In this document: in pieces, positions 1-64,000 of the stretch
How positions within the stretch are numbered: the first letter of the stretch is position 1
Layout of the letters: every line of letters begins with the position of its first letter
Source of the DNA: a virus
IMG/VR virus record: IMGVR_UViG_3300008259_004660
Span: 96,001-160,000 of that record
Direction: 5' to 3' (one strand)
DNA: 64,000 bases
The notes under the pieces: model-generated
The model's input: only the letters and a program-made list of their open reading frames with translations
Databases searched by the model: none
What the model was told of the DNA's origin: nothing
Position numbers and translations under genes: made by a program

Positions 1-174
1 GGTGGTGGAGGCGGTGGCGGATTTGCTGGATCGGGAGGAGCCGGTGGGGGCGACAATGATTTCGGGGGAGAAGCTGGAACAAATGGATATATGTGGACAG
101 GATCAATAGCGGCACTTGTATCATGGCAAACACCAAGTAGTTCAAGTGGAAATGGGTTTGTTAAAATTTACTAA
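1..174 (+). CDS. 3' end of a glycine-rich protein (partial; likely tail-fibre/virion protein)
   Basis: Frame 1 is open from the window edge: GGGGGGGFAGSGGAGGG...GNGFVKIY, with TAA at 172-174. Gly-rich C-termini of this kind are typical of phage fibre proteins. Confidence 0.6.
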   Translation, partial: GGGGGGGFAGSGGAGGGDNDFGGEAGTNGYMWTGSIAALVSWQTPSSSSGNGFVKIY

Positions 175-177
175 TAT

Positions 178-1617
178 ATGTCTAATACAATTGCATCACA
201 TGGTTATCCAACAGGAAGTGTTTTTGGAAACATTGGAGAAATAATTGGAACAGACGTAGGTCAAGCGTATTATAAACAATTGTTTGATACACAAAATGTG
301 GGATGGGTCAATCCAAGAACTCCAACGCCAACACCAAGTCCTACACCAACACCAACACCAGTTCCTGCTACTATAAGTAATTTTTTGTGTGAGACACTAC
401 ACGCGACAGCATCTACAAAATGTAACAACGAATTTAAATTACAATGGTCAACAACAGACGTTTCTGATTTGGTATATTCAGTTGAATGGGGAAGAGCGGC
501 AACAGCGGCAGACCCAGTTTATATTCTTGGATCATCAGCGACCACAATAACAAGTAGTACATTATTTTCTCCTACACCATTCTTATCGATTCCAAAAGGA
601 AATTTTGAACTCGGATTCACCAGACCATCTGGTGTTCAGGATACCGCAAAAATATTTGTTTCAACAATTGGTTCAAGAAAAATAGATTCTGCCAGATTAT
701 ATTCATACAACTCTGGGTCAAACACAGTATATATGGCTGTTGAGAATATATCTGGAAAATATATCTATCATATCAGAAACTCTGACGGAAAGGTTAGCGG
801 AAGTACTGGAGGATTTATCAGCAGTATTATAAGTGGATCTTCAAGACAAGTAATGTCAGTTACAAATTCTGGTAGAGATACCACTGAATTATTTGAAATA
901 ATTGAACCGATTGATACATTGTCTTTTGATCCAAGAGAAGTGAAGCCATGTTTTTCAATAGCACCCACGGCAACACCAACACCTACACCAACACCCGCTC
1001 CGACTACCACGCCAACGCCAACCACGACACCAACACCGACGCCGTCACTTACACCGACGCCTACGCCAACGGAAACTGGTGCGCCTACATTTACACCAAC
1101 CCCAACAGGTGCTCCAACTGCAACACCAACGCCAACACCGTCGTTGACCGCAACACCAACGCCAACAACAACGCCAACTCCTACACCAACGGCAGCACCT
1201 TCTCAATTTTTCACTCACTCATTTTGGTTAGACTTTGATAATCTAGGTAGAGCTTCAGCGTCATGGTTGGATGGAAATAATGTGGTGCAAACAAATGCAA
1301 TAACATCAGGTACTCCATTTACAACATGTATAAATGGATCATGCGCAAGACAAGACTCTATTTCAGTAATACATGGAACAAATTACAGAATAGCAAGTAC
1401 TTGTGGTGGGTTAGATCCTCGTTCTGCTTCATTTCAAATTGACGTTCTTACAAATTTGAACGGAGAATATAATTTTACATATAAAGATCCTTATGGAGTA
1501 ACCAGAATTGCATCTGGAGTGGCTTCACCGAGTACAAACACATATTCAGTTGCATGTGGATTCCAAATAGTTTCACAAACACTTGGTGTCGCATCATTGT
1601 CATCTCGTCGCTGCTAA
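178..1617 (+). CDS. Thr/Pro-repeat (mucin-like) putative virion fibre/appendage protein
   Basis: 479 aa. Two (TP)n blocks separate Ser/Thr-rich beta-type domains; the C-terminal domain contains Cys. Confidence 0.7.
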
Positions 1618-1751
1618 TATTTAAAACAGAAAAATGTTCTGAAAAATCCCTTGATGTAAAACCACGGATTTTTTCTTTGTTGAAGACACCTTCCTATACA
1701 GCGCAGATGTATATAAGCATGCCTAGCTCTATCTGACACTGTAAATCTCAT
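1614..1751 (-). CDS. Small basic/aromatic ORF (45 aa), absent from the ORF track
   Basis: Hand translation gives [45 protein letters not shown]. It fills the intergenic gap and is preceded on its own strand by tandem TATTTATT (1757-1768). Confidence 0.35.
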
Positions 1752-1791
1752 ATCGTAATAAATAAATAGTTATTTTTTTATTAAAAAGACA

Positions 1792-1819
1792 TTGACTTTA
1801 CATAAAATGGTGTCATTGT
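1792..1819 (+). promoter_or_regulatory. Putative sigma70-type early promoter
   Basis: TTGACT, 16 nt, then (TG-n)CATTGT, 9 nt before the ATG at 1829. Confidence 0.4.
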
Positions 1820-1828
1820 ATTTCGCGT

Positions 1829-2020
1829 ATGAGTAATACAACAAACAACAATATTAAACGTGGTCGCGGTCGTCCTCGCAAGGAGTCCACAATTAAAGCC
1901 GCCAATAAAAATGAAAATATTGATACTGGTATTCCTGCGCTCTTGGAACCAAACAGTCACGACATTCACGACGAACTGGCTCGTATGGATAGTTACATTT
2001 ATTCTCAGTACAACGAATAA
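1829..2020 (+). CDS. Small AT-hook DNA-binding protein
   Basis: KRGRGRPRK AT-hook core in a 63-aa protein. Confidence 0.6.
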   Translation: MSNTTNNNIKRGRGRPRKESTIKAANKNENIDTGIPALLEPNSHDIHDELARMDSYIYSQYNE

Positions 2021-2028
2021 AAACAAGC

Positions 2029-2220
2029 ATGAATAATAACACTGCTGAAAAAACAGAAACCGCAATGTATGCCGTTTTCCGAAATGGCTTCCGCGTTAGC
2101 GACTCGGAGTATGACTCCAAGCTAGACGCCCAACGAGAGTTGGATTATTGGGGAGGAATTATCAAGCGCCATCCTGATGGTAGTAAGCTTGAGATTCGTC
2201 AACTTAACTATCGTCGATAA
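2029..2220 (+). CDS. Hypothetical protein
   Basis: 63-aa ORF in tandem operon spacing. Confidence 0.6.
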   Translation: MNNNTAEKTETAMYAVFRNGFRVSDSEYDSKLDAQRELDYWGGIIKRHPDGSKLEIRQLNYRR

Positions 2221-2226
2221 AATATT

Positions 2227-2430
2227 ATGACAGGACTAAGACAAAAAATTCTACTAGCTACTTCCGAGGAAGAAGTAAAGAAGCTTGTAGCCGAAGGTAA
2301 AACATACGAATTTGCAAGTGTAAAGACTCGCAATTCGTGGGGAAATGCCGCTCGCAGAAAGTCTGCTGGTGAGAAGTATATTCCCACCAAGGCAGAAAAG
2401 CCCAAGAAGAAAGCTCGACGCAGTCGATAA
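2227..2430 (+). CDS. Small basic hypothetical protein
   Basis: 67 aa with a Lys/Arg-rich C-terminus, followed by a terminator. Confidence 0.6.
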   Translation: MTGLRQKILLATSEEEVKKLVAEGKTYEFASVKTRNSWGNAARRKSAGEKYIPTKAEKPKKKARRSR

Positions 2431-2436
2431 AAATAT

Positions 2437-2459
2437 GGGGAGCGAAAGCTCCCCTTTTT
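2437..2459 (+). terminator. Intrinsic terminator
   Basis: GGGGAGC-GAAA-GCTCCCC followed by TTTTT. Confidence 0.85.
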
Positions 2460-2463
2460 ATTC

Positions 2464-2922
2464 ATGAAAAAAATTTCCAAGAAAGAAAATGCGGCGATAC
2501 ATTGTGATTTACTTGAAGTGAATCCATTGTTTGGTGCAATGTGGCAAAGCTTTGAGCCGATGATATTTGAAGAAGAAGCGGAGAGTGTTGAATTGGAAAT
2601 ATGCAACAATAATTTCAGAATCGTTGCCAATGAAAACTTTTGGAAAAAGTGTAAGAATAAAAGAAAAATTTTTGTTATTTGTCACGAAATGTGTCATGTG
2701 ATTTTTGGACATTGGCTCATCAATTCAAATTTTGATAGAGAATGGGCAAATATAGCACAAGACATTGTGGTAAATGAATATCTTTCAAAATATTTTGATG
2801 AAAAGATAATTGGAAAAGATGTAGCCAACATTAAAACAGTATTTAAACATAAATCCGATATAGTAGAACGTAGGCTTGATTATGTATATTATTATGATCT
2901 TTTGATGCAATGTAGATCATAG
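2464..2922 (+). CDS. HExxH putative metallopeptidase domain protein (resembles the N-terminal domain of VWA-associated peptidases)
   Basis: FVICHEMCHV motif followed by NIAQDIVVNE. Confidence 0.6.
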   Translation: MKKISKKENAAIHCDLLEVNPLFGAMWQSFEPMIFEEEAESVELEICNNNFRIVANENFWKKCKNKRKIFVICHEMCHVIFGHWLINSNFDREWANIAQDIVVNEYLSKYFDEKIIGKDVANIKTVFKHKSDIVERRLDYVYYYDLLMQCRS

Positions 2923-2931
2923 TTATTTGAT

Positions 2932-3153
2932 ATGATGGTAGAGATCAAAGAGGACGAGCTTAAAACCAGAAAATTAAATGCTGGTGTGTTTATTTGCAAG
3001 TCGTGCAAAGACAACAAAGGAAAAATCGTTATGGTACAATATAAAACCAACGCGGAACCCGGAGTTTATTATCAATTTTGCGACGATTGTATGAAACTTA
3101 TGGGTACATGTGTACCATGTAAATCCAAATTGCCACCTAAGCCCCAACGCTGA
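2932..3153 (+). CDS. Small Cys-rich (zinc-binding) protein
   Basis: Three CxxC pairs (CKSC, CDDC, CVPC). Confidence 0.5.
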   Translation: MMVEIKEDELKTRKLNAGVFICKSCKDNKGKIVMVQYKTNAEPGVYYQFCDDCMKLMGTCVPCKSKLPPKPQR

Positions 3154-3415
3154 TTGGACCCCATCTTGGTGGCTTATCTGGACACTGTGAATGTGGCATA
3201 TATAGTTTCATAGTACTGCATCCACACAACATGCATTTACCTATGTTGTTGTATCCTGTTTTATCCCAATTAGGACAAGCCAAGCATATATCTTTTCTTT
3301 GTTGAAATTGTTCGTCTGAAACTTTCTGGAATCCATCTTTTGTTGCCCAATTAACTGCGGCAGTTCCTAGACTTTTTGCTTTGTCTATCAAATTTGGTTC
3401 TTTGCTTATATCCAT
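3137..3415 (-). CDS. Small Cys-rich phage protein (DUF6171-like pattern)
   Basis: R-x2-IC-x2-C...C-x2-CGC...K...CP...W pattern. It is the only well-supported minus-strand gene. Confidence 0.65.
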   Translation of the reverse strand: MDISKEPNLIDKAKSLGTAAVNWATKDGFQKVSDEQFQQRKDICLACPNWDKTGYNNIGKCMLCGCSTMKLYMPHSQCPDKPPRWGPISVGA

Positions 3416-3429
3416 AATACTTATATGTA

Positions 3430-3822
3430 GTGTTTGACCAAAATAAAAAATTAAACATACCTAAAAATTTTATCCTATTCGGACATAAGTATACTGTTGT
3501 TATAAAAAAAGATCTGTTTGAAACAGAAGGATGTTATGGAAATGCGGACGAAGATTTGAAATTAATCCAGCTACAGGGCGAAGGTGTGGTAAAAAGAAAA
3601 TACGAGGAAAATGGAAACACCTTTGAATCTGACATGACTATAACAAATGAAATGGTTATAGAAACATTCTTCCACGAGGTTATGCATATTGTGTTTGATG
3701 CAATGGGTGAAGAAGAACTGTCCGAGAATGAAAAGTTGGTGAATATATTAGGGAAAGCGTGGTTGGAGATATATTTATCTTCAGTATATGATCAAAAAGA
3801 CTCCGAAAAAAAAGAAGTCTAA
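3430..3822 (+). CDS. HExxH metallopeptidase-like phage protein
   Basis: ETFFHEVMHIV plus a downstream ENE; GTG start. Confidence 0.6.
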   Translation: MFDQNKKLNIPKNFILFGHKYTVVIKKDLFETEGCYGNADEDLKLIQLQGEGVVKRKYEENGNTFESDMTITNEMVIETFFHEVMHIVFDAMGEEELSENEKLVNILGKAWLEIYLSSVYDQKDSEKKEV

Positions 3823-4159
3823 TTCAAAGGTCACAGTAAAACACGAAGTTGTTGAACTTCCTTCCAACAACAAGGAGATGGAAGATTATGTTCTCTCCAA
3901 TCGGTTAGAAATAAATGAAAAAATATTAGATAACATAGAGTTTGCATTAAAAAATAAACTCGGTGGCGTTGAAATGTTTTGTTTCAAAAATTCAAATTTT
4001 GTTGTGGTATTGAATCGTAGAGACTTCAAGGAAAGTCTGCAAAACATATACGAATTTAGTATGAGTAACGAAAAATTTGAGGTCTGTATAAGAGTTAAAA
4101 ATCTTATCGACCTTGCTGATAAGTTCGGGTTCATCTATAACTACAAAACCAAAAAATAA
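3788..4159 (+). CDS. Hypothetical protein
   Basis: 123-aa ORF overlapping the previous gene. Confidence 0.6.
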   Translation: MIKKTPKKKKSNSKVTVKHEVVELPSNNKEMEDYVLSNRLEINEKILDNIEFALKNKLGGVEMFCFKNSNFVVVLNRRDFKESLQNIYEFSMSNEKFEVCIRVKNLIDLADKFGFIYNYKTKK

Positions 4160-4161
4160 AT

Positions 4162-4932
4162 ATGTCAAAAAAGAAAAGACTACAAAATAGGAAGATAAAA
4201 CAAGAAGAACAAATCAAATCTCAAATACCACCAAAAGACAAAAGTCCAGTAGTCCATCAACGAAACAAAATAGAACATTATTTGACAATATTACACAGAG
4301 AACTTACAGAGAAACAAAAAAAATTTATTGAATTAGCGTTAGACAAAAAAGTAAAATTGCTATTAGTATCGGGACCAGCGGGATCAACAAAAACATATCT
4401 TTCAGTTCTTGCAGCGTTGCTGTTAATGAATGAAAAGAAGATCAGCGACATTGTTTATGTTCGTAGTATCGTTGAAAGTGCCGACGTTAAAATGGGAACA
4501 TTACCCGGAGAAGCTGACGACAAATTATCTCCATATAAACGTCCACTTATCGATAAACTTGACGAACTTCTTCCAAAAGAAGACATTCAATATTTGATCA
4601 AAGATAACCGCATAGAAGGATTGCCAATTGGATATTTGCGCGGTCTTAACTGGAATGCAAAGGCAATCGTGGCAGATGAAATGCAAAATTGTACAAAGAA
4701 AGAGTTGGTTACGCTTATGACAAGAACGGGCGAATTTAGTAAAGTATTTGTGTGCGGCGACCCACAACAATCAGACATCAACGGAAGAAGTGGATTTCAA
4801 AGCATTTTCAATTTGTTCAATGACGATGAAAGTAAAGAGCATGGCATATATACATTTGAATTTACAGAGGACGACATATTAAGAAGTGCGCTAGTGAAAT
4901 TCATAGTGCAAAAAATCAAAAATCTAGGATAA
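4162..4932 (+). CDS. phoH: PhoH family ATPase
   Basis: GPAGSTKT P-loop, G.LPGE..DK..P motif, IGYLRG, ADEMQN, TRTG and GDPQQSD. Confidence 0.93.
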   Translation: MSKKKRLQNRKIKQEEQIKSQIPPKDKSPVVHQRNKIEHYLTILHRELTEKQKKFIELALDKKVKLLLVSGPAGSTKTYLSVLAALLLMNEKKISDIVYVRSIVESADVKMGTLPGEADDKLSPYKRPLIDKLDELLPKEDIQYLIKDNRIEGLPIGYLRGLNWNAKAIVADEMQNCTKKELVTLMTRTGEFSKVFVCGDPQQSDINGRSGFQSIFNLFNDDESKEHGIYTFEFTEDDILRSALVKFIVQKIKNLG

Positions 4933-4996
4933 TACATATAATAACTGCTTTTTTATAAAAGCCATCCAAATGGTATATATTTTTCTATTTGGGTGA

Positions 4997-5004
4997 TATT
5001 TATA
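4997..5004 (+). promoter_or_regulatory. Putative late-promoter motif TATTTATA
   Basis: 13 nt upstream of the ATG at 5018; recurrent motif. Confidence 0.55.
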
Positions 5005-5017
5005 ATGAAAAGATACT

Positions 5018-7525
5018 ATGTCCAATCAGAAAACAACCCAACTTCGTAGAGTCAGTGGCAGTCAACTTGTTTTTGGCGACTTGATTCCGTTGGTTGATAT
5101 TTCTGAAAATACATCTCCTACCGGAGAAACAAAAGCAATTTATGCTGGCGAGTTGGCCCAGTATATCATTTCTGGTGGACTTTTGAATGTTGCACTACCA
5201 AGACAGCCATACCAAACAACAAATGGTTTGGCTTTTAGTCAATCATCCAGCTACACTCCGGGATCAGGAACATCAAGTTATAATCTTCGTTGTTATGGAA
5301 ATTTTCCACAAGTGGGATCAAATTTCAGTTTGATGGTTCGCGGATTTATACCATCAACAATTTTGACAGAAGCAAATCCAAGAGTTTTGTTTGGTGTTGG
5401 AAATTCTCCTGACAATATAACATCGGGTGGACAGTCTGCATATATTGGCATTGAAGATTATGACTTGATTGGATATACAGACGATGGTGTTGCAACTAAG
5501 AAAATCATATTCAGCGATTTCATTGACAATTATTCTGACAGAGTATTTGAAGCTGTATTGACCAGAGATTCTTCAAGCTTGTTGAATTTGTATGTAAACA
5601 ATTCAAAGATTGGAGTTGGACTCAGTGGATCTGCCAGCACTATTACAAGTTCATATATCACATTAGGAAATGGTGACCAAACATTGCCAAACATTGAATG
5701 TACAATTTATGAGGCACATGTTTTTAATAAAGCACTTACTCAAGCTGAAGTAAATACATTGTTTTATGGTGGAGTAAGAAATTCTGATCCATATTTAGTA
5801 TCTTCATATACTCCAGTGAATTTGAATCCGGGTCCAACACAATGGTTGGATTCAAAAAGTTCAAATCACCTTCTACTTCCTACCAGCGGAGCAAAAGCAA
5901 CAAATCCAGATAAAGAATTCAGTTTAAGATTTGCAAATGATGGTACATCCAGTTTTCTTGGAAATGGAACCGAGCGAGCAATTCTTCCAGAAGGTTATGT
6001 TTTAACGGATGCGTTTGTATATTCTTCTGGCTCTCCACTTTTATCCATTGGGTCTACATCATCAGCCGCGCCGGTTGGAGCAAGTGGAATATATTCTTGG
6101 AACAACAACAGAGTTGCTTTGACAGAAGCAAAATACAGCAGAAATAATTTGCAACTTCTAGAATTGGGCGTCGCGCATAAAGACAGAAGTATATTCGTAT
6201 ATTACAGCGCAAGTGCGGCACCATGCACATTTAGTTTTGAAGGATATGTCGCAGAATATGGAGAGATTGTTTATTATCCACCAACACCTACACCAACGCC
6301 TACTCCAACTTTAACCGCAACACCAACGCCTACTCCAACTTTAACCGCAACACCAACGCCTACTCTAACTCTTACACCAACACCAACACCAACGGTTGGA
6401 CCTACACCAACACCAACACCAACGGGTGCGCCTACTTCAACGCCAACACCAACACCAACAACTGCTCCTACGGCAACTCCAACTCCGACACCAACATCAA
6501 CACCGCCCGGAGCACCAACTGCGACACCAACTCCAACTCCTACTCTGGGAATTCCATCAGTAGATGTTGCTCCTCAAGGAAGTGTTCCTGCTTACATAAA
6601 TATTCCATTTAATATAACAAGTACCGGAGCTTCAAATAATCTTAACAACATAACTTCTCACACAATATATGAGAGAAGTGGACCAACAGATCCTCCGACC
6701 GGAGGATGGGTGTCTTCTACGCTTACTAATCAGAGCCAAACTTCTTTACCATCAACAACATCAACCCGAGTTGATAGATACGACAACCCAGCACCAAGCA
6801 TAGCGGGTTATTATCAATTCAAAGCCGAGATTGTTGTCAACTCGGTTACATACACATCTATTTTATCGTCTGTATATTACATAGCAGCTGCACCAACGGC
6901 GACACCAACACCAACGGCAACTGTAGCAACGGCGACACCAACACCAACGCCGACCGCAACTGGAAACCCAACAAACACACCAACACCAACACCAACTGCT
7001 ACAATAGCACAAACAAACACACCAACACCAACACCAACTGCTACAATAGCACAAACAGACACGCCAACACCAACACCGACTGCTACAATAGCACAAACAG
7101 ACACGCCAACACCAACACCGACTGCTACAATAGCGCCGGACTGTGCATGCTATGATCTTGTCTGTAATTCAAACGGTGACTTTTCTGGAACCCACTACGA
7201 TTGCAGTACAGGAAATGCAGTAAGTGTAACTGATACAGGAAACGCGCCGGGACAAGTTATCCAATCGGTGTGTGCAAGATCTTCAAATCCAGCTGCACCT
7301 AATGCGTCGGTAGGATCTTATACACAAGTTTGGCCGGCATGCCCATGCCCGGGTGCAACAAGTACACCAACGCCAACGCCAACAATTGGAGCAACCAATA
7401 CCCCAACACCTACACCAACAGAAGCGCCGACGCCAACGCCGACCCCGACAACATACGGTGGGTTTGCACCTCCACCCGAAGGGGAGGACATAGGAGCAAA
7501 CTCACAAAACGTACCTTTCCCATAA
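5018..7525 (+). CDS. Virion fibre-like protein: LamG/concanavalin-like domain, (TP)n mucin-like linkers and a Cys-rich domain
   Basis: N-terminal KTTQL...DLIPLVD...TKAI fibre-anchor-like motif, LamG-like [16 protein letters not shown], several TP blocks, and a Cys-rich module near the C-terminus. Confidence 0.7.
6291..6370 (+). repeat. 30-bp coding tandem repeat, about 2.7 copies
   Basis: caccaacgcctactccaactttaaccgcaa repeated at 6291, 6321 and partly at 6351. Confidence 0.85.
6971..7138 (+). repeat. 42-bp coding tandem repeat, 4 copies (T[N/D][12 protein letters not shown])
   Basis: Four near-identical units visible in both DNA and protein. Confidence 0.85.
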
Positions 7526-7532
7526 TATTTAA

Positions 7533-7751
7533 ATGAAAGAATATATAAACAGAAGTTTTAGTATAGTTACTGAAAATTTACTCAAGTGTAAAGCTGAGAA
7601 TTTCAAGGTGTTTTATGAGAACGAATTAAATCAATCATTCGAAATTGGTGGATATATGATAAATGGAGATTATACTTTTGTAAAAATGAAAGAAGCTGGA
7701 AACTTTTTCAGAATAAAAGACAACGAAAAGATATACATTCTTCGCAATTAA
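7533..7751 (+). CDS. Hypothetical protein
   Basis: 72-aa ORF. Confidence 0.5.
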   Translation: MKEYINRSFSIVTENLLKCKAENFKVFYENELNQSFEIGGYMINGDYTFVKMKEAGNFFRIKDNEKIYILRN

Positions 7752-7809
7752 TTTTTCGTTGTTTATAATGGTTTTAAAAATAATAGTATAGACAAGCATT
7801 ACTAAAAAT

Positions 7810-7826
7810 GTAGATATAATATCTAC
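7810..7826. promoter_or_regulatory. 17-bp palindrome overlapping TATAAT (operator-like)
   Basis: GTAGATAT-A-ATATCTAC, with TATAAT at 7815-7820. Confidence 0.45.
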
Positions 7827-7859
7827 TATGCAAAATAATACGATTTAATTTATTATTGC

Positions 7860-7887
7860 TTGCATATATATGATAAAAGTCTATAAT
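7860..7887 (+). promoter_or_regulatory. Putative sigma70-type promoter of glycosylation cluster 1
   Basis: TTGCAT, 16 nt, TATAAT, 10 nt before the ATG at 7898. Confidence 0.5.
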
Positions 7888-7897
7888 ACAAAGTTAT

Positions 7898-9157
7898 ATG
7901 AAAAAAAATAATGATCTAATATTCGTGCAGATAGCATCATATCGTGATCCAGAATTGGTTCCTACCATCAAGGACATGATTGCCAAAGCGAAACATCCAG
8001 AAAAATTAACATTTGGTATTTGTTGGCAAAAAGATGAAACGGAAAATCTTGATGAATTCATCGACAATCCAAATTTCAGAATTGAAACATATCATTATTC
8101 AGAAAGCCAAGGACTGGGTTGGGCTAGAAACATAACAAACAAGTTGTATCGTGGGGAAAAATACACCTTGCAGATTGATAGTCACCATCGTTTTGTTCAA
8201 GATTGGGATGCAATGATTCTTGAAGATTATGATCAGGCTTTGTCGGTTGCAAAAAAACCAATCATAAGCACATATTGTACACCATTTGACACTGCGTTGC
8301 CGATTGAAAAAGCAAGCCCAGTACCATGCTTGATGTCACAATATGAATTTAGCAATGACAAACTTTTGATGAGCATGCCTCATTACATTGGAGATTATGA
8401 GAAGCGAACCAAAATTATTCGCGCTCGCACGTTGAGTGGACATTTCTTTTTTGTTGCTGGAAAATTTATTGAAGAAGTACCATATGATCCAGACATTTAT
8501 TTTGGTGGATACACTGAAGAAACAACTATGAGTGTTCGTGCATATACACATGGATATGATTTCTTCAGCCCATACAGAATGATTATGTGGCATGAATATA
8601 CTCGCAAATATCGTCCAAAGCATTGGGATGATCACGGCAAGGAAAGTGCCACAAAGAAGACAAGTGGTGAGAGAGATATTTATGCAAGAAAGAAAACTCG
8701 CCAATTGTTCGGACAAGAAGAACATGGAATTGATATGGGAATTTATGGATTAGGAAAGGTTCGCTCTTTGCATGATTATGAAGTATACGGAGGTTTTAAT
8801 TTCAAAGCATGTAAAATACAAGATTATACTCTATTGGTAAAAGAACCACCGAATCCACCTGATTGGGAGGCGCAATTCAAAAAAGAAAGACTCAAAATGA
8901 ATGTTGCATGGGATGTAGGACATTTCATGGAAGAAGACACTGGAGATTTTGAATTCATCACATTTGGCGTCGTTGACAAATATGACACAAATTTGTTCAG
9001 AGTTGATTTCAAACCATCAACTCATCCTGAAATATTCACATACAAGAAAAGTTCAATTGATGTAGAGATAATTTCAGATAACAAGCCAGACAGAGTAATA
9101 ATGTATTCTTTTAGCAAATCAAAACAGTGGGGTAAGCGTTACGAGAAAAAACTATGA
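7898..9157 (+). CDS. GT60-like polypeptide/hydroxyproline N-acetylhexosaminyltransferase (Skp1 Gnt1 / GlcNAc-T family)
   Basis: IFVQIASYRDPEL, GLGWAR, YTLQIDSHHRFVQDWD, SGHFFF, YFGG..EE..MSVRAYTHGYD and WHEY motifs. Confidence 0.8.
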   Translation: MKKNNDLIFVQIASYRDPELVPTIKDMIAKAKHPEKLTFGICWQKDETENLDEFIDNPNFRIETYHYSESQGLGWARNITNKLYRGEKYTLQIDSHHRFVQDWDAMILEDYDQALSVAKKPIISTYCTPFDTALPIEKASPVPCLMSQYEFSNDKLLMSMPHYIGDYEKRTKIIRARTLSGHFFFVAGKFIEEVPYDPDIYFGGYTEETTMSVRAYTHGYDFFSPYRMIMWHEYTRKYRPKHWDDHGKESATKKTSGERDIYARKKTRQLFGQEEHGIDMGIYGLGKVRSLHDYEVYGGFNFKACKIQDYTLLVKEPPNPPDWEAQFKKERLKMNVAWDVGHFMEEDTGDFEFITFGVVDKYDTNLFRVDFKPSTHPEIFTYKKSSIDVEIISDNKPDRVIMYSFSKSKQWGKRYEKKL

Positions 9158-10332
9158 GAATATTGTTCACTGTTTTAGGAAACAGTCGTCGTAGTAATTA
9201 TCTTGACGGAGAAACATTAAGATATGGAAACGGCGGTGGATCTGGGACTGATACCAGTTCAATAATAGTTGCTGAACAACTCGCCGCACAAGGCCACGAT
9301 GTGGTGTTTTGTTCAGACAAACTAGAACCACTGTTGGAAGAGTCTTATGCCAAAAAAGGAATTGTATTTAATGCAGGAAAGAAAGTTCGTGGTGTAATAT
9401 ACACGAACTTTCAGTTGGATAATGTTGAAAACAAAACATTTGATGTGTTGGTAAACAGTCTATGGTTCAGTAAGTACAAAGAGTTACCAGTCAAAATCAC
9501 AAAGGCTGTAATCTATTGGTGTCATATGCAATGGATTTATGGAATTGGCGAGATGATTGAGTATGTCAAGGAAAACAACCTAACCCTCGGATTTGTTCAT
9601 ATTTCAGAATGGGAAAAGAGCATGACAAATCCAGTTGTACAGGATGCTTGTAACAAATTGCCAAATACAAAGGTTGTTACGATACCAAATCCTATAATGG
9701 ATGACATGATTGAAGAAGTGTTGAGTGAGAAGATAGAAAAGAAAAGCGGGTCATTTATTTTTCATCCACTTTGGGCAAGAGGAGGAAATGTGGCAGTACA
9801 AGCGGTACGTGAACTTGATTTTCCAGAAAAAGAATTCAACGCATTTGATTATCTCATGTGCATTCATGGTCACACTGATCCATTCTTTAGAAATCATAAT
9901 GGTGTGGACAAGAAAACCTTGTTCAGATGTTTGGCAAAGAGTGACTATTTCATTTATCCACTGTATACTCCATACAAGGATGTTCACAAAGATACATTTT
10001 CGTGTGTTGTTGCAGAGGCAATTGCTATGGGCGTAACTGTAGTAACATACCCATTAGGTGCATTACATGATAACTTTGATGGATATTGCGCATGGTTAGA
10101 TTTTCCACCAGATACTGATCCTATAAAGATGCAAAAGGAACAATTGTCAAAGGACGAAGAAGGCAAGTTCAATTACACAAAGAACATAGTTGAAAAGGTC
10201 AAATATTTGGAAGCCAATACTGAATTTAAAAACAAAGTAAGAACCCAAGGCAAAGATTTCATATTTGAGAAATTTAATTCCAACAAAGTAGGACTGATGT
10301 GGCGCGATTTTATTTCACAGTTAACATCATAA
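9154..10332 (+). CDS. GT-B (GT4-like) glycosyltransferase, paralog A
   Basis: GGGSGTD loop and KDTFSCVVAEAIAMG donor-binding motif. Confidence 0.75.
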   Translation: MRILFTVLGNSRRSNYLDGETLRYGNGGGSGTDTSSIIVAEQLAAQGHDVVFCSDKLEPLLEESYAKKGIVFNAGKKVRGVIYTNFQLDNVENKTFDVLVNSLWFSKYKELPVKITKAVIYWCHMQWIYGIGEMIEYVKENNLTLGFVHISEWEKSMTNPVVQDACNKLPNTKVVTIPNPIMDDMIEEVLSEKIEKKSGSFIFHPLWARGGNVAVQAVRELDFPEKEFNAFDYLMCIHGHTDPFFRNHNGVDKKTLFRCLAKSDYFIYPLYTPYKDVHKDTFSCVVAEAIAMGVTVVTYPLGALHDNFDGYCAWLDFPPDTDPIKMQKEQLSKDEEGKFNYTKNIVEKVKYLEANTEFKNKVRTQGKDFIFEKFNSNKVGLMWRDFISQLTS

Positions 10333-10336
10333 TATC

Positions 10337-11515
10337 ATGAGAATAGCAATCATAGTAATAGGAAACAGCAGACGAAACAATTATCTGAACGGTCATAATC
10401 TCAGATATGATGGTGGAGGGGCATCTGGCACAGACACTAGTTCAATGCTTGTTGCTGAATATTTGGCAAGCAAAGGACATGAGGTTGTAATGACTGTGGA
10501 TGAATTGGAGCCATTACTTGAAGAGAAACTACAAAAGCAGGGAAAGAAGTTTGTGCCCGGAGCAAAAAGTTATGGTGTTTCATACACAAATAAAAACTTC
10601 GACGGTATTGAGAATAAAACTTTTGATGTATTGATAAACATGCTTTGGTTTCAAGACTATGACAAGCTTCCTATTACAGTAACCAAGAGTTTGATTTATT
10701 GGTGTCATATGCAATGGGTATATGGGATAGATGCACATATGGCATATGCAAGAAAACACAATCTTACTCTCGGAATGGTTAATGTTTCGACTTGGCAAGC
10801 TAGTGTGTCACAGAATGTTATAAATCATGTCAAAGCCAATTACGAAAAAACAAAGCAATTCCTAATTTCAAATCCAATTTTTGATGAAATGATCAGAGAG
10901 GTTGAGCAGGAACCAATTCAAAAGAAGAAAGGTAAGTTTATATTTCACGCCACATGGCCAACGGGTGGAGATGTTGCAATGCAGGCAGTCAGAGAGTTGG
11001 ATATGCCAGAAAAACAGTTTCATGCATTTGATTATTTCATAACGGTGCATGGTCATACTGAGTCATATTTCCACAACCATCAAGCGGTGGATAGAAAAAC
11101 ACTTTACAAACACTTGGCTGAAAGTGAATATTTCATATATCCATTGTATACCATACACAAGGTTTTGAGAAAAGATACATTTGCATGCACTGTTGCAGAG
11201 GCTCTTGCTTTTAACACAATTGTATTAACATATCCACTTGGTGCATTGCCAACTGTGTTTGGTGACAAGTGTGTTTGGTTGGATGCCCCTCCGGGCACTA
11301 ACCTCGATGAGCTTCAACGTGCTGATTTGGCAAGAGACGAAGAAGGAAAGTTCAAATATACAAAAAATATCGTGGATAAGATAAACTATCTTGAAGCTAA
11401 CCCAGAGATAAAGGAAAAATATAGAACTGGTGGAAGACAATATGTGCTTGAAAATTTTAATATTAACAAGATTGGAAAAATGTGGGAGGATTGCTTGGAG
11501 GAATTGACAAAATGA
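10337..11515 (+). CDS. GT-B (GT4-like) glycosyltransferase, paralog B
   Basis: Same length (392 aa) and colinear with the previous gene; KDTFACTVAEALA motif. Confidence 0.75.
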   Translation: MRIAIIVIGNSRRNNYLNGHNLRYDGGGASGTDTSSMLVAEYLASKGHEVVMTVDELEPLLEEKLQKQGKKFVPGAKSYGVSYTNKNFDGIENKTFDVLINMLWFQDYDKLPITVTKSLIYWCHMQWVYGIDAHMAYARKHNLTLGMVNVSTWQASVSQNVINHVKANYEKTKQFLISNPIFDEMIREVEQEPIQKKKGKFIFHATWPTGGDVAMQAVRELDMPEKQFHAFDYFITVHGHTESYFHNHQAVDRKTLYKHLAESEYFIYPLYTIHKVLRKDTFACTVAEALAFNTIVLTYPLGALPTVFGDKCVWLDAPPGTNLDELQRADLARDEEGKFKYTKNIVDKINYLEANPEIKEKYRTGGRQYVLENFNINKIGKMWEDCLEELTK

Positions 11516-12210
11516 AAATAGAAAATTTCTTTGAAAAAGGATACTATATAAATCTGGACAGAAGAACAGACAGAAACGAGCTTTTTCGTAAAGAAATGGA
11601 TAGAGTTGGGTTGCTATCTTTTTTTGAAAGAGTTTCCGCTGAAGATGGTATAAATGAACCAGATCCAATGAAGAGGCATGCGTACTGTGCATATACTTAT
11701 CACAAATTATTCAAGAAAATATACGATCTCGGATATGAAAGAGTGCTGATTTTTGAAGATGATGCATTTTTCTATGACAGACCAGAAATATCAGGAAGAG
11801 ATTTGGCGGAAAAAGCATTGGACGATCTAAAATATTTTCCAAATTGGGACATGGTTTTGTTTGGAGGAAGACCCGTGGATACAGTTGGACCTCTGCAAAT
11901 AATGACAGACAATCTTTTCAGATCACAAATGGTTCTAGGAACTCACGCCGTTGGATACAGAAGAAAAGTTATCAAGAAGGTACTTGATGAATATGTTCCA
12001 TTTCAAGATGGTACGATTGATGGTTGGTATGGTAATGTTCCTGTCATAGAAAAATATCTGGTAAACCCCCTCGCATGTGGAGCTATGCCCGTTAAAAGTG
12101 ATTTGGACGGCAATGGCTATATATCAAACGTTAAAGATGATATCATTTGCTATGATAGAGTGCCAAAAATAGACAAACGCCATGAAACACAAAGTAATAA
12201 GCCTGTATAA
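11512..12210 (+). CDS. GT25-like glycosyltransferase
   Basis: YYINLDRRTDR, C..TY and VLIFEDDA motifs. Start moved to the ATGA overlap at 11512. Confidence 0.75.
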   Translation: MKIENFFEKGYYINLDRRTDRNELFRKEMDRVGLLSFFERVSAEDGINEPDPMKRHAYCAYTYHKLFKKIYDLGYERVLIFEDDAFFYDRPEISGRDLAEKALDDLKYFPNWDMVLFGGRPVDTVGPLQIMTDNLFRSQMVLGTHAVGYRRKVIKKVLDEYVPFQDGTIDGWYGNVPVIEKYLVNPLACGAMPVKSDLDGNGYISNVKDDIICYDRVPKIDKRHETQSNKPV

Positions 12211-12871
12211 ATCGGATATTGACTATACGATAGTTGAATTGCAAAAGAAAGTTTTTGATTATTTTTCAATTCCTCTTGAGCAAATTTCATTCGATGGCAT
12301 GCATTCTACTGCCATTGAAAAATATGTGAAAAATAACAATGATTGGGACAGTATAACCATATTTGATGTTGATTGCATTCCCATCACACATGATTGTGTA
12401 TCAAGAGCAATCAAGGAAATATCAGACAATAATACCATCTATGGGAATGGACAGGCTTCCAACTCAATATTTCCAACAACACCAAGAACTCCTCCTTTTA
12501 TAGCACCAAGTTTTCTAAGCTTCAGCAGAGATTTATGGGAAAGATCTCCATTCAAGAATTTTGATTTTCAAAGATATCCAAATCCAGAAGGAATTTCTAT
12601 GGAAGCTGATGTGGCGGAGGTATTCACCAGAGAAAATGAAAAAGCTGGAAGAAGAATAGCTATGAATTATCCAACCAGATGTTTAACTGGTATAGCATGG
12701 AATTATTTCGGCGGATATGGCTATAAGGAATTTGGTTTTGGAATTGCAACGGAGTTTGAAAGCGGAACATATCATAATTTTCAAATCAGATTGCCAGAGA
12801 AACAAAAATACTTCTTTGATTATTGCGACAAATTGATGCGCGGAGAAAAAATTGAAAGTTTTGTATCATGA
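12182..12871 (+). CDS. Putative GT-A fold glycosyltransferase
   Basis: ITIFDVDCIP DxD motif; cluster context. Confidence 0.5.
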   Translation: MKHKVISLYKSDIDYTIVELQKKVFDYFSIPLEQISFDGMHSTAIEKYVKNNNDWDSITIFDVDCIPITHDCVSRAIKEISDNNTIYGNGQASNSIFPTTPRTPPFIAPSFLSFSRDLWERSPFKNFDFQRYPNPEGISMEADVAEVFTRENEKAGRRIAMNYPTRCLTGIAWNYFGGYGYKEFGFGIATEFESGTYHNFQIRLPEKQKYFFDYCDKLMRGEKIESFVS

Positions 12872-13692
12872 AGGAAATGACCAGCAATTATATCACTTGC
12901 AGACTGCAAGGCAGAACAGGAAACATAATGTTTCAGATAGCAAACGGCTACGCTCAGTCGTTAAAACATAATAGACAGTTTGTTGTTCCGTCAAAAGAAT
13001 CAACAACCAGTCATTTGGAAAAAGGATTGTTCAGAAAATTTGACTTTAGAATAAACACTATCCCGTCAAACAATATTGCACATCATATTTGGGCACCTTT
13101 TACATACAAAGAATTTGCTCCAGCAGAAGACAGACCCACGGCTTTCTGTGGATGGTATCAATCTGAAAAATACTTTGGAAACTATAAAGAAGTAATAAGA
13201 GATGCATTTAGTCCAACTACGGAATTTGTAATAAAAGCAACAAAAGAATTTCCGTTTTTAAATTCAGCCAGAGTTGCCGCCATAAATGTAAGAAGAGGAG
13301 ATTATCTCACCCAACCAAGACATCATCCAGTTGTGACATTGGATTATATAGAAGAAGCAAGAAAACTTCTGCCACAACATGATTATCTAATGGTTCTTAG
13401 TGATGATTTTGAATGGTGTAAGAACAACATCAAAGGAAATAACATCATATTTCCAAGCAACTATGTTGATCAGGATGCTATGTGGCTATTATCAATGTGT
13501 GATGATTTTATTATTTCAAACTCTACATTCAGTTGGTGGGGTGCATTCTTATCAAGAACAAAAAACAAGGTGGTTATATCTCCATCCACGTGGTTTGGAC
13601 CAGACATACATGAAGATCCTTCTGATGTTTGGTGTGAAGGTTGGATAAAAGTTCCAACAAAATGGAAAGACGGTTTTATTGTAATGGAATAA
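12868..13692 (+). CDS. GT11 alpha-1,2-fucosyltransferase-like protein
   Basis: LQGRTGNIMFQ, GWYQSEKYF, INVRRGDY, SDDFEWC and ISNSTFSWWGAFL motifs. Confidence 0.88.
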   Translation: MKEMTSNYITCRLQGRTGNIMFQIANGYAQSLKHNRQFVVPSKESTTSHLEKGLFRKFDFRINTIPSNNIAHHIWAPFTYKEFAPAEDRPTAFCGWYQSEKYFGNYKEVIRDAFSPTTEFVIKATKEFPFLNSARVAAINVRRGDYLTQPRHHPVVTLDYIEEARKLLPQHDYLMVLSDDFEWCKNNIKGNNIIFPSNYVDQDAMWLLSMCDDFIISNSTFSWWGAFLSRTKNKVVISPSTWFGPDIHEDPSDVWCEGWIKVPTKWKDGFIVME

Positions 13693-13693
13693 T

Positions 13694-14803
13694 ATGTACG
13701 ACTATCTAATAGTAGGAGCAGGATTTTTTGGAAGCATATGCGCTTATGAACTAAACAAGATTGGAAAGAAAGTCTTGGTGATTGATGTGCGCAATCATAT
13801 TGGTGGAAATTGCTATAGCGAAAATAGGGATAATATCAACCTACATGTTTATGGTCCACATATATTTCATACTTCAGACGAAGAGGTTTGGAAGTGGATC
13901 AATCAGTTTACATCGTTTAATAACTTCATATACACCCCCGTGGCTAATTATGATGGAGAGTTGTATTCTTTACCATTTAACATGTGGACGTTTTATCAGC
14001 TATGGGGAGTGCAAAGTGAAGAAGAAGTAAAAGCAATAATAGCCAAACAATCGGCCCATATTGGTGAGCCAAAAAATCTTGAAGAACAAGCAATCAAGTT
14101 GGTTGGTAGAGATGTGTATGAAACATTGATCAAAGGGTACACGGAAAAACAGTGGCGCAAAAAGGCGACAGAGTTGCCAAAAGAGATTATCAAGAGACTG
14201 CCAGTAAGATACACTTTTAACAACAACTATTTCAATGATAAGTATCAAGGTATTCCAATTGGTGGATACACTCAGATATTTGAAAAGCTTTTAAAAGGAA
14301 TAGATGTCAAAACTGGTGTTGATTATTTCAAGGACGAATTGCCGCCTCATGACAGAGTGATATACACAGGTCCGATTGATAAATTCTATGGATACAAATA
14401 TGGACATCTCGAATACAAGACTGTTTCGTTAGATCATATGAGAATGGAAACTCCAAATTATCAGGGAGTCGCCGCTATAAATTACACAAGTGAAAAAGTT
14501 CCATTCACTCGCACCATAGAACATAAACATTTCGAAAATTCACAGAGTGATGTGACTTGGGTAAGTTGGGAAACGCCAATCCAATATGTTCCAGAAAAAA
14601 CAGAGCCATATTATCCTGTAAATGATGCTGCCAATATGGAAATATTGAAAAAGTACAAGGAAGAATCATCAAAGCAAGACAAAGTGATATTCGGTGGTAG
14701 ACTTGGTGAATACAAATATTATGACATGCACCAAGTTATACGCAGTGCGTTGGATTGTGCAAATCATCTCAAATATTTGGAAGTTTGGCATCCAAAAGTG
14801 TGA
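13694..14803 (+). CDS. glf: UDP-galactopyranose mutase
   Basis: YDYLIVGAGFFG, HIGGNCY, HVYGPHIFHT, YQGIP.GGYT, EPYYP and GRLGEYKYYDMHQV motifs. Confidence 0.95.
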   Translation: MYDYLIVGAGFFGSICAYELNKIGKKVLVIDVRNHIGGNCYSENRDNINLHVYGPHIFHTSDEEVWKWINQFTSFNNFIYTPVANYDGELYSLPFNMWTFYQLWGVQSEEEVKAIIAKQSAHIGEPKNLEEQAIKLVGRDVYETLIKGYTEKQWRKKATELPKEIIKRLPVRYTFNNNYFNDKYQGIPIGGYTQIFEKLLKGIDVKTGVDYFKDELPPHDRVIYTGPIDKFYGYKYGHLEYKTVSLDHMRMETPNYQGVAAINYTSEKVPFTRTIEHKHFENSQSDVTWVSWETPIQYVPEKTEPYYPVNDAANMEILKKYKEESSKQDKVIFGGRLGEYKYYDMHQVIRSALDCANHLKYLEVWHPKV

Positions 14804-14828
14804 CATATGGCACATATACTGTGTCACA
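14799..14828. promoter_or_regulatory. Inverted repeat TGTGACA-N16-TGTCACA (candidate enhancer/UAS)
   Basis: Perfect 7-bp arms about 60-90 bp upstream of the -24/-12-like element. Confidence 0.35.
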
Positions 14829-14887
14829 ATATCACAAATTGATTTTTGATTCTTAACACTGTCAGAGGTAAACTCTGGAAAATCTGA

Positions 14888-14904
14888 TTGGCACAATTAT
14901 TGAT
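14888..14904 (+). promoter_or_regulatory. Candidate sigma54 (-24/-12) promoter of hsp20
   Basis: TTGGCACAATTATTGAT versus consensus TGGCACG-N4-TTGC. Spacing is correct, but the -12 is GA rather than GC. Confidence 0.4.
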
Positions 14905-14959
14905 ATAGTGTATCTGTCGGTGTCCATAATGGAGCCGATATAAACAAAGGATACAAAAC

Positions 14960-15406
14960 ATGAGTACACTAAGTAGATATACACGGGATGAGTTTCTCAC
15001 CCCATTTGATCGTCTATTTGACGATGTCTTCAATAACTTCGGCGTAACACCTTACGCTGGGTCTTATACCAAGAACAGCTATCCAAAAGTAGATGTTGTT
15101 GAGTATGATGACAGGTATGTGCTTGAAGCGGATGTTGCTGGATTGAACAAGGAAGAAGTTTCCGTGGATCTTGAAGGCGATACACTAGTAATCAAAGGAG
15201 GCAAAAGAACAAACCATGAAAATACAAATAAAGGAAAATATCTGTATAAAGAAATTAAGCGTTCTAGTTTCACACGCTCGTTTAGTGTGGGAGAAGGTAT
15301 TGACAAAAATAAAATCAAAGCCGACTTCGCAAACGGAACAATAAAAGTTGATCTTCCTAAACTGAAGATTGAAGAACAAAAGCCAAAAACATTGAGGCTC
15401 CTATAA
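14960..15406 (+). CDS. hsp20: Small heat-shock protein (Hsp20/alpha-crystallin)
   Basis: YPKVDV.E, AGLNKEEVSV, EIKRSSFTRSF and A.F.NGTIKVDLPK motifs. Confidence 0.93.
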   Translation: MSTLSRYTRDEFLTPFDRLFDDVFNNFGVTPYAGSYTKNSYPKVDVVEYDDRYVLEADVAGLNKEEVSVDLEGDTLVIKGGKRTNHENTNKGKYLYKEIKRSSFTRSFSVGEGIDKNKIKADFANGTIKVDLPKLKIEEQKPKTLRLL

Positions 15407-15411
15407 AATAG

Positions 15412-15453
15412 TTGACAATGTTTGGGGCTAGGTTTATTCTTAGCCCCAAACAT
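15412..15453 (+). promoter_or_regulatory. sigma70-type promoter of dnaK with its -10 inside a 13-bp inverted repeat
   Basis: TTGACA (15412-15417), 17 nt, TATTCT (15435-15440). Arms ATGTTTGGGGCTA (15418-15430) and TAGCCCCAAACAT (15441-15453). Confidence 0.55.
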
Positions 15454-15464
15454 ATTATAAATTT

Positions 15465-17324
15465 ATGACTAAATCAAATGACATTGTTATTGGTATTGAC
15501 CTTGGCACGACGAATTCGTGCGTGGCTGTATGGCAAGCGGGTGAAGCTACAGTAATTACCAACTCGGAAGGTGCTCGTACTACCCCTTCGGTTGTTGCTT
15601 TTACAAAAAGCGGGGAAAGACTTGTTGGTCAAGCTGCTAAGAGACAGGCGGTGACCAATCCAAAGAATACAATTTTTTCGGCCAAGAGACTTATTGGTCG
15701 CAAGTTCAACGAAGTGCAGGAAGAAATCAAGAATCTTCCATACAAGGTCGTTGAAGGTCCAAATGGAGATGCTTGGATCGAAGTAACAGAGAACGGAGAA
15801 GCTAAGAAATATTCTCCTCAACAGATTGGCGCATTTGTTCTTGGAAAGATCAAAACCGATGCCGAATCATATTTGGGACAATCTGTGAAGAAGGCGGTTA
15901 TCACAGTACCTGCGTATTTTAATGATTCTCAACGTCAAGCTACCAAGGATGCTGGCACTATTGCCGGTTTGGAAGTTCTGCGTATTATCAACGAACCTAC
16001 CGCAGCATCCTTAGCCTATGGTCTAGACAAGAAGAAAGACGAGAAAATTGCCGTCTTTGACCTTGGCGGTGGTACGTTTGACGTTACCGTTCTCGAAATT
16101 GGGGACGGTGTATTTGAAGTTAAAGCCACCAATGGTGATACGCATCTTGGTGGTGATGATTGGGACAGAGCAATCATGGACCACATGGTTGCGGAATTCA
16201 AAAAAGAAAATGGTATTGACTTGTCCAAAGATAATATGGCTTTACAGCGTCTACGCGAAGAAGCCGAAAAAACCAAGATTGCTTTGTCTTCTGCAACATC
16301 ATATGATGTAAATCTCCCGTTTATCACGGCGGATGCATCTGGCCCAAAGCATTTGAATATGACAATTTCTCGTTCAAAAATGGAACAAATCTGCGAGAAG
16401 TTGTTTGAAAGAATGGATGCTCCATATAAGAACTGTTTGAAGGATGCTGGTGTATCAAATAGTGAACTCAATGAGCTTGTGCTTGTTGGTGGCATGACAA
16501 GAATGCCAAAGGTTGTTGATTATGCCAAGAAGTTCGGTGGTAAAGTTCCAAATCAAGGTGTAAATCCAGATGAAGTTGTGGCAGTCGGTGCCGCTGTACA
16601 AGGTGGTGTATTGAAGGGTGAGGTCAACGACGTATTGTTGCTTGACGTTACTCCGCTGACCCTTGCGATTGAAACCGCAGGAAATGTTGCGACGGCAATG
16701 ATTCCTCGTAACACAACAATTCCTGCTAAGAAGTCACAAGTGTTCTCCACATACAGCGACAATCAGCCTTCCGTTGATATTGTTGTATTACAGGGTGAGC
16801 GCCCAATGAGCAAAGACAATAAGCGTCTTGGAAACTTCAAACTGGACGGCATTCCGCCAGCACCAAGAGGCACTCCTCAAATTGAAGTGACGTTTGACAT
16901 TGACGTAAACGGCATTCTTCATGTCTCTGCAAAAGATCTTGGAACGGGCAAAGCTCAAGATATCACCATTCAAGGTTCATCTGGTCTTTCAAAGGAAGAA
17001 GTTGAAAGAATGAAGCAAGAAGCTGAAGCAAATGCTGATAAAGACAAAGAACTCAAGGAAAATCTTGAGACCAAGAATTCTCTTGACAATATTATCTATG
17101 GTTGGGAAAAACAACTAAAGGATGGTAACTTTGAAGATTCTGTCAAAACCGAAATTCAAAAAGGTATTGACAAAGGCAAAGAAGTGTTACAGAGTGGTGA
17201 TGTTGGAAAAATGAAAGATACTATCTCTGAACTTAGCAAACTCGGAGAACTTGTTTATAAGAACAAGTCTAATGGTGGGAAAGGAACTCCAGAAGATCCA
17301 ATCGAACCAGAAGTAGTAAGCTAA
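15465..17324 (+). CDS. dnaK: Molecular chaperone DnaK (Hsp70)
   Basis: [53 protein letters not shown] and [14 protein letters not shown] motifs; full length at 619 aa. Confidence 0.98.
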
Positions 17325-17329
17325 AAAGG

Positions 17330-17386
17330 TTATGGTTGTCAGTTGTCCCATAAACTGACTGGTGGAGGATGGTGAATTCATCATCC
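17330..17386 (+). ncRNA. Candidate structured RNA (H-type pseudoknot plus hairpin) in the dnaK 3' UTR
   Basis: TTATGG (17330-35) pairs with CCATAA (17348-53), interleaved with GTCAGT (17338-43) pairing ACTGAC (17354-59). Then the hairpin GGATGGTG-AATT-CATCATCC. Confidence 0.3.
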
Positions 17387-17388
17387 CT

Positions 17389-17420
17389 AACAACCCCCAA
17401 GAAATTGGGGGTTGTTTTTT
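17389..17420 (+). terminator. Intrinsic terminator
   Basis: AACAACCCCCAA-GAAA-TTGGGGGTTGTT followed by a T tract. Confidence 0.9.
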
Positions 17421-17430
17421 GTATATACGA

Positions 17431-17438
17431 TATTTATA
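17431..17438 (+). promoter_or_regulatory. Putative late-promoter motif TATTTATA
   Basis: 4 nt upstream of the ATG at 17443. Confidence 0.55.
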
Positions 17439-17442
17439 ATAC

Positions 17443-18990
17443 ATGACATTTTTCGCATTTCTAGTGCTTTTAAGCGCAATAGCCATTTCTGCTTGTGGTG
17501 CATATTTTAGCATTATTGGTCTTAAAATGTTGTTTATTGGGGGAGGAGTATCAATCATAGTGATGGGAACCGCGCTTGAAATTGGAAAACTTATCACCGC
17601 CACCTTCTTGAAACAAAAATGGAACGAGATTGGATTTCTTCTGAAAACATATCTTGTTATCGCCACAATATTTTTGATGGGTATAACTTCTATAGGAATA
17701 TATGGGTATTTGAGTGCAGGATACACTTCAACAAATATTGCAGTAAAAGGATATGAGCAACAAATAGAATCAAACAATATAAAGATAGTTGATCTTGAGA
17801 AAGAAATAGAAACACTCAAGAAGACAGAATACAATGTGGTGGAAATAGGAGCGGCTGAAGATAATAGGAAAAAAACAATAGAGCAAAAATTACAACTGAT
17901 TGCTCAAAGAAATCAACGTATAGAAGCTATAAGAAAATCATCAAACACAAATCAAGACGCATCTGGTGATATTTTAGCAGCCAAGCAAGCATTGGAATTA
18001 TCAAAGTCTTCAACAGATAACGATATCTCAAGAGAACTTGAGCAAATAAAGCTGTATAATTCAAGATTAGAAATTTTAGATAAGGAAGTACAGAAATGGA
18101 TAGATCAAGGAACAGGAAATTTATTCAGAAAAAGCGGGTTGGACCAAGCAAGAATTGTAAAGGAAGGACAGGAAAAGGAACGCTCCGATATAGATGCACA
18201 AATTAAATCTTCACAGGACAGAATATCAAAATTAAGAGATCAATATTCATCCCAAGTAAAAGAATACAACAGTCGTGTAGCTGAAATAGAAGGTAGAAGT
18301 AAATCACAAAGAGGAGAAATAGAATCCAATGTAAAAAATCTTGAAAAAGAAATAACGGAAATAGAAGCATCTATAGTATCATACAATAAGGAAGTGGATG
18401 AAAAGATTTCATTGCTTAACAAGAACAAAGAAGAATCCGCCGAAAAAGGAAAAAATAAAATTTCAGAATATCAAGAAAACATAAAAGTTCTTAGAGTTCA
18501 AAACACCGAGATACAGGAAAAAATTATTGGGACTGACGTTGGTACATTTAAATTCATCGCAAATAGTCTTGGAATACCATTGGAAAAGGCTGTAAATTAT
18601 TTCATATGGTCTATTATGGCCGTGTTTGATCCATTGGCTATATGTTTAATCCTAGCATTTAATTCGTTGATGATAGATAGTAAAAACAAAAAATCAAAAA
18701 ATAATGATAAAGAACTTAACGTAGTTGAAATTTTACCTACGTTGGAACACACGCCCACACCAACTCCTACACCAACTCCTACACCAACTCCAACGCCAAC
18801 TCCAACGCCAACTTATATACCTTCTCCAACGCCGACATATGTTCCATCTAACACTCCAACACCAACGCCAACCGAAATACCAATTCAAGTCGAGTCTACA
18901 AATGAAGATATAAATGTTGCCGCGCCACTTCCCCCACCAATTGCTATACCTCACGCAATATCAAATGGAAAATTGCATCCAAGACAATAA
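17443..18990 (+). CDS. Membrane-anchored long coiled-coil protein with a C-terminal (TP)n tail
   Basis: Three hydrophobic N-terminal segments, a long heptad-rich region, a C-terminal TM (YFIWSIMAVFDPLAICLILAF) and a TP repeat. Confidence 0.7.
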   Translation: MTFFAFLVLLSAIAISACGAYFSIIGLKMLFIGGGVSIIVMGTALEIGKLITATFLKQKWNEIGFLLKTYLVIATIFLMGITSIGIYGYLSAGYTSTNIAVKGYEQQIESNNIKIVDLEKEIETLKKTEYNVVEIGAAEDNRKKTIEQKLQLIAQRNQRIEAIRKSSNTNQDASGDILAAKQALELSKSSTDNDISRELEQIKLYNSRLEILDKEVQKWIDQGTGNLFRKSGLDQARIVKEGQEKERSDIDAQIKSSQDRISKLRDQYSSQVKEYNSRVAEIEGRSKSQRGEIESNVKNLEKEITEIEASIVSYNKEVDEKISLLNKNKEESAEKGKNKISEYQENIKVLRVQNTEIQEKIIGTDVGTFKFIANSLGIPLEKAVNYFIWSIMAVFDPLAICLILAFNSLMIDSKNKKSKNNDKELNVVEILPTLEHTPTPTPTPTPTPTPTPTPTPTYIPSPTPTYVPSNTPTPTPTEIPIQVESTNEDINVAAPLPPPIAIPHAISNGKLHPRQ

Positions 18991-19053
18991 ATTATTTATT
19001 ATACATTGACAAAAATAAATTTATGCATATATATGTAAGCCTCAATCATATAT

Positions 19054-19668
19054 ATGAGTTACAAAATTGTCAAAAACAAGGATTATCTACACAAGAAGAC
19101 TGAACCAGTAGCGTCGATTGAAGAAGGCGAAGCAATTGCGAAGCAACTAATAGAAGCACTGGACCAGCTATCAAACGGACTTGGTTTATCCGCCAATCAA
19201 ATTGGAATATCAAAGTCGGTTTCTGTCATAAGAGTTAAGAAGGACAAAGATCCATTGATTCTTATGAATCCAACAATAACGGAATATAGTAAAGAAAAGC
19301 TTGTATTCACCGAAGGCTGTTTGAGTTTGCCCGGAAAACTTACAAACACGGTTCGTTCAACAAAAGTTACAGTATCAACATTAAATCATGCCAATCCAAT
19401 TCCATTCGGACCAGAGGTCGAGCCAATCACACAAGAATCTGTGAGAAGTGACTATGGGATATTAGAAGCGGTGTGTGTACAGCACGAGATAGATCATCTA
19501 AATGGTGTTCTTATGACCGACGACGGTGTAAGATACAGCCCTCCACCAGAAAAAAAAGTAAAATATGGAAGAAATGACAAGGTGATGGTAGAAAAAAATG
19601 GAGAAACTCAATATATAAAATACAAGAAAGCCGAAGAGCTTTTAGCCGATGGATGGAAAATACTATAA
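19054..19668 (+). CDS. def: Peptide deformylase
   Basis: GLGLSANQIG, EGCLS and QHEIDHLNG motifs. Confidence 0.93.
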   Translation: MSYKIVKNKDYLHKKTEPVASIEEGEAIAKQLIEALDQLSNGLGLSANQIGISKSVSVIRVKKDKDPLILMNPTITEYSKEKLVFTEGCLSLPGKLTNTVRSTKVTVSTLNHANPIPFGPEVEPITQESVRSDYGILEAVCVQHEIDHLNGVLMTDDGVRYSPPPEKKVKYGRNDKVMVEKNGETQYIKYKKAEELLADGWKIL

Positions 19669-19676
19669 AACAAAAC

Positions 19677-19841
19677 ATGAATATCAATACTGATAATCTT
19701 GAGGAAATAAAGCAATTACTAGAATATGCTCTTGAATACCGTAGTTGGCCCAGTGTTGAAGATGCACTGGCCATTCTCAATGAAGAATTGGGATACGAAA
19801 ACGAAGAGGATACAGATGAGGAAGAAATAGACGAGGAATAA
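19677..19841 (+). CDS. Small acidic hypothetical protein
   Basis: Acidic C-terminus. The non-overlapping ATG at 19677 is preferred to 19653. Confidence 0.5.
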   Translation: MNINTDNLEEIKQLLEYALEYRSWPSVEDALAILNEELGYENEEDTDEEEIDEE

Positions 19842-19845
19842 AATT

Positions 19846-20100
19846 ATGTGGATACTATGGACGTTGTTGGTTATATTTTTCATCGCCGCTTGTGCGTTCG
19901 GCTATGCGTGTTACAACATGGTTAAGAAAATAGAAACCTATGAAGAATGGTTAGAATTCTTCAGAGGCGAAGTAGACGATGTGTACAACAGAATGAAGGC
20001 TGTGGACGATAGAAATTTATTTGAAAAAGACGACGACGTTGGGTTTGTATTCACAGAACTAGTAAGAATATCAAAAGAGTTCAACGAACGCATCAAATAA
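19846..20100 (+). CDS. Small N-terminally membrane-anchored protein
   Basis: Hydrophobic N-terminus MWILWTLLVIFFIAACAFGY. Confidence 0.6.
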   Translation: MWILWTLLVIFFIAACAFGYACYNMVKKIETYEEWLEFFRGEVDDVYNRMKAVDDRNLFEKDDDVGFVFTELVRISKEFNERIK

Positions 20101-20103
20101 CAT

Positions 20104-20994
20104 ATGAAGAAACGCAAAAAAATTGTTAGATCGACTAAAAAGTCGATCAAAAAGATAAAATTGATCAAAAAGATAAAAAAGATACAGAAGAAAAAAGTTG
20201 TTAAAATACATACACTTCCTACTGAATTTTCTCAAGTACAAGATCCGCTCACAAGACGACGCGGTAGACCAAAAGGAAGAAAAAACAAGAATACACTCGA
20301 CGGTGCTCCCAAAAAAACTTCAAATGTATACTTCACAAAAGACACCGAGGATGCTATTGTGGCGTACAACGAAACTGAAGACCCTAGGGAAAAAGATCGC
20401 ATCTACAATGACAAGATACAAGCTGCTTTTTCAAAGATTGCAGAAAACGTTTATAACACGTTCAAATTCAGTTACGCTGATGTAAGCCCACTTGAAATTC
20501 AAAAGCAGGCTATATCGCATATGGTGGCTAATATAGCCAAGTATGAGAAAGGAAAAGGAAAAGCATTCAGCTATTTTAGTATCGTGGCAAAGCATTGGTT
20601 TATTTTGGATAATAACACCACATATCGTCGTTTTAAAAAGCATGTTGAAATATGTGAGCAAGTGGGCGAGTCTGGTGAGTTTGTTATTGAACCAGAACAT
20701 GAGAAGCAAGAAAGTGAGACTCGTGAATTTATAAAGCTCATGGTTGAATATTGGGATAAAAATGTAGGTAAGCATTTTACCAAAGAACGTGATCTAAAAA
20801 TAGCTAATGCTGTGATTGAGATTTTTAGAAACTCAGATCGAATTGATGTATTCAATAAAAAAGCACTATATTTGTATATACGTGAAATAGCAGATTGCCA
20901 AACTCAACATATTACGAAAGTAATTAATCGCATGGCAAAGCCACAGTCAGATATAAAAAGTGAATATTTGAACCGTGGTACCATTGTTATCTAA
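20104..20994 (+). CDS. Phage sigma-like transcription factor (T4 gp55-like) with a Lys-rich/AT-hook N-terminus
   Basis: VYFTKDTEDAI, IAENVYNTFKF, AISHMVANIAKYEKGKGKAFSYFSIVAKHWFI (sigma region 2-like); RRRGRPKGRK AT-hook. Confidence 0.6.
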   Translation: MKKRKKIVRSTKKSIKKIKLIKKIKKIQKKKVVKIHTLPTEFSQVQDPLTRRRGRPKGRKNKNTLDGAPKKTSNVYFTKDTEDAIVAYNETEDPREKDRIYNDKIQAAFSKIAENVYNTFKFSYADVSPLEIQKQAISHMVANIAKYEKGKGKAFSYFSIVAKHWFILDNNTTYRRFKKHVEICEQVGESGEFVIEPEHEKQESETREFIKLMVEYWDKNVGKHFTKERDLKIANAVIEIFRNSDRIDVFNKKALYLYIREIADCQTQHITKVINRMAKPQSDIKSEYLNRGTIVI

Positions 20995-21011
20995 AACATA
21001 TATATTCAGAC

Positions 21012-21019
21012 TATTTATA
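21012..21019 (+). promoter_or_regulatory. Putative late-promoter motif TATTTATA
   Basis: 4 nt upstream of the ATG at 21024. Confidence 0.55.
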
Positions 21020-21023
21020 GTGT

Positions 21024-21404
21024 ATGGAAACTTCCGAGTATGAATTGTATAAGGGAAAAAGCTTTGCTTCACTGTGCAAAGATATTGTCAGCAATTCTGA
21101 AGAAAAGAAGCAGCAATTAGATGTTTTGATTACAGATCTTCGTGAAATGATTAAAACAGTAAACGATGCTGTTACAATTGTACCACTATTAAAGGAATAT
21201 TTTGACGCTGGTATAAGAAACGACGAACAATTAATTAAACTGGCTGCAATTGTTCAAAGACTCATGGCAGATAGAGCAGGTGCAGAATCAGATTCCAACA
21301 GTGGTATATTGACGGACGACGAAAAGAAACAGTTGATGAGTGTTATAGAAGAGGCGGCAAAGCCTGTTCAAAAAATTAAACAACCAACCGACGAAAGATC
21401 ATAA
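21024..21404 (+). CDS. Conserved helical phage protein
   Basis: 126-aa ORF heading the baseplate operon. Confidence 0.6.
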   Translation: METSEYELYKGKSFASLCKDIVSNSEEKKQQLDVLITDLREMIKTVNDAVTIVPLLKEYFDAGIRNDEQLIKLAAIVQRLMADRAGAESDSNSGILTDDEKKQLMSVIEEAAKPVQKIKQPTDERS

Positions 21405-22861
21405 TGGCATATGTAAATGCAGAACGTCGCAGTGATCTTAATGTAAAACAAGACGATTTGCTTGCGTCGAAACGTTTTGTGTTGGAAAGAAAACCGGATA
21501 GTTCATTTTTTTACGAGTTGGAAGAAGCTGTAGTATTGGATGTGGTGATGGACGAAAACCATCCATTGGTAAAAAATAATGCAGTTTTGGTTGGGGCCAT
21601 GCCACCTAACATAGATGGTAGTGAAGTACAAGAAGGAACAGAAGATTACGGTAGAATTGGATGCATCAAGTTCAGATTCTTGAATTCGGAAAGAAACAAG
21701 AAAAAAGAACAACTTAATTGGGCATATCCAATAGAATGTACAGGAATAACAGAATGGCCGCTCATGAATGAAACGGTTATTGTTGGTGTATATTTGGGCA
21801 AGTTCTATTACAGTAGGAAATTGAATTTCAATTCCATCATAAATTCAAATGCTTCTTTCATAACAGAGAGAGTTGTTGGAAAAGTTGACGAAAACATAAA
21901 TGAATATACGGAAAAACCATATGAGGGTCCAAGATCACAGTTGAATTATTACGGAGGACCAAATTATACGGGAGTTCTTGGTCAATATTTCAAGTTTAAT
22001 CCTAAAATCAGAGGATTGAAACGATATGAAGGAGACACTATTTTAGAATCAAGATTTGGTTCATCGGTGCGATTTGGCGCATATGATGATAATCGTACAA
22101 ATGACAGCGGGCTGAATGATTATTCTGATGGTGGTGGAAATCCGATGATATTGATCAGAAATAGACAAGCGCCGATAAAAAATCCAGAAGGACAAACCGC
22201 AAGAGGGTACACGCGAGAAGACATAAACAAAGATGGATCTTCAATTCATATTACATCTGGGAAAACAATTTCAAAATTTGCCCCAGAGACAAAAAATGCA
22301 ATAATAAGTGGAAATAAGCCTGTACAGCTTCCTAAATTTGACGGAGATCAAATTGTAATCAACAGTGATAGATTGGTATTTTCTTCTAAGTCAAATGAAA
22401 TGTTTTTCTTTTCCAAGAAAAAAATTGGAATGACAAGTGATGACACTATTTCCATTTCATGCCCAAACACGTTGACTTTGACTTCATTAAAGGTTGCTAC
22501 AATAAATTCTCCACAAATATTTTTGGGAGATCATGCAAAAATATATGAGCCTGCATTACTGGGACGTTCTACAGTGGCTTGGATGTATGCGATGTGCGAT
22601 TGGATGCTTTTGAATGTAAACACGCAAATACAAATATTGACCACATTGATTTCATTTGCCACACCGGGAACGGGCCATAGTCACATCGGAAACATGGGAA
22701 AACCTACTCCAATATTTCCACCATCTGTTGTGGCTCCTCTTGCTCTTTGGGCAGAGCAATTACAATCTTTACAAGCATCTCAAATTAGTTTGTTGGCACT
22801 TCGTTCGCAGTTAAGTGAGCTTATGAGTAGTAGAGTGTTTGTATCAGGAGGATCGGATTAA
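21404..22861 (+). CDS. Putative baseplate hub/central spike protein (gp5/gpV-like)
   Basis: OB-like N-terminus (GRIGCIKF...WAYP...PLMNETV), beta-strand-rich GDQIVINSDRLVF...INSPQIFLG region and C-terminal HSH; precedes the wedge genes. Confidence 0.5.
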   Translation: MAYVNAERRSDLNVKQDDLLASKRFVLERKPDSSFFYELEEAVVLDVVMDENHPLVKNNAVLVGAMPPNIDGSEVQEGTEDYGRIGCIKFRFLNSERNKKKEQLNWAYPIECTGITEWPLMNETVIVGVYLGKFYYSRKLNFNSIINSNASFITERVVGKVDENINEYTEKPYEGPRSQLNYYGGPNYTGVLGQYFKFNPKIRGLKRYEGDTILESRFGSSVRFGAYDDNRTNDSGLNDYSDGGGNPMILIRNRQAPIKNPEGQTARGYTREDINKDGSSIHITSGKTISKFAPETKNAIISGNKPVQLPKFDGDQIVINSDRLVFSSKSNEMFFFSKKKIGMTSDDTISISCPNTLTLTSLKVATINSPQIFLGDHAKIYEPALLGRSTVAWMYAMCDWMLLNVNTQIQILTTLISFATPGTGHSHIGNMGKPTPIFPPSVVAPLALWAEQLQSLQASQISLLALRSQLSELMSSRVFVSGGSD

Positions 22862-22867
22862 TAGCCT

Positions 22868-23734
22868 ATGGAATTTCCAAAATTTACAGCACCAACAATA
22901 TCAATCAGTTCACAAACATCACTGAGTAGTATTGCAAAATCGTCTATACCTTCCATTAGTTCTCCAACAGGGCCGATCAACATAAGTGGTGTATCTAGTC
23001 AATTGTCTTTGTCTTCTATAGCTTCAAATGCCAAGGTACCGACTTCATTATCAGGGGCGGCAAGTTCTTTGGGAGTACCAACGACCGTCGGTGGTATATC
23101 CTCCGCATTGGGAGGACCAACTTCGCTATCGGCGGGATTGAGTTCCGCTGGCATTCCTACTACTTTACCAAATATATCGGCAGCAATACCTAATTTTTCA
23201 GCCACTTTACCGACACTCCCTACATTAAAATTGACACCAATTTCAAATTTTCCGGGACTAGATCAAGCTGGGATTTTACTTGGGGCTGGACCAAAATTTG
23301 CTGCTGAAAAAATTGCTAAACTAAAATCGATTGTTCCTCCATTTGCGCCGGGACTAAAGTTGAATATGGGAATGGTTGCCGGTGCATTATCGGTTATCAA
23401 AGCAATATCTTCGGCAAATCCATCAGAATTATTGAAGCAAATAACTTCAAGTATTGCCGAAGACATAAAAGGTCAAGTTGGAGATGTTGCAAAGAGTGCA
23501 TTAGATAGTACAGGAATTTCTAATATTCAAGGCCAAATACAAGGATTACAGAGTAGCGTAGAATCCACAGTATCTGGTGTTACGGGTGCAGTACAGGAAA
23601 ACATATCCACTGTTACAGGGGCTGCACAGGATGCGGCTGCTTCTGTAACAAACCCTATACAAGAAACCGTATCTAATACAACATCGACGGTTAATGACAA
23701 AATAAGTGCTCTCAGCTTCCCACCATCGGGATAA
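22868..23734 (+). CDS. Ser/Thr/Ala-rich low-complexity structural protein
   Basis: 288 aa, very rich in S/T/A/G, inside the baseplate operon. Confidence 0.55.
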   Translation: MEFPKFTAPTISISSQTSLSSIAKSSIPSISSPTGPINISGVSSQLSLSSIASNAKVPTSLSGAASSLGVPTTVGGISSALGGPTSLSAGLSSAGIPTTLPNISAAIPNFSATLPTLPTLKLTPISNFPGLDQAGILLGAGPKFAAEKIAKLKSIVPPFAPGLKLNMGMVAGALSVIKAISSANPSELLKQITSSIAEDIKGQVGDVAKSALDSTGISNIQGQIQGLQSSVESTVSGVTGAVQENISTVTGAAQDAAASVTNPIQETVSNTTSTVNDKISALSFPPSG

Positions 23735-23751
23735 TTATCAAAAATACATTA

Positions 23752-23759
23752 TATTTATA
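23752..23759 (+). promoter_or_regulatory. Putative late-promoter motif TATTTATA
   Basis: 15 nt upstream of the ATG at 23775. Confidence 0.55.
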
Positions 23760-23774
23760 TAAGGAACCATATAT

Positions 23775-24221
23775 ATGAAAAAGCAGGAACTTGTAGAAAT
23801 TATAAGAACTCTAGTAAAAGAAGAAGTTAATAATGCACTTCCACATCTTCTTATGGAAGTTTTGGCAGAAAAAATGGTGCAAAATTCAAACTCTTTGTTG
23901 GAAACAAAAAAGCCAACAGAGCAGCTTCCAAAAAGAACACCAAATGTTTCTTTTGAAGCAACTCCAAAACAGTCACCAGTTCAAGCGCCAAAAACGTTCA
24001 CAACAAACCCAATTTTGAATCAAGTGCTCAATGAAACTGTTGGAGGGATTCCACAAGAAGAATCTTCTGGTACACCATCCGCAATAGATGCACTTCAAAG
24101 TCTTCCAAAACAAGTATTGGCGGAAAACAAAGAAGTTGCAGCGGTCGCATCTGCAATGACAAGAGACTATTCTCAACTATTGAAAGCAATTGACACGAAA
24201 GCAAAAGCTAAAAGACCATAA
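23775..24221 (+). CDS. Hypothetical virion protein with an N-terminal ELxxIIR..V.EE helix
   Basis: N-terminus MKKQELVEIIRTLVKEEV. Confidence 0.6.
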   Translation: MKKQELVEIIRTLVKEEVNNALPHLLMEVLAEKMVQNSNSLLETKKPTEQLPKRTPNVSFEATPKQSPVQAPKTFTTNPILNQVLNETVGGIPQEESSGTPSAIDALQSLPKQVLAENKEVAAVASAMTRDYSQLLKAIDTKAKAKRP

Positions 24222-24628
24222 TGGCAACACAAAACGCACAACCTTATGGAATAACTCTACCCATAACACATGGGCCAAGTGGATATTTTAATCAAAGTTA
24301 TAGCGTGGGAGAACAAATTAAAAGTAATCTAAACTTATTGCTGAGAACAAAAAAGGGAGAAAGAAGAATGAATCCTGATTTTGGTTCTGGATTATGGAGC
24401 GTGTTGTTCGAGAATAATGTGGAGGAAATTGGTCAAATTGTTGAATCCACTATCAGAAAAGATATATCAAGATGGATGAATTATGTGAATGTCGAATCTG
24501 TTGATGTTGATAGAACAAGTGATAGTTCGCAACACAGAATAAATGTTTCCGTAGTATACACTGTCCCAGTTGTTGGAATAACAAACGAGCAAGTATTACA
24601 AGTTGACATGAACACAACCAACGTATGA
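24221..24628 (+). CDS. Baseplate wedge subunit, gp25-like
   Basis: QIKSNLNLLLRTKKGERRMNPDFGSGLWSVLFE gp25 signature. Confidence 0.88.
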   Translation: MATQNAQPYGITLPITHGPSGYFNQSYSVGEQIKSNLNLLLRTKKGERRMNPDFGSGLWSVLFENNVEEIGQIVESTIRKDISRWMNYVNVESVDVDRTSDSSQHRINVSVVYTVPVVGITNEQVLQVDMNTTNV

Positions 24629-26580
24629 TATTAGACACACCAAAATCATTTCTACCGGGCAAAAAAGATGTCAAATATCTTAACAAGGATTTTTCCCAAC
24701 TAAAATCCAGCTTGATTGAATTTGCCAAAACATATTATCCAAATACATATAAGGATTTCAGTGATGCATCAACAGGAATGATGTACATAGAAATGGCGGC
24801 GTATGTTGGAGATGTGCTTTCATACTATATTGATTATCAGTTCAAGGAATCGATGTTAGTAAATGCAGAAGAGCGCCAAAACATTATTGATGCGGCAAGA
24901 TCTGTTGGTTACAAAACAAAGCCAAGCACACCAAGTTTCACAAAATTGGATGTATATCAACTTATTCCTTCAAAAATAAATGAAGATGGCAGTATATCTC
25001 CAGACATGAAATATGCTCAGATTATAAAGCCGGGCATGGCGTGCAGCAGCGACTCTGGCATACCGTTTCTTACTAGTGTTCCCGTTGATTTTACTGTTGA
25101 TACCAAGAATGATCCGTTGGAAATTTCCGTTTATCAAAGAAACGCTGCTGGTCAACCTGAATTTTATGTATTGAAAAAGACAGTAAGTGCATTTTCTGGT
25201 CAAATATCCACTGCCACAATTTCGGTTTCTTCTCCTGTTCCATTTTTCAAAGTTACTCTTTCAGATACAAATGTTATTGAAGTTATGGATGTATATGACT
25301 CCGATGGCAACAGATGGTATGAGACAGATTATCTTGCACAAGATCTTGTTCCTATTGAAAGTGAAAACATATTCAAGAATGATTCTGCATTATCAACATA
25401 TCGTGATACTGTTCCTTTCCTATTAAGATATCTGAGAACACCGAAAAGATTTGTCACGGGGGTTGGTGCCGACAACACAACATTTTTGGAATTTGGATCT
25501 GGAACCAATGTTTCAGACGACGAAGTTATTATTCCAAATGTGTATACAGTGAACAGAGTTTCAACTTTTAGAAATGAAACTGCCACATATGATCCATCAA
25601 ATTTCTTGTCATCAAGAGCATTTGGTCAAGCACCTTCAAATACTTCATTGACAGTTCGTTATGTTGTTGGTGGCGGAATAACCAGCAATGTTAACGCAAA
25701 TTCAATAAAGAACGTAACAGCGGTTGATTTCTTCGGTGATATAACAGAACTTCCTGTTTTTGAACAGAATTTGACCACATTGGTAAGAAAGTCCATAAAA
25801 GTCAATAATCCATCTCCAGCGACAGGTGGTCGTAACGCCGAAACAAATGATGAAATACGAAATAATGCTCTTGCTAGTGTAGCAGCACAAGGTAGAGCAG
25901 TAACACAAAAAGATTATGTTATACGAGCATATGCGATGCCTTCAAAATTTGGATCGGTTGCAAAAGCATGGGCAGTGTCGGATGCACAATTGAATCCACA
26001 AAATATCCAAGCACAGCCGCAGTCAGATGTAACAAGTTCACTTTCTCCATCAGCAACAAATAACAAAACATTGCAGGCTGCAAACTCATTTGCGATAAAT
26101 CTTTATTTGCTTGGTTATAACACAAATCAGAACTTGATTGCAACAAACGAGGCAATTCGTCAAAATCTCAAAAACTATTTGAATCAGTATCGTATGTTGA
26201 CCGACAGTGTTAATCTTCTTGATGGATATATCATCAACATTGGTGTCGATTTTACGATCATTGCATACAAGAATTACAACAAGAGAGAAGTGTTGGCAAA
26301 CTGCATATCACTTGTTCAGAAATTCTTTGATATCAATAATATTCAATTCTGCCAACCAATCAATTTAAGCAGACTTGAATTGGAAATTGCAAAGGTGGAC
26401 GGAGTTCAGTCTGTATCATCATTGAAGATAAAGAATCTTACACTGCGTGATGGCGATTATTCTCCATATGAGTATGATATTGAAAAAGCGACTATGGACA
26501 AAGTGGTATATCCTTCCATAGATCCTAGCGTGTTTGAGGTTAAATTCCCATCAAAGGATATAGTAGGCCGCGTAAGTTGA
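24625..26580 (+). CDS. Baseplate wedge subunit, gp6/baseplate-J-like
   Basis: YLNKDFSQLKSSLIEFAKTYYP, AAYVGDVLSYY, ATGGRNAET and RAVTQKDY motifs. Confidence 0.88.
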   Translation: MILDTPKSFLPGKKDVKYLNKDFSQLKSSLIEFAKTYYPNTYKDFSDASTGMMYIEMAAYVGDVLSYYIDYQFKESMLVNAEERQNIIDAARSVGYKTKPSTPSFTKLDVYQLIPSKINEDGSISPDMKYAQIIKPGMACSSDSGIPFLTSVPVDFTVDTKNDPLEISVYQRNAAGQPEFYVLKKTVSAFSGQISTATISVSSPVPFFKVTLSDTNVIEVMDVYDSDGNRWYETDYLAQDLVPIESENIFKNDSALSTYRDTVPFLLRYLRTPKRFVTGVGADNTTFLEFGSGTNVSDDEVIIPNVYTVNRVSTFRNETATYDPSNFLSSRAFGQAPSNTSLTVRYVVGGGITSNVNANSIKNVTAVDFFGDITELPVFEQNLTTLVRKSIKVNNPSPATGGRNAETNDEIRNNALASVAAQGRAVTQKDYVIRAYAMPSKFGSVAKAWAVSDAQLNPQNIQAQPQSDVTSSLSPSATNNKTLQAANSFAINLYLLGYNTNQNLIATNEAIRQNLKNYLNQYRMLTDSVNLLDGYIINIGVDFTIIAYKNYNKREVLANCISLVQKFFDINNIQFCQPINLSRLELEIAKVDGVQSVSSLKIKNLTLRDGDYSPYEYDIEKATMDKVVYPSIDPSVFEVKFPSKDIVGRVS

Positions 26581-26591
26581 TTTATAACACC

Positions 26592-27917
26592 ATGCACTAT
26601 TTCTTATATCCAACCAAAGACGCATACATAAGCAACGACCCAGCATATATCACCAAGAATACTGGGCTGGATGAAATCTTGGAAGTTGAAAAGAGAATTT
26701 CATTCACAAGTTGTGCCAGTTTAGGTTCATATATCATAGAAGTTGGATATACCAGTTCAAGTATTGAACTTTTAAGTGGATCAATGTCATCTTCATATGA
26801 CTCTGGATCAACAGATCCAAGAGTAGTATCAAGTTCATATGTGTACAAAAATTCTCCATCGGCTGGTGCAGTTTTGTCAAGAGCACTTCTTCATTTCGAT
26901 CTATCAACCATTTCGGCATCACTGGCATCAAGTGATGCAAATAAGCCAGTAAATCCAAGATTTTATCTTAATCTCAAGATTTGTGAAAGTACGGAAGTAC
27001 CTACCAAGTATTCATTGGCGGCATATCCAATATCTCAATCATGGTTGATGGGAACTGGTTACAAGTATGATGGAACAACAGCACCAGACGGTGTAACATG
27101 GAAATTTTCAGATGGATATATTGAAAAGTGGGTAAGTGGATCTTTGATTGATTGTACAGGCGGCGGAAATTGGTGGATATCATCAAGTCTAGTCAGCGGT
27201 TCTGCGGTTGGAATTGTTGGTAGTGGATCTGGCTATGTTCAACCATCATATGAAAATTGGTATTTTACATCAAGCACGGTTCCTACCACTGGATCATATG
27301 GATCGGGCCAAACCTTTGATTATGAAAGTGGAGATGTCAGAATGGATGTCTCCAATATGGTATATGCTTGGCTAAGTGGATCATTGGTTAATAACGGATT
27401 GATTCTTATGCATGGCGATGAATCAAGTTCTATTGACTATGGATCACTGAAATTCTTCAGTAAGGAAACCAATACTGTATATTCTCCATATTTGGATATG
27501 TGTTGGCATGATTCTGTATTCATTACGGGAAGTACGGACCCGATTCAGATCAGAGATTCTGTAGTGAATATGAAAAATATGGCATCTGAATATAAGTTTG
27601 GATCTATTGTACGAATGGATGTTACCGCAAGAAAGCGTTATCCAGTAAAAACATTCACCAACAAAGCATCGGATTATTTGTTCCCATATTACTTACCATC
27701 ATCAAGCTATTATCAGATCAAGGACGCAGAAAGCGAAGAAACAATAATTCCATATGATGATTACACCAGACTAAGCTTTGACGGTAGTGGAAATTATTTT
27801 ATGTTGGACACCAGCGGTCTTCCAATGGAAAGATATTTCAAAGTAGAAATTCGCACGGAACAAAGCGGTTCTGTTTTGACCTTTCCAGTTCCAACCGCAT
27901 TCAAAGTTTCTAGATGA
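26592..27917 (+). CDS. Virion structural protein (baseplate region)
   Basis: Ser/Gly-rich beta-type protein in the structural operon. ATG at 26592 is preferred to TTG at 26577. Confidence 0.6.
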   Translation: MHYFLYPTKDAYISNDPAYITKNTGLDEILEVEKRISFTSCASLGSYIIEVGYTSSSIELLSGSMSSSYDSGSTDPRVVSSSYVYKNSPSAGAVLSRALLHFDLSTISASLASSDANKPVNPRFYLNLKICESTEVPTKYSLAAYPISQSWLMGTGYKYDGTTAPDGVTWKFSDGYIEKWVSGSLIDCTGGGNWWISSSLVSGSAVGIVGSGSGYVQPSYENWYFTSSTVPTTGSYGSGQTFDYESGDVRMDVSNMVYAWLSGSLVNNGLILMHGDESSSIDYGSLKFFSKETNTVYSPYLDMCWHDSVFITGSTDPIQIRDSVVNMKNMASEYKFGSIVRMDVTARKRYPVKTFTNKASDYLFPYYLPSSSYYQIKDAESEETIIPYDDYTRLSFDGSGNYFMLDTSGLPMERYFKVEIRTEQSGSVLTFPVPTAFKVSR

Positions 27918-28135
27918 ACGCCAATCCATATCTATCAGGATATAATCAAGATGACATACAAAAGCTATATCAGAGTGGTTCAATCATTCCGAATATAGAC
28001 GAGTATGGTAATTTGATCATTCAAAACGTAAAAGGCCAGCTTTATTCTTCTTCCATAACAATTCCTTTGGAAAACGTAGTATATAATCCAGTAAAAGTGG
28101 AAACAAAGTATACAGTAACATTCAGCGAACTATGA
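27914..28135 (+). CDS. Small hypothetical protein
   Basis: 73 aa with ATGA overlaps on both sides. Confidence 0.6.
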   Translation: MNANPYLSGYNQDDIQKLYQSGSIIPNIDEYGNLIIQNVKGQLYSSSITIPLENVVYNPVKVETKYTVTFSEL

Positions 28136-31100
28136 ACCTTGAAGACATGAAGTATATTTCGGCATCTTCCTCGTCACTCGGGGTTGGTTCCGACATGACT
28201 AAAGAAGATTTGATGTTTTTCACGGACGGACTAAAGTCTCAAAATTTTCCATTTGGCAAAACCGAGGATGACTTTATAAAGTTCAGCGTATATAACTTTG
28301 ATAATACCTTGGTAACAGAGTCGATGATATATCCGAGCGGATCATATCGTAATTACACACAGTCATATTACGATCCTACAAACAGATATATTACATATTC
28401 GTATTCAAAATTTGATGGAACGGCTCCTATATTAGTTGGTGAAACAAGCTCTTTGTTTATTGATGTTTCATCGGAAATGAGAAATCTCAATGTACCGGAT
28501 GGAAATTATAGAATAACGGTAGAATTAATGAGAAACATCGTTGGATCCAATTCTTCATCTGAAGATAAGTTGATGATATACCAGATATCAACCAACAGAG
28601 ATGAAGTGGCATTGATTCCAAAAAATTTGGCAGGATCAACCGAAAAAATAAACACGCAAGTTGATGTGTTTGGAACAAACAAGGTTTTTGTAAGTGATAT
28701 TGCAGATAGTATAATAGAATCAATAGCATCTCCTGAGATTTATAATGTATACTACACTGCAAAGAATGAAAATCCTTCTGGTGCGGAGTTGTTGAAATTC
28801 TATTATGGATTTACCAACAGAGAAAACGAAACCAATAATGATATAGATGTAATTTCATTCGTCACCGATTTGTATTATGGTGTAAGGAAAGGTGGAACCA
28901 GAAACAATGGTCAAATTGCAGTAAATGACATCTTGGGAATATATGATCAATTTAAGAATTGGTTGTATAGCAATTATGATTCAGGGTCAACTTTTAGGGA
29001 TATTCAGGATTATTACTACAGCTTGTTCAGATTTGTGATTGATCAGGAGTTGAACAGAATCACAAACAAAAAGCCAGCGGAGTATGATCAAATAGTTGCA
29101 TTCTTGCAAAAAATTTATTACGATCTTACCTTTTATCCGCAATTCTATTTTCTTCAACTGAAATACAACATCGATTTGTCTGGGTATTTCAAGAATATTT
29201 TGAATCATTCGGGTGGATACGTTTCAATTACAAATAAGAAATTGGTATTGTCCGAGGATCCTAGATACCAAAATAAGTTGGTCTTGAAACTTTCTGAGCC
29301 ACTTCCACAGTCTGTTCAAAACGGAGATGATGTTTGGATAACAAACAATTTTGGATTTTTACCAATTGTTCAAAATGTATATTACTTTACTTCAAATGTA
29401 ATACAGACCATACCTTTGCGTGGTCCTAATTTCTTGGTTAGAATTGAAAGTCAGGGAAATTCCACAGAAGCACTATCAATGGAGCAATTAATTGCTCAAA
29501 CTGGAAGTGCATATAATGAAGTTCTTTCCAAGATTCTCACACCTTCTCAAACCGTAGTAGATAATACCAACTACAGAAGTTTTGAAAACTTCATAAACTT
29601 TTCTTCCGCTAAATTGAGAGTTGACGCATTCACTGTAAAGAAAACAAAAATAGATGACTTGTATCAGACCATTGCAGAGTTGCAGCAGAAAATTGATGCC
29701 AATCCAAATGATCAGTTCTATATCAAGGAAAAAACAGACGCCAATACTGAAATAGATAATTTGGAAAATTCAATGGATGGTTATGAAAAATTCCTATACA
29801 ACAATCCTTCTTGGTATACTGATCATAACGCATCATCCTCATTATTTGACAGAGATAATGGTAACTCGCTGATCAACAATCTTCCACAGTTCATATTGGA
29901 GGATATGGAACAAAATCAGGACTATATCCTATTCGTTGGAATGATAGGACACTTCTTCGATAACATATCGTTGTTGATCAGGCAGATCACAGAAAAGAAC
30001 AATTATTCAAGTAGTCCAAACTATGGAATATCTGTTGATATTGTGGAAGATATGTTGGCTTCACTTGGTTGGGATGCGGAAATATCAAAGGAAAATCTTC
30101 CATTGCTTCTTTCCAATTTTTCTCAAAATGATTTCGACACAAACAGCAACCTTTATGATCTTTCCAGAACAATTTCTGAAAAGCAAAGAAATCAGATAAT
30201 ATGGAAGAGAATACTAAACACTCTTCCTTACATATACAAGACCAAGGGTACAGAAGCATCACTGTCTTCACTATTAAGTTGTTTTGGCGTTCCAAAGAAT
30301 ATTATCAAGCTCAAGGAATATGGTGGAATACAAGACGTTCATAATCTTCAGGACACAACATTGTATGTTTTGGATGAAGTAAAATACGAACCATATTTCA
30401 GTGGAAGCGGAGAATATTTCAAGTTCAATTGGACAGGAAGCGCACAAACACTGGAACTCAATTTCTCATTCGATCCAAACAAGACAAGCACAGTTGGAAA
30501 TGTGTTCAGACTTGTAAACTGCCCAAATAGTTGGGTGGTTGGAGTGTACAGAGACAAAGGCAAGGATTGGGGAAGATTATTCTTTAGCATTGATAACGGA
30601 AGTGGTAGTGTAAAAACGATAATGACGGACAAAGCTCCGTTCTTTGATGGTAATTCATACCACGCAATGCTTCGTAGAAATGATGCCACGGTAAATTATT
30701 CAATGTATGGATTCACCGAAAGTCAAATTGACGAGTATCCTATAAAGTATGATATAATTGCACAACGTGCAGAGGATGCTAGAATCACATTTGAAGCAAC
30801 CTCCAGCCAGTATTTAAGTGGAAGCTACAATACTCAATTCAGATCTGGTTCGTATGTTTATGTAGGAAATTACAATCAAAATACCGCATCATTGAATATT
30901 GACCCAGAGGCATTTTTTGGAAACATTGACGAAATAAAGTTGTGGGAACTTCCGTTGGACGATGGTAGATTTGAAAGTCATACATTATATCAAAATGCAT
31001 ATGACGGAAATTCGCCAGAAAAAATGATAGCGGAAAATCTGGTTAGAATTTCATTTGAAAGACCAACCGATTTGCATGATTCAAGTACAAGTGCATCATT

Positions 31101-32769
31101 GAATAATCTTGCATTTAGAAAAGACTTCCCAACATTCACAGCAGTTAATTTCCCAGAGAGTCTTGTAGCTACAGTACAAAATTCAGAATGCGACCCTTCA
31201 ATGGTGGCCGGATTCCCATATCAGTTTAGTAGAAAAGACACTCGGCAAACTGTAAAACTTCCTGATTATGGATCCAGCAAGTTCAGAAGCAACAAAATCA
31301 ATTATGTTGATCAGGAACTTGCCGCGCCATTATCTTCAACTGAAAGATCTTCGCTTCAATCGAGTGAACTTGTTTCCGTCGATTCAAATAGATTGGGTTT
31401 ATTCTTCTCGCCGTCCGATATTCAAAACACAGAAATCATAAAGTTCTTTGGAGAATATCCACTAAGTGAACTGATTGGGGATCCTTCAACAGTGTATGAA
31501 TCATCATATGCAAGATTTGAAAAGTTCAGACAGATATTCTACGATCAAGGTTTTGGAAACATAGATTATCAGTTCTTCATGAACGTTGTTCGATTCTATT
31601 TTGACAAGGCGATGTTCAAATATATTCGTTCAATTGTACCAGCAAGAGCAACACTTGTTGATGGTATACTTGTTGAGCCTTCCATACTCGAACGTCCGAA
31701 GATTGCACTTAAACCATTGGTAAGAGAAAATATTCCACAGAAGGAAGCACCAATCGATGCCAACAGAAATATTGTGGCAACCCAATCTCCAAAATTGGAA
31801 GATTCATTGGATGTAAGAACATCGGGTAGATCAATATTGAACGATGTTAATCAAGTATTCTTCCCAACCGATGAAGACCAATATGGATTCGCCGTGTATT
31901 CAGATAATGGAATAACATACTACAACGGAGATTATTATCGCGCCGATGTATTGACCATCAAGAAGCAATATCAAATACACAACAAATATAATCTTCCCAC
32001 AAATGCCCTGAACGATTATGAAAAAAATGTAAACTTGAATGGAACCGTGCAAACGGTAACAAGTTCATACCAAAAGATAAATTTGGCAAAGCTACCTGTG
32101 CTAACAGAGTATACAGCAGATTGCTCATTGATTCAACCTCCCACTTTCAGCGGAAGTTTCAGTGGAAGTATAAGTTTTGATCCGGGTGGAGGAAATGGAT
32201 TTTATTTCACAAATATATCATCAAGTCACACCATAGATGGAGTGTACATCGGAAAAATAATTGGAGATGCCGGTGAGGGTATAATACAAAATCCCGGAAT
32301 AAAGATCAGAGCCACATATATTGCGGCATATCCACTTCAATACGGCGGACAATTTAGTTATCAATCTGGCACATGGTATTTCAACGGATACATTTACGGC
32401 GGTATTCCAGCCACAATCAATCTGACCAAATTCTCAACAACATTTTACACAACAGACGGCAGTTCTGTGTTTGATTCATTCAGATACTTGACGCAAGGAC
32501 CATTCTTTGGTCCATTATCATCGGCATTTAGCTACAGAAAAGCATACAGCATGCAAAATTATCCGTATAATGCAACACTGCTGAACGGATACTTCTCCAA
32601 CCACTACAAATACAGCAATCAACAGTTTTCAGTAAAGGAGATAAATTCATACGATAACACCGATAGGCCGTTCAAATGGAAAAAAGGTAGCCAAAATAAA
32701 AAAACTACCGTAGATCCTCTTACTGGCCTATTGGATAACACTGAAGCGATTGAAACAAAAACGGTCTAA
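28132..32769 (+). CDS. Large baseplate/tail structural protein (gp7/tail-protein-I-like, with a LamG-like region)
   Basis: 1545 aa; LPYIYKTKGT wedge-type motif and FFGNIDEIKLW LamG-like strand. Confidence 0.6.
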   Translation: MNLEDMKYISASSSSLGVGSDMTKEDLMFFTDGLKSQNFPFGKTEDDFIKFSVYNFDNTLVTESMIYPSGSYRNYTQSYYDPTNRYITYSYSKFDGTAPILVGETSSLFIDVSSEMRNLNVPDGNYRITVELMRNIVGSNSSSEDKLMIYQISTNRDEVALIPKNLAGSTEKINTQVDVFGTNKVFVSDIADSIIESIASPEIYNVYYTAKNENPSGAELLKFYYGFTNRENETNNDIDVISFVTDLYYGVRKGGTRNNGQIAVNDILGIYDQFKNWLYSNYDSGSTFRDIQDYYYSLFRFVIDQELNRITNKKPAEYDQIVAFLQKIYYDLTFYPQFYFLQLKYNIDLSGYFKNILNHSGGYVSITNKKLVLSEDPRYQNKLVLKLSEPLPQSVQNGDDVWITNNFGFLPIVQNVYYFTSNVIQTIPLRGPNFLVRIESQGNSTEALSMEQLIAQTGSAYNEVLSKILTPSQTVVDNTNYRSFENFINFSSAKLRVDAFTVKKTKIDDLYQTIAELQQKIDANPNDQFYIKEKTDANTEIDNLENSMDGYEKFLYNNPSWYTDHNASSSLFDRDNGNSLINNLPQFILEDMEQNQDYILFVGMIGHFFDNISLLIRQITEKNNYSSSPNYGISVDIVEDMLASLGWDAEISKENLPLLLSNFSQNDFDTNSNLYDLSRTISEKQRNQIIWKRILNTLPYIYKTKGTEASLSSLLSCFGVPKNIIKLKEYGGIQDVHNLQDTTLYVLDEVKYEPYFSGSGEYFKFNWTGSAQTLELNFSFDPNKTSTVGNVFRLVNCPNSWVVGVYRDKGKDWGRLFFSIDNGSGSVKTIMTDKAPFFDGNSYHAMLRRNDATVNYSMYGFTESQIDEYPIKYDIIAQRAEDARITFEATSSQYLSGSYNTQFRSGSYVYVGNYNQNTASLNIDPEAFFGNIDEIKLWELPLDDGRFESHTLYQNAYDGNSPEKMIAENLVRISFERPTDLHDSSTSASLNNLAFRKDFPTFTAVNFPESLVATVQNSECDPSMVAGFPYQFSRKDTRQTVKLPDYGSSKFRSNKINYVDQELAAPLSSTERSSLQSSELVSVDSNRLGLFFSPSDIQNTEIIKFFGEYPLSELIGDPSTVYESSYARFEKFRQIFYDQGFGNIDYQFFMNVVRFYFDKAMFKYIRSIVPARATLVDGILVEPSILERPKIALKPLVRENIPQKEAPIDANRNIVATQSPKLEDSLDVRTSGRSILNDVNQVFFPTDEDQYGFAVYSDNGITYYNGDYYRADVLTIKKQYQIHNKYNLPTNALNDYEKNVNLNGTVQTVTSSYQKINLAKLPVLTEYTADCSLIQPPTFSGSFSGSISFDPGGGNGFYFTNISSSHTIDGVYIGKIIGDAGEGIIQNPGIKIRATYIAAYPLQYGGQFSYQSGTWYFNGYIYGGIPATINLTKFSTTFYTTDGSSVFDSFRYLTQGPFFGPLSSAFSYRKAYSMQNYPYNATLLNGYFSNHYKYSNQQFSVKEINSYDNTDRPFKWKKGSQNKKTTVDPLTGLLDNTEAIETKTV

Positions 32770-32796
32770 AAATAGTAAAAAAAGTATTTAGATATA

Positions 32797-32804
32797 TATT
32801 TATT
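32797..32804 (+). promoter_or_regulatory. Putative late-promoter variant TATTTATT
   Basis: 16 nt upstream of the ATG at 32821. Confidence 0.5.
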
Positions 32805-32820
32805 GAGAAAGTAACACTAT

Positions 32821-33462
32821 ATGGCGTATATCAACAATGAGATTATTACCGTGGATGCGGTGCTGACAAAAAAGGGTAGAGAACTACTCGCGGCAAATGG
32901 CGGTTTGAACATTACGTCATATGCTTTGGCTGATGACGAAATTGATTATCGCTTATATCAACCAAACCACCCACAGGGTTCTGCATATTACGACTTGGCA
33001 ATTCGAAACACTCCTGTATTTGAAGCATTTACCGATGAAACTCAATTGCTGAAATACAAACTTGTTACATTACCTTCTGGTCAAACTTCTATTCCTATTA
33101 TCTCTCTTGGTCAAAGTGCCATTTATGTGGACAAGGATTATAAGGGCGAAGTTGTTATTGTTCCATCAACAAATCCAGTATATAACACAACTCTTGGATA
33201 TACAGCAATATTAGCAAACAAGTCAGCTGGAACAATAATTGGCGAACAGCTACAAAACGTAAGCACTGCAACTATTCCAACATTTATTGGAGACGTATCT
33301 TCAACAACTGCACAAGTAAGCTTGGGTCTTCGTTTCCGCTTTGTTCCAAATTCATCACTAACACAAACATTGTCAACAAATCTAACAGTGGTTGGAAATG
33401 AAAGCGGTGGATCTGTCACAATTCCTGTTACTGTCACCGTAAAGGGATCAACAACGACTTAA
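32821..33462 (+). CDS. Virion structural protein (fibre-attachment-like)
   Basis: DAVLTKKGRELLA...ITSYALADDEIDY, resembling T..G..LA fibre N-terminal domains. Confidence 0.6.
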   Translation: MAYINNEIITVDAVLTKKGRELLAANGGLNITSYALADDEIDYRLYQPNHPQGSAYYDLAIRNTPVFEAFTDETQLLKYKLVTLPSGQTSIPIISLGQSAIYVDKDYKGEVVIVPSTNPVYNTTLGYTAILANKSAGTIIGEQLQNVSTATIPTFIGDVSSTTAQVSLGLRFRFVPNSSLTQTLSTNLTVVGNESGGSVTIPVTVTVKGSTTT

Positions 33463-33474
33463 TAATTTAAAGCC

Positions 33475-34596
33475 ATGATTTTCAAGCAATTTGATACAAC
33501 CGACATAGTGGCAGGAAGAACACAGCCAGTATCAACTGGGTTGTGGAGCGACGGTACCGCAAGCTGGGATTCCTTTTATACCAGCAGTCGTCAAGGTCAG
33601 CAGTCCTCCTCTTTATACGAGCCACTAAACGGTTTGTATTATACCAATGTATACGACGAGCCAACAGGTTCTGCAAATTCAGATATCTATTTTTCAATAT
33701 CGTATGGACATTATGCAGGATCTGGCTCTTCGGCGTTTGACACAGGCTCGTCACAAGGAAGTTTGTTGTTCCCAACTAAGGCAATTTACAATCAATACAG
33801 AAACTTGTTGCTTGCTCCGGGTGATTCTAAATTCACCTTCGTAACATCTTCAGTATCTGGATCTGGTGTTGAGTCCGATGATATTTATGCAATTTCATTC
33901 AGAAACGCAAAATACAAGGATCGTTTAGATCCGGGACAATTTGAAATGACCCTAAGTGGATCTGGTGTTGGAGGTGTTGCAACAAGAATTACGGTAATCG
34001 ACGATTCTCGTGACAATCCAGACACCGGAGTACAAAGCGGTGGTAAGAGATATAATCTTATCGTTGGAACATTGAGCACAGGTGCGGCACAGACAAGAAA
34101 TTATCAAGGAATCGGTCTAATGTACCCAGACCTTGGTATTATTATCTTGAATCCAAAGAAAGTGCACGAACTAATTGGAAAAGTTGATGGATATTCATTA
34201 TATTGGAATACATCAACAAATGAATGGGGTGCACAATTTGCTAGAATGAATTCATTATTGTTTAAAGCAATAGAATCTGGTGCAGATTTTGCAGGAATGA
34301 AAGCCAGAGTTACAGAGTATGTGCCCGCTCGACATTTCTTTGTAAGGGTTAAGAATCAAGAGTACAATTATAGTAATAATCCTACATTTGTAATCTCTGA
34401 GAATGATAATCCATCAAATTCTCAAGATATTGGAAAATTGAGATTCACAGACTTTTACACCAATCCAAAGGTGTATATCACGACCGTTGGGCTATATAAC
34501 GAAAGCAACGACCTTGTTGCTGTTGCGAAGTTAAGTCAGCCATTGCTGAAAGACTTCACCAACGAGTGCTTAATAAAGATAAAAATTGATGTTTGA
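33475..34596 (+). CDS. Virion structural protein
   Basis: The C-terminal YNYSNNPTF...YITTVGLYN...LVAVAKL.QP domain is shared with the next gene. Confidence 0.6.
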   Translation: MIFKQFDTTDIVAGRTQPVSTGLWSDGTASWDSFYTSSRQGQQSSSLYEPLNGLYYTNVYDEPTGSANSDIYFSISYGHYAGSGSSAFDTGSSQGSLLFPTKAIYNQYRNLLLAPGDSKFTFVTSSVSGSGVESDDIYAISFRNAKYKDRLDPGQFEMTLSGSGVGGVATRITVIDDSRDNPDTGVQSGGKRYNLIVGTLSTGAAQTRNYQGIGLMYPDLGIIILNPKKVHELIGKVDGYSLYWNTSTNEWGAQFARMNSLLFKAIESGADFAGMKARVTEYVPARHFFVRVKNQEYNYSNNPTFVISENDNPSNSQDIGKLRFTDFYTNPKVYITTVGLYNESNDLVAVAKLSQPLLKDFTNECLIKIKIDV

Positions 34597-34625
34597 GTTA
34601 GCGGGTAAATCCCGCCTCAATCAAA

Positions 34626-34633
34626 TATTTATA
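34626..34633 (+). promoter_or_regulatory. Putative late-promoter motif TATTTATA
   Basis: 5 nt upstream of the ATG at 34639. Confidence 0.55.
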
Positions 34634-34638
34634 TCCAT

Positions 34639-37600
34639 ATGATTAAGCAGTTCTCTGCGGGAGATATCACAGTCAGACCTTTTAGCACGTTCAAGAATTG
34701 GACTGTGCAGAGCATTGACTCATCTTCTGTAGATAAATATGGTTTCCCCACTTATTATAATAACCGTTGTGAGGTTAACTATGGTATTAGAACAAGTGCC
34801 TCATTCTTTCCATCCGAAAGTGTATATTGGCAAGCTAGTATAGATCCAATAAACACATCTGGAAAATATGCCAGAAATATATGGAATTTGACAGATGCAA
34901 TGTTCTACAAGAACTCAAGTGAGCCAACTAAGTTGTTTGGTGTTGAATATTACACACAAGATCCAGAAACAGGAAAAAAGGAAATAAGAAAGATTGGAGA
35001 TAGAATCGTCACATTAAATTTGAAGCACAATGTTTGGGGAGAAAAGATTGTTCCAAACACAGTAAGAATTGTTGATGACTCAAATCCAAATAACACGCTA
35101 TATGTGTTTGATGATGGATATACAAACCTTTATGCAACAGGTGGGCATTTTCCATCGGCTGAAGAAATTGGGGCAGTAAGAGAATATTTGGCTACGCCAT
35201 ATTGGGTGACATCAAGTGGAGAATTTTATGTTGTGTTTAACAATGGAACAACACAATCTGTTGATTTGACAAACGCCAAACAATATATGGCAATGGGACA
35301 ACAAGTTATTTATGTTGAACCATCGAGTGGATCTTGGGCATGGGACACTTCCACTCATCAAGATATTTTCCAAGTAAGTAATGAACATTTTGGTGAAGCG
35401 GTAAGCACGTGGAGAAATTATGTGGCGGTTGGTTCAAGCATGGATGATTACAGCATGTCCGAAAAAAGAATAGGATATGCGTCCATATTCAAATATGATG
35501 AGAATACAGACTCACACAGATTGATTAAAAAGATAAACTTCCCATTTACACAAAGCGGCGCAACACTTTTCAAAGATAGCTTTGGATCATCTGTTGCAAT
35601 AAGAGATAATTTCTTGGCGGTTGGTTCGCCAACTGGCTCTGGATGCAGTGTTGATAAATATCCGGGATATGTTTGTGTATATGACAAGAATAAGGGAGGT
35701 CCGGATCATTGGGGCATCGTAAATCTAATACGCGGACACAGTGACGGTGACAAGTTTGGAACTTCTGTTGCAGTTGATAATGATATTTTGGCGGTTGGTG
35801 CGCCGGGATACAGTGGAAGCATTGGCGCGGTGTATGTATTTAGAAAGAAAAGATACATGGATGCAGAATATCCATGTCAGAACATAAACACAGGCTCATA
35901 TTGGAAACAGGTGACAAGTGTGGAAGAATTCTGCAAGGAAATGGCCACGAGTTCATACTATGCGACACAAAGTTATGTGCCAACATTTGTTTCTGGAAAT
36001 TATACTTGGGAACATGAAACCACTTTAACTTCAAGTGTTGGTGCAGTGGGTGATAATTTTGGATACTGTGTGTCCGTTGACATGAACCAATTAATTGCCG
36101 GTACAAACAAGACTGGGGCTGGATATGCCACATTGTTTACATGCTCTTATTCATCTGCTTCCGTTGACGCTTGTCCAACGGCATCTTGGTACCAAATTCA
36201 AAGATTTTATGGAGATTCAACCACTGGAGATTTGGACATAACAAAACCAGAATATTCAGTTGATGTAACTTCCACCATATCATCAAACAGATTTGGAAAG
36301 AGTGTATCAATCAGCAACAAAAACTTGGTGATAGGTTGTCAATATGACAAAGCATATATTCCATATTATGGATACACAGGCAGTGCGGCTATTCTTGGTG
36401 CTGCTTATTTCTATCATTATGGATATGTGGCAGAATGCTTATCAAACCAATTCCATTTGGTCACAAAGACATTTGGAAACAGAGATTATTTGACAGATAA
36501 TAATTTTGCCAAAGCCGTTTCTGTGGATGGTACAACCGCCGCCGTTTCATCTCTTCCAGATACACTCGCCAGAACAGTTGAATTCAGTGGATCATATATT
36601 TTGGAAAATTATTCATATGCGTCCACTGGATCAAATGATGAAGTTCTTGGCAGAGTATTGATATACAATTACGATTATACTGGAAACAAATGGAATAAAA
36701 CTGGTGAACTTCGCCGCAACAAGGAAAAGAATCATCCATACAACATTTATGGGTATTCTGTTTCGGTGTCATCTGATTTCTTGGCGGTTGGTGGACCGTT
36801 GGTAAACATCATAACGGGTTCATCATATTCCAGCAGCATAAATGAATCATCACAGTCCTTGTATATGCCATCAACATATTCTGGTTCGGCGTATTTGTAT
36901 GATCTTCGCAAGTATGAACAAAATCCTCATATCGGAAATGTGTTCTATAAGAATGGATATTTTGTGATCACAAACACAGGATCAAACTACACAAATATGC
37001 TCATGGGAACTGGTTCACGTGGGTTTGAACTTGATTATCGCGGCACGCATACAATATTTGAACATGAATATCTTGTGTCCGTTAGACCGGGAGAATTCAA
37101 CTATAGTACCAATCCATCGGCGTTGGCACAATATCCAATGGTATTTGATGTGAATGGAGATGGTGTTGTTGATACCAAGGATGTTGATCTTGTAATGCGC
37201 TATCTTCGCATGAAGAAATTCTACGCGGAATTTGTGTATGATGTTGATGGATTGATATTGGAACAAGACACATTAACCGACTATAGTTGGTGGGCAAATG
37301 ACTTATTGCAAACAGAAGCAGAGGATGTTCTTCAACAAGAAAGCAGTTATGCCGCTTCAATGACAACATCATCATTTGATGCATTTACTAAAACTGCATA
37401 TGATTATATTGAAAAGAATTTGGACAAGACTGGAATATTGGATATTGATGGTAACGGAGAAATCAATCTGAATGACGGATACTTGTTCGCGCTATATGTA
37501 TTGCAACAATTGAATCCAACCAGCATAGCACCATATCTTGATGCTAATTCAACACGCCAGTATGTAGTGGATATTCAAAAATATTTGGACAAATATTGCG

Positions 37601-37806
37601 GCGTTGACACAAAGAGCACAAATCCAGAATTTCTAAACTATCAATATAGCTCATCATATGATGCTACAGGATCTTTCCTTGCGCCTTATATAACCACAGT
37701 GGGATTGTATCAAGACAATCAGCTTGTTGCAGTGGGCAAACTTGGTCGTCCAATCAAGAATTTAATTGATTGGCCAGTAAATATTGTCGTCCGTTTTGAT
37801 ACATAA
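34639..37806 (+). CDS. Virion protein with FG-GAP (integrin-alpha-like) beta-propeller repeats and dockerin/EF-hand-like loops
   Basis: Repeated FG.SVA...LAVGAP...GAVY; DVNGDGVVDTKD and DIDGNGEINLND; C-terminal YITTVGLY...LVAVGKL. Confidence 0.72.
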   Translation: MIKQFSAGDITVRPFSTFKNWTVQSIDSSSVDKYGFPTYYNNRCEVNYGIRTSASFFPSESVYWQASIDPINTSGKYARNIWNLTDAMFYKNSSEPTKLFGVEYYTQDPETGKKEIRKIGDRIVTLNLKHNVWGEKIVPNTVRIVDDSNPNNTLYVFDDGYTNLYATGGHFPSAEEIGAVREYLATPYWVTSSGEFYVVFNNGTTQSVDLTNAKQYMAMGQQVIYVEPSSGSWAWDTSTHQDIFQVSNEHFGEAVSTWRNYVAVGSSMDDYSMSEKRIGYASIFKYDENTDSHRLIKKINFPFTQSGATLFKDSFGSSVAIRDNFLAVGSPTGSGCSVDKYPGYVCVYDKNKGGPDHWGIVNLIRGHSDGDKFGTSVAVDNDILAVGAPGYSGSIGAVYVFRKKRYMDAEYPCQNINTGSYWKQVTSVEEFCKEMATSSYYATQSYVPTFVSGNYTWEHETTLTSSVGAVGDNFGYCVSVDMNQLIAGTNKTGAGYATLFTCSYSSASVDACPTASWYQIQRFYGDSTTGDLDITKPEYSVDVTSTISSNRFGKSVSISNKNLVIGCQYDKAYIPYYGYTGSAAILGAAYFYHYGYVAECLSNQFHLVTKTFGNRDYLTDNNFAKAVSVDGTTAAVSSLPDTLARTVEFSGSYILENYSYASTGSNDEVLGRVLIYNYDYTGNKWNKTGELRRNKEKNHPYNIYGYSVSVSSDFLAVGGPLVNIITGSSYSSSINESSQSLYMPSTYSGSAYLYDLRKYEQNPHIGNVFYKNGYFVITNTGSNYTNMLMGTGSRGFELDYRGTHTIFEHEYLVSVRPGEFNYSTNPSALAQYPMVFDVNGDGVVDTKDVDLVMRYLRMKKFYAEFVYDVDGLILEQDTLTDYSWWANDLLQTEAEDVLQQESSYAASMTTSSFDAFTKTAYDYIEKNLDKTGILDIDGNGEINLNDGYLFALYVLQQLNPTSIAPYLDANSTRQYVVDIQKYLDKYCGVDTKSTNPEFLNYQYSSSYDATGSFLAPYITTVGLYQDNQLVAVGKLGRPIKNLIDWPVNIVVRFDT

Positions 37807-37811
37807 CAGTA

Positions 37812-37819
37812 TATTTATA
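37812..37819 (+). promoter_or_regulatory. Putative late-promoter motif TATTTATA
   Basis: 20 nt upstream of the ATG at 37840, with AGGAGA between them. Confidence 0.55.
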
Positions 37820-37839
37820 ATAAACAATAGGAGATATAT

Positions 37840-38136
37840 ATGCCAGAACTACCATCCACTCAAAGAACATCATTAACAACAGATCTAAAGGCCAGATATG
37901 AACAGTCTGGAAAAAATTTGGCCAATGTTGGCGGCGGCAGTGCCAAAGATGCTGGAAAATTGGCTACAAACTTGATCGATAATACCGCAGTTGGACAAGG
38001 AAGAGAATGGGCACAAAAGCAATTTGGTTTAAAAGCTTCTACTGGCGTGACCAGTTTCACACAAAATGGTCTGCAATATTCGACCAATGTCTTGAAGGTA
38101 AATACCTCAAAATACGCTCCAAGCGGTCGTCTGTAA
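37840..38136 (+). CDS. Small hypothetical protein
   Basis: 98 aa with an SD-like AGGAG upstream. Confidence 0.6.
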   Translation: MPELPSTQRTSLTTDLKARYEQSGKNLANVGGGSAKDAGKLATNLIDNTAVGQGREWAQKQFGLKASTGVTSFTQNGLQYSTNVLKVNTSKYAPSGRL

Positions 38137-38156
38137 GTTAATTTATAAATGGTTAT

Positions 38157-38648
38157 ATGAAAGTACTTGGACTTGACTTGTCCACAACTACTTGTGGTTG
38201 GGCCATAACAGAAAACAAAATTATATTGGCCGCTGGCTTTGTTGATATATCCGACGTTGAGAAATATGACACAAAAGCTGATCTTATTATTAAAGCCCTA
38301 ATTGGTCATACATTTGATAAAATAATGATAGAAGAAAGTTTGTTTGGATTTGCTGGCGGCGGCACATCTCAACAAGTCATCATTAAATTGGTCAAGAACA
38401 AGGCAGTGATTGGTTATATACTTGAAAACTATTACAAAGTGGGTGTAGAGTCTATTCATGCTCAAACTGCTCGTAAAAAGGCTTTGGGAGCAGCCAGAAT
38501 CAAGGGCGTAAAGCCCAAGGTATTTGTAAAAGAATCTATTGAGCGAATGTATGATATGACTCCTTGGATTATAAAAAATACCAAAGGAAATCCAGACAAG
38601 CGAATGGAAGATATGTATGATGCTATCGTGCTTTCTCTGGCTGGTTGA
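38157..38648 (+). CDS. RuvC-like Holliday junction resolvase
   Basis: VLGLDLSTTTCGWA, IMIEES and EDMYDAIVL acidic catalytic pattern. Confidence 0.8.
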   Translation: MKVLGLDLSTTTCGWAITENKIILAAGFVDISDVEKYDTKADLIIKALIGHTFDKIMIEESLFGFAGGGTSQQVIIKLVKNKAVIGYILENYYKVGVESIHAQTARKKALGAARIKGVKPKVFVKESIERMYDMTPWIIKNTKGNPDKRMEDMYDAIVLSLAG

Positions 38649-38656
38649 TATTTATT
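38649..38656 (+). promoter_or_regulatory. Putative late-promoter variant TATTTATT
   Basis: 28 nt upstream of the ATG at 38685. Confidence 0.45.
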
Positions 38657-38684
38657 ATTATAACTTTTAACAAAAAATACTATT

Positions 38685-39167
38685 ATGAAAAGAAGTGAAC
38701 TAAAACAATTGATTAGAGAAACGATTGAAGAAATTTCAGCAGATACAGCCAGACGAGCGGCTGATAAGGCAAAGGAGTTGGGAAGATATCAACAAGCGGG
38801 CAGATTACAACTAACTGCTCAAAAAAAGGATGTGGCGGCGTTTGGTGGAGATGTAAAAATAGAAAAGATTAAAATCGGAGAAACCGGTATACTTTCCAGT
38901 GCAGAAATGCTAAAATTGGGTAAAACTAAAGATGGTAAACCCGGTATTTCTATCCGAGTAAAAGAACCCAACCCAGTAGCACACTATTATAAAGAAAGCG
39001 CCCCCTTCACCTACAAAATATATAATCTGGTAGACAACGATCCACATATAACCACCGAGGATAAAACTAAAGTGAAAGTTGGTCGCCAAGATAGAATGAA
39101 GTTGATAAAAGCATTCAAATCTATGGGCGTTGATATTAATCCCAATAAAATAAACATAATCGATTGA
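38685..39167 (+). CDS. Putative internal head protein with an N-terminal targeting helix
   Basis: N-terminus MKRSELKQLIRETIEEI. Confidence 0.55.
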   Translation: MKRSELKQLIRETIEEISADTARRAADKAKELGRYQQAGRLQLTAQKKDVAAFGGDVKIEKIKIGETGILSSAEMLKLGKTKDGKPGISIRVKEPNPVAHYYKESAPFTYKIYNLVDNDPHITTEDKTKVKVGRQDRMKLIKAFKSMGVDINPNKINIID

Positions 39168-39190
39168 TTTTTATCTGATAAAATTATTGC

Positions 39191-39218
39191 AAAACCCGCC
39201 AAATACGGCGGGTTTTTT
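39191..39218 (+). terminator. Intrinsic terminator (potentially bidirectional)
   Basis: AAAACCCGCC-AAATAC-GGCGGGTTTTTT. Confidence 0.88.
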
Positions 39219-39220
39219 GT

Positions 39221-39248
39221 TTGACTGATTTGCTATTTTCTGTATAGT
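39221..39248 (+). promoter_or_regulatory. sigma70-type promoter of the primase-sbcDC operon
   Basis: TTGACT, 16 nt, TATAGT, 10 nt before the ATG. Confidence 0.6.
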
Positions 39249-39258
39249 GATGCGGTAA

Positions 39259-40230
39259 ATGTCATCACTAAAAGTATCAGAACTTACAAGTCTATTGAAC
39301 AAATCGTTCAAGGAAACGGGTAGACTGCGTAAGGGCAACAACTTACAATATCATTGTCCATTTTGCCATCATCACAAAATGAAGATGGAGGTATGTTTGG
39401 ATGAACCAAATCAATGGCACTGTTGGGTATGTAATGCCAAGGGCAGAGGAATATATTGGCTGTTGAAAAAGATGAATGTTGGACAAGATGTTCTGACCAA
39501 AGTTGAAAACATCTTTGGTTCATCAGAACCAAAACACAGTCTTTCTGTTTTTGACGCAAAGATTCTTTCATTGACCAAAAAACAGGAAAGCGCCGAAAGC
39601 TCGGAAATGTTGAGTCTTATGCCAGAGTTCAAAAGTCTTGCTGAAAATGATGGTAGTAGAGAACACGCCATTGCTTTGAACTATGCTAAAAAGCGCAAGA
39701 TTACGATGTGTGATATTATCAAATACAATATTGGATATTGCGCCAAGGGACCATTCTCAAACAGGCTTGTGTTTCCTTCATATGACAAGCATAACAATTT
39801 AAATTTTTACTCTTGTCGCAGCTATTATGATGATGGCTACAAATACAAGAACAGCGAATTCAGCAAAGATATTGTTGGGTTTGAAAACCTTGTAGACTTT
39901 GATTTTCCAATTTATCTCTGTGAAGGTGCATTGGATGCCATATCATTGAAGCGTAATGCCATTCCACTCTTTGGCAAGTCAATGAGTAAGAAGCTAAAAC
40001 AGGCAATCATACAAAGCAATTGTCCAGAAGTGAACATTGTATTGGACGATGACGCTTTGGAAGATTCAATTAAAATTGCAGAATATGTCCGCAGCATAGG
40101 AAAAGAGGCTAAGATTGTAAAATTGGAAGGTAAAGATCCCAATGTTCTTGGATTTGCCAAGACGATGGAACAAATCAAAAAAACAGATCTGCTTGACTTT
40201 TCGTCAATGATCAGATTAAAGTTGGAATAA
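39259..40230 (+). CDS. DNA primase (zinc-binding domain plus TOPRIM)
   Basis: CPFCHH...WHCWVC, YNIGYC, RLVFP, YLCEGALDA and VLDDDA motifs. Confidence 0.9.
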   Translation: MSSLKVSELTSLLNKSFKETGRLRKGNNLQYHCPFCHHHKMKMEVCLDEPNQWHCWVCNAKGRGIYWLLKKMNVGQDVLTKVENIFGSSEPKHSLSVFDAKILSLTKKQESAESSEMLSLMPEFKSLAENDGSREHAIALNYAKKRKITMCDIIKYNIGYCAKGPFSNRLVFPSYDKHNNLNFYSCRSYYDDGYKYKNSEFSKDIVGFENLVDFDFPIYLCEGALDAISLKRNAIPLFGKSMSKKLKQAIIQSNCPEVNIVLDDDALEDSIKIAEYVRSIGKEAKIVKLEGKDPNVLGFAKTMEQIKKTDLLDFSSMIRLKLE

Positions 40231-40236
40231 TAATTT

Positions 40237-43200
40237 ATGGTAGATACATACGAAACACTTGATATAGGCTTGGACAAAGTTGATTATGTTGTTCATGTCT
40301 CAGACATTCACATTCGCTTGACCAAACGCCATGAGGAATATCGTGAGGCATTTGCCAAACTATATAAGGAAATTGAAAATACACCAAAGAACACGGTTAT
40401 CATAAACACGGGTGATACATTGCACAGCAAGGTTGATTTGTCACCTGAAGCTGTTCAACTTACCAGTGAATTGTTTCATAATTTGGCAAATCTTCGTCCT
40501 ACCATTGTTATTGCGGGAAATCATGACTGTCTTCTTACCAATGTTACACGTTTGGACAGCATTTCTCCTATCATTGATAATCTAAAACATAAAAATCTGT
40601 TTTATATCAAAGGTACAAAATTGTTTGGCGCGGGAAATCTTCTCATCAACAACATGAGTGTGTTTGATGATCCTACCAAGTACATTCGAATGAAGAATGT
40701 GGTGAAGAAGATCAAGACAGCATTCGATACCAAGGTTGCGCTATATCATGGATCTGTGTTTAGCGCGATGACTGATGTTGGATATGAGGTTACTGACAAA
40801 ACCGTATCAAACGAGTTGTTTGATGGTCATGACATAGCGATGCTTGGTGATATTCATATGGCGCAAAATTTACAGCAATATGATGCCTCTAATGAAAAAC
40901 CTATCATACGATATGCGGGATCTTTCATTCAACAAAATCACGGTGAAGCATTAAGTGGCCACGGATTTTCATTATGGGATATTAAAAACAGAGCATATAA
41001 GCATATTGAAATACCAAATGATTATGGATATTTTACCATTGATATTGACGATGGTAAGTTGATCACAGACATAAGCGGTTTGCCAAGTAAGCCAAAGATG
41101 CGTGTAAGATGCAAAGAAACGATTGCATCGGAAGTGAAAAAGGTGATAAATGAGATCAAAAAGAACCACGAAATCACTGATATCATTTATATGCGAGTGG
41201 AAAGTGATGACGCCACCAAGGTTGCAAAAAAGCAAGCATCTGCCAATCTCACACAGATTACAAATCTTGATTATCAGAACAAACTGATGTCGGAATGTCT
41301 TAAGGTCAAATATCCTGAAATCATGGACGATGAAACTCTTGAGACTGTATACAAAATTAACAAGGATCTTAATTCATCATTGGACGATGACGATGTTTCA
41401 AAGAATATCAGATGGAAGCCAGTTAAGTTTGAATTCAGTAATATGTTCAGTTATGGCGAGGACAATGTAGTTGATTTCACCAAGCTTGATGATGTATACG
41501 GATTGTTCGCGTCGAATGCCAGTGGTAAATCTTCCTTGATGGATGCATTATGCTTTACAGTATTTGACAAGAGTGCCAGAGCATTCAAGGCAGTACATGT
41601 TCTTAATTCGCAAAAAATGAGTTTTAGCGGAAAATTCACTTTTGAAATCAATGATATGCAGTATGTCATTGAACGAAAAGGTTCACGTGACAAGAAAAAT
41701 AATGTGAAAGTTGATGTAAACTTTTATAAGATTGAAAAGAATGAAAAGATAAGCTTGAACAGCGAAGCTCGCCGCAGTACCAATGAAATCATCAGAGATT
41801 ATTTGGGAGATTATGATGATTTTGTTCTTACCACACTTGCTCTACAGGGAAATCAAGGATCTTTCATTGATATGGGTCAAACAGAGCGCAAAGAACTTCT
41901 ATCACAGTTCATTGGATTGAATGTGTTTGATAAGCTTGCTGCCAGTGCCAATGACAAGATCAAGGAACTTACTGGTGCCATCAAAACTTTCAACAAGGAA
42001 AACAATCAGTCAAAAATTGAAGGAATGAAAACTGAGGTTGGATTATTGGAATCTAAACTAATTGATTTGAACGAGCAAAAGGAAAAGCACAGTGATGAAT
42101 ATGTGAAAATAAACGAGAAGATAAATACCGAGCAATCCAAACTTGTTAAGTTAGATAATGTTCCAACCAATGTTGCCACCTTGAAAAAAGAAAAGGAGAC
42201 GTTGGAAATAAAAATCAAACAAGCAGTTGAAAGTGTTTCAAACATAGACAAAGAAATTCAGACAAAGAAAAAAGAATATGATGAAATTATCAGTAAACTA
42301 AACGAATTTCCATCGGACTTGAAAGAAAAAGCAGATAAACATGCCAGTTTGAATAGAAACAAGCAGCGGATTGAGCAAGAGATGGAAAAACTGAAACTGG
42401 TTGTCAAGGAGAAGCTCAATAAACTTGATCATCTATCAAAGCATGAGTATGATCCAAATTGCAAATACTGCTGTAATAATGCATTTGTCAAGGATGCTAT
42501 GGCTGCAAAAAACAGTCTCAATGATGACAAAGAGGAAGCAAGAAAACTGTCAGTTTCATTGGCTGAAATAAAATCGCAGATAGAAGAACTTGAACAGTTT
42601 GTATCACAATATCAAAATAGTTCATCTCTGAAAGATCGTTCAAATATTCTGTCGTCATTTATTTCCAAAAAGGAACTCGAAAAAGCAACACTAAGCAATT
42701 TATTGGACAAGAGTAAAAACAGATCAACTGAAATTGAAAACCAAATTGAAATTTATGAACGCTCAAAAGAGATCATAGAAAACAATAAAGTTATTCTTTC
42801 TGTAATAACAGAATTAAAGTCAACTAGTAGCGATCTATCGTCCAAGCTCAAGAGCATTGAAAAGTCTCATGTTGATGCATACAGTCGAAAAGTATCAGTG
42901 TCTGATCAAATCAAAAACATCGAAGAGCAGATAAAGAAAATAGAAGATTATGAGAATGAAGTGGCCTCATATCAATATTACATTGCTGCGATTGGAAAGG
43001 ACGGTGTACCATATCGCATCATATCAGACGCAATTCCAAAAATTGAACAAGAAGTAAACAATATATTGTCACACATTGTTGAATTCACTATGGAAATGGA
43101 AACAGATGGTAAGAATGTGAATGTGTATATCAAATATGATGATCGTAAATGGCCGCTTGAACTTTGTTCTGGTATGGAAAAGTTTGTGGCTGGTTTAGCA

Positions 43201-43443
43201 CTTCGTGTTGCACTAATCAACATCAGTAATCTTCCAAGACCAAATTTCCTTGTGGTAGATGAAGGATTTAGTGCATTGGATGCATCAAATATGCCAATGG
43301 TTCATGCATTGTTTGATTATTTGAAGACCAATTTTGACTTCATTGTTGTAATAAGTCATCTTGATGCCATGAGAGATATGGTCAATAAACAGCTTGAGAT
43401 CAGGAAGGAAAACGGGTTCAGTAAGATAGATAACACGGTTTAA
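40237..43443 (+). CDS. Fused SbcD(Mre11/gp47)-SbcC(Rad50/gp46) nuclease-ATPase
   Basis: SDIH, GD..H, GNHD and GDIH phosphoesterase motifs; NASGKS Walker A, CKYC zinc hook, CSGMEK signature and VVDEG Walker B. Confidence 0.9.
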   Translation: MVDTYETLDIGLDKVDYVVHVSDIHIRLTKRHEEYREAFAKLYKEIENTPKNTVIINTGDTLHSKVDLSPEAVQLTSELFHNLANLRPTIVIAGNHDCLLTNVTRLDSISPIIDNLKHKNLFYIKGTKLFGAGNLLINNMSVFDDPTKYIRMKNVVKKIKTAFDTKVALYHGSVFSAMTDVGYEVTDKTVSNELFDGHDIAMLGDIHMAQNLQQYDASNEKPIIRYAGSFIQQNHGEALSGHGFSLWDIKNRAYKHIEIPNDYGYFTIDIDDGKLITDISGLPSKPKMRVRCKETIASEVKKVINEIKKNHEITDIIYMRVESDDATKVAKKQASANLTQITNLDYQNKLMSECLKVKYPEIMDDETLETVYKINKDLNSSLDDDDVSKNIRWKPVKFEFSNMFSYGEDNVVDFTKLDDVYGLFASNASGKSSLMDALCFTVFDKSARAFKAVHVLNSQKMSFSGKFTFEINDMQYVIERKGSRDKKNNVKVDVNFYKIEKNEKISLNSEARRSTNEIIRDYLGDYDDFVLTTLALQGNQGSFIDMGQTERKELLSQFIGLNVFDKLAASANDKIKELTGAIKTFNKENNQSKIEGMKTEVGLLESKLIDLNEQKEKHSDEYVKINEKINTEQSKLVKLDNVPTNVATLKKEKETLEIKIKQAVESVSNIDKEIQTKKKEYDEIISKLNEFPSDLKEKADKHASLNRNKQRIEQEMEKLKLVVKEKLNKLDHLSKHEYDPNCKYCCNNAFVKDAMAAKNSLNDDKEEARKLSVSLAEIKSQIEELEQFVSQYQNSSSLKDRSNILSSFISKKELEKATLSNLLDKSKNRSTEIENQIEIYERSKEIIENNKVILSVITELKSTSSDLSSKLKSIEKSHVDAYSRKVSVSDQIKNIEEQIKKIEDYENEVASYQYYIAAIGKDGVPYRIISDAIPKIEQEVNNILSHIVEFTMEMETDGKNVNVYIKYDDRKWPLELCSGMEKFVAGLALRVALINISNLPRPNFLVVDEGFSALDASNMPMVHALFDYLKTNFDFIVVISHLDAMRDMVNKQLEIRKENGFSKIDNTV

Positions 43444-43447
43444 GAGA

Positions 43448-43455
43448 TATTTATA
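43448..43455 (+). promoter_or_regulatory. Putative late-promoter motif TATTTATA
   Basis: 23 nt upstream of the ATG at 43479. Confidence 0.55.
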
Positions 43456-43478
43456 ACCATAGGCGTATATATAAACCT

Positions 43479-45578
43479 ATGGAACAGATCACAAGCACAG
43501 ACACCAACTCAAATTCCTACTTTCTTTTATCAAATTTCAATGATATACTAAAAGCGGGAAAGAATGCGTTTGTAGTAAATCCTACGCAGTTTATTGTACC
43601 AAACACCGAGATAAAAGTGTTTGCGTATGATAGTAACAACAATCCACTACCTTGTGGTAAAGTAAAACCGACAGACGCGAGATTTGCCGAACAAACCAAC
43701 ACCGGCGATCTTTATTATGTACTCGTTTCATCAACAATACCATCTGGTGTTGGTAGAATAGAAATAGTTGGAACAGGAATCGATGCCATAGATTATGTTG
43801 GTAAAATTGCATATTTCAACAATCAGGCATATGCAGTATCAAACACTCAAAGATTGCCGTTGACTCAAGCGCCCAATTCTTCTCCATTCAAAAAAGTGAC
43901 AGTAAATTGGACTAGAAACTTGTTGATAGATACAACAAAAGCCGCTGATTGTGAAGTTAGGTTTTTTGATTCACCTTATGTGGAAATAACTCCACAGATA
44001 TATTCTGCTCCATTGTTTCCAACGGATTCATACAGACTTGCATCAGGTTCATTTTCGTCCATTGCAATTGTTCCAAAACACAATGCAAATGGTGATTATG
44101 ATTACCAATTTGATACTCCAATTTACCAACTATATTTGAATACAGGCACCAAGTTCAGTTCTTCGATGGAACATGAAGAAATAAGAATAAAGAGTCCAAG
44201 TGTTAAGAATTTCATTTATACCAACCAAACAAATAACCAAGTTACATTTGAAGGTCAATTAAATACAGATTTCACGGCAACAATACGAAAAGTAATAAAT
44301 GACACCACTCTATTATTGGATATACCATTCTCTACAGTTTCGGATATTATTGAAAAATCAAACACCGATTCTGTTTACAACAAGAACAATTTGGTAAACA
44401 TAAAAGGATATAATGCATCAGATGATGCAAATAGACAAACTGTTTATCATAAGAAAAATTTCTACATTTTAAGCATGGATAGCGGTGAGTTTGAAATTTT
44501 TCATAAAAATGTTCCCACAGAATTGCCTCGCGCCGTAATTGTCGGATCTACAACTAATAAAAAATCATTACTTAGCATAGATTGTAGTAATCTAAGATTG
44601 TTGTGTGGAAATTTGTCATCATACAAGATATATGGAAAAAGTTTAAATTCTCCGCAAAGTAAAACACTACTTTGTGATGGTAAAATAGAGCCTAGTAATT
44701 TGATATATTCAACCAATTTCGACAATGGGTTGTATGGCAACCCGAACAAATTTTACAACGCAATCCATCTGTCAAAATATTGGATATCGTCCAGTCTTAA
44801 TATCACGTTTGAACAATCTCATACTACTTTGATAGATGGAGCAACCATCAGCCACAGCGATAATCTATCACAAACAGACTATGTTATCTTCAAAGATAAT
44901 ACCACATCTGGGAGAACTTCTGCTTATATAAGTTATTCACTTGGATCTAATTCATATTGGTATGCAAAATCTCCAGCGTTTGTTAATTTTTCTGTTTATC
45001 CAACCGCCTCATACTTGGGAATAACAAATATATCAACACTATCTGCATACGAAACCTCTCAAGAAAATTTAATATCCGGCTCGATACACGACAGCAATCC
45101 AATAAAACTTCAAGCCAACACATTGTATGAATTTTCCACATATGTAAAATCGGCGGCATCAAATACTGAAAATTCAATTTTGTATGTGTATTTCATGAGT
45201 GGAACCGACAAAATTAAAATTGCAGAAATAGATAGTACTTTTAATTTTGGTGGTAATGAAAAATACAGATATACATTTTTCAGCGAAATTGAAAGGTATG
45301 GAACGATCATATTAGTTCCCGTTTCTGGAAATTGGACTGTTTCTGATTTGGGTATATATCCATATCAAAATTTAGATTACAGTCCAGATAGTTTTAATGT
45401 CAAAGTTCCTTTGGCTGTTTCGGTTGAAAATGAATTGTATGAAGTGGAAGTTGAGTTGTATGATGAATCATCAAGATTGGCTTATGGTAGAAATTCATAT
45501 ACATTCACATATAATAAAAAGTTTCTTCCACTAAAAAAACAAATATTTGTAGATCCAAGCGGCATAACTATAAATTGA
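43479..45578 (+). CDS. Probable virion structural protein
   Basis: 699 aa, beta-strand/Ser-Thr-Asn rich, preceded by the late motif. Confidence 0.55.
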   Translation: MEQITSTDTNSNSYFLLSNFNDILKAGKNAFVVNPTQFIVPNTEIKVFAYDSNNNPLPCGKVKPTDARFAEQTNTGDLYYVLVSSTIPSGVGRIEIVGTGIDAIDYVGKIAYFNNQAYAVSNTQRLPLTQAPNSSPFKKVTVNWTRNLLIDTTKAADCEVRFFDSPYVEITPQIYSAPLFPTDSYRLASGSFSSIAIVPKHNANGDYDYQFDTPIYQLYLNTGTKFSSSMEHEEIRIKSPSVKNFIYTNQTNNQVTFEGQLNTDFTATIRKVINDTTLLLDIPFSTVSDIIEKSNTDSVYNKNNLVNIKGYNASDDANRQTVYHKKNFYILSMDSGEFEIFHKNVPTELPRAVIVGSTTNKKSLLSIDCSNLRLLCGNLSSYKIYGKSLNSPQSKTLLCDGKIEPSNLIYSTNFDNGLYGNPNKFYNAIHLSKYWISSSLNITFEQSHTTLIDGATISHSDNLSQTDYVIFKDNTTSGRTSAYISYSLGSNSYWYAKSPAFVNFSVYPTASYLGITNISTLSAYETSQENLISGSIHDSNPIKLQANTLYEFSTYVKSAASNTENSILYVYFMSGTDKIKIAEIDSTFNFGGNEKYRYTFFSEIERYGTIILVPVSGNWTVSDLGIYPYQNLDYSPDSFNVKVPLAVSVENELYEVEVELYDESSRLAYGRNSYTFTYNKKFLPLKKQIFVDPSGITIN

Positions 45579-45587
45579 AGAAGATAT

Positions 45588-45622
45588 TATTTATTTGACA
45601 GATACACAAAATGTTATAACAT
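45588..45622 (+). promoter_or_regulatory. Overlapping late (TATTTATT) and sigma70-type (TTGACA-16-TAACAT) promoters of glycosylation cluster 2
   Basis: TATTTATT at 45588-45595, TTGACA at 45595-45600 and TAACAT at 45617-45622. Confidence 0.5.
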
Positions 45623-45630
45623 AATCCGAT

Positions 45631-47559
45631 ATGAAAATAGTTTATATTTCTCCACACCTTTCAACGGGCGGATGTCCACAGTTTCTATTGAAGAAAATTC
45701 AAATGTTACATATGGACCACGAGGTGCATTGTATCGAATATAATGATCATGGGTGTTTTACTGTTCAAAAGAATCAGATCAAAGAAATTCTTGGTGATAG
45801 ACTTTACAGAGTAAATGATCGCAAGGAGGAATTGCTGGAAATTATTGATAGAGTTCAGCCAGATGTGGTTCATTTGGAAGAAATGCCAGAATATTTCATG
45901 GACAAGAGTATTGCGATGAAATTGTATAGCAAGGATCGAAAATATAAACTCATTGAAACATCCCATGACAGCAGCTTTGATCCAAAAAACAAAGGATTTT
46001 TTCCAGATAGATTTATATTCGTCAGTAAGTTTCAGGAAGAAACCATGAAAGTTTTGGGTATTCCAAGTGAAGTTTGTGAATATCCTATTGTTATTATTCC
46101 AAGAAAGCCGCGTGAAGAAGCACTGAAAGTATTGGGGCAAGATCCAAAGAAAAAACATGTAGTTCACGTTGGGTTATTTACTCCAAGAAAAAATCAGGCC
46201 GAGATCATTGATTATGCCAAGTCTCTGATCAATTATCCAATACAATTTCACTTTGTAGGAAATCAAGCTGAAAATTTCAGATTCTATTGGGAACCGTTGA
46301 TGAAAAATTTTCCAAAGAATTGCACTTGGTGGAATGAAAGAAAAGATGTTGGCAATTTTTACCAAATGGCAGATCTATTTCTATTTCCATCAAAGGATGG
46401 TATTGGAGACAAAGAGACAAGTCCATTGGTGATACGAGAAGCAATATCATATAACATTCCCACACTTATATACAATTCTCCTGTTTATATGGGAATGTAT
46501 GATAAGTTTGATGCTGTGGAATATTTGGATCAAAATAGCAAAGATAACAACGCGAAGAAAATATTGGAAATGCTCAGTATTGATTTGAATGATATTGTTC
46601 CGATTGAAGCAGAAAAGGACGAAGATATCAAGATTGATTATGATCGCGCAGACAATAAGATAAATGTCTCCAGTCGTATCCAAATTGAAAATGCCCTACT
46701 ATCAATTAAAGAGTTGGATAGCAAGCAAGTATTATATGCAGCGCCATACAACCCATTACACAAAGATATCAAGTATTGGATTATTCCTGTGCCCAAGGGG
46801 TTCATGGATTTTGAAACAGATAAATACTTTGGTGGTATATTGGTTGAATTGTACAGCAATGATAAGCTCATATACACCAAGGAATTCAGAATCAAGTATC
46901 CAGATGTACTAAAACCTTCTGTGGTGTTAAAGAACAACACATCGCCTTCATACAGCAATTATATGGAATTTTTTGTACACAAGATATATGATCGTTATCT
47001 TGCCAACAAGAAATTTGACACCGTGGTTGATGTTGGTGCCAATATCGGATTATGGTCCGAATATATCAGACGCTCGTCAACTTGCCAAAAGATATACGCG
47101 GTCGAGCCTAATATCCAAGCATTGGAGATATTGACCAACTCTTTTACAAACAATGAATTTATTATTGTGGACAAAGCTCTTACAGATAAAGATGGCGAGT
47201 TGGAATTCTTCGTAGACAACAACAATTCCACAATTGGCGCAACAACAAAACAGGGAAGTCTTCAAAACTCATACAAAGTAAAAGCGGTGTCGTTCAAGAC
47301 ATTCCTAAAAGAGAATGACATCAAACATATTGACTTGTTCAAAATGGATATTGAAGGTGGTGAATATTCATTCTTTGAAAGCATGCAGAGCGAAGATTTG
47401 AACAAGATTTCCAACCTTATGATTGAATTTCATCTTGGAAACGGAAGAACGATGGAAAAAGATGTCGCGATTCTTGAAGCACTTTTCAGAGGTGCTGGGT
47501 TCAAGAGCTTTATTTCAAAGGAACATGACTTGGGTGGATTTATCTTTGCAACCAAATGA
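45631..47559 (+). CDS. GT4-like glycosyltransferase fused to a FkbM-family methyltransferase
   Basis: HLSTGG, VGLFTPRKNQ and KETSPLVIREA; C-terminal VVDVGANIG and LFKMDIEGGE. Confidence 0.82.
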   Translation: MKIVYISPHLSTGGCPQFLLKKIQMLHMDHEVHCIEYNDHGCFTVQKNQIKEILGDRLYRVNDRKEELLEIIDRVQPDVVHLEEMPEYFMDKSIAMKLYSKDRKYKLIETSHDSSFDPKNKGFFPDRFIFVSKFQEETMKVLGIPSEVCEYPIVIIPRKPREEALKVLGQDPKKKHVVHVGLFTPRKNQAEIIDYAKSLINYPIQFHFVGNQAENFRFYWEPLMKNFPKNCTWWNERKDVGNFYQMADLFLFPSKDGIGDKETSPLVIREAISYNIPTLIYNSPVYMGMYDKFDAVEYLDQNSKDNNAKKILEMLSIDLNDIVPIEAEKDEDIKIDYDRADNKINVSSRIQIENALLSIKELDSKQVLYAAPYNPLHKDIKYWIIPVPKGFMDFETDKYFGGILVELYSNDKLIYTKEFRIKYPDVLKPSVVLKNNTSPSYSNYMEFFVHKIYDRYLANKKFDTVVDVGANIGLWSEYIRRSSTCQKIYAVEPNIQALEILTNSFTNNEFIIVDKALTDKDGELEFFVDNNNSTIGATTKQGSLQNSYKVKAVSFKTFLKENDIKHIDLFKMDIEGGEYSFFESMQSEDLNKISNLMIEFHLGNGRTMEKDVAILEALFRGAGFKSFISKEHDLGGFIFATK

Positions 47560-47562
47560 TGT

Positions 47563-48210
47563 ATGGAATGGTCTGAAATTACAACAACATACCTTTCTGG
47601 GCTTGTAGGTGGAATAGATGGTGTATTTCACGCGGGTGCTCATGATGGTGAAGAAATAACCGAGTATGTCAAATGCGGCATAAATAACATTGTTTGGGTC
47701 GAAGCCAATTACAGAACACTCAATAAGCTGATAAACACCACATCAAAGTATGGAAGAAACCAATTTTGGTATTCACATTGCCTATCCGATGTTGATGATC
47801 AGATCAATGTGTTCAACATATCCAACAACGATGAAAGTTCTTCCATGCTTGATTTTGGAAAAGATCATAAAGAGCTTATGTCTCATATCGTATATGTTAG
47901 CAAACAATATATGCTTACCAAGCGAATTGACACATTAGTCAAAGAACAAAAAGATTTTGATTGGAACAGCATCAATTATTTGGTAACAGATTGCCAAGGA
48001 TGTGATTTGAAGGTGTTGAAAGGATGTGGAAATTTGCTTGCTTCTCCAAATTTGAAAATAATCAAAAGTGAAGTTGATGTGAAAGAAATGTATCGTGGTG
48101 GATCAACGGAAAAAGAAATTGGAAATCACTTATCTCAGTTTGGTTTTGAGCTTAGATTTTGGTTCAATGCAAATGGTGGTTGGGGCGAACGTTATTGGTT
48201 CAGAAATTAA
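47563..48210 (+). CDS. FkbM-family SAM-dependent methyltransferase
   Basis: VFHAGAHDGEE, VWVEAN and YLVTDCQGCDLKVLKG motifs. Confidence 0.8.
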   Translation: MEWSEITTTYLSGLVGGIDGVFHAGAHDGEEITEYVKCGINNIVWVEANYRTLNKLINTTSKYGRNQFWYSHCLSDVDDQINVFNISNNDESSSMLDFGKDHKELMSHIVYVSKQYMLTKRIDTLVKEQKDFDWNSINYLVTDCQGCDLKVLKGCGNLLASPNLKIIKSEVDVKEMYRGGSTEKEIGNHLSQFGFELRFWFNANGGWGERYWFRN

Positions 48211-48212
48211 TT

Positions 48213-49523
48213 ATGGACGAAAATACATTCATAGACATATGGAATGAGTGCTGTGAGTTCAATATTGAACAGAAGCCAGAGGAATATAGGCAGTTACTTG
48301 AACTGTTGGAATTAAAATGTAAAAAAGGAGCAGTGTTGGAAATAGGTTCCAACTATGGCGGAACTACGGTTGGATTTTGCAGAATGTTCAACAAAGTTAT
48401 AACCATTGACATAAAACACGATCCAAACTTTGACAAGTTAAAATCCAAGTATTCTGGATATCAGTATGTGTTGGGAGACTCCAAGAGTAATGACATGTTG
48501 GAGTATATCAAGAGTCTTGGCATCAAGTTTGATTTTATCTTCATAGATGGCGATCATTCATATGAAGGCGTGAAAAACGATTATGAAAAATACAAGCAGT
48601 TTCTTGCTCATGATGGTTATATGGCATTTCATGACATTGTGTATAGCCAAGAAAACGAAGCAAATAATTGCAGAGTAGATAAGCTATGGAATGAATTTGA
48701 TTCGTATGGTTTGGAAAAGTATATGTTTATTTCGTCGGCAAAAACTCATTCTTATCGTACAGACCAACTATTCTACACATTTGTCAACAATCGACCATAT
48801 TCATCATGGGGAGGAATTGGTGTATTAAAGAACACTCCTGTAGCTGTGTTCTGTCACAATTATTTGGCAAATGGATGGATTGATATTGTGCAAAGTCAAT
48901 TGAGCAAATTGATCAATTCTGGATTGTATAAGAGAGCGGACAAAATTGTATATGGAGTATTGCCAACAGATGAAATGTCTTATTCTGCATTCTTGGCTAT
49001 GATAAGACTTAGGGATGTTGACAAGAAAATTGAAATATATCGTTACAGCAAAAACATGTATGAATATCCTACGCTCATACATCTTCAGAATTATTGTGCC
49101 AATAATCCAAACGCGCATGTTTTGTATTATCATGCCAAAGGTACTTCACGCAAGTATGATACCAACATAGAATCTTGGCGCGAATGTCTTGAGTATTTCA
49201 ATATAGAATTGTGGAGAAAGGCTGTGAATGATCTTAATATTGGCAACCATGATGTATGTGGAGCATTGTATGTTACTTGGTTTGCTTTCTTGGACAAAGT
49301 GTTTACAAACTATTATTCTGGTAATTTTTGGTGGTCTAGTGCAAAATATATAAACACATTGCCAAACTTGTCCGCCAAAATGATTGAATCAAAAATGGAT
49401 AGAGATGTGCCAGAAAGATGGATTGGGTATGGAGCACATAGATGGGCAAACTATTATAACGAAAATGTGTCATCTTGGTATGAACATTATTTCGATCCCA
49501 ATATTTATAGACAGGTAAAATAA
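48213..49523 (+). CDS. Class I SAM methyltransferase fused to a putative glycosyltransferase domain
   Basis: VLEIGSNYGG, FIFIDGDHSY and FHD; C-terminal YEYPTL...YYHAKG...YSGNFWW domain. ATG at 48213 preferred. Confidence 0.75.
   Translation: MDENTFIDIWNECCEFNIEQKPEEYRQLLELLELKCKKGAVLEIGSNYGGTTVGFCRMFNKVITIDIKHDPNFDKLKSKYSGYQYVLGDSKSNDMLEYIKSLGIKFDFIFIDGDHSYEGVKNDYEKYKQFLAHDGYMAFHDIVYSQENEANNCRVDKLWNEFDSYGLEKYMFISSAKTHSYRTDQLFYTFVNNRPYSSWGGIGVLKNTPVAVFCHNYLANGWIDIVQSQLSKLINSGLYKRADKIVYGVLPTDEMSYSAFLAMIRLRDVDKKIEIYRYSKNMYEYPTLIHLQNYCANNPNAHVLYYHAKGTSRKYDTNIESWRECLEYFNIELWRKAVNDLNIGNHDVCGALYVTWFAFLDKVFTNYYSGNFWWSSAKYINTLPNLSAKMIESKMDRDVPERWIGYGAHRWANYYNENVSSWYEHYFDPNIYRQVK
49502..49509 (+). promoter_or_regulatory. 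Putative late-promoter motif within the end of the upstream CDS
   Basis: TATTTATA 17 nt upstream of the ATG at 49527. Confidence 0.35.
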
Positions 49524-49526
49524 GTT

Positions 49527-50324
49527 ATGTACAAAGGTAAAAAGGTTATACTCACAACCACAGCGTGCAGACGCCCACAATTGCTGTATATGGCAATCAA
49601 GAGTTTTGGAGTATTTTGTACAGACAAAGATGTTATAGATGAAATTTATTACTTGGACGATTCATCATCTCAAGAAGATCGTAATTTTGCCATAGAAACA
49701 TATACAAAGTTTATTGGCAAACCTGTTATATTCAGATTTGTTGAGCGCGAAACATTTCCAGACAATTATAGACATGCCAGAATGCTCAATATCTGGAGAG
49801 AATGTGTTATTGAATCGAAAGCCGATTATGTGTTTCATCTTGAAGATGATCATCGCATGTATAACATGCTTACTATAGGCCAGCCTATTGATATCATGCA
49901 AAAATATCCAGAATATGCATACATCGGATATTGTCACAGTTGGAAACATTTTCCAAAAGGCATGGAGCCAAAAAGAGTAATTGGGGATTTTTGGGAAACT
50001 GTATATTTTGATGATCGTCCAATAAATGATCACTTGTTTATGGATGACGCTATGGCTATGCAGACTGGTCCAGAATGGTGGATGTATTATATAAATTGGC
50101 CATATTTTTCATTGAGGCCGGGCGTGCATGATGCAAAAAAACTTTTATCGGTGGGAGAATTTTCAACGACATATGACCGCGAAAAAATGAGTGTAGAACT
50201 TGAATTCGCCATCCGTTGGAAAGATATGGGTTATAAAAGCATGATGAGCAAGAATTTTACTTCACTTCATACTGGACAAAGTCCCGAACTTAGTGCATAT
50301 AAGTTGAACGCATCTGCCAGATAA
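49527..50324 (+). CDS. GT-A (GT2-like) glycosyltransferase
   Basis: ILTTTACRR, YYLDDSS, YVFHLEDD and HTG motifs. Confidence 0.65.
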   Translation: MYKGKKVILTTTACRRPQLLYMAIKSFGVFCTDKDVIDEIYYLDDSSSQEDRNFAIETYTKFIGKPVIFRFVERETFPDNYRHARMLNIWRECVIESKADYVFHLEDDHRMYNMLTIGQPIDIMQKYPEYAYIGYCHSWKHFPKGMEPKRVIGDFWETVYFDDRPINDHLFMDDAMAMQTGPEWWMYYINWPYFSLRPGVHDAKKLLSVGEFSTTYDREKMSVELEFAIRWKDMGYKSMMSKNFTSLHTGQSPELSAYKLNASAR

Positions 50325-50326
50325 AC

Positions 50327-52099
50327 ATGAGCAAACCAATCAGACTAACTGTTATAATTCCTTGTTACAACTTTGAAAAGTATGTAACACAAGCTATCGA
50401 TTCTGTGTTGAATCAGAATGTGAACTTTGGTATTGAAGTATTGATTGTGGATGATAATTCTACTGATAATACTTTCAACATCATAAATCAAAAATATGGA
50501 TCAAACAATTTGGTGAAGATACATCAGTCTCCAAAAAATCAAGGAATAACAAAGAATCTCAAGGACATGATGGATAAGGCGCTGGGCCAGTATCTGTATA
50601 CAATGGACGGCGATGATTTCATCATTGATATGAATTATCTTCAACGTGCGGTTGATTTTTTGGATAATAATCCAAAATATTCATTGGTATGTTCTGGCTA
50701 CAAACTTTTATACAACGATGGAACGATGTATCCCACAGAGGACGATCCTGCCGTATGGTCTGCTCCACGTGAAGACATATATCTCAATGATTTGCTCTCG
50801 GTGAATTATATTTCATTTGGCAGAGTATTTCGTAATTACAAGAATATCATAAAGCCTTGGATGCACGATGAACTGCATGAAGATTGGACTATCAATGCGG
50901 AAATATTGAAGAACGGCCCAGCCAGATGTGACAAGAATTATACAGGAATTTACAGAATAACAAAAGCTGGTCGCATAACTTCCATGAGCGAAGGACAGGT
51001 ACACGAGAAGAACAGAAAAACTATTGCCGCCATAAAGAGCAATCTTACACTGAAAACAATATCAATTGTTGATTCATTTGTACACAATGAAAATGTTAAA
51101 GTTAAGCTTGAGAGATGCATTAAATTTTTGAAAGAGGATGGGCATGAAATTTTGCTGGTGTCCAATACTCCTGTGGATAAGCATATTATACAAGATGTAA
51201 AATTTTTCATGTATGATAGCAGAAATCAACTATTCAAGCAGGAATATGAGACAAAAAACACAGTTGATTTTTGGCGTGCATTGAATGGTAATTTGGAAGT
51301 ACATGATATTGTTACCGCAGTGCAAAAGCACGGTCTCAGTGTTCTTATCAATCTATTCAATGCACTACATTATGCAAAACAACAGGGATATACACATTTT
51401 CAAAGATTTGAAGTCGATGATTTGTTTGGTGAAAAATCAAGATCTTGGATCAAGCGAGTTCCAACATATGTACTTGAAGAAGATAAACGAGGATTGATAT
51501 ATTACAATTATGAGAATTCTCCTTCTGATATTTCGTTTCACTATTTCTTCTGTGAGATAGATTATTTTCTAAAGAAGATAAGCCGCATAACTTGTGAGGA
51601 AGATTATGTGAAGTATCTGCATGACTATTATGGTAACAAGGAATTCAAGATTGTAGAAGTATTCATGTATGATCAATTAAAGAAGAATGGCGACAAGGAA
51701 ATATTACAGAAGACTGGAAGAGAAATGAAGATTGATTTTTTCGACACGAAATGGAACACAGAAACTTCCGTAAGTAATTTTGAAACAACATTCTTTGGCT
51801 GCACCACCAAGGTGTATGAAGCTAGAAATTGGAATTCTGTGGCCAGAGAGTTCAATAAGAGGGACGATTATGTGTTGGTAACATATTCATACAATGATAC
51901 ACCTATAAAACGCATAATTGATGTTGAAAAACATGATGGTACCAGAGAAACAATCGAGCAGTCTGTACATGCAGCTGGTAGTTGGGTATGGCATGTTCTG
52001 TCGCCAAATTCAAAAGCAGTTTCAGTTTATCAAGACGGTAATCTATTATACAATCAACAAATAAAAAATCTTGAATCTTGGGCTGGATTCAGAAGCTAA
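50327..52099 (+). CDS. GT2 glycosyltransferase fused to an unknown C-terminal domain
   Basis: TVIIPCYN, VLNQ, IVDDNSTD, MDGDD and HEDW motifs. Confidence 0.85.
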   Translation: MSKPIRLTVIIPCYNFEKYVTQAIDSVLNQNVNFGIEVLIVDDNSTDNTFNIINQKYGSNNLVKIHQSPKNQGITKNLKDMMDKALGQYLYTMDGDDFIIDMNYLQRAVDFLDNNPKYSLVCSGYKLLYNDGTMYPTEDDPAVWSAPREDIYLNDLLSVNYISFGRVFRNYKNIIKPWMHDELHEDWTINAEILKNGPARCDKNYTGIYRITKAGRITSMSEGQVHEKNRKTIAAIKSNLTLKTISIVDSFVHNENVKVKLERCIKFLKEDGHEILLVSNTPVDKHIIQDVKFFMYDSRNQLFKQEYETKNTVDFWRALNGNLEVHDIVTAVQKHGLSVLINLFNALHYAKQQGYTHFQRFEVDDLFGEKSRSWIKRVPTYVLEEDKRGLIYYNYENSPSDISFHYFFCEIDYFLKKISRITCEEDYVKYLHDYYGNKEFKIVEVFMYDQLKKNGDKEILQKTGREMKIDFFDTKWNTETSVSNFETTFFGCTTKVYEARNWNSVAREFNKRDDYVLVTYSYNDTPIKRIIDVEKHDGTRETIEQSVHAAGSWVWHVLSPNSKAVSVYQDGNLLYNQQIKNLESWAGFRS

Positions 52100-52103
52100 C
52101 AAT

Positions 52104-54227
52104 ATGAAAGTAATTAATGTAAATCCGGGCATACTTCCCATTCCACCAAATGGATGGGGCGCAATCGAAAAAATCATATGGGATTATCATCTCCAACTGC
52201 AAAAAATTGGAGTACACAGTGAGATAAAATACCTTAACGAAATCGAATATGACGATAGCACAATTGTACACGTACATGTGGCAAATTTGGCTAACATGTT
52301 TCACGAGAAAGGTGTACCTTATATTTTTACTATCCATGACCATCATGCATATGTTTATGGAAAAGATTCTCCAGTATTCAAAGAAAACTTAAAAGCCATA
52401 GAAAACAGTGTATTTTCATTATCACCATGCAAATATTTGCTTCCATATTTTGGTAGCAAAAAACTAAGATATTTTAGTCATGCTGTAAATACCGATGTTT
52501 TTACATTCAATAATCGTCATAGACACAATCCACTGAAATTGCTTTGTGTAGCTAATAATGGATATGCATATAACCAAAGTGTGGATAGAAAGGGATTTGG
52601 AATTGCAATACAAGCAGCAAAAGAATTAGGTCTTCCAATCACAATTGCTGGGCCAAAAAATAATGACAACTTTTTCAAGACCCTTGACCCAGAACTAAAC
52701 AACTATTCCAAGCTAACAAAACTGTATGATTTGGATGAAAAATGGTTGGTAAATTTGTACAACGAAAACGATCTGTTCCTTCATTTCTCTGAATTGGAAG
52801 CTGGACATCCGAATCTAACATTATTGGAAGCAATGGCGTGTGGTCTTCCGGTTGTTGGAACTTTTGAGGAAAAAGAGTATGATGGCATGGTAGTTTCCGA
52901 AAGAAAATTTGAAAATGCCATAGAATCAATTAAATATGCTGATCAAAATTATGATTTATTGAGAAATCATGCATTAAGCAATGCAAATAAAAATTCATAC
53001 GCTAACAGAGTACATGGTTTGGTCAAACTATACAGTGAATATAGAGAGCGTATTTTCAGCAAGCAACTTGAAGTTGCATACAGTAACACCAAGATAACAT
53101 ATACTGAAGCGAAAAATAGAATCAAAGTAACATTTGATGACGGTGCAAAAGTTGATATATCTGGTGCAGTTCAGAAAAAATACAGAGTAAAATTCATAGA
53201 TGGTCTTACCAACATGGTTGTATATCAAACTGATATATACAACAACATGTGGGCCACTACAAATACCAAGTACTACAACAAGTGGTTGGTAGAAGTGTTT
53301 GATATCACCGACGGCATTGAAGTGTTGGAATATTCCGAGGCAATGGATCTAAAGAATCGCACAGTAAAAGTTGTATTCGACAGTGAAAGTTTGGGAGATA
53401 TTCTTGCGTGGATCGGCGCCGTCGATGAATTTCAAAATAAACATCAATGCAAGATGTATTGTGTGATATTCAACAAGTACTTGCGTGCTTTACTTGAAAA
53501 AAATTATTCAAACATAAAATTTTTGGCTGTTGATGTTTACGCCGAAGAATATTATGCAAAGTATAAGATAGGATGTTTTGATTCAAATGGATATCATCCA
53601 TATATTCCAAAGGATCCGCGCACATTGAATTTGTGTTCAATTGCAAATTGTATTTTAGGTTTAACAGATGTTGAACATAAACCAAAGCTGAATATTGACA
53701 GAAAGAAATACAGTAAAAATAAGAAATATGTATGTATTGCTGTGCAAAGTACATGTCAGGCAAAATACTGGAACAATAAGAATGGTTGGAACAATGTGGT
53801 CAAATATCTTAAATCTCAAGGATATGAAGTATGGTGTATAGACAGATTCAACAGCTTTGGCACCAAAGATAATATGAATTATATACCAGACGGTTGCATT
53901 GATAAGACCGGAGACTTTCCGTTGGAAGAACGCATGGCTCAGTTGGCTGGTGCAAAATTTTTCATTGGACTAAGTTCTGGTCTTTCGTGGGTGGCGTGGG
54001 CGGTAGGTGTGCCAGTTGTAATGATTAGTGGATTTACAAAGGCATATAATGAGTTCTATACGCCGCATCGTATCATAAATGAAAATGTATGCAATGGCTG
54101 TTGGAACGACGTTAATGTGAAGTTTGACCGCTCTGATTGGTTATGGTGTCCATATAACAAGAACTTTGAATGTTCTACTCAAATATCTGTGGATAGAGTG
54201 CTGTCTGAAGTTAAAAAGTTGATATAA
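52104..54227 (+). CDS. GT4-like glycosyltransferase fused to an autotransporter O-heptosyltransferase (TibC/AAH-like) domain
   Basis: N-terminal IPPNGWGAIE and EAGHPNLTLLEAMACG; C-terminal SLGDILAW, QAKYWN...W, FIGLSSGLSW.AWA, ISGFT and CNGCWN...WCP...FEC Cys cluster. ATG at 52104 preferred. Confidence 0.8.
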   Translation: MKVINVNPGILPIPPNGWGAIEKIIWDYHLQLQKIGVHSEIKYLNEIEYDDSTIVHVHVANLANMFHEKGVPYIFTIHDHHAYVYGKDSPVFKENLKAIENSVFSLSPCKYLLPYFGSKKLRYFSHAVNTDVFTFNNRHRHNPLKLLCVANNGYAYNQSVDRKGFGIAIQAAKELGLPITIAGPKNNDNFFKTLDPELNNYSKLTKLYDLDEKWLVNLYNENDLFLHFSELEAGHPNLTLLEAMACGLPVVGTFEEKEYDGMVVSERKFENAIESIKYADQNYDLLRNHALSNANKNSYANRVHGLVKLYSEYRERIFSKQLEVAYSNTKITYTEAKNRIKVTFDDGAKVDISGAVQKKYRVKFIDGLTNMVVYQTDIYNNMWATTNTKYYNKWLVEVFDITDGIEVLEYSEAMDLKNRTVKVVFDSESLGDILAWIGAVDEFQNKHQCKMYCVIFNKYLRALLEKNYSNIKFLAVDVYAEEYYAKYKIGCFDSNGYHPYIPKDPRTLNLCSIANCILGLTDVEHKPKLNIDRKKYSKNKKYVCIAVQSTCQAKYWNNKNGWNNVVKYLKSQGYEVWCIDRFNSFGTKDNMNYIPDGCIDKTGDFPLEERMAQLAGAKFFIGLSSGLSWVAWAVGVPVVMISGFTKAYNEFYTPHRIINENVCNGCWNDVNVKFDRSDWLWCPYNKNFECSTQISVDRVLSEVKKLI

Positions 54228-54242
54228 AAACCCATTGATATA

Positions 54243-54250
54243 TATTTATA
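54243..54250 (+). promoter_or_regulatory. Putative late-promoter motif TATTTATA
   Basis: 4 nt upstream of the ATG at 54255. Confidence 0.55.
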
Positions 54251-54254
54251 TCAT

Positions 54255-57200
54255 ATGGACATTTCTATAACCAATCTCAAAAAGTATGTTTTTGAGCCTA
54301 AGACAGAGTCTTTGCGACTAAAGCGTGCCAATGAGATATTGGGGCAGGGAATGATTGCTACGGAAAAAGTGGATGGCACAAAACTTACTCTTGTTCGTAC
54401 TAATCAGACTGATCCGAATGATTATACCAAGAATTGGGTTGTAGCATATAAGGGAACTGTATTATATCCAAAAGAGTTTGCATACCTTACTCCACAGGGA
54501 AAAAAAGATATATCTCAATCATCTGTTGGTATAGGCCAATATGCTTTGATTTTTGATCATTTGGAAAAAATCAATAACAAGATTGCTAGTATTCCAAAAA
54601 GCACGGAGTTCAGTGTTGAATTTGCGCAGAACAAGGATACTCTCACAAGAACATATGTTCAGAAAGGTGGAATGTTCTTAAGAAGTTATGGTGAGGTGTC
54701 ATATCGTATTGTTGGTGGTGGGTTGAATACTGTTCCGAAACAAGAGATCACAGACTATACCAACGTAAAAAGAATGGCAGATCTTTTGGAAATTAGCGCG
54801 TTTCCTATTTTCTTTCAGGGCAAAATAACAAGAGAAAATGTAGCAAAATATCCATCAATTGCGCCAAAAATGATGAGCGCCGATTGGAATAATCCATTGG
54901 ATGTGTTAACCAAGTTTTCTGATGCTATGCTGTCTATACCATCTACTCTTGGTGGTACAACGGAGGGCGTGGTACTGAAACTTGATAATGGAAGCTTTTA
55001 CAAAATTGTTCAAGCTGACCAATATAGCTCTGATGTAAGAGGTGCTAAGAAAGATTTGTATAAACTTGAGCCAGAAGCGGCCACATCATATTTCCAACAG
55101 ATCAGAGCACTTATTCAAAAAGTATTTGATACCATTGGCACGGATGGAAAGACAGAAGAAGATATCATATCCGACACAAACTTTTACATTGCCAAAAATG
55201 AAAAAAGCTTGGCTAAATTTTTTGATGCATTGCAGAAGATTGCTGGAAACAAAAAGAACCTCGTACAGATCAAGGATGATATTCACGACACTGTTCGTCT
55301 TATGACTTCAAAGCAGGAACTCCTTGGGTCAAAAACAAAATCAATCGCGCTTCTTCCTATTGCTGGCAAACCACTACACATTGGACATTGGAAACTGATT
55401 GAAAAGGCGGCAAATGAAAATGATAATGTTGTGGTCTATACATCAACAACCGACCGTGTGCGTAAAGGAGAATTTCCGATATATGGCGATGATTTTGTGC
55501 AGATATGGAGTGATATGCTCATTCCATCATTGCCAAAGAATGTAAAAGTGAAATTTGTTGATTCTCCATTAAGATCTGTCATGCATGAACTTGGATGGTT
55601 TGAACAAAGACTTACTCAAGACGCTGCAAATGTACCAGTCATTAATCTATATTCAGACAAAGAGGATATTGAAACAAATTTCAAGCAAGAAGATCTGAAC
55701 AAGTATCCAGAATTATTGAAAGCTGGAAAGATCAATAAAGTTGGCGTAGAAAGAACAAGTACGGTCAATGTCAGCGGCACAAAGATGAGAGAATTCTTGC
55801 AGAACAATGACAAGGACTCCTTCATGAAATATTTACCTCCTATATCAACCAAGGATAAAGAACAAATATGGAATATTCTTTCATCTCGCAGACCAAGTGA
55901 TCTTGCTGAAATAAATCCATACGCTGTATTGGCTGAAAAACTGATTAATGAAGTTGCAAATGAAATATTGAATGAAGGCGGATGGAGAAATCCAGAGACA
56001 CAAGAATGGGAAGTTACACCAAAGATGGTGGCAAAGATCGTGGAAGACACTAACAAATTTTTGAATGATTTCAATGCATGGTCTGGATTATCCAAGTTGT
56101 CAACCAAAGGTCCGACAGGAAGTGGAAAATATTACAAGAACGACTTGAATGATCCAAGTATAACTTATGGAGATATTGATATTCAACTTGTATTGCCCGT
56201 TGAAAGCAATGAAAGAAAAAATCAATTAGAAGCCAATAAAATTTTTGGAGACAAGATCCGTGAGTTCATAAAGACCAAAAAACCAAGCTATATTCACGAC
56301 GCAACAAATGATCCAGATTTTGGAATTGGATACTTGATATTCAATGTGGATGGTAAAAAAGTTCAAGTTGATCTTGTACTATCATATACTGTTTCAGCTG
56401 ATTGGACGAGTGTAAGAACAACGCCAGAAAAAGGATTGAAGGGATTTGTCACAGGAATGATGTTAAGTGCATTGAGTGACACATTGAATGTTGTTCTTGG
56501 GTCAAGCACCAATCCGTATATCAACACTGTTGATGGAAAGGTTGTATCATCCTCAATCAAGAAAGATGCTGTGCAAAAATTCCTAAAGCCAAATGAAGTA
56601 TTTGCCGAGATTGTACGATTTTATGGTGAAATGGCGGACATTGAAAACCCAGACTTATCTTTATTGGTTGGTTATATGGGCCTTGATGCCAACGACCCTT
56701 CATTAAAAAAGAAATGCCAAACCGTGGTTGCTTTGGCAAATACACTTGAAAAGAATGGAATATTTGACGCTGGAGTCATAACCTCCAAGGATGGTATAAC
56801 AATCAAAAGCAGAAAACAATTTGTTGATCGCGTAAGAACCACATACATCGATATGATGCAGCGAGCAAAAACAGCCAAAAAACTTGAAAAAGCACAAACA
56901 CCAAGCGCCATGAGAACAATAGAAAAAATAAAAAATCATGCTGATCTGGGAATACAGATGGCAAACGAACTTATCAAAGAACATTATACACTTCTGATGG
57001 AATCTGGTAAATCCATAGCCGCCGTGGACCCAAAAACGCCAAAGATGGTAAATGGTCAGCCAGCACAGGCAACAACCAAATTAAGAATTGTTGATCCGCA
57101 GGGCAAGGATGTGCATTCAGCAGTGTCAAAGGACATCAAGGAACTTGTGTATGTATTGAATGCCAAGGTCGGTTTTTGGAAAAAGAATAATCCGTACATT

Positions 57201-58157
57201 GAAAATGGATTTATATTCAATGGTAGTTCACAATTTCTAATGGATCCAAACAAGTTTGGTGTGTTGAGCAAATACAAAGATTCTTTTGGTGACATAGATG
57301 TTATCATTCCAAAATCAAAATTGGATGCTTTGACATCATTTTTGGACAGCATTGATGACAATAAAGCTGATTGGAATCCGACAACTCAAAACAGATTGTC
57401 TAGTAAGTTTTATTATGTTGGACGCACGAAGAGTTATGCATCCATTCCAGATCAACTTGTAACACTTTGGTATTATGATCCAATGAAGCAAGTTGTTCAA
57501 GTGGACTTTGAAGGTGATGAAATGTTTCTTGATCCGCAAGGATATGAAAAGCCAAGCGAGTGGACAAAATTCAGCAAAGATTCTCCGTGGGAAGATTTGA
57601 CCGTAGGTATCAAGGGATTGGCTGGGGCATTAATGCTTCGCTCATTAGCAAGAGCAACAACAGTATTACCAAATGCAGTTGTGTTGACGCCGGGCGCAGT
57701 CAAGAAAGTTCAGTCTGGTGCAGTCAAGGAACTTACCGATAAGGAAGTTACTAAAGCAGCACAGCACAGTATTCCATCTGCATACACATTAAATACTGGC
57801 GGTGGTGGTACTGGTATACGTAAGGCATACGAATTAGTAAAGACAATGCCATATAATGGGAAGATGGTTGATGCATATAGATTTGTGGAAGCCAAAGAAA
57901 CAAAACCAGAAGACAGAATCACGGATGTTGGCAGAATATTTGAAATATTGTTCAAAAAGAAAGCATCGCCTGAAGAAAGAGCTGAATTTCGCAGCTATCA
58001 GGGACTGTTAAGACTAATGAAGAAATATTTGGACAAGAAAACCATCGACATTGCTATGAATAGATTCACGGAAGTTTTGGCTGGCGAAGGTTTAAATCCA
58101 AAGGAATATGCTTCTGTGCAAAAGGCTACGAAAGATATTCTTGGATTGTCTATATAA
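54255..58157 (+). CDS. Four-domain nucleotidyltransferase protein: ligase-like (KxDG), HIGH cytidylyltransferase-like and two Pol-beta-like NTase domains
   Basis: EKVDG (aa 37-41), EGVVLK, KPLHIGH (H375), GSG...GDID (639-642)...QVD and GSS...GDID (1012-1015)...QVD. Confidence 0.75.
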   Translation: MDISITNLKKYVFEPKTESLRLKRANEILGQGMIATEKVDGTKLTLVRTNQTDPNDYTKNWVVAYKGTVLYPKEFAYLTPQGKKDISQSSVGIGQYALIFDHLEKINNKIASIPKSTEFSVEFAQNKDTLTRTYVQKGGMFLRSYGEVSYRIVGGGLNTVPKQEITDYTNVKRMADLLEISAFPIFFQGKITRENVAKYPSIAPKMMSADWNNPLDVLTKFSDAMLSIPSTLGGTTEGVVLKLDNGSFYKIVQADQYSSDVRGAKKDLYKLEPEAATSYFQQIRALIQKVFDTIGTDGKTEEDIISDTNFYIAKNEKSLAKFFDALQKIAGNKKNLVQIKDDIHDTVRLMTSKQELLGSKTKSIALLPIAGKPLHIGHWKLIEKAANENDNVVVYTSTTDRVRKGEFPIYGDDFVQIWSDMLIPSLPKNVKVKFVDSPLRSVMHELGWFEQRLTQDAANVPVINLYSDKEDIETNFKQEDLNKYPELLKAGKINKVGVERTSTVNVSGTKMREFLQNNDKDSFMKYLPPISTKDKEQIWNILSSRRPSDLAEINPYAVLAEKLINEVANEILNEGGWRNPETQEWEVTPKMVAKIVEDTNKFLNDFNAWSGLSKLSTKGPTGSGKYYKNDLNDPSITYGDIDIQLVLPVESNERKNQLEANKIFGDKIREFIKTKKPSYIHDATNDPDFGIGYLIFNVDGKKVQVDLVLSYTVSADWTSVRTTPEKGLKGFVTGMMLSALSDTLNVVLGSSTNPYINTVDGKVVSSSIKKDAVQKFLKPNEVFAEIVRFYGEMADIENPDLSLLVGYMGLDANDPSLKKKCQTVVALANTLEKNGIFDAGVITSKDGITIKSRKQFVDRVRTTYIDMMQRAKTAKKLEKAQTPSAMRTIEKIKNHADLGIQMANELIKEHYTLLMESGKSIAAVDPKTPKMVNGQPAQATTKLRIVDPQGKDVHSAVSKDIKELVYVLNAKVGFWKKNNPYIENGFIFNGSSQFLMDPNKFGVLSKYKDSFGDIDVIIPKSKLDALTSFLDSIDDNKADWNPTTQNRLSSKFYYVGRTKSYASIPDQLVTLWYYDPMKQVVQVDFEGDEMFLDPQGYEKPSEWTKFSKDSPWEDLTVGIKGLAGALMLRSLARATTVLPNAVVLTPGAVKKVQSGAVKELTDKEVTKAAQHSIPSAYTLNTGGGGTGIRKAYELVKTMPYNGKMVDAYRFVEAKETKPEDRITDVGRIFEILFKKKASPEERAEFRSYQGLLRLMKKYLDKKTIDIAMNRFTEVLAGEGLNPKEYASVQKATKDILGLSI

Positions 58158-58217
58158 TAAAATACGCGGCAACCTATTATGAACTTTGCCGCATATATAT
58201 CTTAAAGGTTTTATAAT

Positions 58218-58841
58218 ATGAAGAAAAATATAGATATTGTCAGAGATTATTTGAACGGTGAACGCCCTGTGATACAGGTTGGATATCGTGGTGATATGGA
58301 CAAATATATCATCAGAAAAGTTGGAGAACGTTGGACTGATTCCAGTGGAAAAGAATGGGAACAAAAAGATTATGGACCCGTTGCCGTGACGAGAGTTTCG
58401 GATATTATCCGCGAGGAAATGAATGATAAATGTGTATGTTGTAAGAAAGAAATAAGATGGGGAACAAGACAAGATCGTAAAATGTATTATCGTACAAAGA
58501 AATGTTTGGATTGTGTTGTGGAAGAAGAAACTCAATTAAAAATCAAAGGAAAATACAAATTGTACGAAACCAAGAAACTGCTTGAGAATGAACTATCGTA
58601 TTTAAATGATATTCGACAGAAGCTAAAAGAGAGCAAGGATTATCTTGAAAGTGAAGATTCAAAGACCCTTACATGGGCAAATTCAACAGGTATGGTTGAA
58701 GAATGGAGTAATGAAGCAAGAGGAGAATTACTTGAAAACGTCAAAAAAGATTTTGTGACTTGTTTGAAAAAAATAAAAGCGGCTGAAAAGGAGTTGAAGA
58801 AAGTAGATGGAGAAATTAGCAAAGTTCTTACCCCAAGCTGA
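58218..58841 (+). CDS. Conserved phage protein with a CxxC...CxxC zinc-binding site
   Basis: KCVCC...KCLDC followed by a helical C-terminus. Confidence 0.65.
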   Translation: MKKNIDIVRDYLNGERPVIQVGYRGDMDKYIIRKVGERWTDSSGKEWEQKDYGPVAVTRVSDIIREEMNDKCVCCKKEIRWGTRQDRKMYYRTKKCLDCVVEEETQLKIKGKYKLYETKKLLENELSYLNDIRQKLKESKDYLESEDSKTLTWANSTGMVEEWSNEARGELLENVKKDFVTCLKKIKAAEKELKKVDGEISKVLTPS

Positions 58842-59196
58842 TGTAATTGATGCATTGGCTCATAGGGTGAAATCAAGATTTTCATCGTCCGATGGGAAAT
58901 GTGAATACATGGCCCAAGAACTTGTAAAGGAACTAAGAAGCAGAGGAATAAGAGCGGAGCATGTGATGGGGATATTCACATTGGATGAACCGGGAGCATG
59001 GAAATATAGATCGGATGAAGATGAAAATTTGGATGAATATCAAGTCAATCACGATTGGGTAAATGTTGAAGGAAAAATATTGGATATATCAGCGGACCAA
59101 TTCAAGAAATATGTTTATGTGAACATACCTGATGTGGTGTATATAAGTTACTCTGATCCATTATACAGATATTACGAGGAACTTGGACATGTCTGA
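58807..59196 (+). CDS. Small transglutaminase/papain-like fold protein (Cys-His-Asp)
   Basis: GKCEYMA...NHDWV...ILDISADQF pattern. Start uncertain. Confidence 0.5.
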   Translation: MEKLAKFLPQADVIDALAHRVKSRFSSSDGKCEYMAQELVKELRSRGIRAEHVMGIFTLDEPGAWKYRSDEDENLDEYQVNHDWVNVEGKILDISADQFKKYVYVNIPDVVYISYSDPLYRYYEELGHV

Positions 59197-60835
59197 GGGT
59201 AAGACTAAAAATCTCAAAGATGTAATCAGAGAAGAATACATCAAGTGCGCCAAAGATCCAATATACTTCATGAAGAAGTATGTGAAAATCCAACATCCTA
59301 CACGCGGCACTTTGCCATTTATCACATACCCATTTCAGGATAAAGCATTGGAAAACTTTGTTCATCATAACCAAAATATTATTCTTAAAAGCCGCCAAAT
59401 GGGAATTACAACATTGGTAGCGGGATATAGCATATGGTTGATGACGTTTCATAATGACAAACAGATACTTTGCTTGAGTATTACACAAGAAACATCCAAG
59501 GCAATTGTAACCAAAGTAAGATTTGCAAACGATAATTTACCAAGTTGGTTGAAAGTACCAGCAGTTGAAGATAACAGACTATCACTGAAACTAAAGAATG
59601 GATCCGAAATTAAAGCAGCAAGTAGTGCTGGTACATCTGGTCGTTCAAGTGCATTGTCATTGCTCGTAGTAGACGAAGCTGCGTTTATTGATAACATAGA
59701 AGAAATTTGGTTATCATCCCAATACACATTATCAACGGGTGGTAAAGCAATTATCCTATCAACTCCGAATGGCGTAGGTAATTGGTTCCATAAGATGTGG
59801 ACAGAATCCGAGGAAGGATTGAACAGTATGAATAGAATCAGTCTTCCTTGGCATCTTCATCCAGAGCGAGATCAAAAATGGAGAGATGAACAAACCAAAC
59901 TCTCTGGAGAAAGAGGAGCCGCCCAAGAATGTGATTGTGAATTCAGCACATCTGGTAACACTGTAATTGAAATTCCAATACTTGAATGGTACAGCAAGAA
60001 TCAAGTAACAGAACCAATTGAAAAACGGGGAATGGATAGAGGCTATTGGATATTTAAATATCCAGAAGCTGGAAAATCATATATGGTGAGCGCCGACGTA
60101 GCCCGTGGTGATGCATCAGATTATAGCGCCGCTCAAATATTAGATATTGAAACAATGGAGCAAGTGGCAGAATATAAAGGAAAATTGCCAACCAAAGAAT
60201 ATGCTCGTGCGCTAATCACAATGGCAACAGAATACAATAATGCACTGCTTGTGATAGAAAACGCAAATGTTGGTTGGGCAGTCATACAGGAAGTATTGGA
60301 CAACAGTTATCCAAATTTGTTTTATAGTTCATCGGATCTTCAATATGTTGATGTCGAAAATCAAATGACCAACAAGATAAATGCGCAAGAAAAGAAGATG
60401 ACTCCGGGGTTCACCACTTCAAACAAGTCTAAGCCTCTTCTAATATCAAAGCTTGAAAGCTATTTCAGAAATAAGGAAGTTATTATTCATAGTAAAAGAT
60501 TGGTTGAAGAATTACAAGTGTTTATATGGAAGAGTGGTGCTGTGTCATCAAAGGCAGAAGCAATGGATGGATATAATGATGACCTTGTTATGTCTTTGGG
60601 AATTGGACTTTGGATAAGAGATGTCGCGCTAAGATTAAGAAAAGACTCAGAAACTATAACAAGAACCATACTTGATAGAATAGGGTCTACTTCAAATGAC
60701 CAAGTAAAAGGCAACATGCAATCCTTGTATAGAAATACAAATCCATTTGGAACGCAGCCAAACCCGTGGCAAATGAAGGTTGGTGGTCATGGCTCAAGTC
60801 AGCAACCAATCGACTTAACATGGTTATTAAAATGA
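59189..60835 (+). CDS. terL: Terminase large subunit (T4 gp17-like)
   Basis: PYPFQ-like TYPFQD, ILKSRQMGIT, LVVDEAAF, LSTPNG, ADVARG..SDYS and NDDLVM motifs. Confidence 0.93.
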   Translation: MSEGKTKNLKDVIREEYIKCAKDPIYFMKKYVKIQHPTRGTLPFITYPFQDKALENFVHHNQNIILKSRQMGITTLVAGYSIWLMTFHNDKQILCLSITQETSKAIVTKVRFANDNLPSWLKVPAVEDNRLSLKLKNGSEIKAASSAGTSGRSSALSLLVVDEAAFIDNIEEIWLSSQYTLSTGGKAIILSTPNGVGNWFHKMWTESEEGLNSMNRISLPWHLHPERDQKWRDEQTKLSGERGAAQECDCEFSTSGNTVIEIPILEWYSKNQVTEPIEKRGMDRGYWIFKYPEAGKSYMVSADVARGDASDYSAAQILDIETMEQVAEYKGKLPTKEYARALITMATEYNNALLVIENANVGWAVIQEVLDNSYPNLFYSSSDLQYVDVENQMTNKINAQEKKMTPGFTTSNKSKPLLISKLESYFRNKEVIIHSKRLVEELQVFIWKSGAVSSKAEAMDGYNDDLVMSLGIGLWIRDVALRLRKDSETITRTILDRIGSTSNDQVKGNMQSLYRNTNPFGTQPNPWQMKVGGHGSSQQPIDLTWLLK

Positions 60836-60862
60836 TTATCTTATAAAAATATAACGAGTATA

Positions 60863-60870
60863 TATTTATA
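60863..60870 (+). promoter_or_regulatory. Putative late-promoter motif TATTTATA
   Basis: 29 nt upstream of the ATG at 60900. Confidence 0.55.
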
Positions 60871-60899
60871 CTTTAGGCGCTCATATATATACAATACTT

Positions 60900-62813
60900 A
60901 TGGCTGATCAAAAAGACTTATTTAGTAGACTGAAAAAGATGTTCTCTACGGACGTTATTGTTCGTAATGTGGGCGGAAAGAAAATCAAAGTTGTAGACAC
61001 AGATGAAATACAATACGCAACAGACAGAAATAGTTTGCGCGACCGTTTTAATCGCTTAAGAAGTTCAACATATAATCTTCATAATCGCGATTTGAGCATG
61101 GCATATCAGTCAAGCCGTCTTGAGTTATTCAGAGATTATGATGTAATGGACATGGATCCTATCATTGCATCTGCATTGGATATTTATAGCGATGAATGCC
61201 TTGTACCAAGTGAGTTTGGTAATGTTCTTACTATTCGATCCAAGAATGAAAATATCAAGCGCATTCTTCATAATTTGTTTTATGACATAATGAATGTTGA
61301 GTTCAACATGTGGAGTTGGACTCGTAACATGTGCAAATATGGAGATTTCTTTTTGCGCATGGAAATATCTCCCGAGTATGGTGTGTATCTTGTTCATCCA
61401 ATCAGTCCATATGAAATCACACGCATAGAAGGTAGTGATCCAAAGAACATCAATTATGTAAAATACCAACATGATGGTGTTGGCGGCGGAATGGAATATG
61501 AAAATTTTGAAATCGCACACTTTAGACTTTTGAGCGACAGCAATTTTCTTCCATATGGAAAATCGATGGTTGAACCAGCACGCCGTGTATGGAAGCAATT
61601 GAGCTTAATGGAAGATGCCATGCTTATTCATCGTATCATGCGTGCACCAGAAAAGAGAATATTCTCAATTGACGTTGGCAATATTCCTCCTGCTGATATT
61701 GACACGGCGATGCAAAAAATCATCAGCCAAGTCAAGAAAGTTCCATACATTGATGAGAAAACAGGAGATTATAATCTAAGATTCAATCTTAACAACATGA
61801 TTGAAGACTTTTATCTGCCTGTTCGTGGCAGTGACAGTGGAACAAAGATCGATACGTTGCCGGGAATGGAATTCACTGGTATTGATGATCTTGAGTATAT
61901 TAGAAACAAAATGATGGCCGCACTCAAGATTCCAAAGGCGTTTCTTGGATATGAAGAAGGATTAAGTGGCAAAGCGACACTTGCGGCGGAAGATGTAAGA
62001 TTTGCTCGTACTATTGGGCGCATTCAGCGCATTCTTATTTCCGAATTAACCAAAATTGCAATTGTTCATTTGTATGTTCAAGGATATCAAGATGCATCTC
62101 TTGTTGACTTTGAATTGGAACTAAGTAATCCAAGCACAATCTTTGAACAAGAAAAATTGGAAATTTGGCAAAATAAAATCAATCTTGCATCGGATATGAA
62201 AGATAGCAATATGTTTAGCAAGACATGGATGTATAACAATATATTCAATATGTCAGATGTTGACATTGAAACATTGCAGAATGAGGTTGTTGGTGATAAA
62301 AAAGAAGAATGGAGACTGCAACAAATTACTGATGAGGGCAGCGATCCTGCGTTTGCAACTGGTGGAGGTGAAGGTGCTACTGGTGGAGGTGGTGCAGCAC
62401 CTGAACTTGGTGGCGGTGAAGGCGGTGGGGCGGAGGCTGGTGGAGAAGCTGGTGGATTGCCTCCGCTTGAAGAAGAACAGAAAGCCGACGAAGCCATTAT
62501 TGACGAAGAAACAAGAAAAGATCGTGAACGTGGAAATCGCGATCAAACAGGAAACAAGGAAAAATATACATCTTCGCACACCAAAAACTTTGGGGAAGAT
62601 CCTCTTGGTAACAAAGAAAACAAAGAAAAATCAAAAACAGAACGCAGAACTCGTCATATATACAGAAGCTCTGGATTGTCTTTAGAAGAAGATTTGAAGA
62701 ATATAAAAAACTCCTTGAAAAGCAAGCATGTTAATAAACAAAGAAAGGTAATTGTAGAAGGAAAATCCATATTAGATGAATCCAATATCATTGAAGAGGA
62801 TAAACCTCTCTAA
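60900..62813 (+). CDS. Portal protein (T4 gp20-like)
   Basis: LMEDAMLIHRIMRAPEKRIFSIDVGN, EDFYLPVRG, TKIDTLPG, LKIPK and EDVRFAR motifs; long Gly/Glu-rich C-terminal tail. Confidence 0.93.
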   Translation: MADQKDLFSRLKKMFSTDVIVRNVGGKKIKVVDTDEIQYATDRNSLRDRFNRLRSSTYNLHNRDLSMAYQSSRLELFRDYDVMDMDPIIASALDIYSDECLVPSEFGNVLTIRSKNENIKRILHNLFYDIMNVEFNMWSWTRNMCKYGDFFLRMEISPEYGVYLVHPISPYEITRIEGSDPKNINYVKYQHDGVGGGMEYENFEIAHFRLLSDSNFLPYGKSMVEPARRVWKQLSLMEDAMLIHRIMRAPEKRIFSIDVGNIPPADIDTAMQKIISQVKKVPYIDEKTGDYNLRFNLNNMIEDFYLPVRGSDSGTKIDTLPGMEFTGIDDLEYIRNKMMAALKIPKAFLGYEEGLSGKATLAAEDVRFARTIGRIQRILISELTKIAIVHLYVQGYQDASLVDFELELSNPSTIFEQEKLEIWQNKINLASDMKDSNMFSKTWMYNNIFNMSDVDIETLQNEVVGDKKEEWRLQQITDEGSDPAFATGGGEGATGGGGAAPELGGGEGGGAEAGGEAGGLPPLEEEQKADEAIIDEETRKDRERGNRDQTGNKEKYTSSHTKNFGEDPLGNKENKEKSKTERRTRHIYRSSGLSLEEDLKNIKNSLKSKHVNKQRKVIVEGKSILDESNIIEEDKPL

Positions 62814-62840
62814 AATTGGGGTTTTTATCAACCATGCTCA

Positions 62841-62852
62841 TATTTATAAATA
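62841..62852. promoter_or_regulatory. Late motif as the palindrome TATTTATAAATA
   Basis: Contains both TATTTATA and the T4-type TATAAATA; TATTTATA ends 14 nt before the ATG at 62863. Confidence 0.55.
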
Positions 62853-62862
62853 ATAAAATTGT

Positions 62863-63498
62863 ATGAAGAAGCTGAAACACTCTAAGTATAAGAATGCAGG
62901 TATATTATTCGAATTGTTGGTGCGTCAAGTTACTGCCGACATTCTTAACGGCCAAGAGGACTCTAAAGCAAATGGAATTCTTCGTAAGTATTTCAGCGAG
63001 TCAACAGAACTTGGTAGAGAAAATAGATTGTATAGAATCATTTTGGAAGAAAAAGCCAAGGATACATCAGCCGCCGACAGACTTCTTGAAACAATATTGC
63101 GCACCAGAAAAAAGCTTGATGAAAAAGCACTTAATGTTCAAAAATATAATTTGGTAAAAGAGATCAGTCGTCTTCTTGCATACAAGCTTCTTGTTGATTC
63201 ATTCAATGAAAAGTACAAGGGATTGGACGATAAACAAAAAGTTCTTATTCGCGAATATATCAATAATGTAAGCAACACAAATTCATTGCGTGAATATATC
63301 AATGCCGAAGTTCCATTTGTTCGTGCGCAGATAATGGAATTGAAGAGTAAGGTTGATAATGATGTTATCAAGATCAAGCTTGATGAAACACTCAATCAAT
63401 TGGACAAGATCACCAAGGGAACACTTGTGAAGGAAAATCAAATCATGGCAATGCTACTCAGCTATGAACTTATTAAAGAATTAAAAAACCTAAAATAA
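62863..63498 (+). CDS. Conserved head-morphogenesis (prohead core-like) protein
   Basis: KHSKYKNAGILFELLVRQ N-terminus; helical; immediately after the portal gene. Confidence 0.6.
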   Translation: MKKLKHSKYKNAGILFELLVRQVTADILNGQEDSKANGILRKYFSESTELGRENRLYRIILEEKAKDTSAADRLLETILRTRKKLDEKALNVQKYNLVKEISRLLAYKLLVDSFNEKYKGLDDKQKVLIREYINNVSNTNSLREYINAEVPFVRAQIMELKSKVDNDVIKIKLDETLNQLDKITKGTLVKENQIMAMLLSYELIKELKNLK

Positions 63499-63505
63499 TA
63501 CACAT

Positions 63506-63823
63506 ATGACACGCAACGAACTCAAACAAATCATTAGAGAAACAATTGAAGGTGTTCAGGCAGAAGCTGCCAAAGTTTCACCGTCTGGTACAACATATAC
63601 TTTCAATCAACTTAACAAATTGCTAAGAGCAAACAAAATCATTGTATTTATTAAGTCCACGTATGATCAAGGACTCATTCAGATTGATAATGAAGACGGA
63701 TTTTTCATGGACGAAGGTGATGATGGTGATCAAGCAGTACATGCTGCTGGGGGAGGTTACAAGTATGAATTTGGTGCAGACTTTGAAGAAGTATATGTTG
63801 CTCAAAAAGTGAATCTTAAATAA
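63506..63823 (+). CDS. Putative internal head protein with an N-terminal targeting helix
   Basis: N-terminus MTRNELKQIIRETIEGVQAE. Confidence 0.55.
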   Translation: MTRNELKQIIRETIEGVQAEAAKVSPSGTTYTFNQLNKLLRANKIIVFIKSTYDQGLIQIDNEDGFFMDEGDDGDQAVHAAGGGYKYEFGADFEEVYVAQKVNLK

Positions 63824-64000
63824 TGAAAGATACCAAACAAATCATTCGTGAACTTGTTGAAGAAGTCATAGAAGAAATGACAGCAACTGGTGCTGTTGCT
63901 GGTTATATGACTCCAGCGGCATTTCGTGGTCACAAGAGCAAAAAGAAGTCAGCTGAAAAATCAATGCCGGGAGGCAAAGTTGTTGGTAAAGAAGATACGG
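63823..64000 (+). CDS. 5' part of a putative head/core protein (partial; absent from the ORF track)
   Basis: TAATG overlap; MKDTKQIIRELVEEVIEEMTATGAVAGYMTPAAFRGHK..., open to the window edge. Confidence 0.65.
   Translation, partial: MKDTKQIIRELVEEVIEEMTATGAVAGYMTPAAFRGHKSKKKSAEKSMPGGKVVGKEDT

Follow-up and report, generated by a model that had tools for sequence, protein, structure and literature searches.

The 64,000-nucleotide stretch of phage DNA analyzed here (hereafter, the window) carries a seven-gene operon headed by a GT60-family glycosyltransferase, P0003, downstream of a gene encoding a protein with long Thr-Pro (TP) tracts. Because this GT60/TP pairing recurs across phage lineages, the phage is likely to glycosylate proteins of its own surface, and we consider cytoplasmic, GT60-initiated O-glycosylation of its own adhesin-like TP-linker proteins to be, on balance, a probable explanation of the locus. 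The mucin-type O-glycosylation proposed for it in the initial annotation is partly supported. We found no published description of a GT60 gene paired with TP genes. The phage is large, uncultured and T4-like; its contig measures 185 kb, for which the "jumbo" label initially used is imprecise, and absences on it are provisional because it is only ~78% complete. The relevant features of the window are the following.

1..174, + strand: 3' end of a gene of 353 aa (genome 95113-96174), with a small N-terminal domain, a TP linker and a Gly-rich tract
178..1617, + strand: P0001, TP-tract protein of 479 aa, candidate acceptor
4997..5004, + strand: promoter-like motif TATTTATA, 21 bp upstream of the P0002 start codon
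5018..7525, + strand: P0002, TP-tract protein of 835 aa, main candidate acceptor
7533..7751, + strand: ORF of 72 aa between P0002 and the cassette, function not assigned
7898..9157, + strand: P0003, soluble GT60-family glycosyltransferase of 419 aa, proposed initiating polypeptide O-glycosyltransferase
9154..10332, + strand: GT4a, probable GT-B-type glycosyltransferase of 392 aa (PHROG 2170)
10337..11515, + strand: GT4b, second probable GT-B-type glycosyltransferase of 392 aa (PHROG 2170)
11512..12210, + strand: GT25-family glycosyltransferase of 232 aa (Pfam and orthologue profile)
12182..12871, + strand: GT-A-fold glycosyltransferase of 229 aa (predicted structure, pLDDT 96.3; invariant D62-V-D64)
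12868..13692, + strand: GT11-family transferase of 274 aa (PF01531, phrog_2644)
13694..14803, + strand: Glf, UDP-galactopyranose mutase of 369 aa, predicted to supply UDP-Galf (PF03275, TIGR00031)
17443..18990, + strand: membrane and coiled-coil protein of 515 aa with a C-terminal TP tail, possible further acceptor

The long TP tracts initially reported for P0001 and P0002 are present in both proteins. Sequence inspection places them at approximately residues 47-63 and 262-340 of P0001 and residues 421-500, 655-735 and 785-810 of P0002, where block 655-735 consists of four 14-residue repeats starting with T followed by N or D, and a P ends the last copy. The initial count of two such proteins was too low; at least nine proteins in the genome contain TP runs. 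P0002 combines an N-terminal LamG/concanavalin-like part, the three TP blocks, a middle domain and a Cys-rich domain, and its orthologues hold the equivalent position in loci L003, L004 and L110. P0001, encoded in a two-gene unit behind the 353-aa gene, groups with P0002 and with L003 and L004 proteins when clustered after repeat masking; its globular domains return no Pfam or PHROG family match and atlas scores below 0.8. A hydropathy scan, which is a crude method, detected no transmembrane segments or signal peptides in eight of the nine TP proteins and scored the remaining one, at 17443-18990, as a membrane protein; orthologues of the latter from relatives without TP runs are missing the tail. 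PHROG matches of the TP proteins are confined to the repeats, no annotated structural homologue was found for them, and the capsid protein (genome 164288-165904) lacks TP runs.

The description of P0001 and P0002 as virion-like has indirect support, namely LamG/Ig-type modules, a motif common to TP genes and the portal gene, and relatives in which fiber or decoration proteins occupy the TP-protein position; the TP proteins are probably displayed on the virion. The motif, TATTTATA, also occurs as an exact match 22 bp before the start codon of the 353-aa gene and 12 bp upstream of 17443-18990, and is found ahead of the portal gene and of further large genes in the structural region. Allowing at most one mismatch, it is associated with 7/9 TP genes versus 54/215 plus-strand genes overall (p = 0.001), and it is absent from the cassette.

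Assignment of P0003 to GT60, as initially proposed, is substantiated by its match to PF11397 (E = 1.7e-59, 202.5 bits against a cut-off of 21), the sole family returned by a Pfam scan, which covers profile positions 2-44 and 96-350 of 352. Residues 3-327 make up a GT-A catalytic domain whose fold is nearest to the catalytic domain of the GT27 ppGalNAc-Ts; assignment to GT27 by sequence was rejected, as neither phmmer nor profile searches returned a PDB match and PF11397 stood alone in Pfam. Across 37 homologues, the invariant residues include D94-x-H96 and H232, and we place D94, H96 and H232 at a putative metal site. Residues 330-419 form a beta domain of tentative fold; no ricin-type lectin domain came up in the Pfam scan of P0003. 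The GT60 enzymes characterized so far transfer alpha-GlcNAc to polypeptides, either to Thr/Ser in mucin domains or to hydroxyproline of Skp1 (PMC8724618, PMC6939170).

The interval between the end of P0002 (7525) and the start of the GT60 gene (7898), first estimated at about 370 bp, spans 372 bp and holds the 72-aa ORF. The operon itself (7898-14803) encodes the GT60 enzyme, two GT-B enzymes, a GT25, a GT-A enzyme without a family, a GT11 and UDP-galactopyranose mutase, and is as tightly coupled as originally described, with adjacent genes overlapping by 4 or 29 bases or else lying 1-4 bases apart. All seven products are soluble, with no transmembrane segments or signal peptides in the same crude scan. 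GT4a and GT4b, which are 56% identical, match PHROG 2170 "glycosyltransferase" over their full length (E = 1e-8 and 9e-5). Their description as GT4-like glycosyltransferases is imprecise, every Pfam match falling below its cut-off (≤22.8 bits) and leaving PHROG 2170 as the only match; GT-B type is the better and probable designation. GT4a, which returned no PDB match in a profile search, is the steadiest partner of GT60 across loci and may be the second-sugar transferase, possibly for Galf.

For the GT25 gene, ATG 11512 is a likelier start codon than GTG 11482. The product alone scores a borderline 24.6 bits in Pfam (cut-off 24), and the orthologue profile upholds the family by matching procollagen galactosyltransferase 1 (E = 5e-14), mimivirus R655 (E = 3e-11) and bacterial GT25 (E = 3e-7). 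The protein at 12182-12871, initially flagged by its DxD motif, has a true GT-A fold in a high-confidence predicted structure and falls in no Pfam, PHROG or NCBIfam family; its best Foldseek matches (E ~1e-5, TM ~0.5) are mimivirus R699, beta4GalT7, the LH3 glycosyltransferase domain and STIV A197. The last two initial assignments are likewise confirmed. The GT11 product matches PF01531 (E = 5e-26, 92.1 bits against a cut-off of 23.9, positions 30-296 of 298) and phrog_2644 (E = 1.7e-52), and Glf matches PF03275 (E = 1e-70) and, at equivalog level, TIGR00031 (389.8 bits against a cut-off of 303.75). To our knowledge, characterized GT11 members are alpha-1,2-fucosyltransferases; no GDP-fucose synthesis gene was found on the contig.

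The proposed co-occurrence of GT60 and TP genes holds across several phage lineages. A TP-rich gene occupies offset -1 from GT60 in 11/25 viral loci and offset -2 in 5/23, compared to 6/345 genes beyond ±2 (Fisher p = 3e-9, for loci that are not independent), and 6 of the 10 GT60 lineages obtained by collapsing at 75% identity have a TP gene at most two genes away. After repeat masking, the TP proteins resolve into 13 unrelated clusters, of which approximately eight are found no more than a few genes away from GT60. Record by record, strict TPTPTPTP coding is found in 16/23 GT60-positive records versus 1/23 GT60-negative T4-like relatives (p = 6.6e-6), a comparison that combines two sets chosen by different criteria; among capsid-selected relatives only, the link is weak (1/4 versus 1/23). 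GT60-negative contigs of 130, 157 and 251 kb contain no TP runs. In G035, G036, G037 and G043 every TP run lies ~3 kb or less from GT60, and in the complete 297-kb G003 the distance from GT60 to the listed runs ranges from 1 to 8 kb. Cultured phages follow the same pattern, with 5, 8 and 3 TP runs in the GT60-positive XacN1, Xoo-sp13 and RAS14, and zero in the GT60-negative Mel-JY01 and immuto. The co-occurrence breaks down at L005 and L007-L009, where a full cassette has no TP protein within 10 kb, in G031 (67 kb) and G033 (91 kb), which contain no strict TP run, and in bacteria, where just 15/80 GT60 homologue loci have a TP neighbor. Where long TP runs are missing, the neighbors of GT60 include Ig/I-set, TIG and Ser/Thr-rich fiber-like proteins and an S74-chaperone tail fiber, and in G009, G013 and G014 a lone GT60 sits beside Ig or TIG proteins with only short P/T linkers.

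In the mechanism we propose, soluble P0003 would transfer a first sugar, by family analogy most likely alpha-GlcNAc, from a UDP-sugar to the Thr hydroxyls of (Thr-Pro)n tracts. The acceptors would be P0002, P0001 and about seven other proteins of the genome, modular and of LamG/Ig type. Extension of the glycan would then fall to the five transferases encoded downstream (two GT-B, GT25, the novel GT-A and GT11), in an order we can only infer, with UDP-Galf provided by Glf. The resulting linker or coat may be stiff, mucin-like and protease-resistant.

Among protist enzymes, P0003 shares PF11397 and the DxH motif with Dictyostelium/Toxoplasma Gnt1, which acts on Skp1 hydroxyproline, and with Trypanosoma cruzi/Dictyostelium pp-alpha-GlcNAcT, which acts on mucin Thr/Ser; it is soluble, as is cytoplasmic Gnt1, and its proposed acceptors resemble the Pro-rich Thr sites that T. 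cruzi and Dictyostelium use in mucin-type glycosylation. On Skp1, a beta-1,3-GalT and an alpha-1,2-FucT act after Gnt1 (PMC6939170), much as GT25 and GT11 follow GT60 in the phage cassette. In contrast to these eukaryotic enzymes, P0003 comes from a prokaryotic virus, has an extra C-terminal beta domain and a predicted activity, and is accompanied by extension enzymes (GT-B, GT25, novel GT-A, GT11 and Glf/Galf) of families other than those in protists. Since no prolyl hydroxylase is present on the contig, the acceptor is likely to be Thr and not Hyp. Unlike animal GT27 enzymes, to which it has no detectable sequence match, P0003 is not a type II Golgi membrane protein.

Virus-encoded glycosylation of virion proteins also has precedents. 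Within the cytoplasm, transferases of mycobacteriophages Che8, Corndog and Myrna O-glycosylate structural proteins of the phages that encode them (Freeman et al. 2023, as cited in PMC12363180 and PMC12619734). The acceptors named in those papers, which do not mention GT60 for these enzymes, are the C-terminal tails of capsid and tail tube subunits, whereas here the candidates are TP linkers of LamG/Ig-type proteins and the capsid protein has no TP run. Full-length GT60 homologues with ~35% identity occur in XacN1 (ORF334), Xoo-sp13, RAS14 and CM1, although with different partner genes (a carbamoyltransferase and a GT9). In XacN1, at least two glycoprotein bands of the virion are Schiff-positive, and the authors credit them to the phage's own transferases, with neither the glycoproteins nor the enzyme pinned down there (PMC5852040). 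The gene for a 3,313-aa XacN1 protein with one of the TP runs directly follows the baseplate wedge genes. Mimivirus (R655/R699) and chlorovirus (Vp54) provide virus-encoded, host-independent glycosylation of surface proteins, in their fibrils and capsids, of the kind proposed here, and R655 and R699 match the GT25-like gene by profile and the novel GT-A protein by fold, respectively, but these giant viruses infect eukaryotes and differ in initiating chemistry and acceptors.

The same genes could conceivably remodel a host envelope glycan (LPS core, O-antigen, capsule or wall polymer), for instance as a superinfection block during infection, leaving the TP proteins as unrelated neighbors. GT25, GT11, GT-B transferases and Glf are, by family description, classic parts of LPS/O-antigen clusters; PHROGs class all cassette members as "moron, auxiliary metabolic gene and host takeover"; the genes around the cassette are auxiliary (PhoH, Hsp20, Hsp70, PDF), and the cassette has no TATTTATA; and the bacterial loci and the phage cassettes devoid of TP proteins point in the same direction. 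The contig, however, encodes no polyprenyl-phosphate initiating transferase, flippase, polymerase or ligase. The crude hydropathy scan of this 78% complete sequence revealed no Wzx/Wzy/WaaL-like protein and no ORF with more than four transmembrane segments, and the cassette proteins are all soluble, so that the LPS alternative raised in the initial annotation finds no support on the contig. Together with the ppGalNAc-T-like fold, the polypeptide substrates of all characterized GT60 members (PMC8724618), and an adjacency to several unrelated TP families that host remodeling leaves unexplained, this makes such a function unlikely.

GT60 might instead target non-structural phage proteins freed at lysis, host proteins, or non-TP sites on the TP proteins, whose tracts would then serve as mere linkers. 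The lack of a detectable structural homologue for any TP protein, the membrane protein at 17443-18990, and the lone GT60 genes beside Ig/TIG proteins with short P/T linkers are all compatible with such targets. The promoter-like motif common to TP genes and the portal gene argues against them, as do the S74 tail fiber and the Ig/TIG decoration-type proteins adjoining GT60 in relatives, and the XacN1 TP run directly after baseplate wedge genes in a phage whose virions carry glycoproteins, and we regard these targets as distinctly unlikely.

GT60 and TP genes could also be joint cargo of a hypervariable island with no enzyme-substrate relation, given that in the window, L003, L004, L110 and L111-L113 the GT60 gene always lies between PhoH and Hsp20 or a membrane protein, and that the content of this PhoH-to-Hsp20 slot varies between loci. 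Yet the pairing recurs at L006-L021, L025, L026 and L028 with no PhoH or Hsp20 nearby and, at the genome level, in unrelated Xanthomonas and Stenotrophomonas jumbo phages, and TP runs elsewhere in related genomes are nearly absent, which renders shared cargo quite improbable. Glycan hypermodification of phage DNA, as in T-even phages and relatives, would suit a T4-like phage, and phage transferases are reported to assemble diverse DNA glycans (Pyle et al. 2024, as cited in PMC12619734), but it is very improbable, as it fits poorly with the GT60 fold and the TP association, no ThyA-family hydroxymethylase (PF00303) is present on the contig or in the complete GT60-positive G003 (ThyX is present), and no T4-type DNA glucosyltransferase was found with a model whose control also matched nowhere.

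GT60-initiated glycosylation of the phage's own TP-linker proteins may, more tentatively, exemplify a host-independent, cytoplasmic mucin-type O-glycosylation program in freshwater tailed phages, with a second, orthogonal virion glycoconjugate in this phage. If so, lineage-specific, swappable extension cassettes, here for Galf and probably Fuc, would endow each phage with a glycan coat of its own.

The window covers bases 96001-160000 of a 184,824-bp IMG/VR virus contig, estimated to be 78% complete. The contig encodes a major capsid protein of T4 type (PF07068, E 1e-77), by which its nearest cultured phages are Microcystis phage Mel-JY01 (58%) and Flavobacterium phage immuto (56%). The long (Thr-Pro)n tracts (TP tracts) described in the initial annotation for the products of 178-1617 (P0001) and 5018-7525 (P0002) are evident in both protein sequences, and in P0002 a 14-residue repeat (T, then N or D, then 12 further residues) also occurs four times, with P closing the last copy. 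Both proteins are present as proposed, but at least nine genes carry TP tracts genome-wide, in clusters that include genome positions 42113-47430 and 92855-97617. In P0002, the first 420 residues make up a LamG/concanavalin-like module, common in tailed-phage proteins and extended by Ig-like domains in some homologues, and a second TP protein harbors two LamG domains. With the exception of one membrane protein, no signal peptide was detected in the TP proteins. A tblastn search for the LamG part of P0002 among 50,697 phage records returned no match, and an atlas search with P0001 yielded nothing usable (scores < 0.8). The match to phrog_15511 spans the TP repeat alone and was therefore rejected as a functional clue for these proteins.

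Two further features of the TP proteins were observed. A 764-aa protein (L115:3222-5516; genome 44222-46516) has a globular N-terminus, a TP linker and six ~48-aa repeats (DKAIFGYG...SLTNLVSNTGVVATDTTGVGT.R) and lacks any Pfam match. Many TP proteins end in Cys-rich C-terminal domains (L003:953-1909, L016:8926-9957, and in loci L025 and L026); these proteins, which lack signal peptides, would fold in the cytoplasm.

The operon proposed to follow P0002 is indeed tightly coupled, its seven genes overlapping by 4 or 29 bases or lying 1-4 bases apart. The gap preceding it, given as about 370 bp, measures 372 bp and contains a 72-aa ORF. The genes of this cassette are listed below.

Genes of the glycosyltransferase cassette (window coordinates)
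7898-9157, + strand: GT60 enzyme (P0003); PF11397, 202.5 bits against a cut-off of 21
9154-10332, + strand: GT-B type transferase (GT4a); under all Pfam cut-offs, full-length match to PHROG 2170
10337-11515, + strand: GT-B type transferase (GT4b); under all Pfam cut-offs, full-length match to PHROG 2170
11512-12210, + strand: GT25; orthologue profile matches procollagen galactosyltransferase 1 (E 5e-14) and mimivirus R655 (E 3e-11)
12182-12871, + strand: family-less transferase of GT-A fold; pLDDT 96.3, invariant D62-x-D64
12868-13692, + strand: GT11; E 5e-26
13694-14803, + strand: UDP-galactopyranose mutase (Glf); TIGR00031 equivalog, 390 bits against a cut-off of 304

These matches bear out the earlier naming of the GT60-like, GT25-like, DxD, GT11 and mutase genes. 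The two proteins named GT4-like are probably glycosyltransferases of GT-B type, but their sub-threshold Pfam scores do not sustain membership in GT4. Sequence and profile searches against the PDB gave zero matches for GT60, GT4a and the family-less GT-A protein, for which fold searches alone were informative; the closest folds to the latter are mimivirus R699, beta4GalT7, LH3 and STIV A197. The GT60 family comprises 4,458 representative proteins (E 1e-3 or better), and D94-x-H96, R98, E208 and H232 are invariant in an alignment of 37 full-length P0003 homologues. Residues 330-419 of P0003 (window 8885-9157) are confidently modelled as a C-terminal beta domain, kept in bacterial homologues, that may serve in substrate binding or as a lectin-like module. 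Phage genes for Hsp20 and for an Hsp70/DnaK of full length (861 bits) stand directly 3' of the cassette (window 14960-17324), and a peptide deformylase gene comes after them (19054-19668).

Co-occurrence of GT60 and TP genes had been set beforehand as a refutation test of the proposal that the cassette glycosylates TP tracts; it was found both in gene adjacency and across records, but with exceptions and only weakly within one comparison set. A scan of viral contigs identified 26 loci with a GT60 homologue, revealing a modular, recurring cassette in which GT60 is followed by GT4a and, optionally, by the novel GT-A, GT25, GT11 and Glf. Among the 25 loci entering the offset count, which are not independent, a TP-rich gene occupies offset -1 in 11/25 and offset -2 in 5/23, as opposed to 6/345 positions beyond +/-2 (p = 3e-9). 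When GT60 sequences were collapsed at 75% identity, 6 of the 10 lineages had a TP gene at most two genes away. Once the repeats are masked, 13 unrelated clusters of TP proteins emerge. Some eight of these are located no more than a few genes from GT60, in different lineages, so that one gene pair inherited in synteny cannot account for the pairing.

At the level of whole records, a strict TPTPTPTP-coding pattern was found in 16/23 GT60-positive records versus 1/23 GT60-negative T4-like relatives (p = 6.6e-6), the two sets having been chosen by different selection; among capsid-selected relatives alone the association is weak (1/4 versus 1/23). The sole GT60-negative record with a TP run is fragmentary and comes from a phage whose capsid protein is 98% identical, and GT60-negative contigs of 130, 157 and 251 kb contain none. 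In four records (G035, G036, G037 and G043) all TP runs lie within ~3 kb of GT60, and of the runs listed for the complete 297-kb genome G003, three are 1 kb and one is 8 kb away from it. The complete cultured GT60-positive jumbo phages XacN1, Xoo-sp13 and RAS14 carry five, eight and three runs, respectively, and the GT60-negative cultured relatives Mel-JY01 and immuto carry none.

The exceptions are full cassettes with no TP protein nearby (L005, L007-L009). In three further records (G009, G013 and G014) GT60 has no cassette partners; next to it are Ser/Thr-rich fibre-like proteins, a TIG protein and an Ig/I-set protein, whose only P/T linkers are short. In L023, a tail fibre of 1,940 aa that carries an S74 chaperone domain is encoded one gene upstream of the cassette. 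These cases fit acceptors that are surface proteins more generally and indicate that long TP runs are not required. TP proteins occur within 8 kb of only 15/80 bacterial GT60 homologues (Acidobacteriaceae, Verrucomicrobiota and Alphaproteobacteria), a frequency that we did not count as support for the link.

The main alternative is that the cassette builds a host envelope glycan, since gene clusters for such glycans typically contain GT25, GT11, GT-B transferases and Glf. The seven cassette proteins, however, are all soluble, the contig (78% complete) encodes no multi-TM flippase, polymerase or ligase-like protein, leaving a Wzx/Wzy-type pathway unsupported, and TP adjacency is left unexplained. 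Glycosylation of phage DNA is unlikely: ThyX is present, and no ThyA-family hydroxymethylase was found on the contig or in the complete GT60-positive genome G003. That GT60 and TP genes are paired merely as cargo of a shared hypervariable island appears very improbable, for although GT60 occupies a variable PhoH to Hsp20 slot in the clade of the window, the pairing recurs in other genomic contexts.

GT60 enzymes are described as polypeptide alpha-GlcNAc-transferases related to GT27 (PMC8724618), and in the Skp1 pathway Gnt1 acts first, followed by a beta-1,3-GalT and an alpha-1,2-FucT (PMC6939170). Under glycosylation of TP tracts, GT60 would place the first sugar, assumed by family analogy to be GlcNAc, on Thr in the cytoplasm. 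GT4a, the constant partner of GT60, would act second, probably using the UDP-Galf made by Glf, because it is the only other transferase in minimal GT60-GT4a-Glf cassettes (L003, L013, L017, L020 and L021). GT25, the novel GT-A, GT4b and GT11 would then extend or cap the glycan. The contig (78% complete) encodes no GDP-mannose dehydratase, so GT11 would rely on host GDP-fucose or use another donor. Hydroxyproline is a conceivable acceptor, given that GT60 is fused to P4H-type domains in some bacterial proteins: P0005 (2,461 aa; L203:8001-15386) and its relative P0004 (2,022 aa) join four GT60 domains to a peroxiredoxin and two P4H-type 2OG-Fe(II) oxygenase domains, which by Rosetta-stone logic connects GT60 with proline hydroxylation outside eukaryotes. 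P0005 is encoded among tatABC, serS and surE on a contig of bacterial housekeeping genes. Thr is nevertheless favored, because no P4H-type oxygenase (PF13640, PF13661 or PF13759) was found on the 78%-complete phage contig.

Indirect evidence points to the TP proteins as virion parts. The motif TATTTATA occurs 22 times on the + strand of the genome, in 20 cases 12-37 bp 5' of a start codon, including upstream of the portal gene and of a number of very long genes (among them 1055, 1300 and 3407 aa).

Occurrences of TATTTATA in the window (motif scan; more elsewhere in the genome)
4997, 17431, 21012, 23752, 34626, 37812, + strand: TATTTATA site
43448, 49502, 54243, 60863, 62841, + strand: TATTTATA site

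Allowing one mismatch, it precedes 7/9 TP genes versus 54/215 genes overall (p = 0.001), the other two each directly following a TP gene that bears it, and it is absent from the cassette genes. We infer from this sharing that TP genes are co-expressed with structural genes. The late promoter motif of T4 itself is TATAAATA; in this T4-like clade, TATTTATA may serve as a late promoter. Upstream of the window (genome 75631-88263), consecutive small genes are preceded, at a distance of 32-34 bp, by another motif, TTTTTATA, which may mark a further promoter class. A sigma-70 scan returned fewer sites than shuffled sequence, and hence we make no claim on cassette timing.

In XacN1, the 3,313-aa ORF325, encoded directly after the baseplate wedge genes, holds one TP run. 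XacN1 virions present at least two Schiff-positive glycoprotein bands, which were not matched to named proteins and which the authors credit to the phage's own transferases (PMC5852040). In XacN1 (L197) and two further Xanthomonas/Stenotrophomonas jumbo phage loci (L200 and L201), a 765-aa carbamoyltransferase follows GT60, which is ORF334 in XacN1, instead of the GT-B/Glf genes, which suggests a carbamoylated glycan in this lineage.

Mucin-type protein O-glycosylation, initiated by GT27 or GT60 on Pro-rich Thr/Ser tracts, is regarded as a eukaryotic trait. To our knowledge, mycobacteriophages are the only phages for which virion glycosylation is documented, the unexplained XacN1 bands aside. 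Their virion O-glycosylation is phage-encoded (PMC12363180, PMC12619734), and we found no literature linking GT60 or PF11397 to phages. If GT60 modifies TP tracts, tailed phages would produce mucin-like glycoproteins of their own, inside the cytoplasm of bacteria. This would bear on the resistance of phage fibres to proteases and grazers, on adhesion to surfaces or mucus and on host range, would provide soluble enzymes for producing mucin-type glycopeptides in bacteria, and would bear on the origin of the GT60/GT27 lineage.

Follow-up and report, generated by a model that had tools for sequence, protein, structure and literature searches.

Results

The polyprotein gene and its surroundings

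The window analysed here is a stretch of 64,000 nucleotides (positions 96,001 to 160,000 of IMG/VR record IMGVR_UViG_3300008259_004660) from the genome of a distant T4-like phage, whose record is 78% complete. It contains a single ORF for a polyprotein of four domains, D1 to D4 (Table 1), of which 37 full-length homologs occur in metagenomes at 53-94% identity. An earlier note on this DNA had placed the gene start at 54243; the ATG is at 54255, and 54243 belongs to the upstream TATTTATA motif. The residues that the note had quoted (EKVDG with K38, EGVVLK, YK, H375 in PLHIGHW, ILNE574/GG and LLME916/SG, where a slash marks a junction) all carry the same numbers in the translated ORF. What had been called a late motif is a genuine recurring element: genome-wide, (A)TATTTATA is present in 22 copies on the + strand versus 6 of the reverse complement, and 19 of these 22 sit 1-29 nt 5' of an ORF start. 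The polyprotein gene, the portal gene (motif at window position 60863) and other structural genes are among those so preceded, and the motif may represent a late promoter.

Table 1. Features of the polyprotein locus (window coordinates unless indicated; aa numbers refer to the polyprotein).
Feature	Position	Strand	Remarks
Two glycosyltransferase genes	50327-54227		directly upstream of polyprotein gene
Pre-gene motif ATATTTATA	54242..54250	+	4 nt 5' of ATG; recurring motif of the phage, putative late promoter
Four-domain polyprotein ORF	54255..58157	+	1300 aa; stop codon 58155-58157
D1, aa 1-357	54255..55325	+	predicted RNA-ligase fold covalent nucleotidyltransferase (aa 1-263) and helical C-domain
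D1 motif I lysine K38	54366-54368	+	motif IV EGVV aa 237-240; motif V lysine K250
D2, aa 358-548	55326..55898	+	predicted HIGH-motif Rossmann nucleotidyltransferase; H375-I-G-H378; VSGTKMR aa 506-512 (ISxTxxR-type)
Linker 1, aa 549-574	55899..55976	+	helix; four [LI]xE sites (E552, E561, E566, E574); ends ILNE574/GGW
D3, aa 575-904	55977..56966	+	predicted Pol-beta-fold nucleotidyltransferase; G622-S623; carboxylates D640, D642, D706
Linker 2, aa 905-916	56967..57002	+	ELIKE909/HYTLLME916/SG; two tandem (L/I)xE sites
D4, aa 917-1300	57003..58154	+	second predicted Pol-beta-fold nucleotidyltransferase; G990-S991; D1013, D1015, D1084
Large terminase gene, T4-type	59183..60835	+	PHROG 2, E 5e-45
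Portal gene	60900..62813	+	PHROG 213, E 4e-63
Small head-module ORF	63506..63823	+	tag-like leader MTRNELKQIIRE/TIEG; one of several such between portal and major capsid genes
gp21-type head protease	genome 160844-161470		just past the window; Peptidase_S77 E 2.6e-26; PHROG 207 E 1.5e-53

As had been noted, the gene lies just upstream of the terminase and portal genes, at about 1 kb and 2.7 kb respectively. The nearest isolates by terminase are Microcystis phage Mel-JY01 (53%) and Flavobacterium phage immuto (50%). A gp23-like capsid protein is encoded in the same genome, and the phage's own head-core ORFs have leaders ending IIRE, IINE, LISE or PLIE. The phage also encodes a separate Rnl1-like RNA ligase and an ATP-dependent DNA ligase, which counts against a repair role for the polyprotein; neither a polynucleotide kinase/phosphatase nor RtcB turned up in the record (78% complete).

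Four nucleotidyl-transfer domains

The presence of four nucleotidyl-transfer domains in one ORF is upheld by profile and fold comparisons, the latter made on AlphaFold models (pLDDT 90.5 and 91.9). The structural matches of D1 in VIA-align are Naegleria Rnl5 (Z 12.0), T4 Rnl2 (Z 11.8) and T. brucei REL1 (Z 10.7), and those in Foldseek are Trl1 (E 1.6e-8) and T4 Rnl2 (E 2.7e-8); the Pfam RNA_ligase family scores E 5e-3, under its cut-off. Residues E37, K38, D40, G41, E237, G238, V239, V240 and K250 show conservation of 90% or more, and the second lysine of motif V is absent, KIV replacing KxK. As modelled, D1 is thus a nick-sealing RNA-ligase fold, in agreement with its earlier description as ligase/capping-type. 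For D2 the VIA-align matches are NadD, NadM, NadR, NMNAT and PPAT at Z 10-11.9, versus Z 7.3 for cytidylyltransferases, and the PHROG matches are to cytidyltransferase and NMNAT families (E 2e-7 to 8e-5, NMNAT at E 8e-5). With H375, G377, H378, S507, G508, T509 and R512 invariant, the model supports the HIGH-nucleotidyltransferase assignment and, within it, an NMNAT/PPAT-like enzyme.

D3 is matched by Pol beta at Z 10.1-10.2 (179-187 residues aligned, rmsd 3.6-4.1), Pol mu at Z 9.9, Pol lambda at Z 9.0 and ASFV Pol X at Z 8.8, versus Z 5.6-7.6 for the next fold class (OAS, TUTase, cGAS). The nearest fold in the model is therefore the palm plus thumb of family X polymerases (Z about 10) and not that of the CCA-adding, AMPylating or CD-NTase enzymes named in the earlier note, for which Z is 5.6-7.6; a single-domain Z of about 10 denotes a common fold rather than a common substrate, and RNA and DNA substrates are indistinguishable by fold. 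In D3, G48, S49, D66, D68 and D132 (domain numbering) are invariant across 41 distant relatives, an extra helical region forms the C-terminus (aa about 820-904), and no match was found to any Pfam family, PolX included, nor to any PDB sequence. D4 likewise has no Pfam match; it matches PHROG 19290 (E 2.5e-32), among ESM Atlas clusters the closest are viral and labelled 'nucleotidyltransferase family protein', and G74, D97, D99, Q166 and D168 (domain numbering) are invariant across 45 relatives. The mutual similarity of D3 and D4 escapes BLASTP (E 0.11) but is recovered between profiles by hhalign (probability 95.5%, E 1.5e-8, 263 columns), a result that bears out the earlier view of two related Pol-beta-like domains and by which D4 is judged homologous to D3. 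Throughout the homologs all the catalytic carboxylates, K38 and HxGH are conserved.

Linkers and module borders

The sequence conservation of the linkers was followed in the full-length homologs; since these are related, the counts do not stand for independent events. E574, with the GGWR after it, is invariant (38/38), and E909 and E916 are kept in 33/38 and 36/38. The L-x-E junctions proposed in the earlier note are to this extent confirmed; on the other side, the P3 residue of junction 1 is L or I in just 22/38 (the others being mostly F, V or M), which counts against cutting, and the whole protein has 12 [LI]xE sites versus 11.2 expected, i.e. no enrichment. Six of these 12 sites are located in the two linkers. 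Linker 1 is modelled at lower confidence (pLDDT 62-81), and linker 2 (model residues 336-343, protein residues 910-917) is the sole disordered stretch of the D3-D4 model (pLDDT <50). The N-terminus of the polyprotein, MDISI, is part of the ligase fold and bears no tag, so that loading into a capsid would depend on the internal tag-like linkers.

Relatives occur with the architectures D1-D2-D4, D1-D2-D3 and D1-D2-D4-D3; in a further arrangement a separate D4 gene comes 1 nt after a D1-D2-D3 gene. Because D3 or D4 can thus be missing, reordered or encoded by the next gene, the module borders are real and lie exactly at the linkers. In 68 of the 70 relatives with upstream sequence, (I/L/V)xE directly followed by GG precedes D3, and the D2-to-D4 junction is [LI]xE/SG in all 16 D1-D2-D4 forms inspected. 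We took a census of leaders on representatives of 50%-identity clusters. Among D3 relatives, 37 carry at the N-terminus a short leader that ends in [ILVMF]xE right before GG[WFY], 31 have the same junction inside larger fusions and 13 start M-GG, with 2 exceptions; among D4 relatives, 22 have leaders, 3 have the junction internally, 22 start M-GG and 4 belong to none of these groups. Altogether the junction motif directly precedes GG in 93 of 99 D3/D4 relatives with upstream sequence (P3 being I, L or V in 91 of the 93), compared to a background frequency of 1.9% per position. Stand-alone relatives, which the earlier note had advised looking for, start M-GG or bear a leader, and the split-gene D4 begins 19 aa before SG with a leader of its own. 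The 35 leaderless relatives indicate that the upstream Glu and P3 residue are not needed for the fold, as the mature N-terminus GG... would be identical whether it arose by removal of Met or by a cut after Glu.

Between relatives the leaders differ in sequence and in length (5-34 aa), always with the same terminal motif; as an example, MKQTEFISE, MRAKEFIIE and MEFKLKTYNEFIFE are similar to MKTYQEFIAE, the capsid-targeting sequence of T4 (PMC8442874), in which targeting is the task of residues 4 and 7 and processing is directed by residues 8 and 10 (PMC9026906). In CP220 the D4 ortholog begins MKLSELMFILE/GGN. To our knowledge, the T4 targeting sequence has been demonstrated at the N-terminus, not internally. 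D3 is also joined, via the same junction, to the unrelated KxDG/EG/K domain DUF6267; D4 is joined to HIGH-type nucleotidyltransferases in other orders without D1 (P0201, P0206, P0128); and in Vibrio phage Va1 the genes for D4 and D1 stand side by side, with a gene that carries the annotation 'multifunctional tRNA nucleotidyl transferase' 3 kb away.

Published mass spectrometry of virions of the T4-like Campylobacter phage IBB_35 detected the products of gene 1-56 (17% coverage) and of genes 2-25 and 2-24 (2.9% and 23.7% coverage) (PMC3322345 Table S2). By our comparison gene 1-56 is a D4 homolog (BLASTP E 3e-36), and genes 2-25 and 2-24 are pieces of a D1-D2 homolog; the identity of these homologs is just about 30%, and one of them has the 2.9% coverage.

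Discussion

Since the linkers look like the head-loading and head-protease tags of T4, the polyprotein is probably loaded into the head, cleaved into its parts and delivered to the host along with the DNA. We infer the loading, the cutting, the ejection and all the substrates; the comparative evidence and the virion proteomics of homologs sustain the earlier proposal of a late polyprotein cut at (L/I)-x-E and delivered in this way, and the missing N-terminal tag weakens it. The two inter-module linkers would be internalised T4-type capsid-targeting or propeptide elements, amphipathic and ending (I/L/V)-x-E, which would attach the polyprotein to the prohead's scaffolding core. The gp21-family (S77) protease would then cut after E574, and after E909 and/or E916, to free three enzymes in the head: D1-D2 (a Rnl2/Rnl5-like ligase with an NMNAT/PPAT-like adenylyltransferase), D3 and D4, the last two as putatively active miniature nucleotidyltransferases of polymerase-X-like type, whose mature N-termini would be GGW... 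and SG.... Ejected with the DNA, they would work at the very start of infection.

As the task of these enzymes we favour the repair of nucleic-acid ends, by extension and then sealing, because the best matches of D1 are nick-sealing RNA ligases and those of D3 gap-filling family X polymerases, the catalytic residues are conserved, D3 is fused to DUF6267, and D4 and D1 are adjacent in Va1. The PolX-like enzymes would extend or fill in damaged 3' ends, which the ligase would then seal, as in tRNA repair by RNA ligase and RlaP; RNA ligase with a Pol-beta nucleotidyltransferase is an established RNA-repair pairing (PMC12776372, PMC7824862). Taken as a whole, a late cargo polyprotein that is loaded via tag-like linkers, protease-cut and ejected, with end repair as its likeliest role, seems to us reasonably likely.

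The same packaged and cut enzymes could instead serve in counter-defence, D2 rebuilding NAD+ or another adenylylated cofactor after NADase defences, and D3 and D4 nucleotidylylating host proteins or making or capping nucleotide signals. The best folds for D2 are indeed NMN/NaMN adenylyltransferases, with the NMNAT family also among its PHROG matches, the Pol-beta domains of polyvalent phage proteins are predicted to modify proteins (PMC5512222), D4 is found with HIGH-type enzymes and no D1, and OAS, cGAS and CD-NTase folds do match D3. We nevertheless hold this use to be unlikely: family X polymerases clearly outscore CD-NTases and OAS over palm plus thumb, the repeated fusion or adjacency to ligase-type domains points to polynucleotide ends, and no NampT/NadV was found in the 78%-complete record, which leaves the NAD+ idea without a supporting partner gene. 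Quite unlikely, in our estimate, is that the packaged enzymes act on the phage's own DNA, with PolX-like gap filling or end patching, possibly with ribonucleotides, and a Rnl2/Rnl5-type ligase sealing nicks or restriction damage on entry. Ligases of this type prefer a 3'-OH ribonucleotide at the nick, ASFV employs Pol X together with a ligase in repair, and bacterial LigD makes patches of ribonucleotides; the top folds of D3 are gap-filling and end-joining enzymes, D1 is nearest to nick-sealing ligases, and the enzymes would sit beside the DNA in the head. Against this, the phage has its separate ATP-dependent DNA ligase, D3 and D4 are devoid of the 8-kDa and fingers domains with which cellular family X enzymes bind DNA, the polyprotein has no Ku-like or nuclease partner, and fold matches favour DNA no more than RNA.

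That the protein is never packaged, but is a cytoplasmic multi-domain late enzyme whose Glu-rich helical linkers are plain spacers with (I/L/V)xE-GG kept for folding, would agree with the unremarkable overall number of LxE sites, the untagged N-terminus and the fact that amphipathic Glu-rich helices are common linkers. It becomes decidedly improbable in view of the relatives starting M-GG, which place the upstream Glu and hydrophobic residue outside the fold, of variable leaders that always end in the same T4-tag-like motif, of leaders of the same type on the phage's own core proteins, and of the homologs in purified IBB_35 virions. The two upstream glycosyltransferase genes, the match of D2 to PHROG 'cytidyltransferase' families and the production of NDP-sugars by HIGH-type nucleotidyltransferases in some phage clusters (PMC7824862) could suggest that D2 is a sugar-phosphate nucleotidyltransferase supplying those glycosyltransferases, the polyprotein being part of a glycosylation cluster. 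We find this very improbable, because D2 fits cytidylyltransferases more poorly than NMNAT/PPAT, is always fused to D1 in the polyprotein family, accompanies D3/D4 in phages without a glycosyltransferase neighbourhood, and belongs to a gene with its own upstream motif.

The favoured reading, that of a head-loaded cargo polyprotein, has its closest parallel in the T4 internal proteins IPI-III and Alt, which have a capsid-targeting sequence, are processed by gp21 and are ejected with the DNA. Both settings comprise a T4-type head module with an S77 protease, short amphipathic tags ending (L/I)-x-E, tandem sites within propeptides, a gene among late genes and, as with Alt, enzymatic cargo; the D1-D2-D3 forms even carry a C-terminal tail past the cut site, as at LTE-619 of Alt, which is cut at ITE-6 and LTE-619 (PMC5694885). 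Unlike in T4, the tag-like elements lie within a single chain, between its several enzymes, and the N-terminus has no tag; the cargo is made up of nucleotidyltransferases of ligase and polymerase type, where T4 has an ADP-ribosyltransferase and restriction inhibitors; and the polyprotein is not homologous in sequence to the IPs or Alt. If the cargo reading is true, the polyprotein would be a variant of the T4 internal-protein/Alt theme with its tags between the enzymes. The polyvalent proteins of phages and conjugative elements (Iyer et al. 2017, PMC5512222) are similarly large multi-enzyme proteins encoded among late packaging genes; their entry into the host together with the DNA is predicted, and Pol-beta domains are among their modules. 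The polyprotein differs from them in having no MuF, ART, metallopeptidase of its own or other hallmark module, and in its proposed release by the head maturation protease at T4-type sites, and no RNA-ligase association is reported for the class (PMC5512222).

At the level of the enzymes, the pairing of a ligase with a Pol-beta-superfamily nucleotidyltransferase recalls RNA ligase and RlaP (PF10127), which adds 1-2 nucleotides to damaged RNA 3' ends ahead of ligation (PMC12776372), but D3 and D4 match neither PF10127 nor any other Pfam family, and here the enzymes are fused with predicted capsid tags. D1 shares with T4 Rnl2 and the Naegleria/Deinococcus Rnl5 the adenylyltransferase fold (Z about 12), KxDG, EGxV and the motif V lysine, and with T4 Rnl2 a helical domain after that fold; its sub-threshold Pfam score, its KIV and its fusion to a HIGH-type nucleotidyltransferase set it apart. 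This partner, D2, has no assigned step in the repair scheme. D3 resembles ASFV Pol X in palm and thumb, G-S motif, three carboxylates and minimal two-subdomain form (Z 8.8, 163 residues, 18% identity), and differs from it and from family X in having no sequence-level membership and in its additional C-terminal helices.

The polyprotein gene and its setting

The polyprotein is the product of a single ORF (coordinates in the table below) preceded by two glycosyltransferase genes, with the large terminase gene ~1 kb and the portal gene 2.7 kb downstream. The source record, an IMG/VR viral contig of 184,824 bp with an estimated completeness of 78%, has nearly all its genes on one strand. Its large terminase is of the T4 type, the nearest isolates being Microcystis phage Mel-JY01 (53%) and Flavobacterium phage immuto (50%); megablast found no counterpart of the region among isolated phages. 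The phage also encodes a separate Rnl1-like RNA ligase and a DNA ligase, so that the first module of the polyprotein, D1, is its third ligase-fold enzyme. ARAGORN found no tRNA or tmRNA genes within the window.

Position 54243, proposed in the earlier note as the start of the gene, is not the start; it does belong to an upstream motif, TATTTATA, which ends 4 nt before the ATG and is common to the portal gene and other structural genes. Genome-wide, (A)TATTTATA occurs in 22 copies on the + strand vs 6 of the reverse complement; 19 of the 22 lie 1-29 nt ahead of an ORF start, and eight of these just 4-5 nt before the ATG. Such spacing may reflect leaderless late transcripts, or a promoter and an initiation signal in one. 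In its orientation, TATTTATA is the reverse complement of T4's TATAAATA.

Positions of the polyprotein, its modules and other features of the phage (aa, polyprotein residues; genome, the whole record)
Feature	Position	Strand	Remarks
Polyprotein ORF	window 54255-58157	+	1300 aa, single ORF
D1	aa 1-263, with helical domain to ~357		best matches are nick-sealing RNA ligases
D2	aa 358-548		HIGH-motif nucleotidyltransferase, Rossmann fold (predicted)
Linker 1	aa 549-574		D2/D3
D3	aa 575 to ~904		palm and thumb of family X polymerases, by fold match
Linker 2	aa 905-916		D3/D4
D4	aa 917-1300		Pol-beta-fold nucleotidyltransferase, by profile homology to D3
(A)TATTTATA copies	window 4997, 17431, 21012, 23752, 34626, 37812, 43448, 49502, 54243, 60863, 62841	+	11 more genome-wide
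T4 Rnl1-like RNA ligase	genome 12464-12982, outside window		E 7.6e-15
ATP-dependent DNA ligase	genome 53136-53729, outside window		E 5.4e-25
Nine tRNA genes (three Leu) and tmRNA gene, tag AKRNLAKVSFLSVRKNADVEMLAAA	genome 754-8996 and 78822-83113, outside window		ARAGORN
gp21-type (S77) head protease	genome 160844-161470, just beyond window		PHROG 207, E 1.5e-53; Peptidase_S77
PF03420 (Peptidase_S77) match	genome 160931-161350		over cut-off, E 2.6e-26
148-aa ORF, candidate cargo	window 23775-24221		leader MKKQELVEIIRTLVKE...
160-aa ORF, candidate cargo	window 38685-39167		leader MKRSELKQLIRE...
Lysozyme-like gene	genome 166796-167470 (L020:10796-11470), beyond window	-	starts MSIIKLKDLLKEQKLIE

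Predicted folds of the four modules

Sequence libraries match the polyprotein weakly (Pfam RNA_ligase at E 5e-3, HIGH-type families near or below their cut-offs; PHROGs 27149 and 19290, of unknown function, and cytidyltransferase and NMNAT families), and a sequence search of the whole polyprotein against the PDB gave no usable match. The modules were compared through two AlphaFold models, each built on a family alignment, covering residues 1-574 (pLDDT 90.5, pTM 0.85) and 575-1300 (pLDDT 91.9).

D1 is predicted to have the adenylyltransferase fold of Rnl2/Rnl5-type RNA ligases, as its closest structural matches are Naegleria Rnl5 (5cot; Z 12.0, 186 residues aligned, rmsd 3.7), T4 Rnl2 (Z 11.8, 187 residues) and REL1 (Z 10.7), while DNA ligases and capping enzyme score lower (Z ~8); Foldseek matches range from E 1.6e-8 to 2.7e-8. 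Conserved in D1 are K38 of EKVDG, EF, EGVV (237-240) and K250; motif V lacks its second lysine, and the score against Pfam PF09414 is 17.3 bits, the cut-off being 27. The model of D2 resembles NaMN/NMN adenylyltransferases and PPAT (Z 10-11.9) more than cytidylyltransferases (Z 7.3), with H375-I-G-H378 (HxGH) and S507-G-T-K-M-R512 (ISxTxxR-type) invariant; Pfam CTP_transf_like scores 12.2, below its cut-off of 21. The assignments of the earlier note, a ligase/capping-type domain followed by a HIGH nucleotidyltransferase, are thus borne out at the level of fold.

So is the mutual similarity that it had noticed between D3 and D4: BLASTP between them gives nothing significant, and the homology is visible only with profiles (probability 95.5%, E 1.5e-8, 263 columns). 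Both families retain a G-S motif and three carboxylates without exception in distant relatives (G622-S623, D640, D642 and D706 in D3; carboxylates D1013, D1015 and D1084 in D4). The palm and thumb of D3 superpose onto residues 142-335 of Pol beta (Z 10.1-10.2 over 179-187 residues), with Pol mu (Z 9.9), Pol lambda (Z 9.0) and ASFV Pol X (Z 8.8) next, and OAS, TUTases and cGAS-like enzymes lower (Z 5.6-7.6). D3 therefore shares with the family X polymerases the palm, with its G-S motif and three carboxylates, and the thumb, but it starts at the palm, without their 8-kDa and fingers (HhH) domains, and it is not a member at the sequence level: D3 and D4 profiles gave no usable match, and no polymerase, among PDB sequences. 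No Pfam model covers either family, the RlaP, NTP_transf_2 and PolX families included; RlaP (PF10127) was absent from Pfam scans of the polyprotein and 86 D3/D4 relatives at E up to 0.1-1, which sets D3 and D4 apart from it. The structural match lists for the D3-D4 model were filled by D3, and only ANT(2'') (Z 5.5) fell in D4. The D4 profile also matched baculovirus AC142, a 49-kDa nucleocapsid-associated protein, at E 0.008 over two short stretches that include the G-S region; this may hint at a related fold, or be chance.

Junctions between the modules

Metagenomes contain 37 full-length homologs of the polyprotein (53-94% identity) as well as shorter relatives without D3 (~950-1030 aa) or without D4 (~910 aa), one relative ordered D1-D2-D4-D3, and a split form, on a 97-kb contig, in which a D4 gene (406 aa) begins 1 nt after a D1-D2-D3 gene (927 aa). 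The module borders fall at residues 572-576 and 901-916, in agreement with the junctions placed by the earlier note, and residues 910-917 form the only stretch of the D3-D4 model with pLDDT <50.

The motif [LI]xE is not enriched across the polyprotein (12 sites vs 11.2 expected), and 6 of the 12 sites are in the two linkers. The putative cut sites are ILNE574↓GG, LIKE909↓H and LLME916↓SG (the arrow marks the cut). Conservation of these L-x-E linkers, which the earlier note had made a point of, holds for the glutamates, with E909 kept in 33 of 38 homologs, E916 in 36 of 38 and E574-GGWR invariant; it does not hold to the same extent for the hydrophobic position of the motif, P3, which at E574 is L or I in only 22 of 38. 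D1-D2-D3 forms keep an IIKE-type site followed by a 14-aa tail, and the D2-to-D4 junction reads [LI]xE↓SG in 16/16 D1-D2-D4 forms inspected.

It is the leaders and M-GG starts of distant relatives that provide the decisive evidence for likening the junctions to head-protease sites. Among 1.8 billion cluster representatives (50% identity), phmmer matched 524 at E ≤ 0.001, which fall into a D3 family (~340 aa) and a D4 family (~400 aa). In the D3 family, 37 members have a short leader ending in [ILVMF]xE before GG, 31 carry the same junction inside a fusion, 13 start with M-GG and 2 are of other kinds; the corresponding numbers in the D4 family are 22, 3, 22 and 4. Stand-alone ORFs beginning near the junctions, which the earlier note had suggested looking for, thus exist, starting either with M-GG or with a leader followed by GG/SG. 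The junction is present in 93 of the 99 relatives having upstream sequence, and P3 is I, L or V in 91 of the 93, against a background motif frequency of 1.9% per position. D3 leaders have a modal length of 9 aa and start with M[KR] in 26 of 35 cases; examples from the two families are MKQTEFISE↓GGW, MRAKEFIIE↓GGW, MEFKLKTYNEFIFE↓GGW, MKSFKQFLLE↓GGN and MKNYTQLLWESVKSLIKE↓SGQ. Since some relatives start with M-GG and others with a leader ending in xE before GG, the mature N-terminus would be identical whether it arises by Met removal or by a cut after Glu, an argument for assigning the Glu and the P3 residue to a removable propeptide rather than to the fold.

These leaders are similar to MKTYQEFIAE, the capsid-targeting sequence of T4 (PMC8442874), in which targeting depends on residues 4 and 7 and gp21 processing on residues 8 and 10 (PMC9026906); several sites per propeptide are usual, and the sites cut in T4 Alt are ITE-6 and LTE-619 (PMC5694885). 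If head loading of such enzymes proves real, (I/L/V)xE↓GG would serve as a simple sequence rule for recognising head cargo in T4-like phages that have not been cultured.

D4 and D1-D2 homologs in Campylobacter phage virions

ESI-MS/MS has been applied to purified virions of vB_CcoM-IBB_35, a T4-like Campylobacter phage (Carvalho et al., PMC3322345). Their Table S2 lists the product of gene 1-56 (44,446 Da, 17% coverage), which by coordinates is AEF56792.1, a D4 homolog (BLASTP E 3e-36, 30% identity, 302 aa), and also those of genes 2-25 (2.9% coverage) and 2-24 (23.7%), which are two pieces of a D1-D2 homolog that in phage CP220 is the single 503-aa gp026. The presence of both homologs in virions is indirect support for packaging of the polyprotein, by analogy, and if head loading of such enzymes proves real, function-unknown virion proteins of these phages would gain a testable identity. 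The CP220 ortholog of D4 is gp100, which starts MKLSELMFILE↓GGN and is located away from the D1-D2 homolog; gp027, a 'virion structural protein' adjoining that homolog, was considered as the D4 homolog and rejected.

Proposed head loading and possible chemistry

The T4-type head module of the phage comprises a gp21-type protease, scaffold-like ORFs, a gp23-like capsid protein, a portal and TerL, the first three located a little past the end of the window. Small ORFs between the portal and capsid genes start MTRNELKQIIRE, MKDTKQIIRE, MNLTDIAKKIINE, MNNKITNPLLKQLISE and MNTLKLRPLIE, the capsid protein carries LLTE10 and LIDE61, and the linker motifs of the polyprotein (EKLINE, EILNE, NELIKE and TLLME) are of the same type as these head-ORF leaders. 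We infer that the polyprotein, made late as its pre-gene motif would indicate, most likely binds the prohead core via its tag-like linkers; E574, together with E909 and/or E916, would then be the residues behind which the S77 protease cuts, and the released D1-D2, D3 and D4 would be ejected with the DNA. The main weakness of this model is the missing N-terminal tag: the polyprotein has no N-terminal targeting propeptide of 10-19 aa, starting instead with a conserved MDISI within the D1 fold, and carries tag-like sequences only internally. Leaders at the N-terminus, ahead of D1, do occur in more distant members of the D1-D2 family.

As to the chemistry, we favour end repair, be it of RNA or of DNA, in which the PolX-like enzymes would lengthen or fill in damaged 3' ends for the ligase to seal. 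This preference is based on the fold matches of D1 and D3, on the recurrent linkage of ligases and nucleotidyltransferases, and on the precedent of RNA ligase paired with RlaP, where RlaP puts 1-2 nucleotides onto damaged RNA ends and is required if heavily damaged tRNA is to be restored (PMC12776372, PMC7824862). Examples of the linkage are Vibrio phage Va1, in which the D4 and D1 genes adjoin, with a gene annotated as 'multifunctional tRNA nucleotidyl transferase' close by, and four metagenome proteins (P0121, P0082, P0135, P0246) in which DUF6267, behind an N-terminal leader of its own, is fused to D3 through the same xxE↓GGW junction. DUF6267 has motifs in ligase order (KWDG, FKGDLLYF, GGEGYV and (I/V)K(Y/F/L)V), and KWDG, EGYV and KYV suggest that it is probably an undescribed ligase/capping-type nucleotidyltransferase; profile comparison with D1-D2 was not significant (probability 0.6%). 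NampT, RtcB and AAA_33-type kinase were not found in the 78%-complete genome.

Taken as a whole, we give somewhat less than even weight to the proposal that D3 and D4 are two sister families of miniature polymerase-X-like enzymes without a Pfam model, routinely loaded into capsids by T4-type leaders in T4-like and huge phages, often chained to ligases in cleavable polyproteins, and injected as a repair kit that works before phage gene expression. If this were so, phages would inject repair capacity, or some other nucleotidyl-transfer activity, ahead of gene expression.

Comparison with known systems

The closest known system is the capsid-targeted, gp21-trimmed cargo of T4. The T4 capsid-targeting sequence and head protease are textbook matter and, to our knowledge, the known natural cargo is small, namely the IPs and Alt. 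The S77 protease and the T4-type head module are also found here, as is an (L/I)-x-E motif at the border of the putative mature parts, whereas the N-terminal propeptide of the IPs and Alt is absent from the polyprotein. As a concept, the polyvalent protein described by Iyer et al. (PMC5512222) comes nearest; its modules include Pol-beta nucleotidyltransferases, with no RNA-ligase association reported, and release by the protein's own peptidases was proposed for it. Polyvalent proteins likewise join at least two effector domains in a late/packaging context, the polyprotein having four predicted enzymatic domains ~1 kb from TerL, but their hallmark MuF, ART, Ard and own MPTase/peptidase domains have no Pfam or PHROG match in it. 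The present case differs in the internal tag-like linkers, which would release several enzymes from one chain, in the putative ligase- and polymerase-type cargo, and in the two nucleotidyltransferase families without a Pfam model. The polyprotein suggests wide use of the T4 head route for delivering complete sets of enzymes, here a ligase and two polymerase-like enzymes.

Spread in large phages and other leader-bearing ORFs

Many of the 524 representatives sit in fragments of very large phages. Close relatives of the leader-bearing stand-alone D3 are encoded at 230 IMG/VR loci (L032-L111). The stand-alone D3 contigs measure 44-216 kb and are rated only 11-45% complete, which makes genome sizes of several hundred kb probable for many of these phages. 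An S77 protease is present in 2 of 16 IMG/VR records with leader-bearing D3 genes, all 16 being fragments 11-45% complete.

In the phage studied here, 22 of 212 ORFs genome-wide have a motif of the linker and head-leader type within their first 24 residues, eight of them in the head module. Also among the 22 are two small ORFs of 148 and 160 aa that have head-core-type leaders but lie far from that module; both may be additional capsid cargo. Another is the lone lysozyme-like gene on the minus strand, whose opening MSIIKLKDLLKEQKLIE contains two (L/I)xE sites, as would suit a head-loaded muramidase. At 2-4 kb upstream of the split polyprotein gene, the phage that has it carries an IS605 OrfB/TnpB-like gene and a small ORF weakly matching ART-PolyVal (L028:1569-3303).
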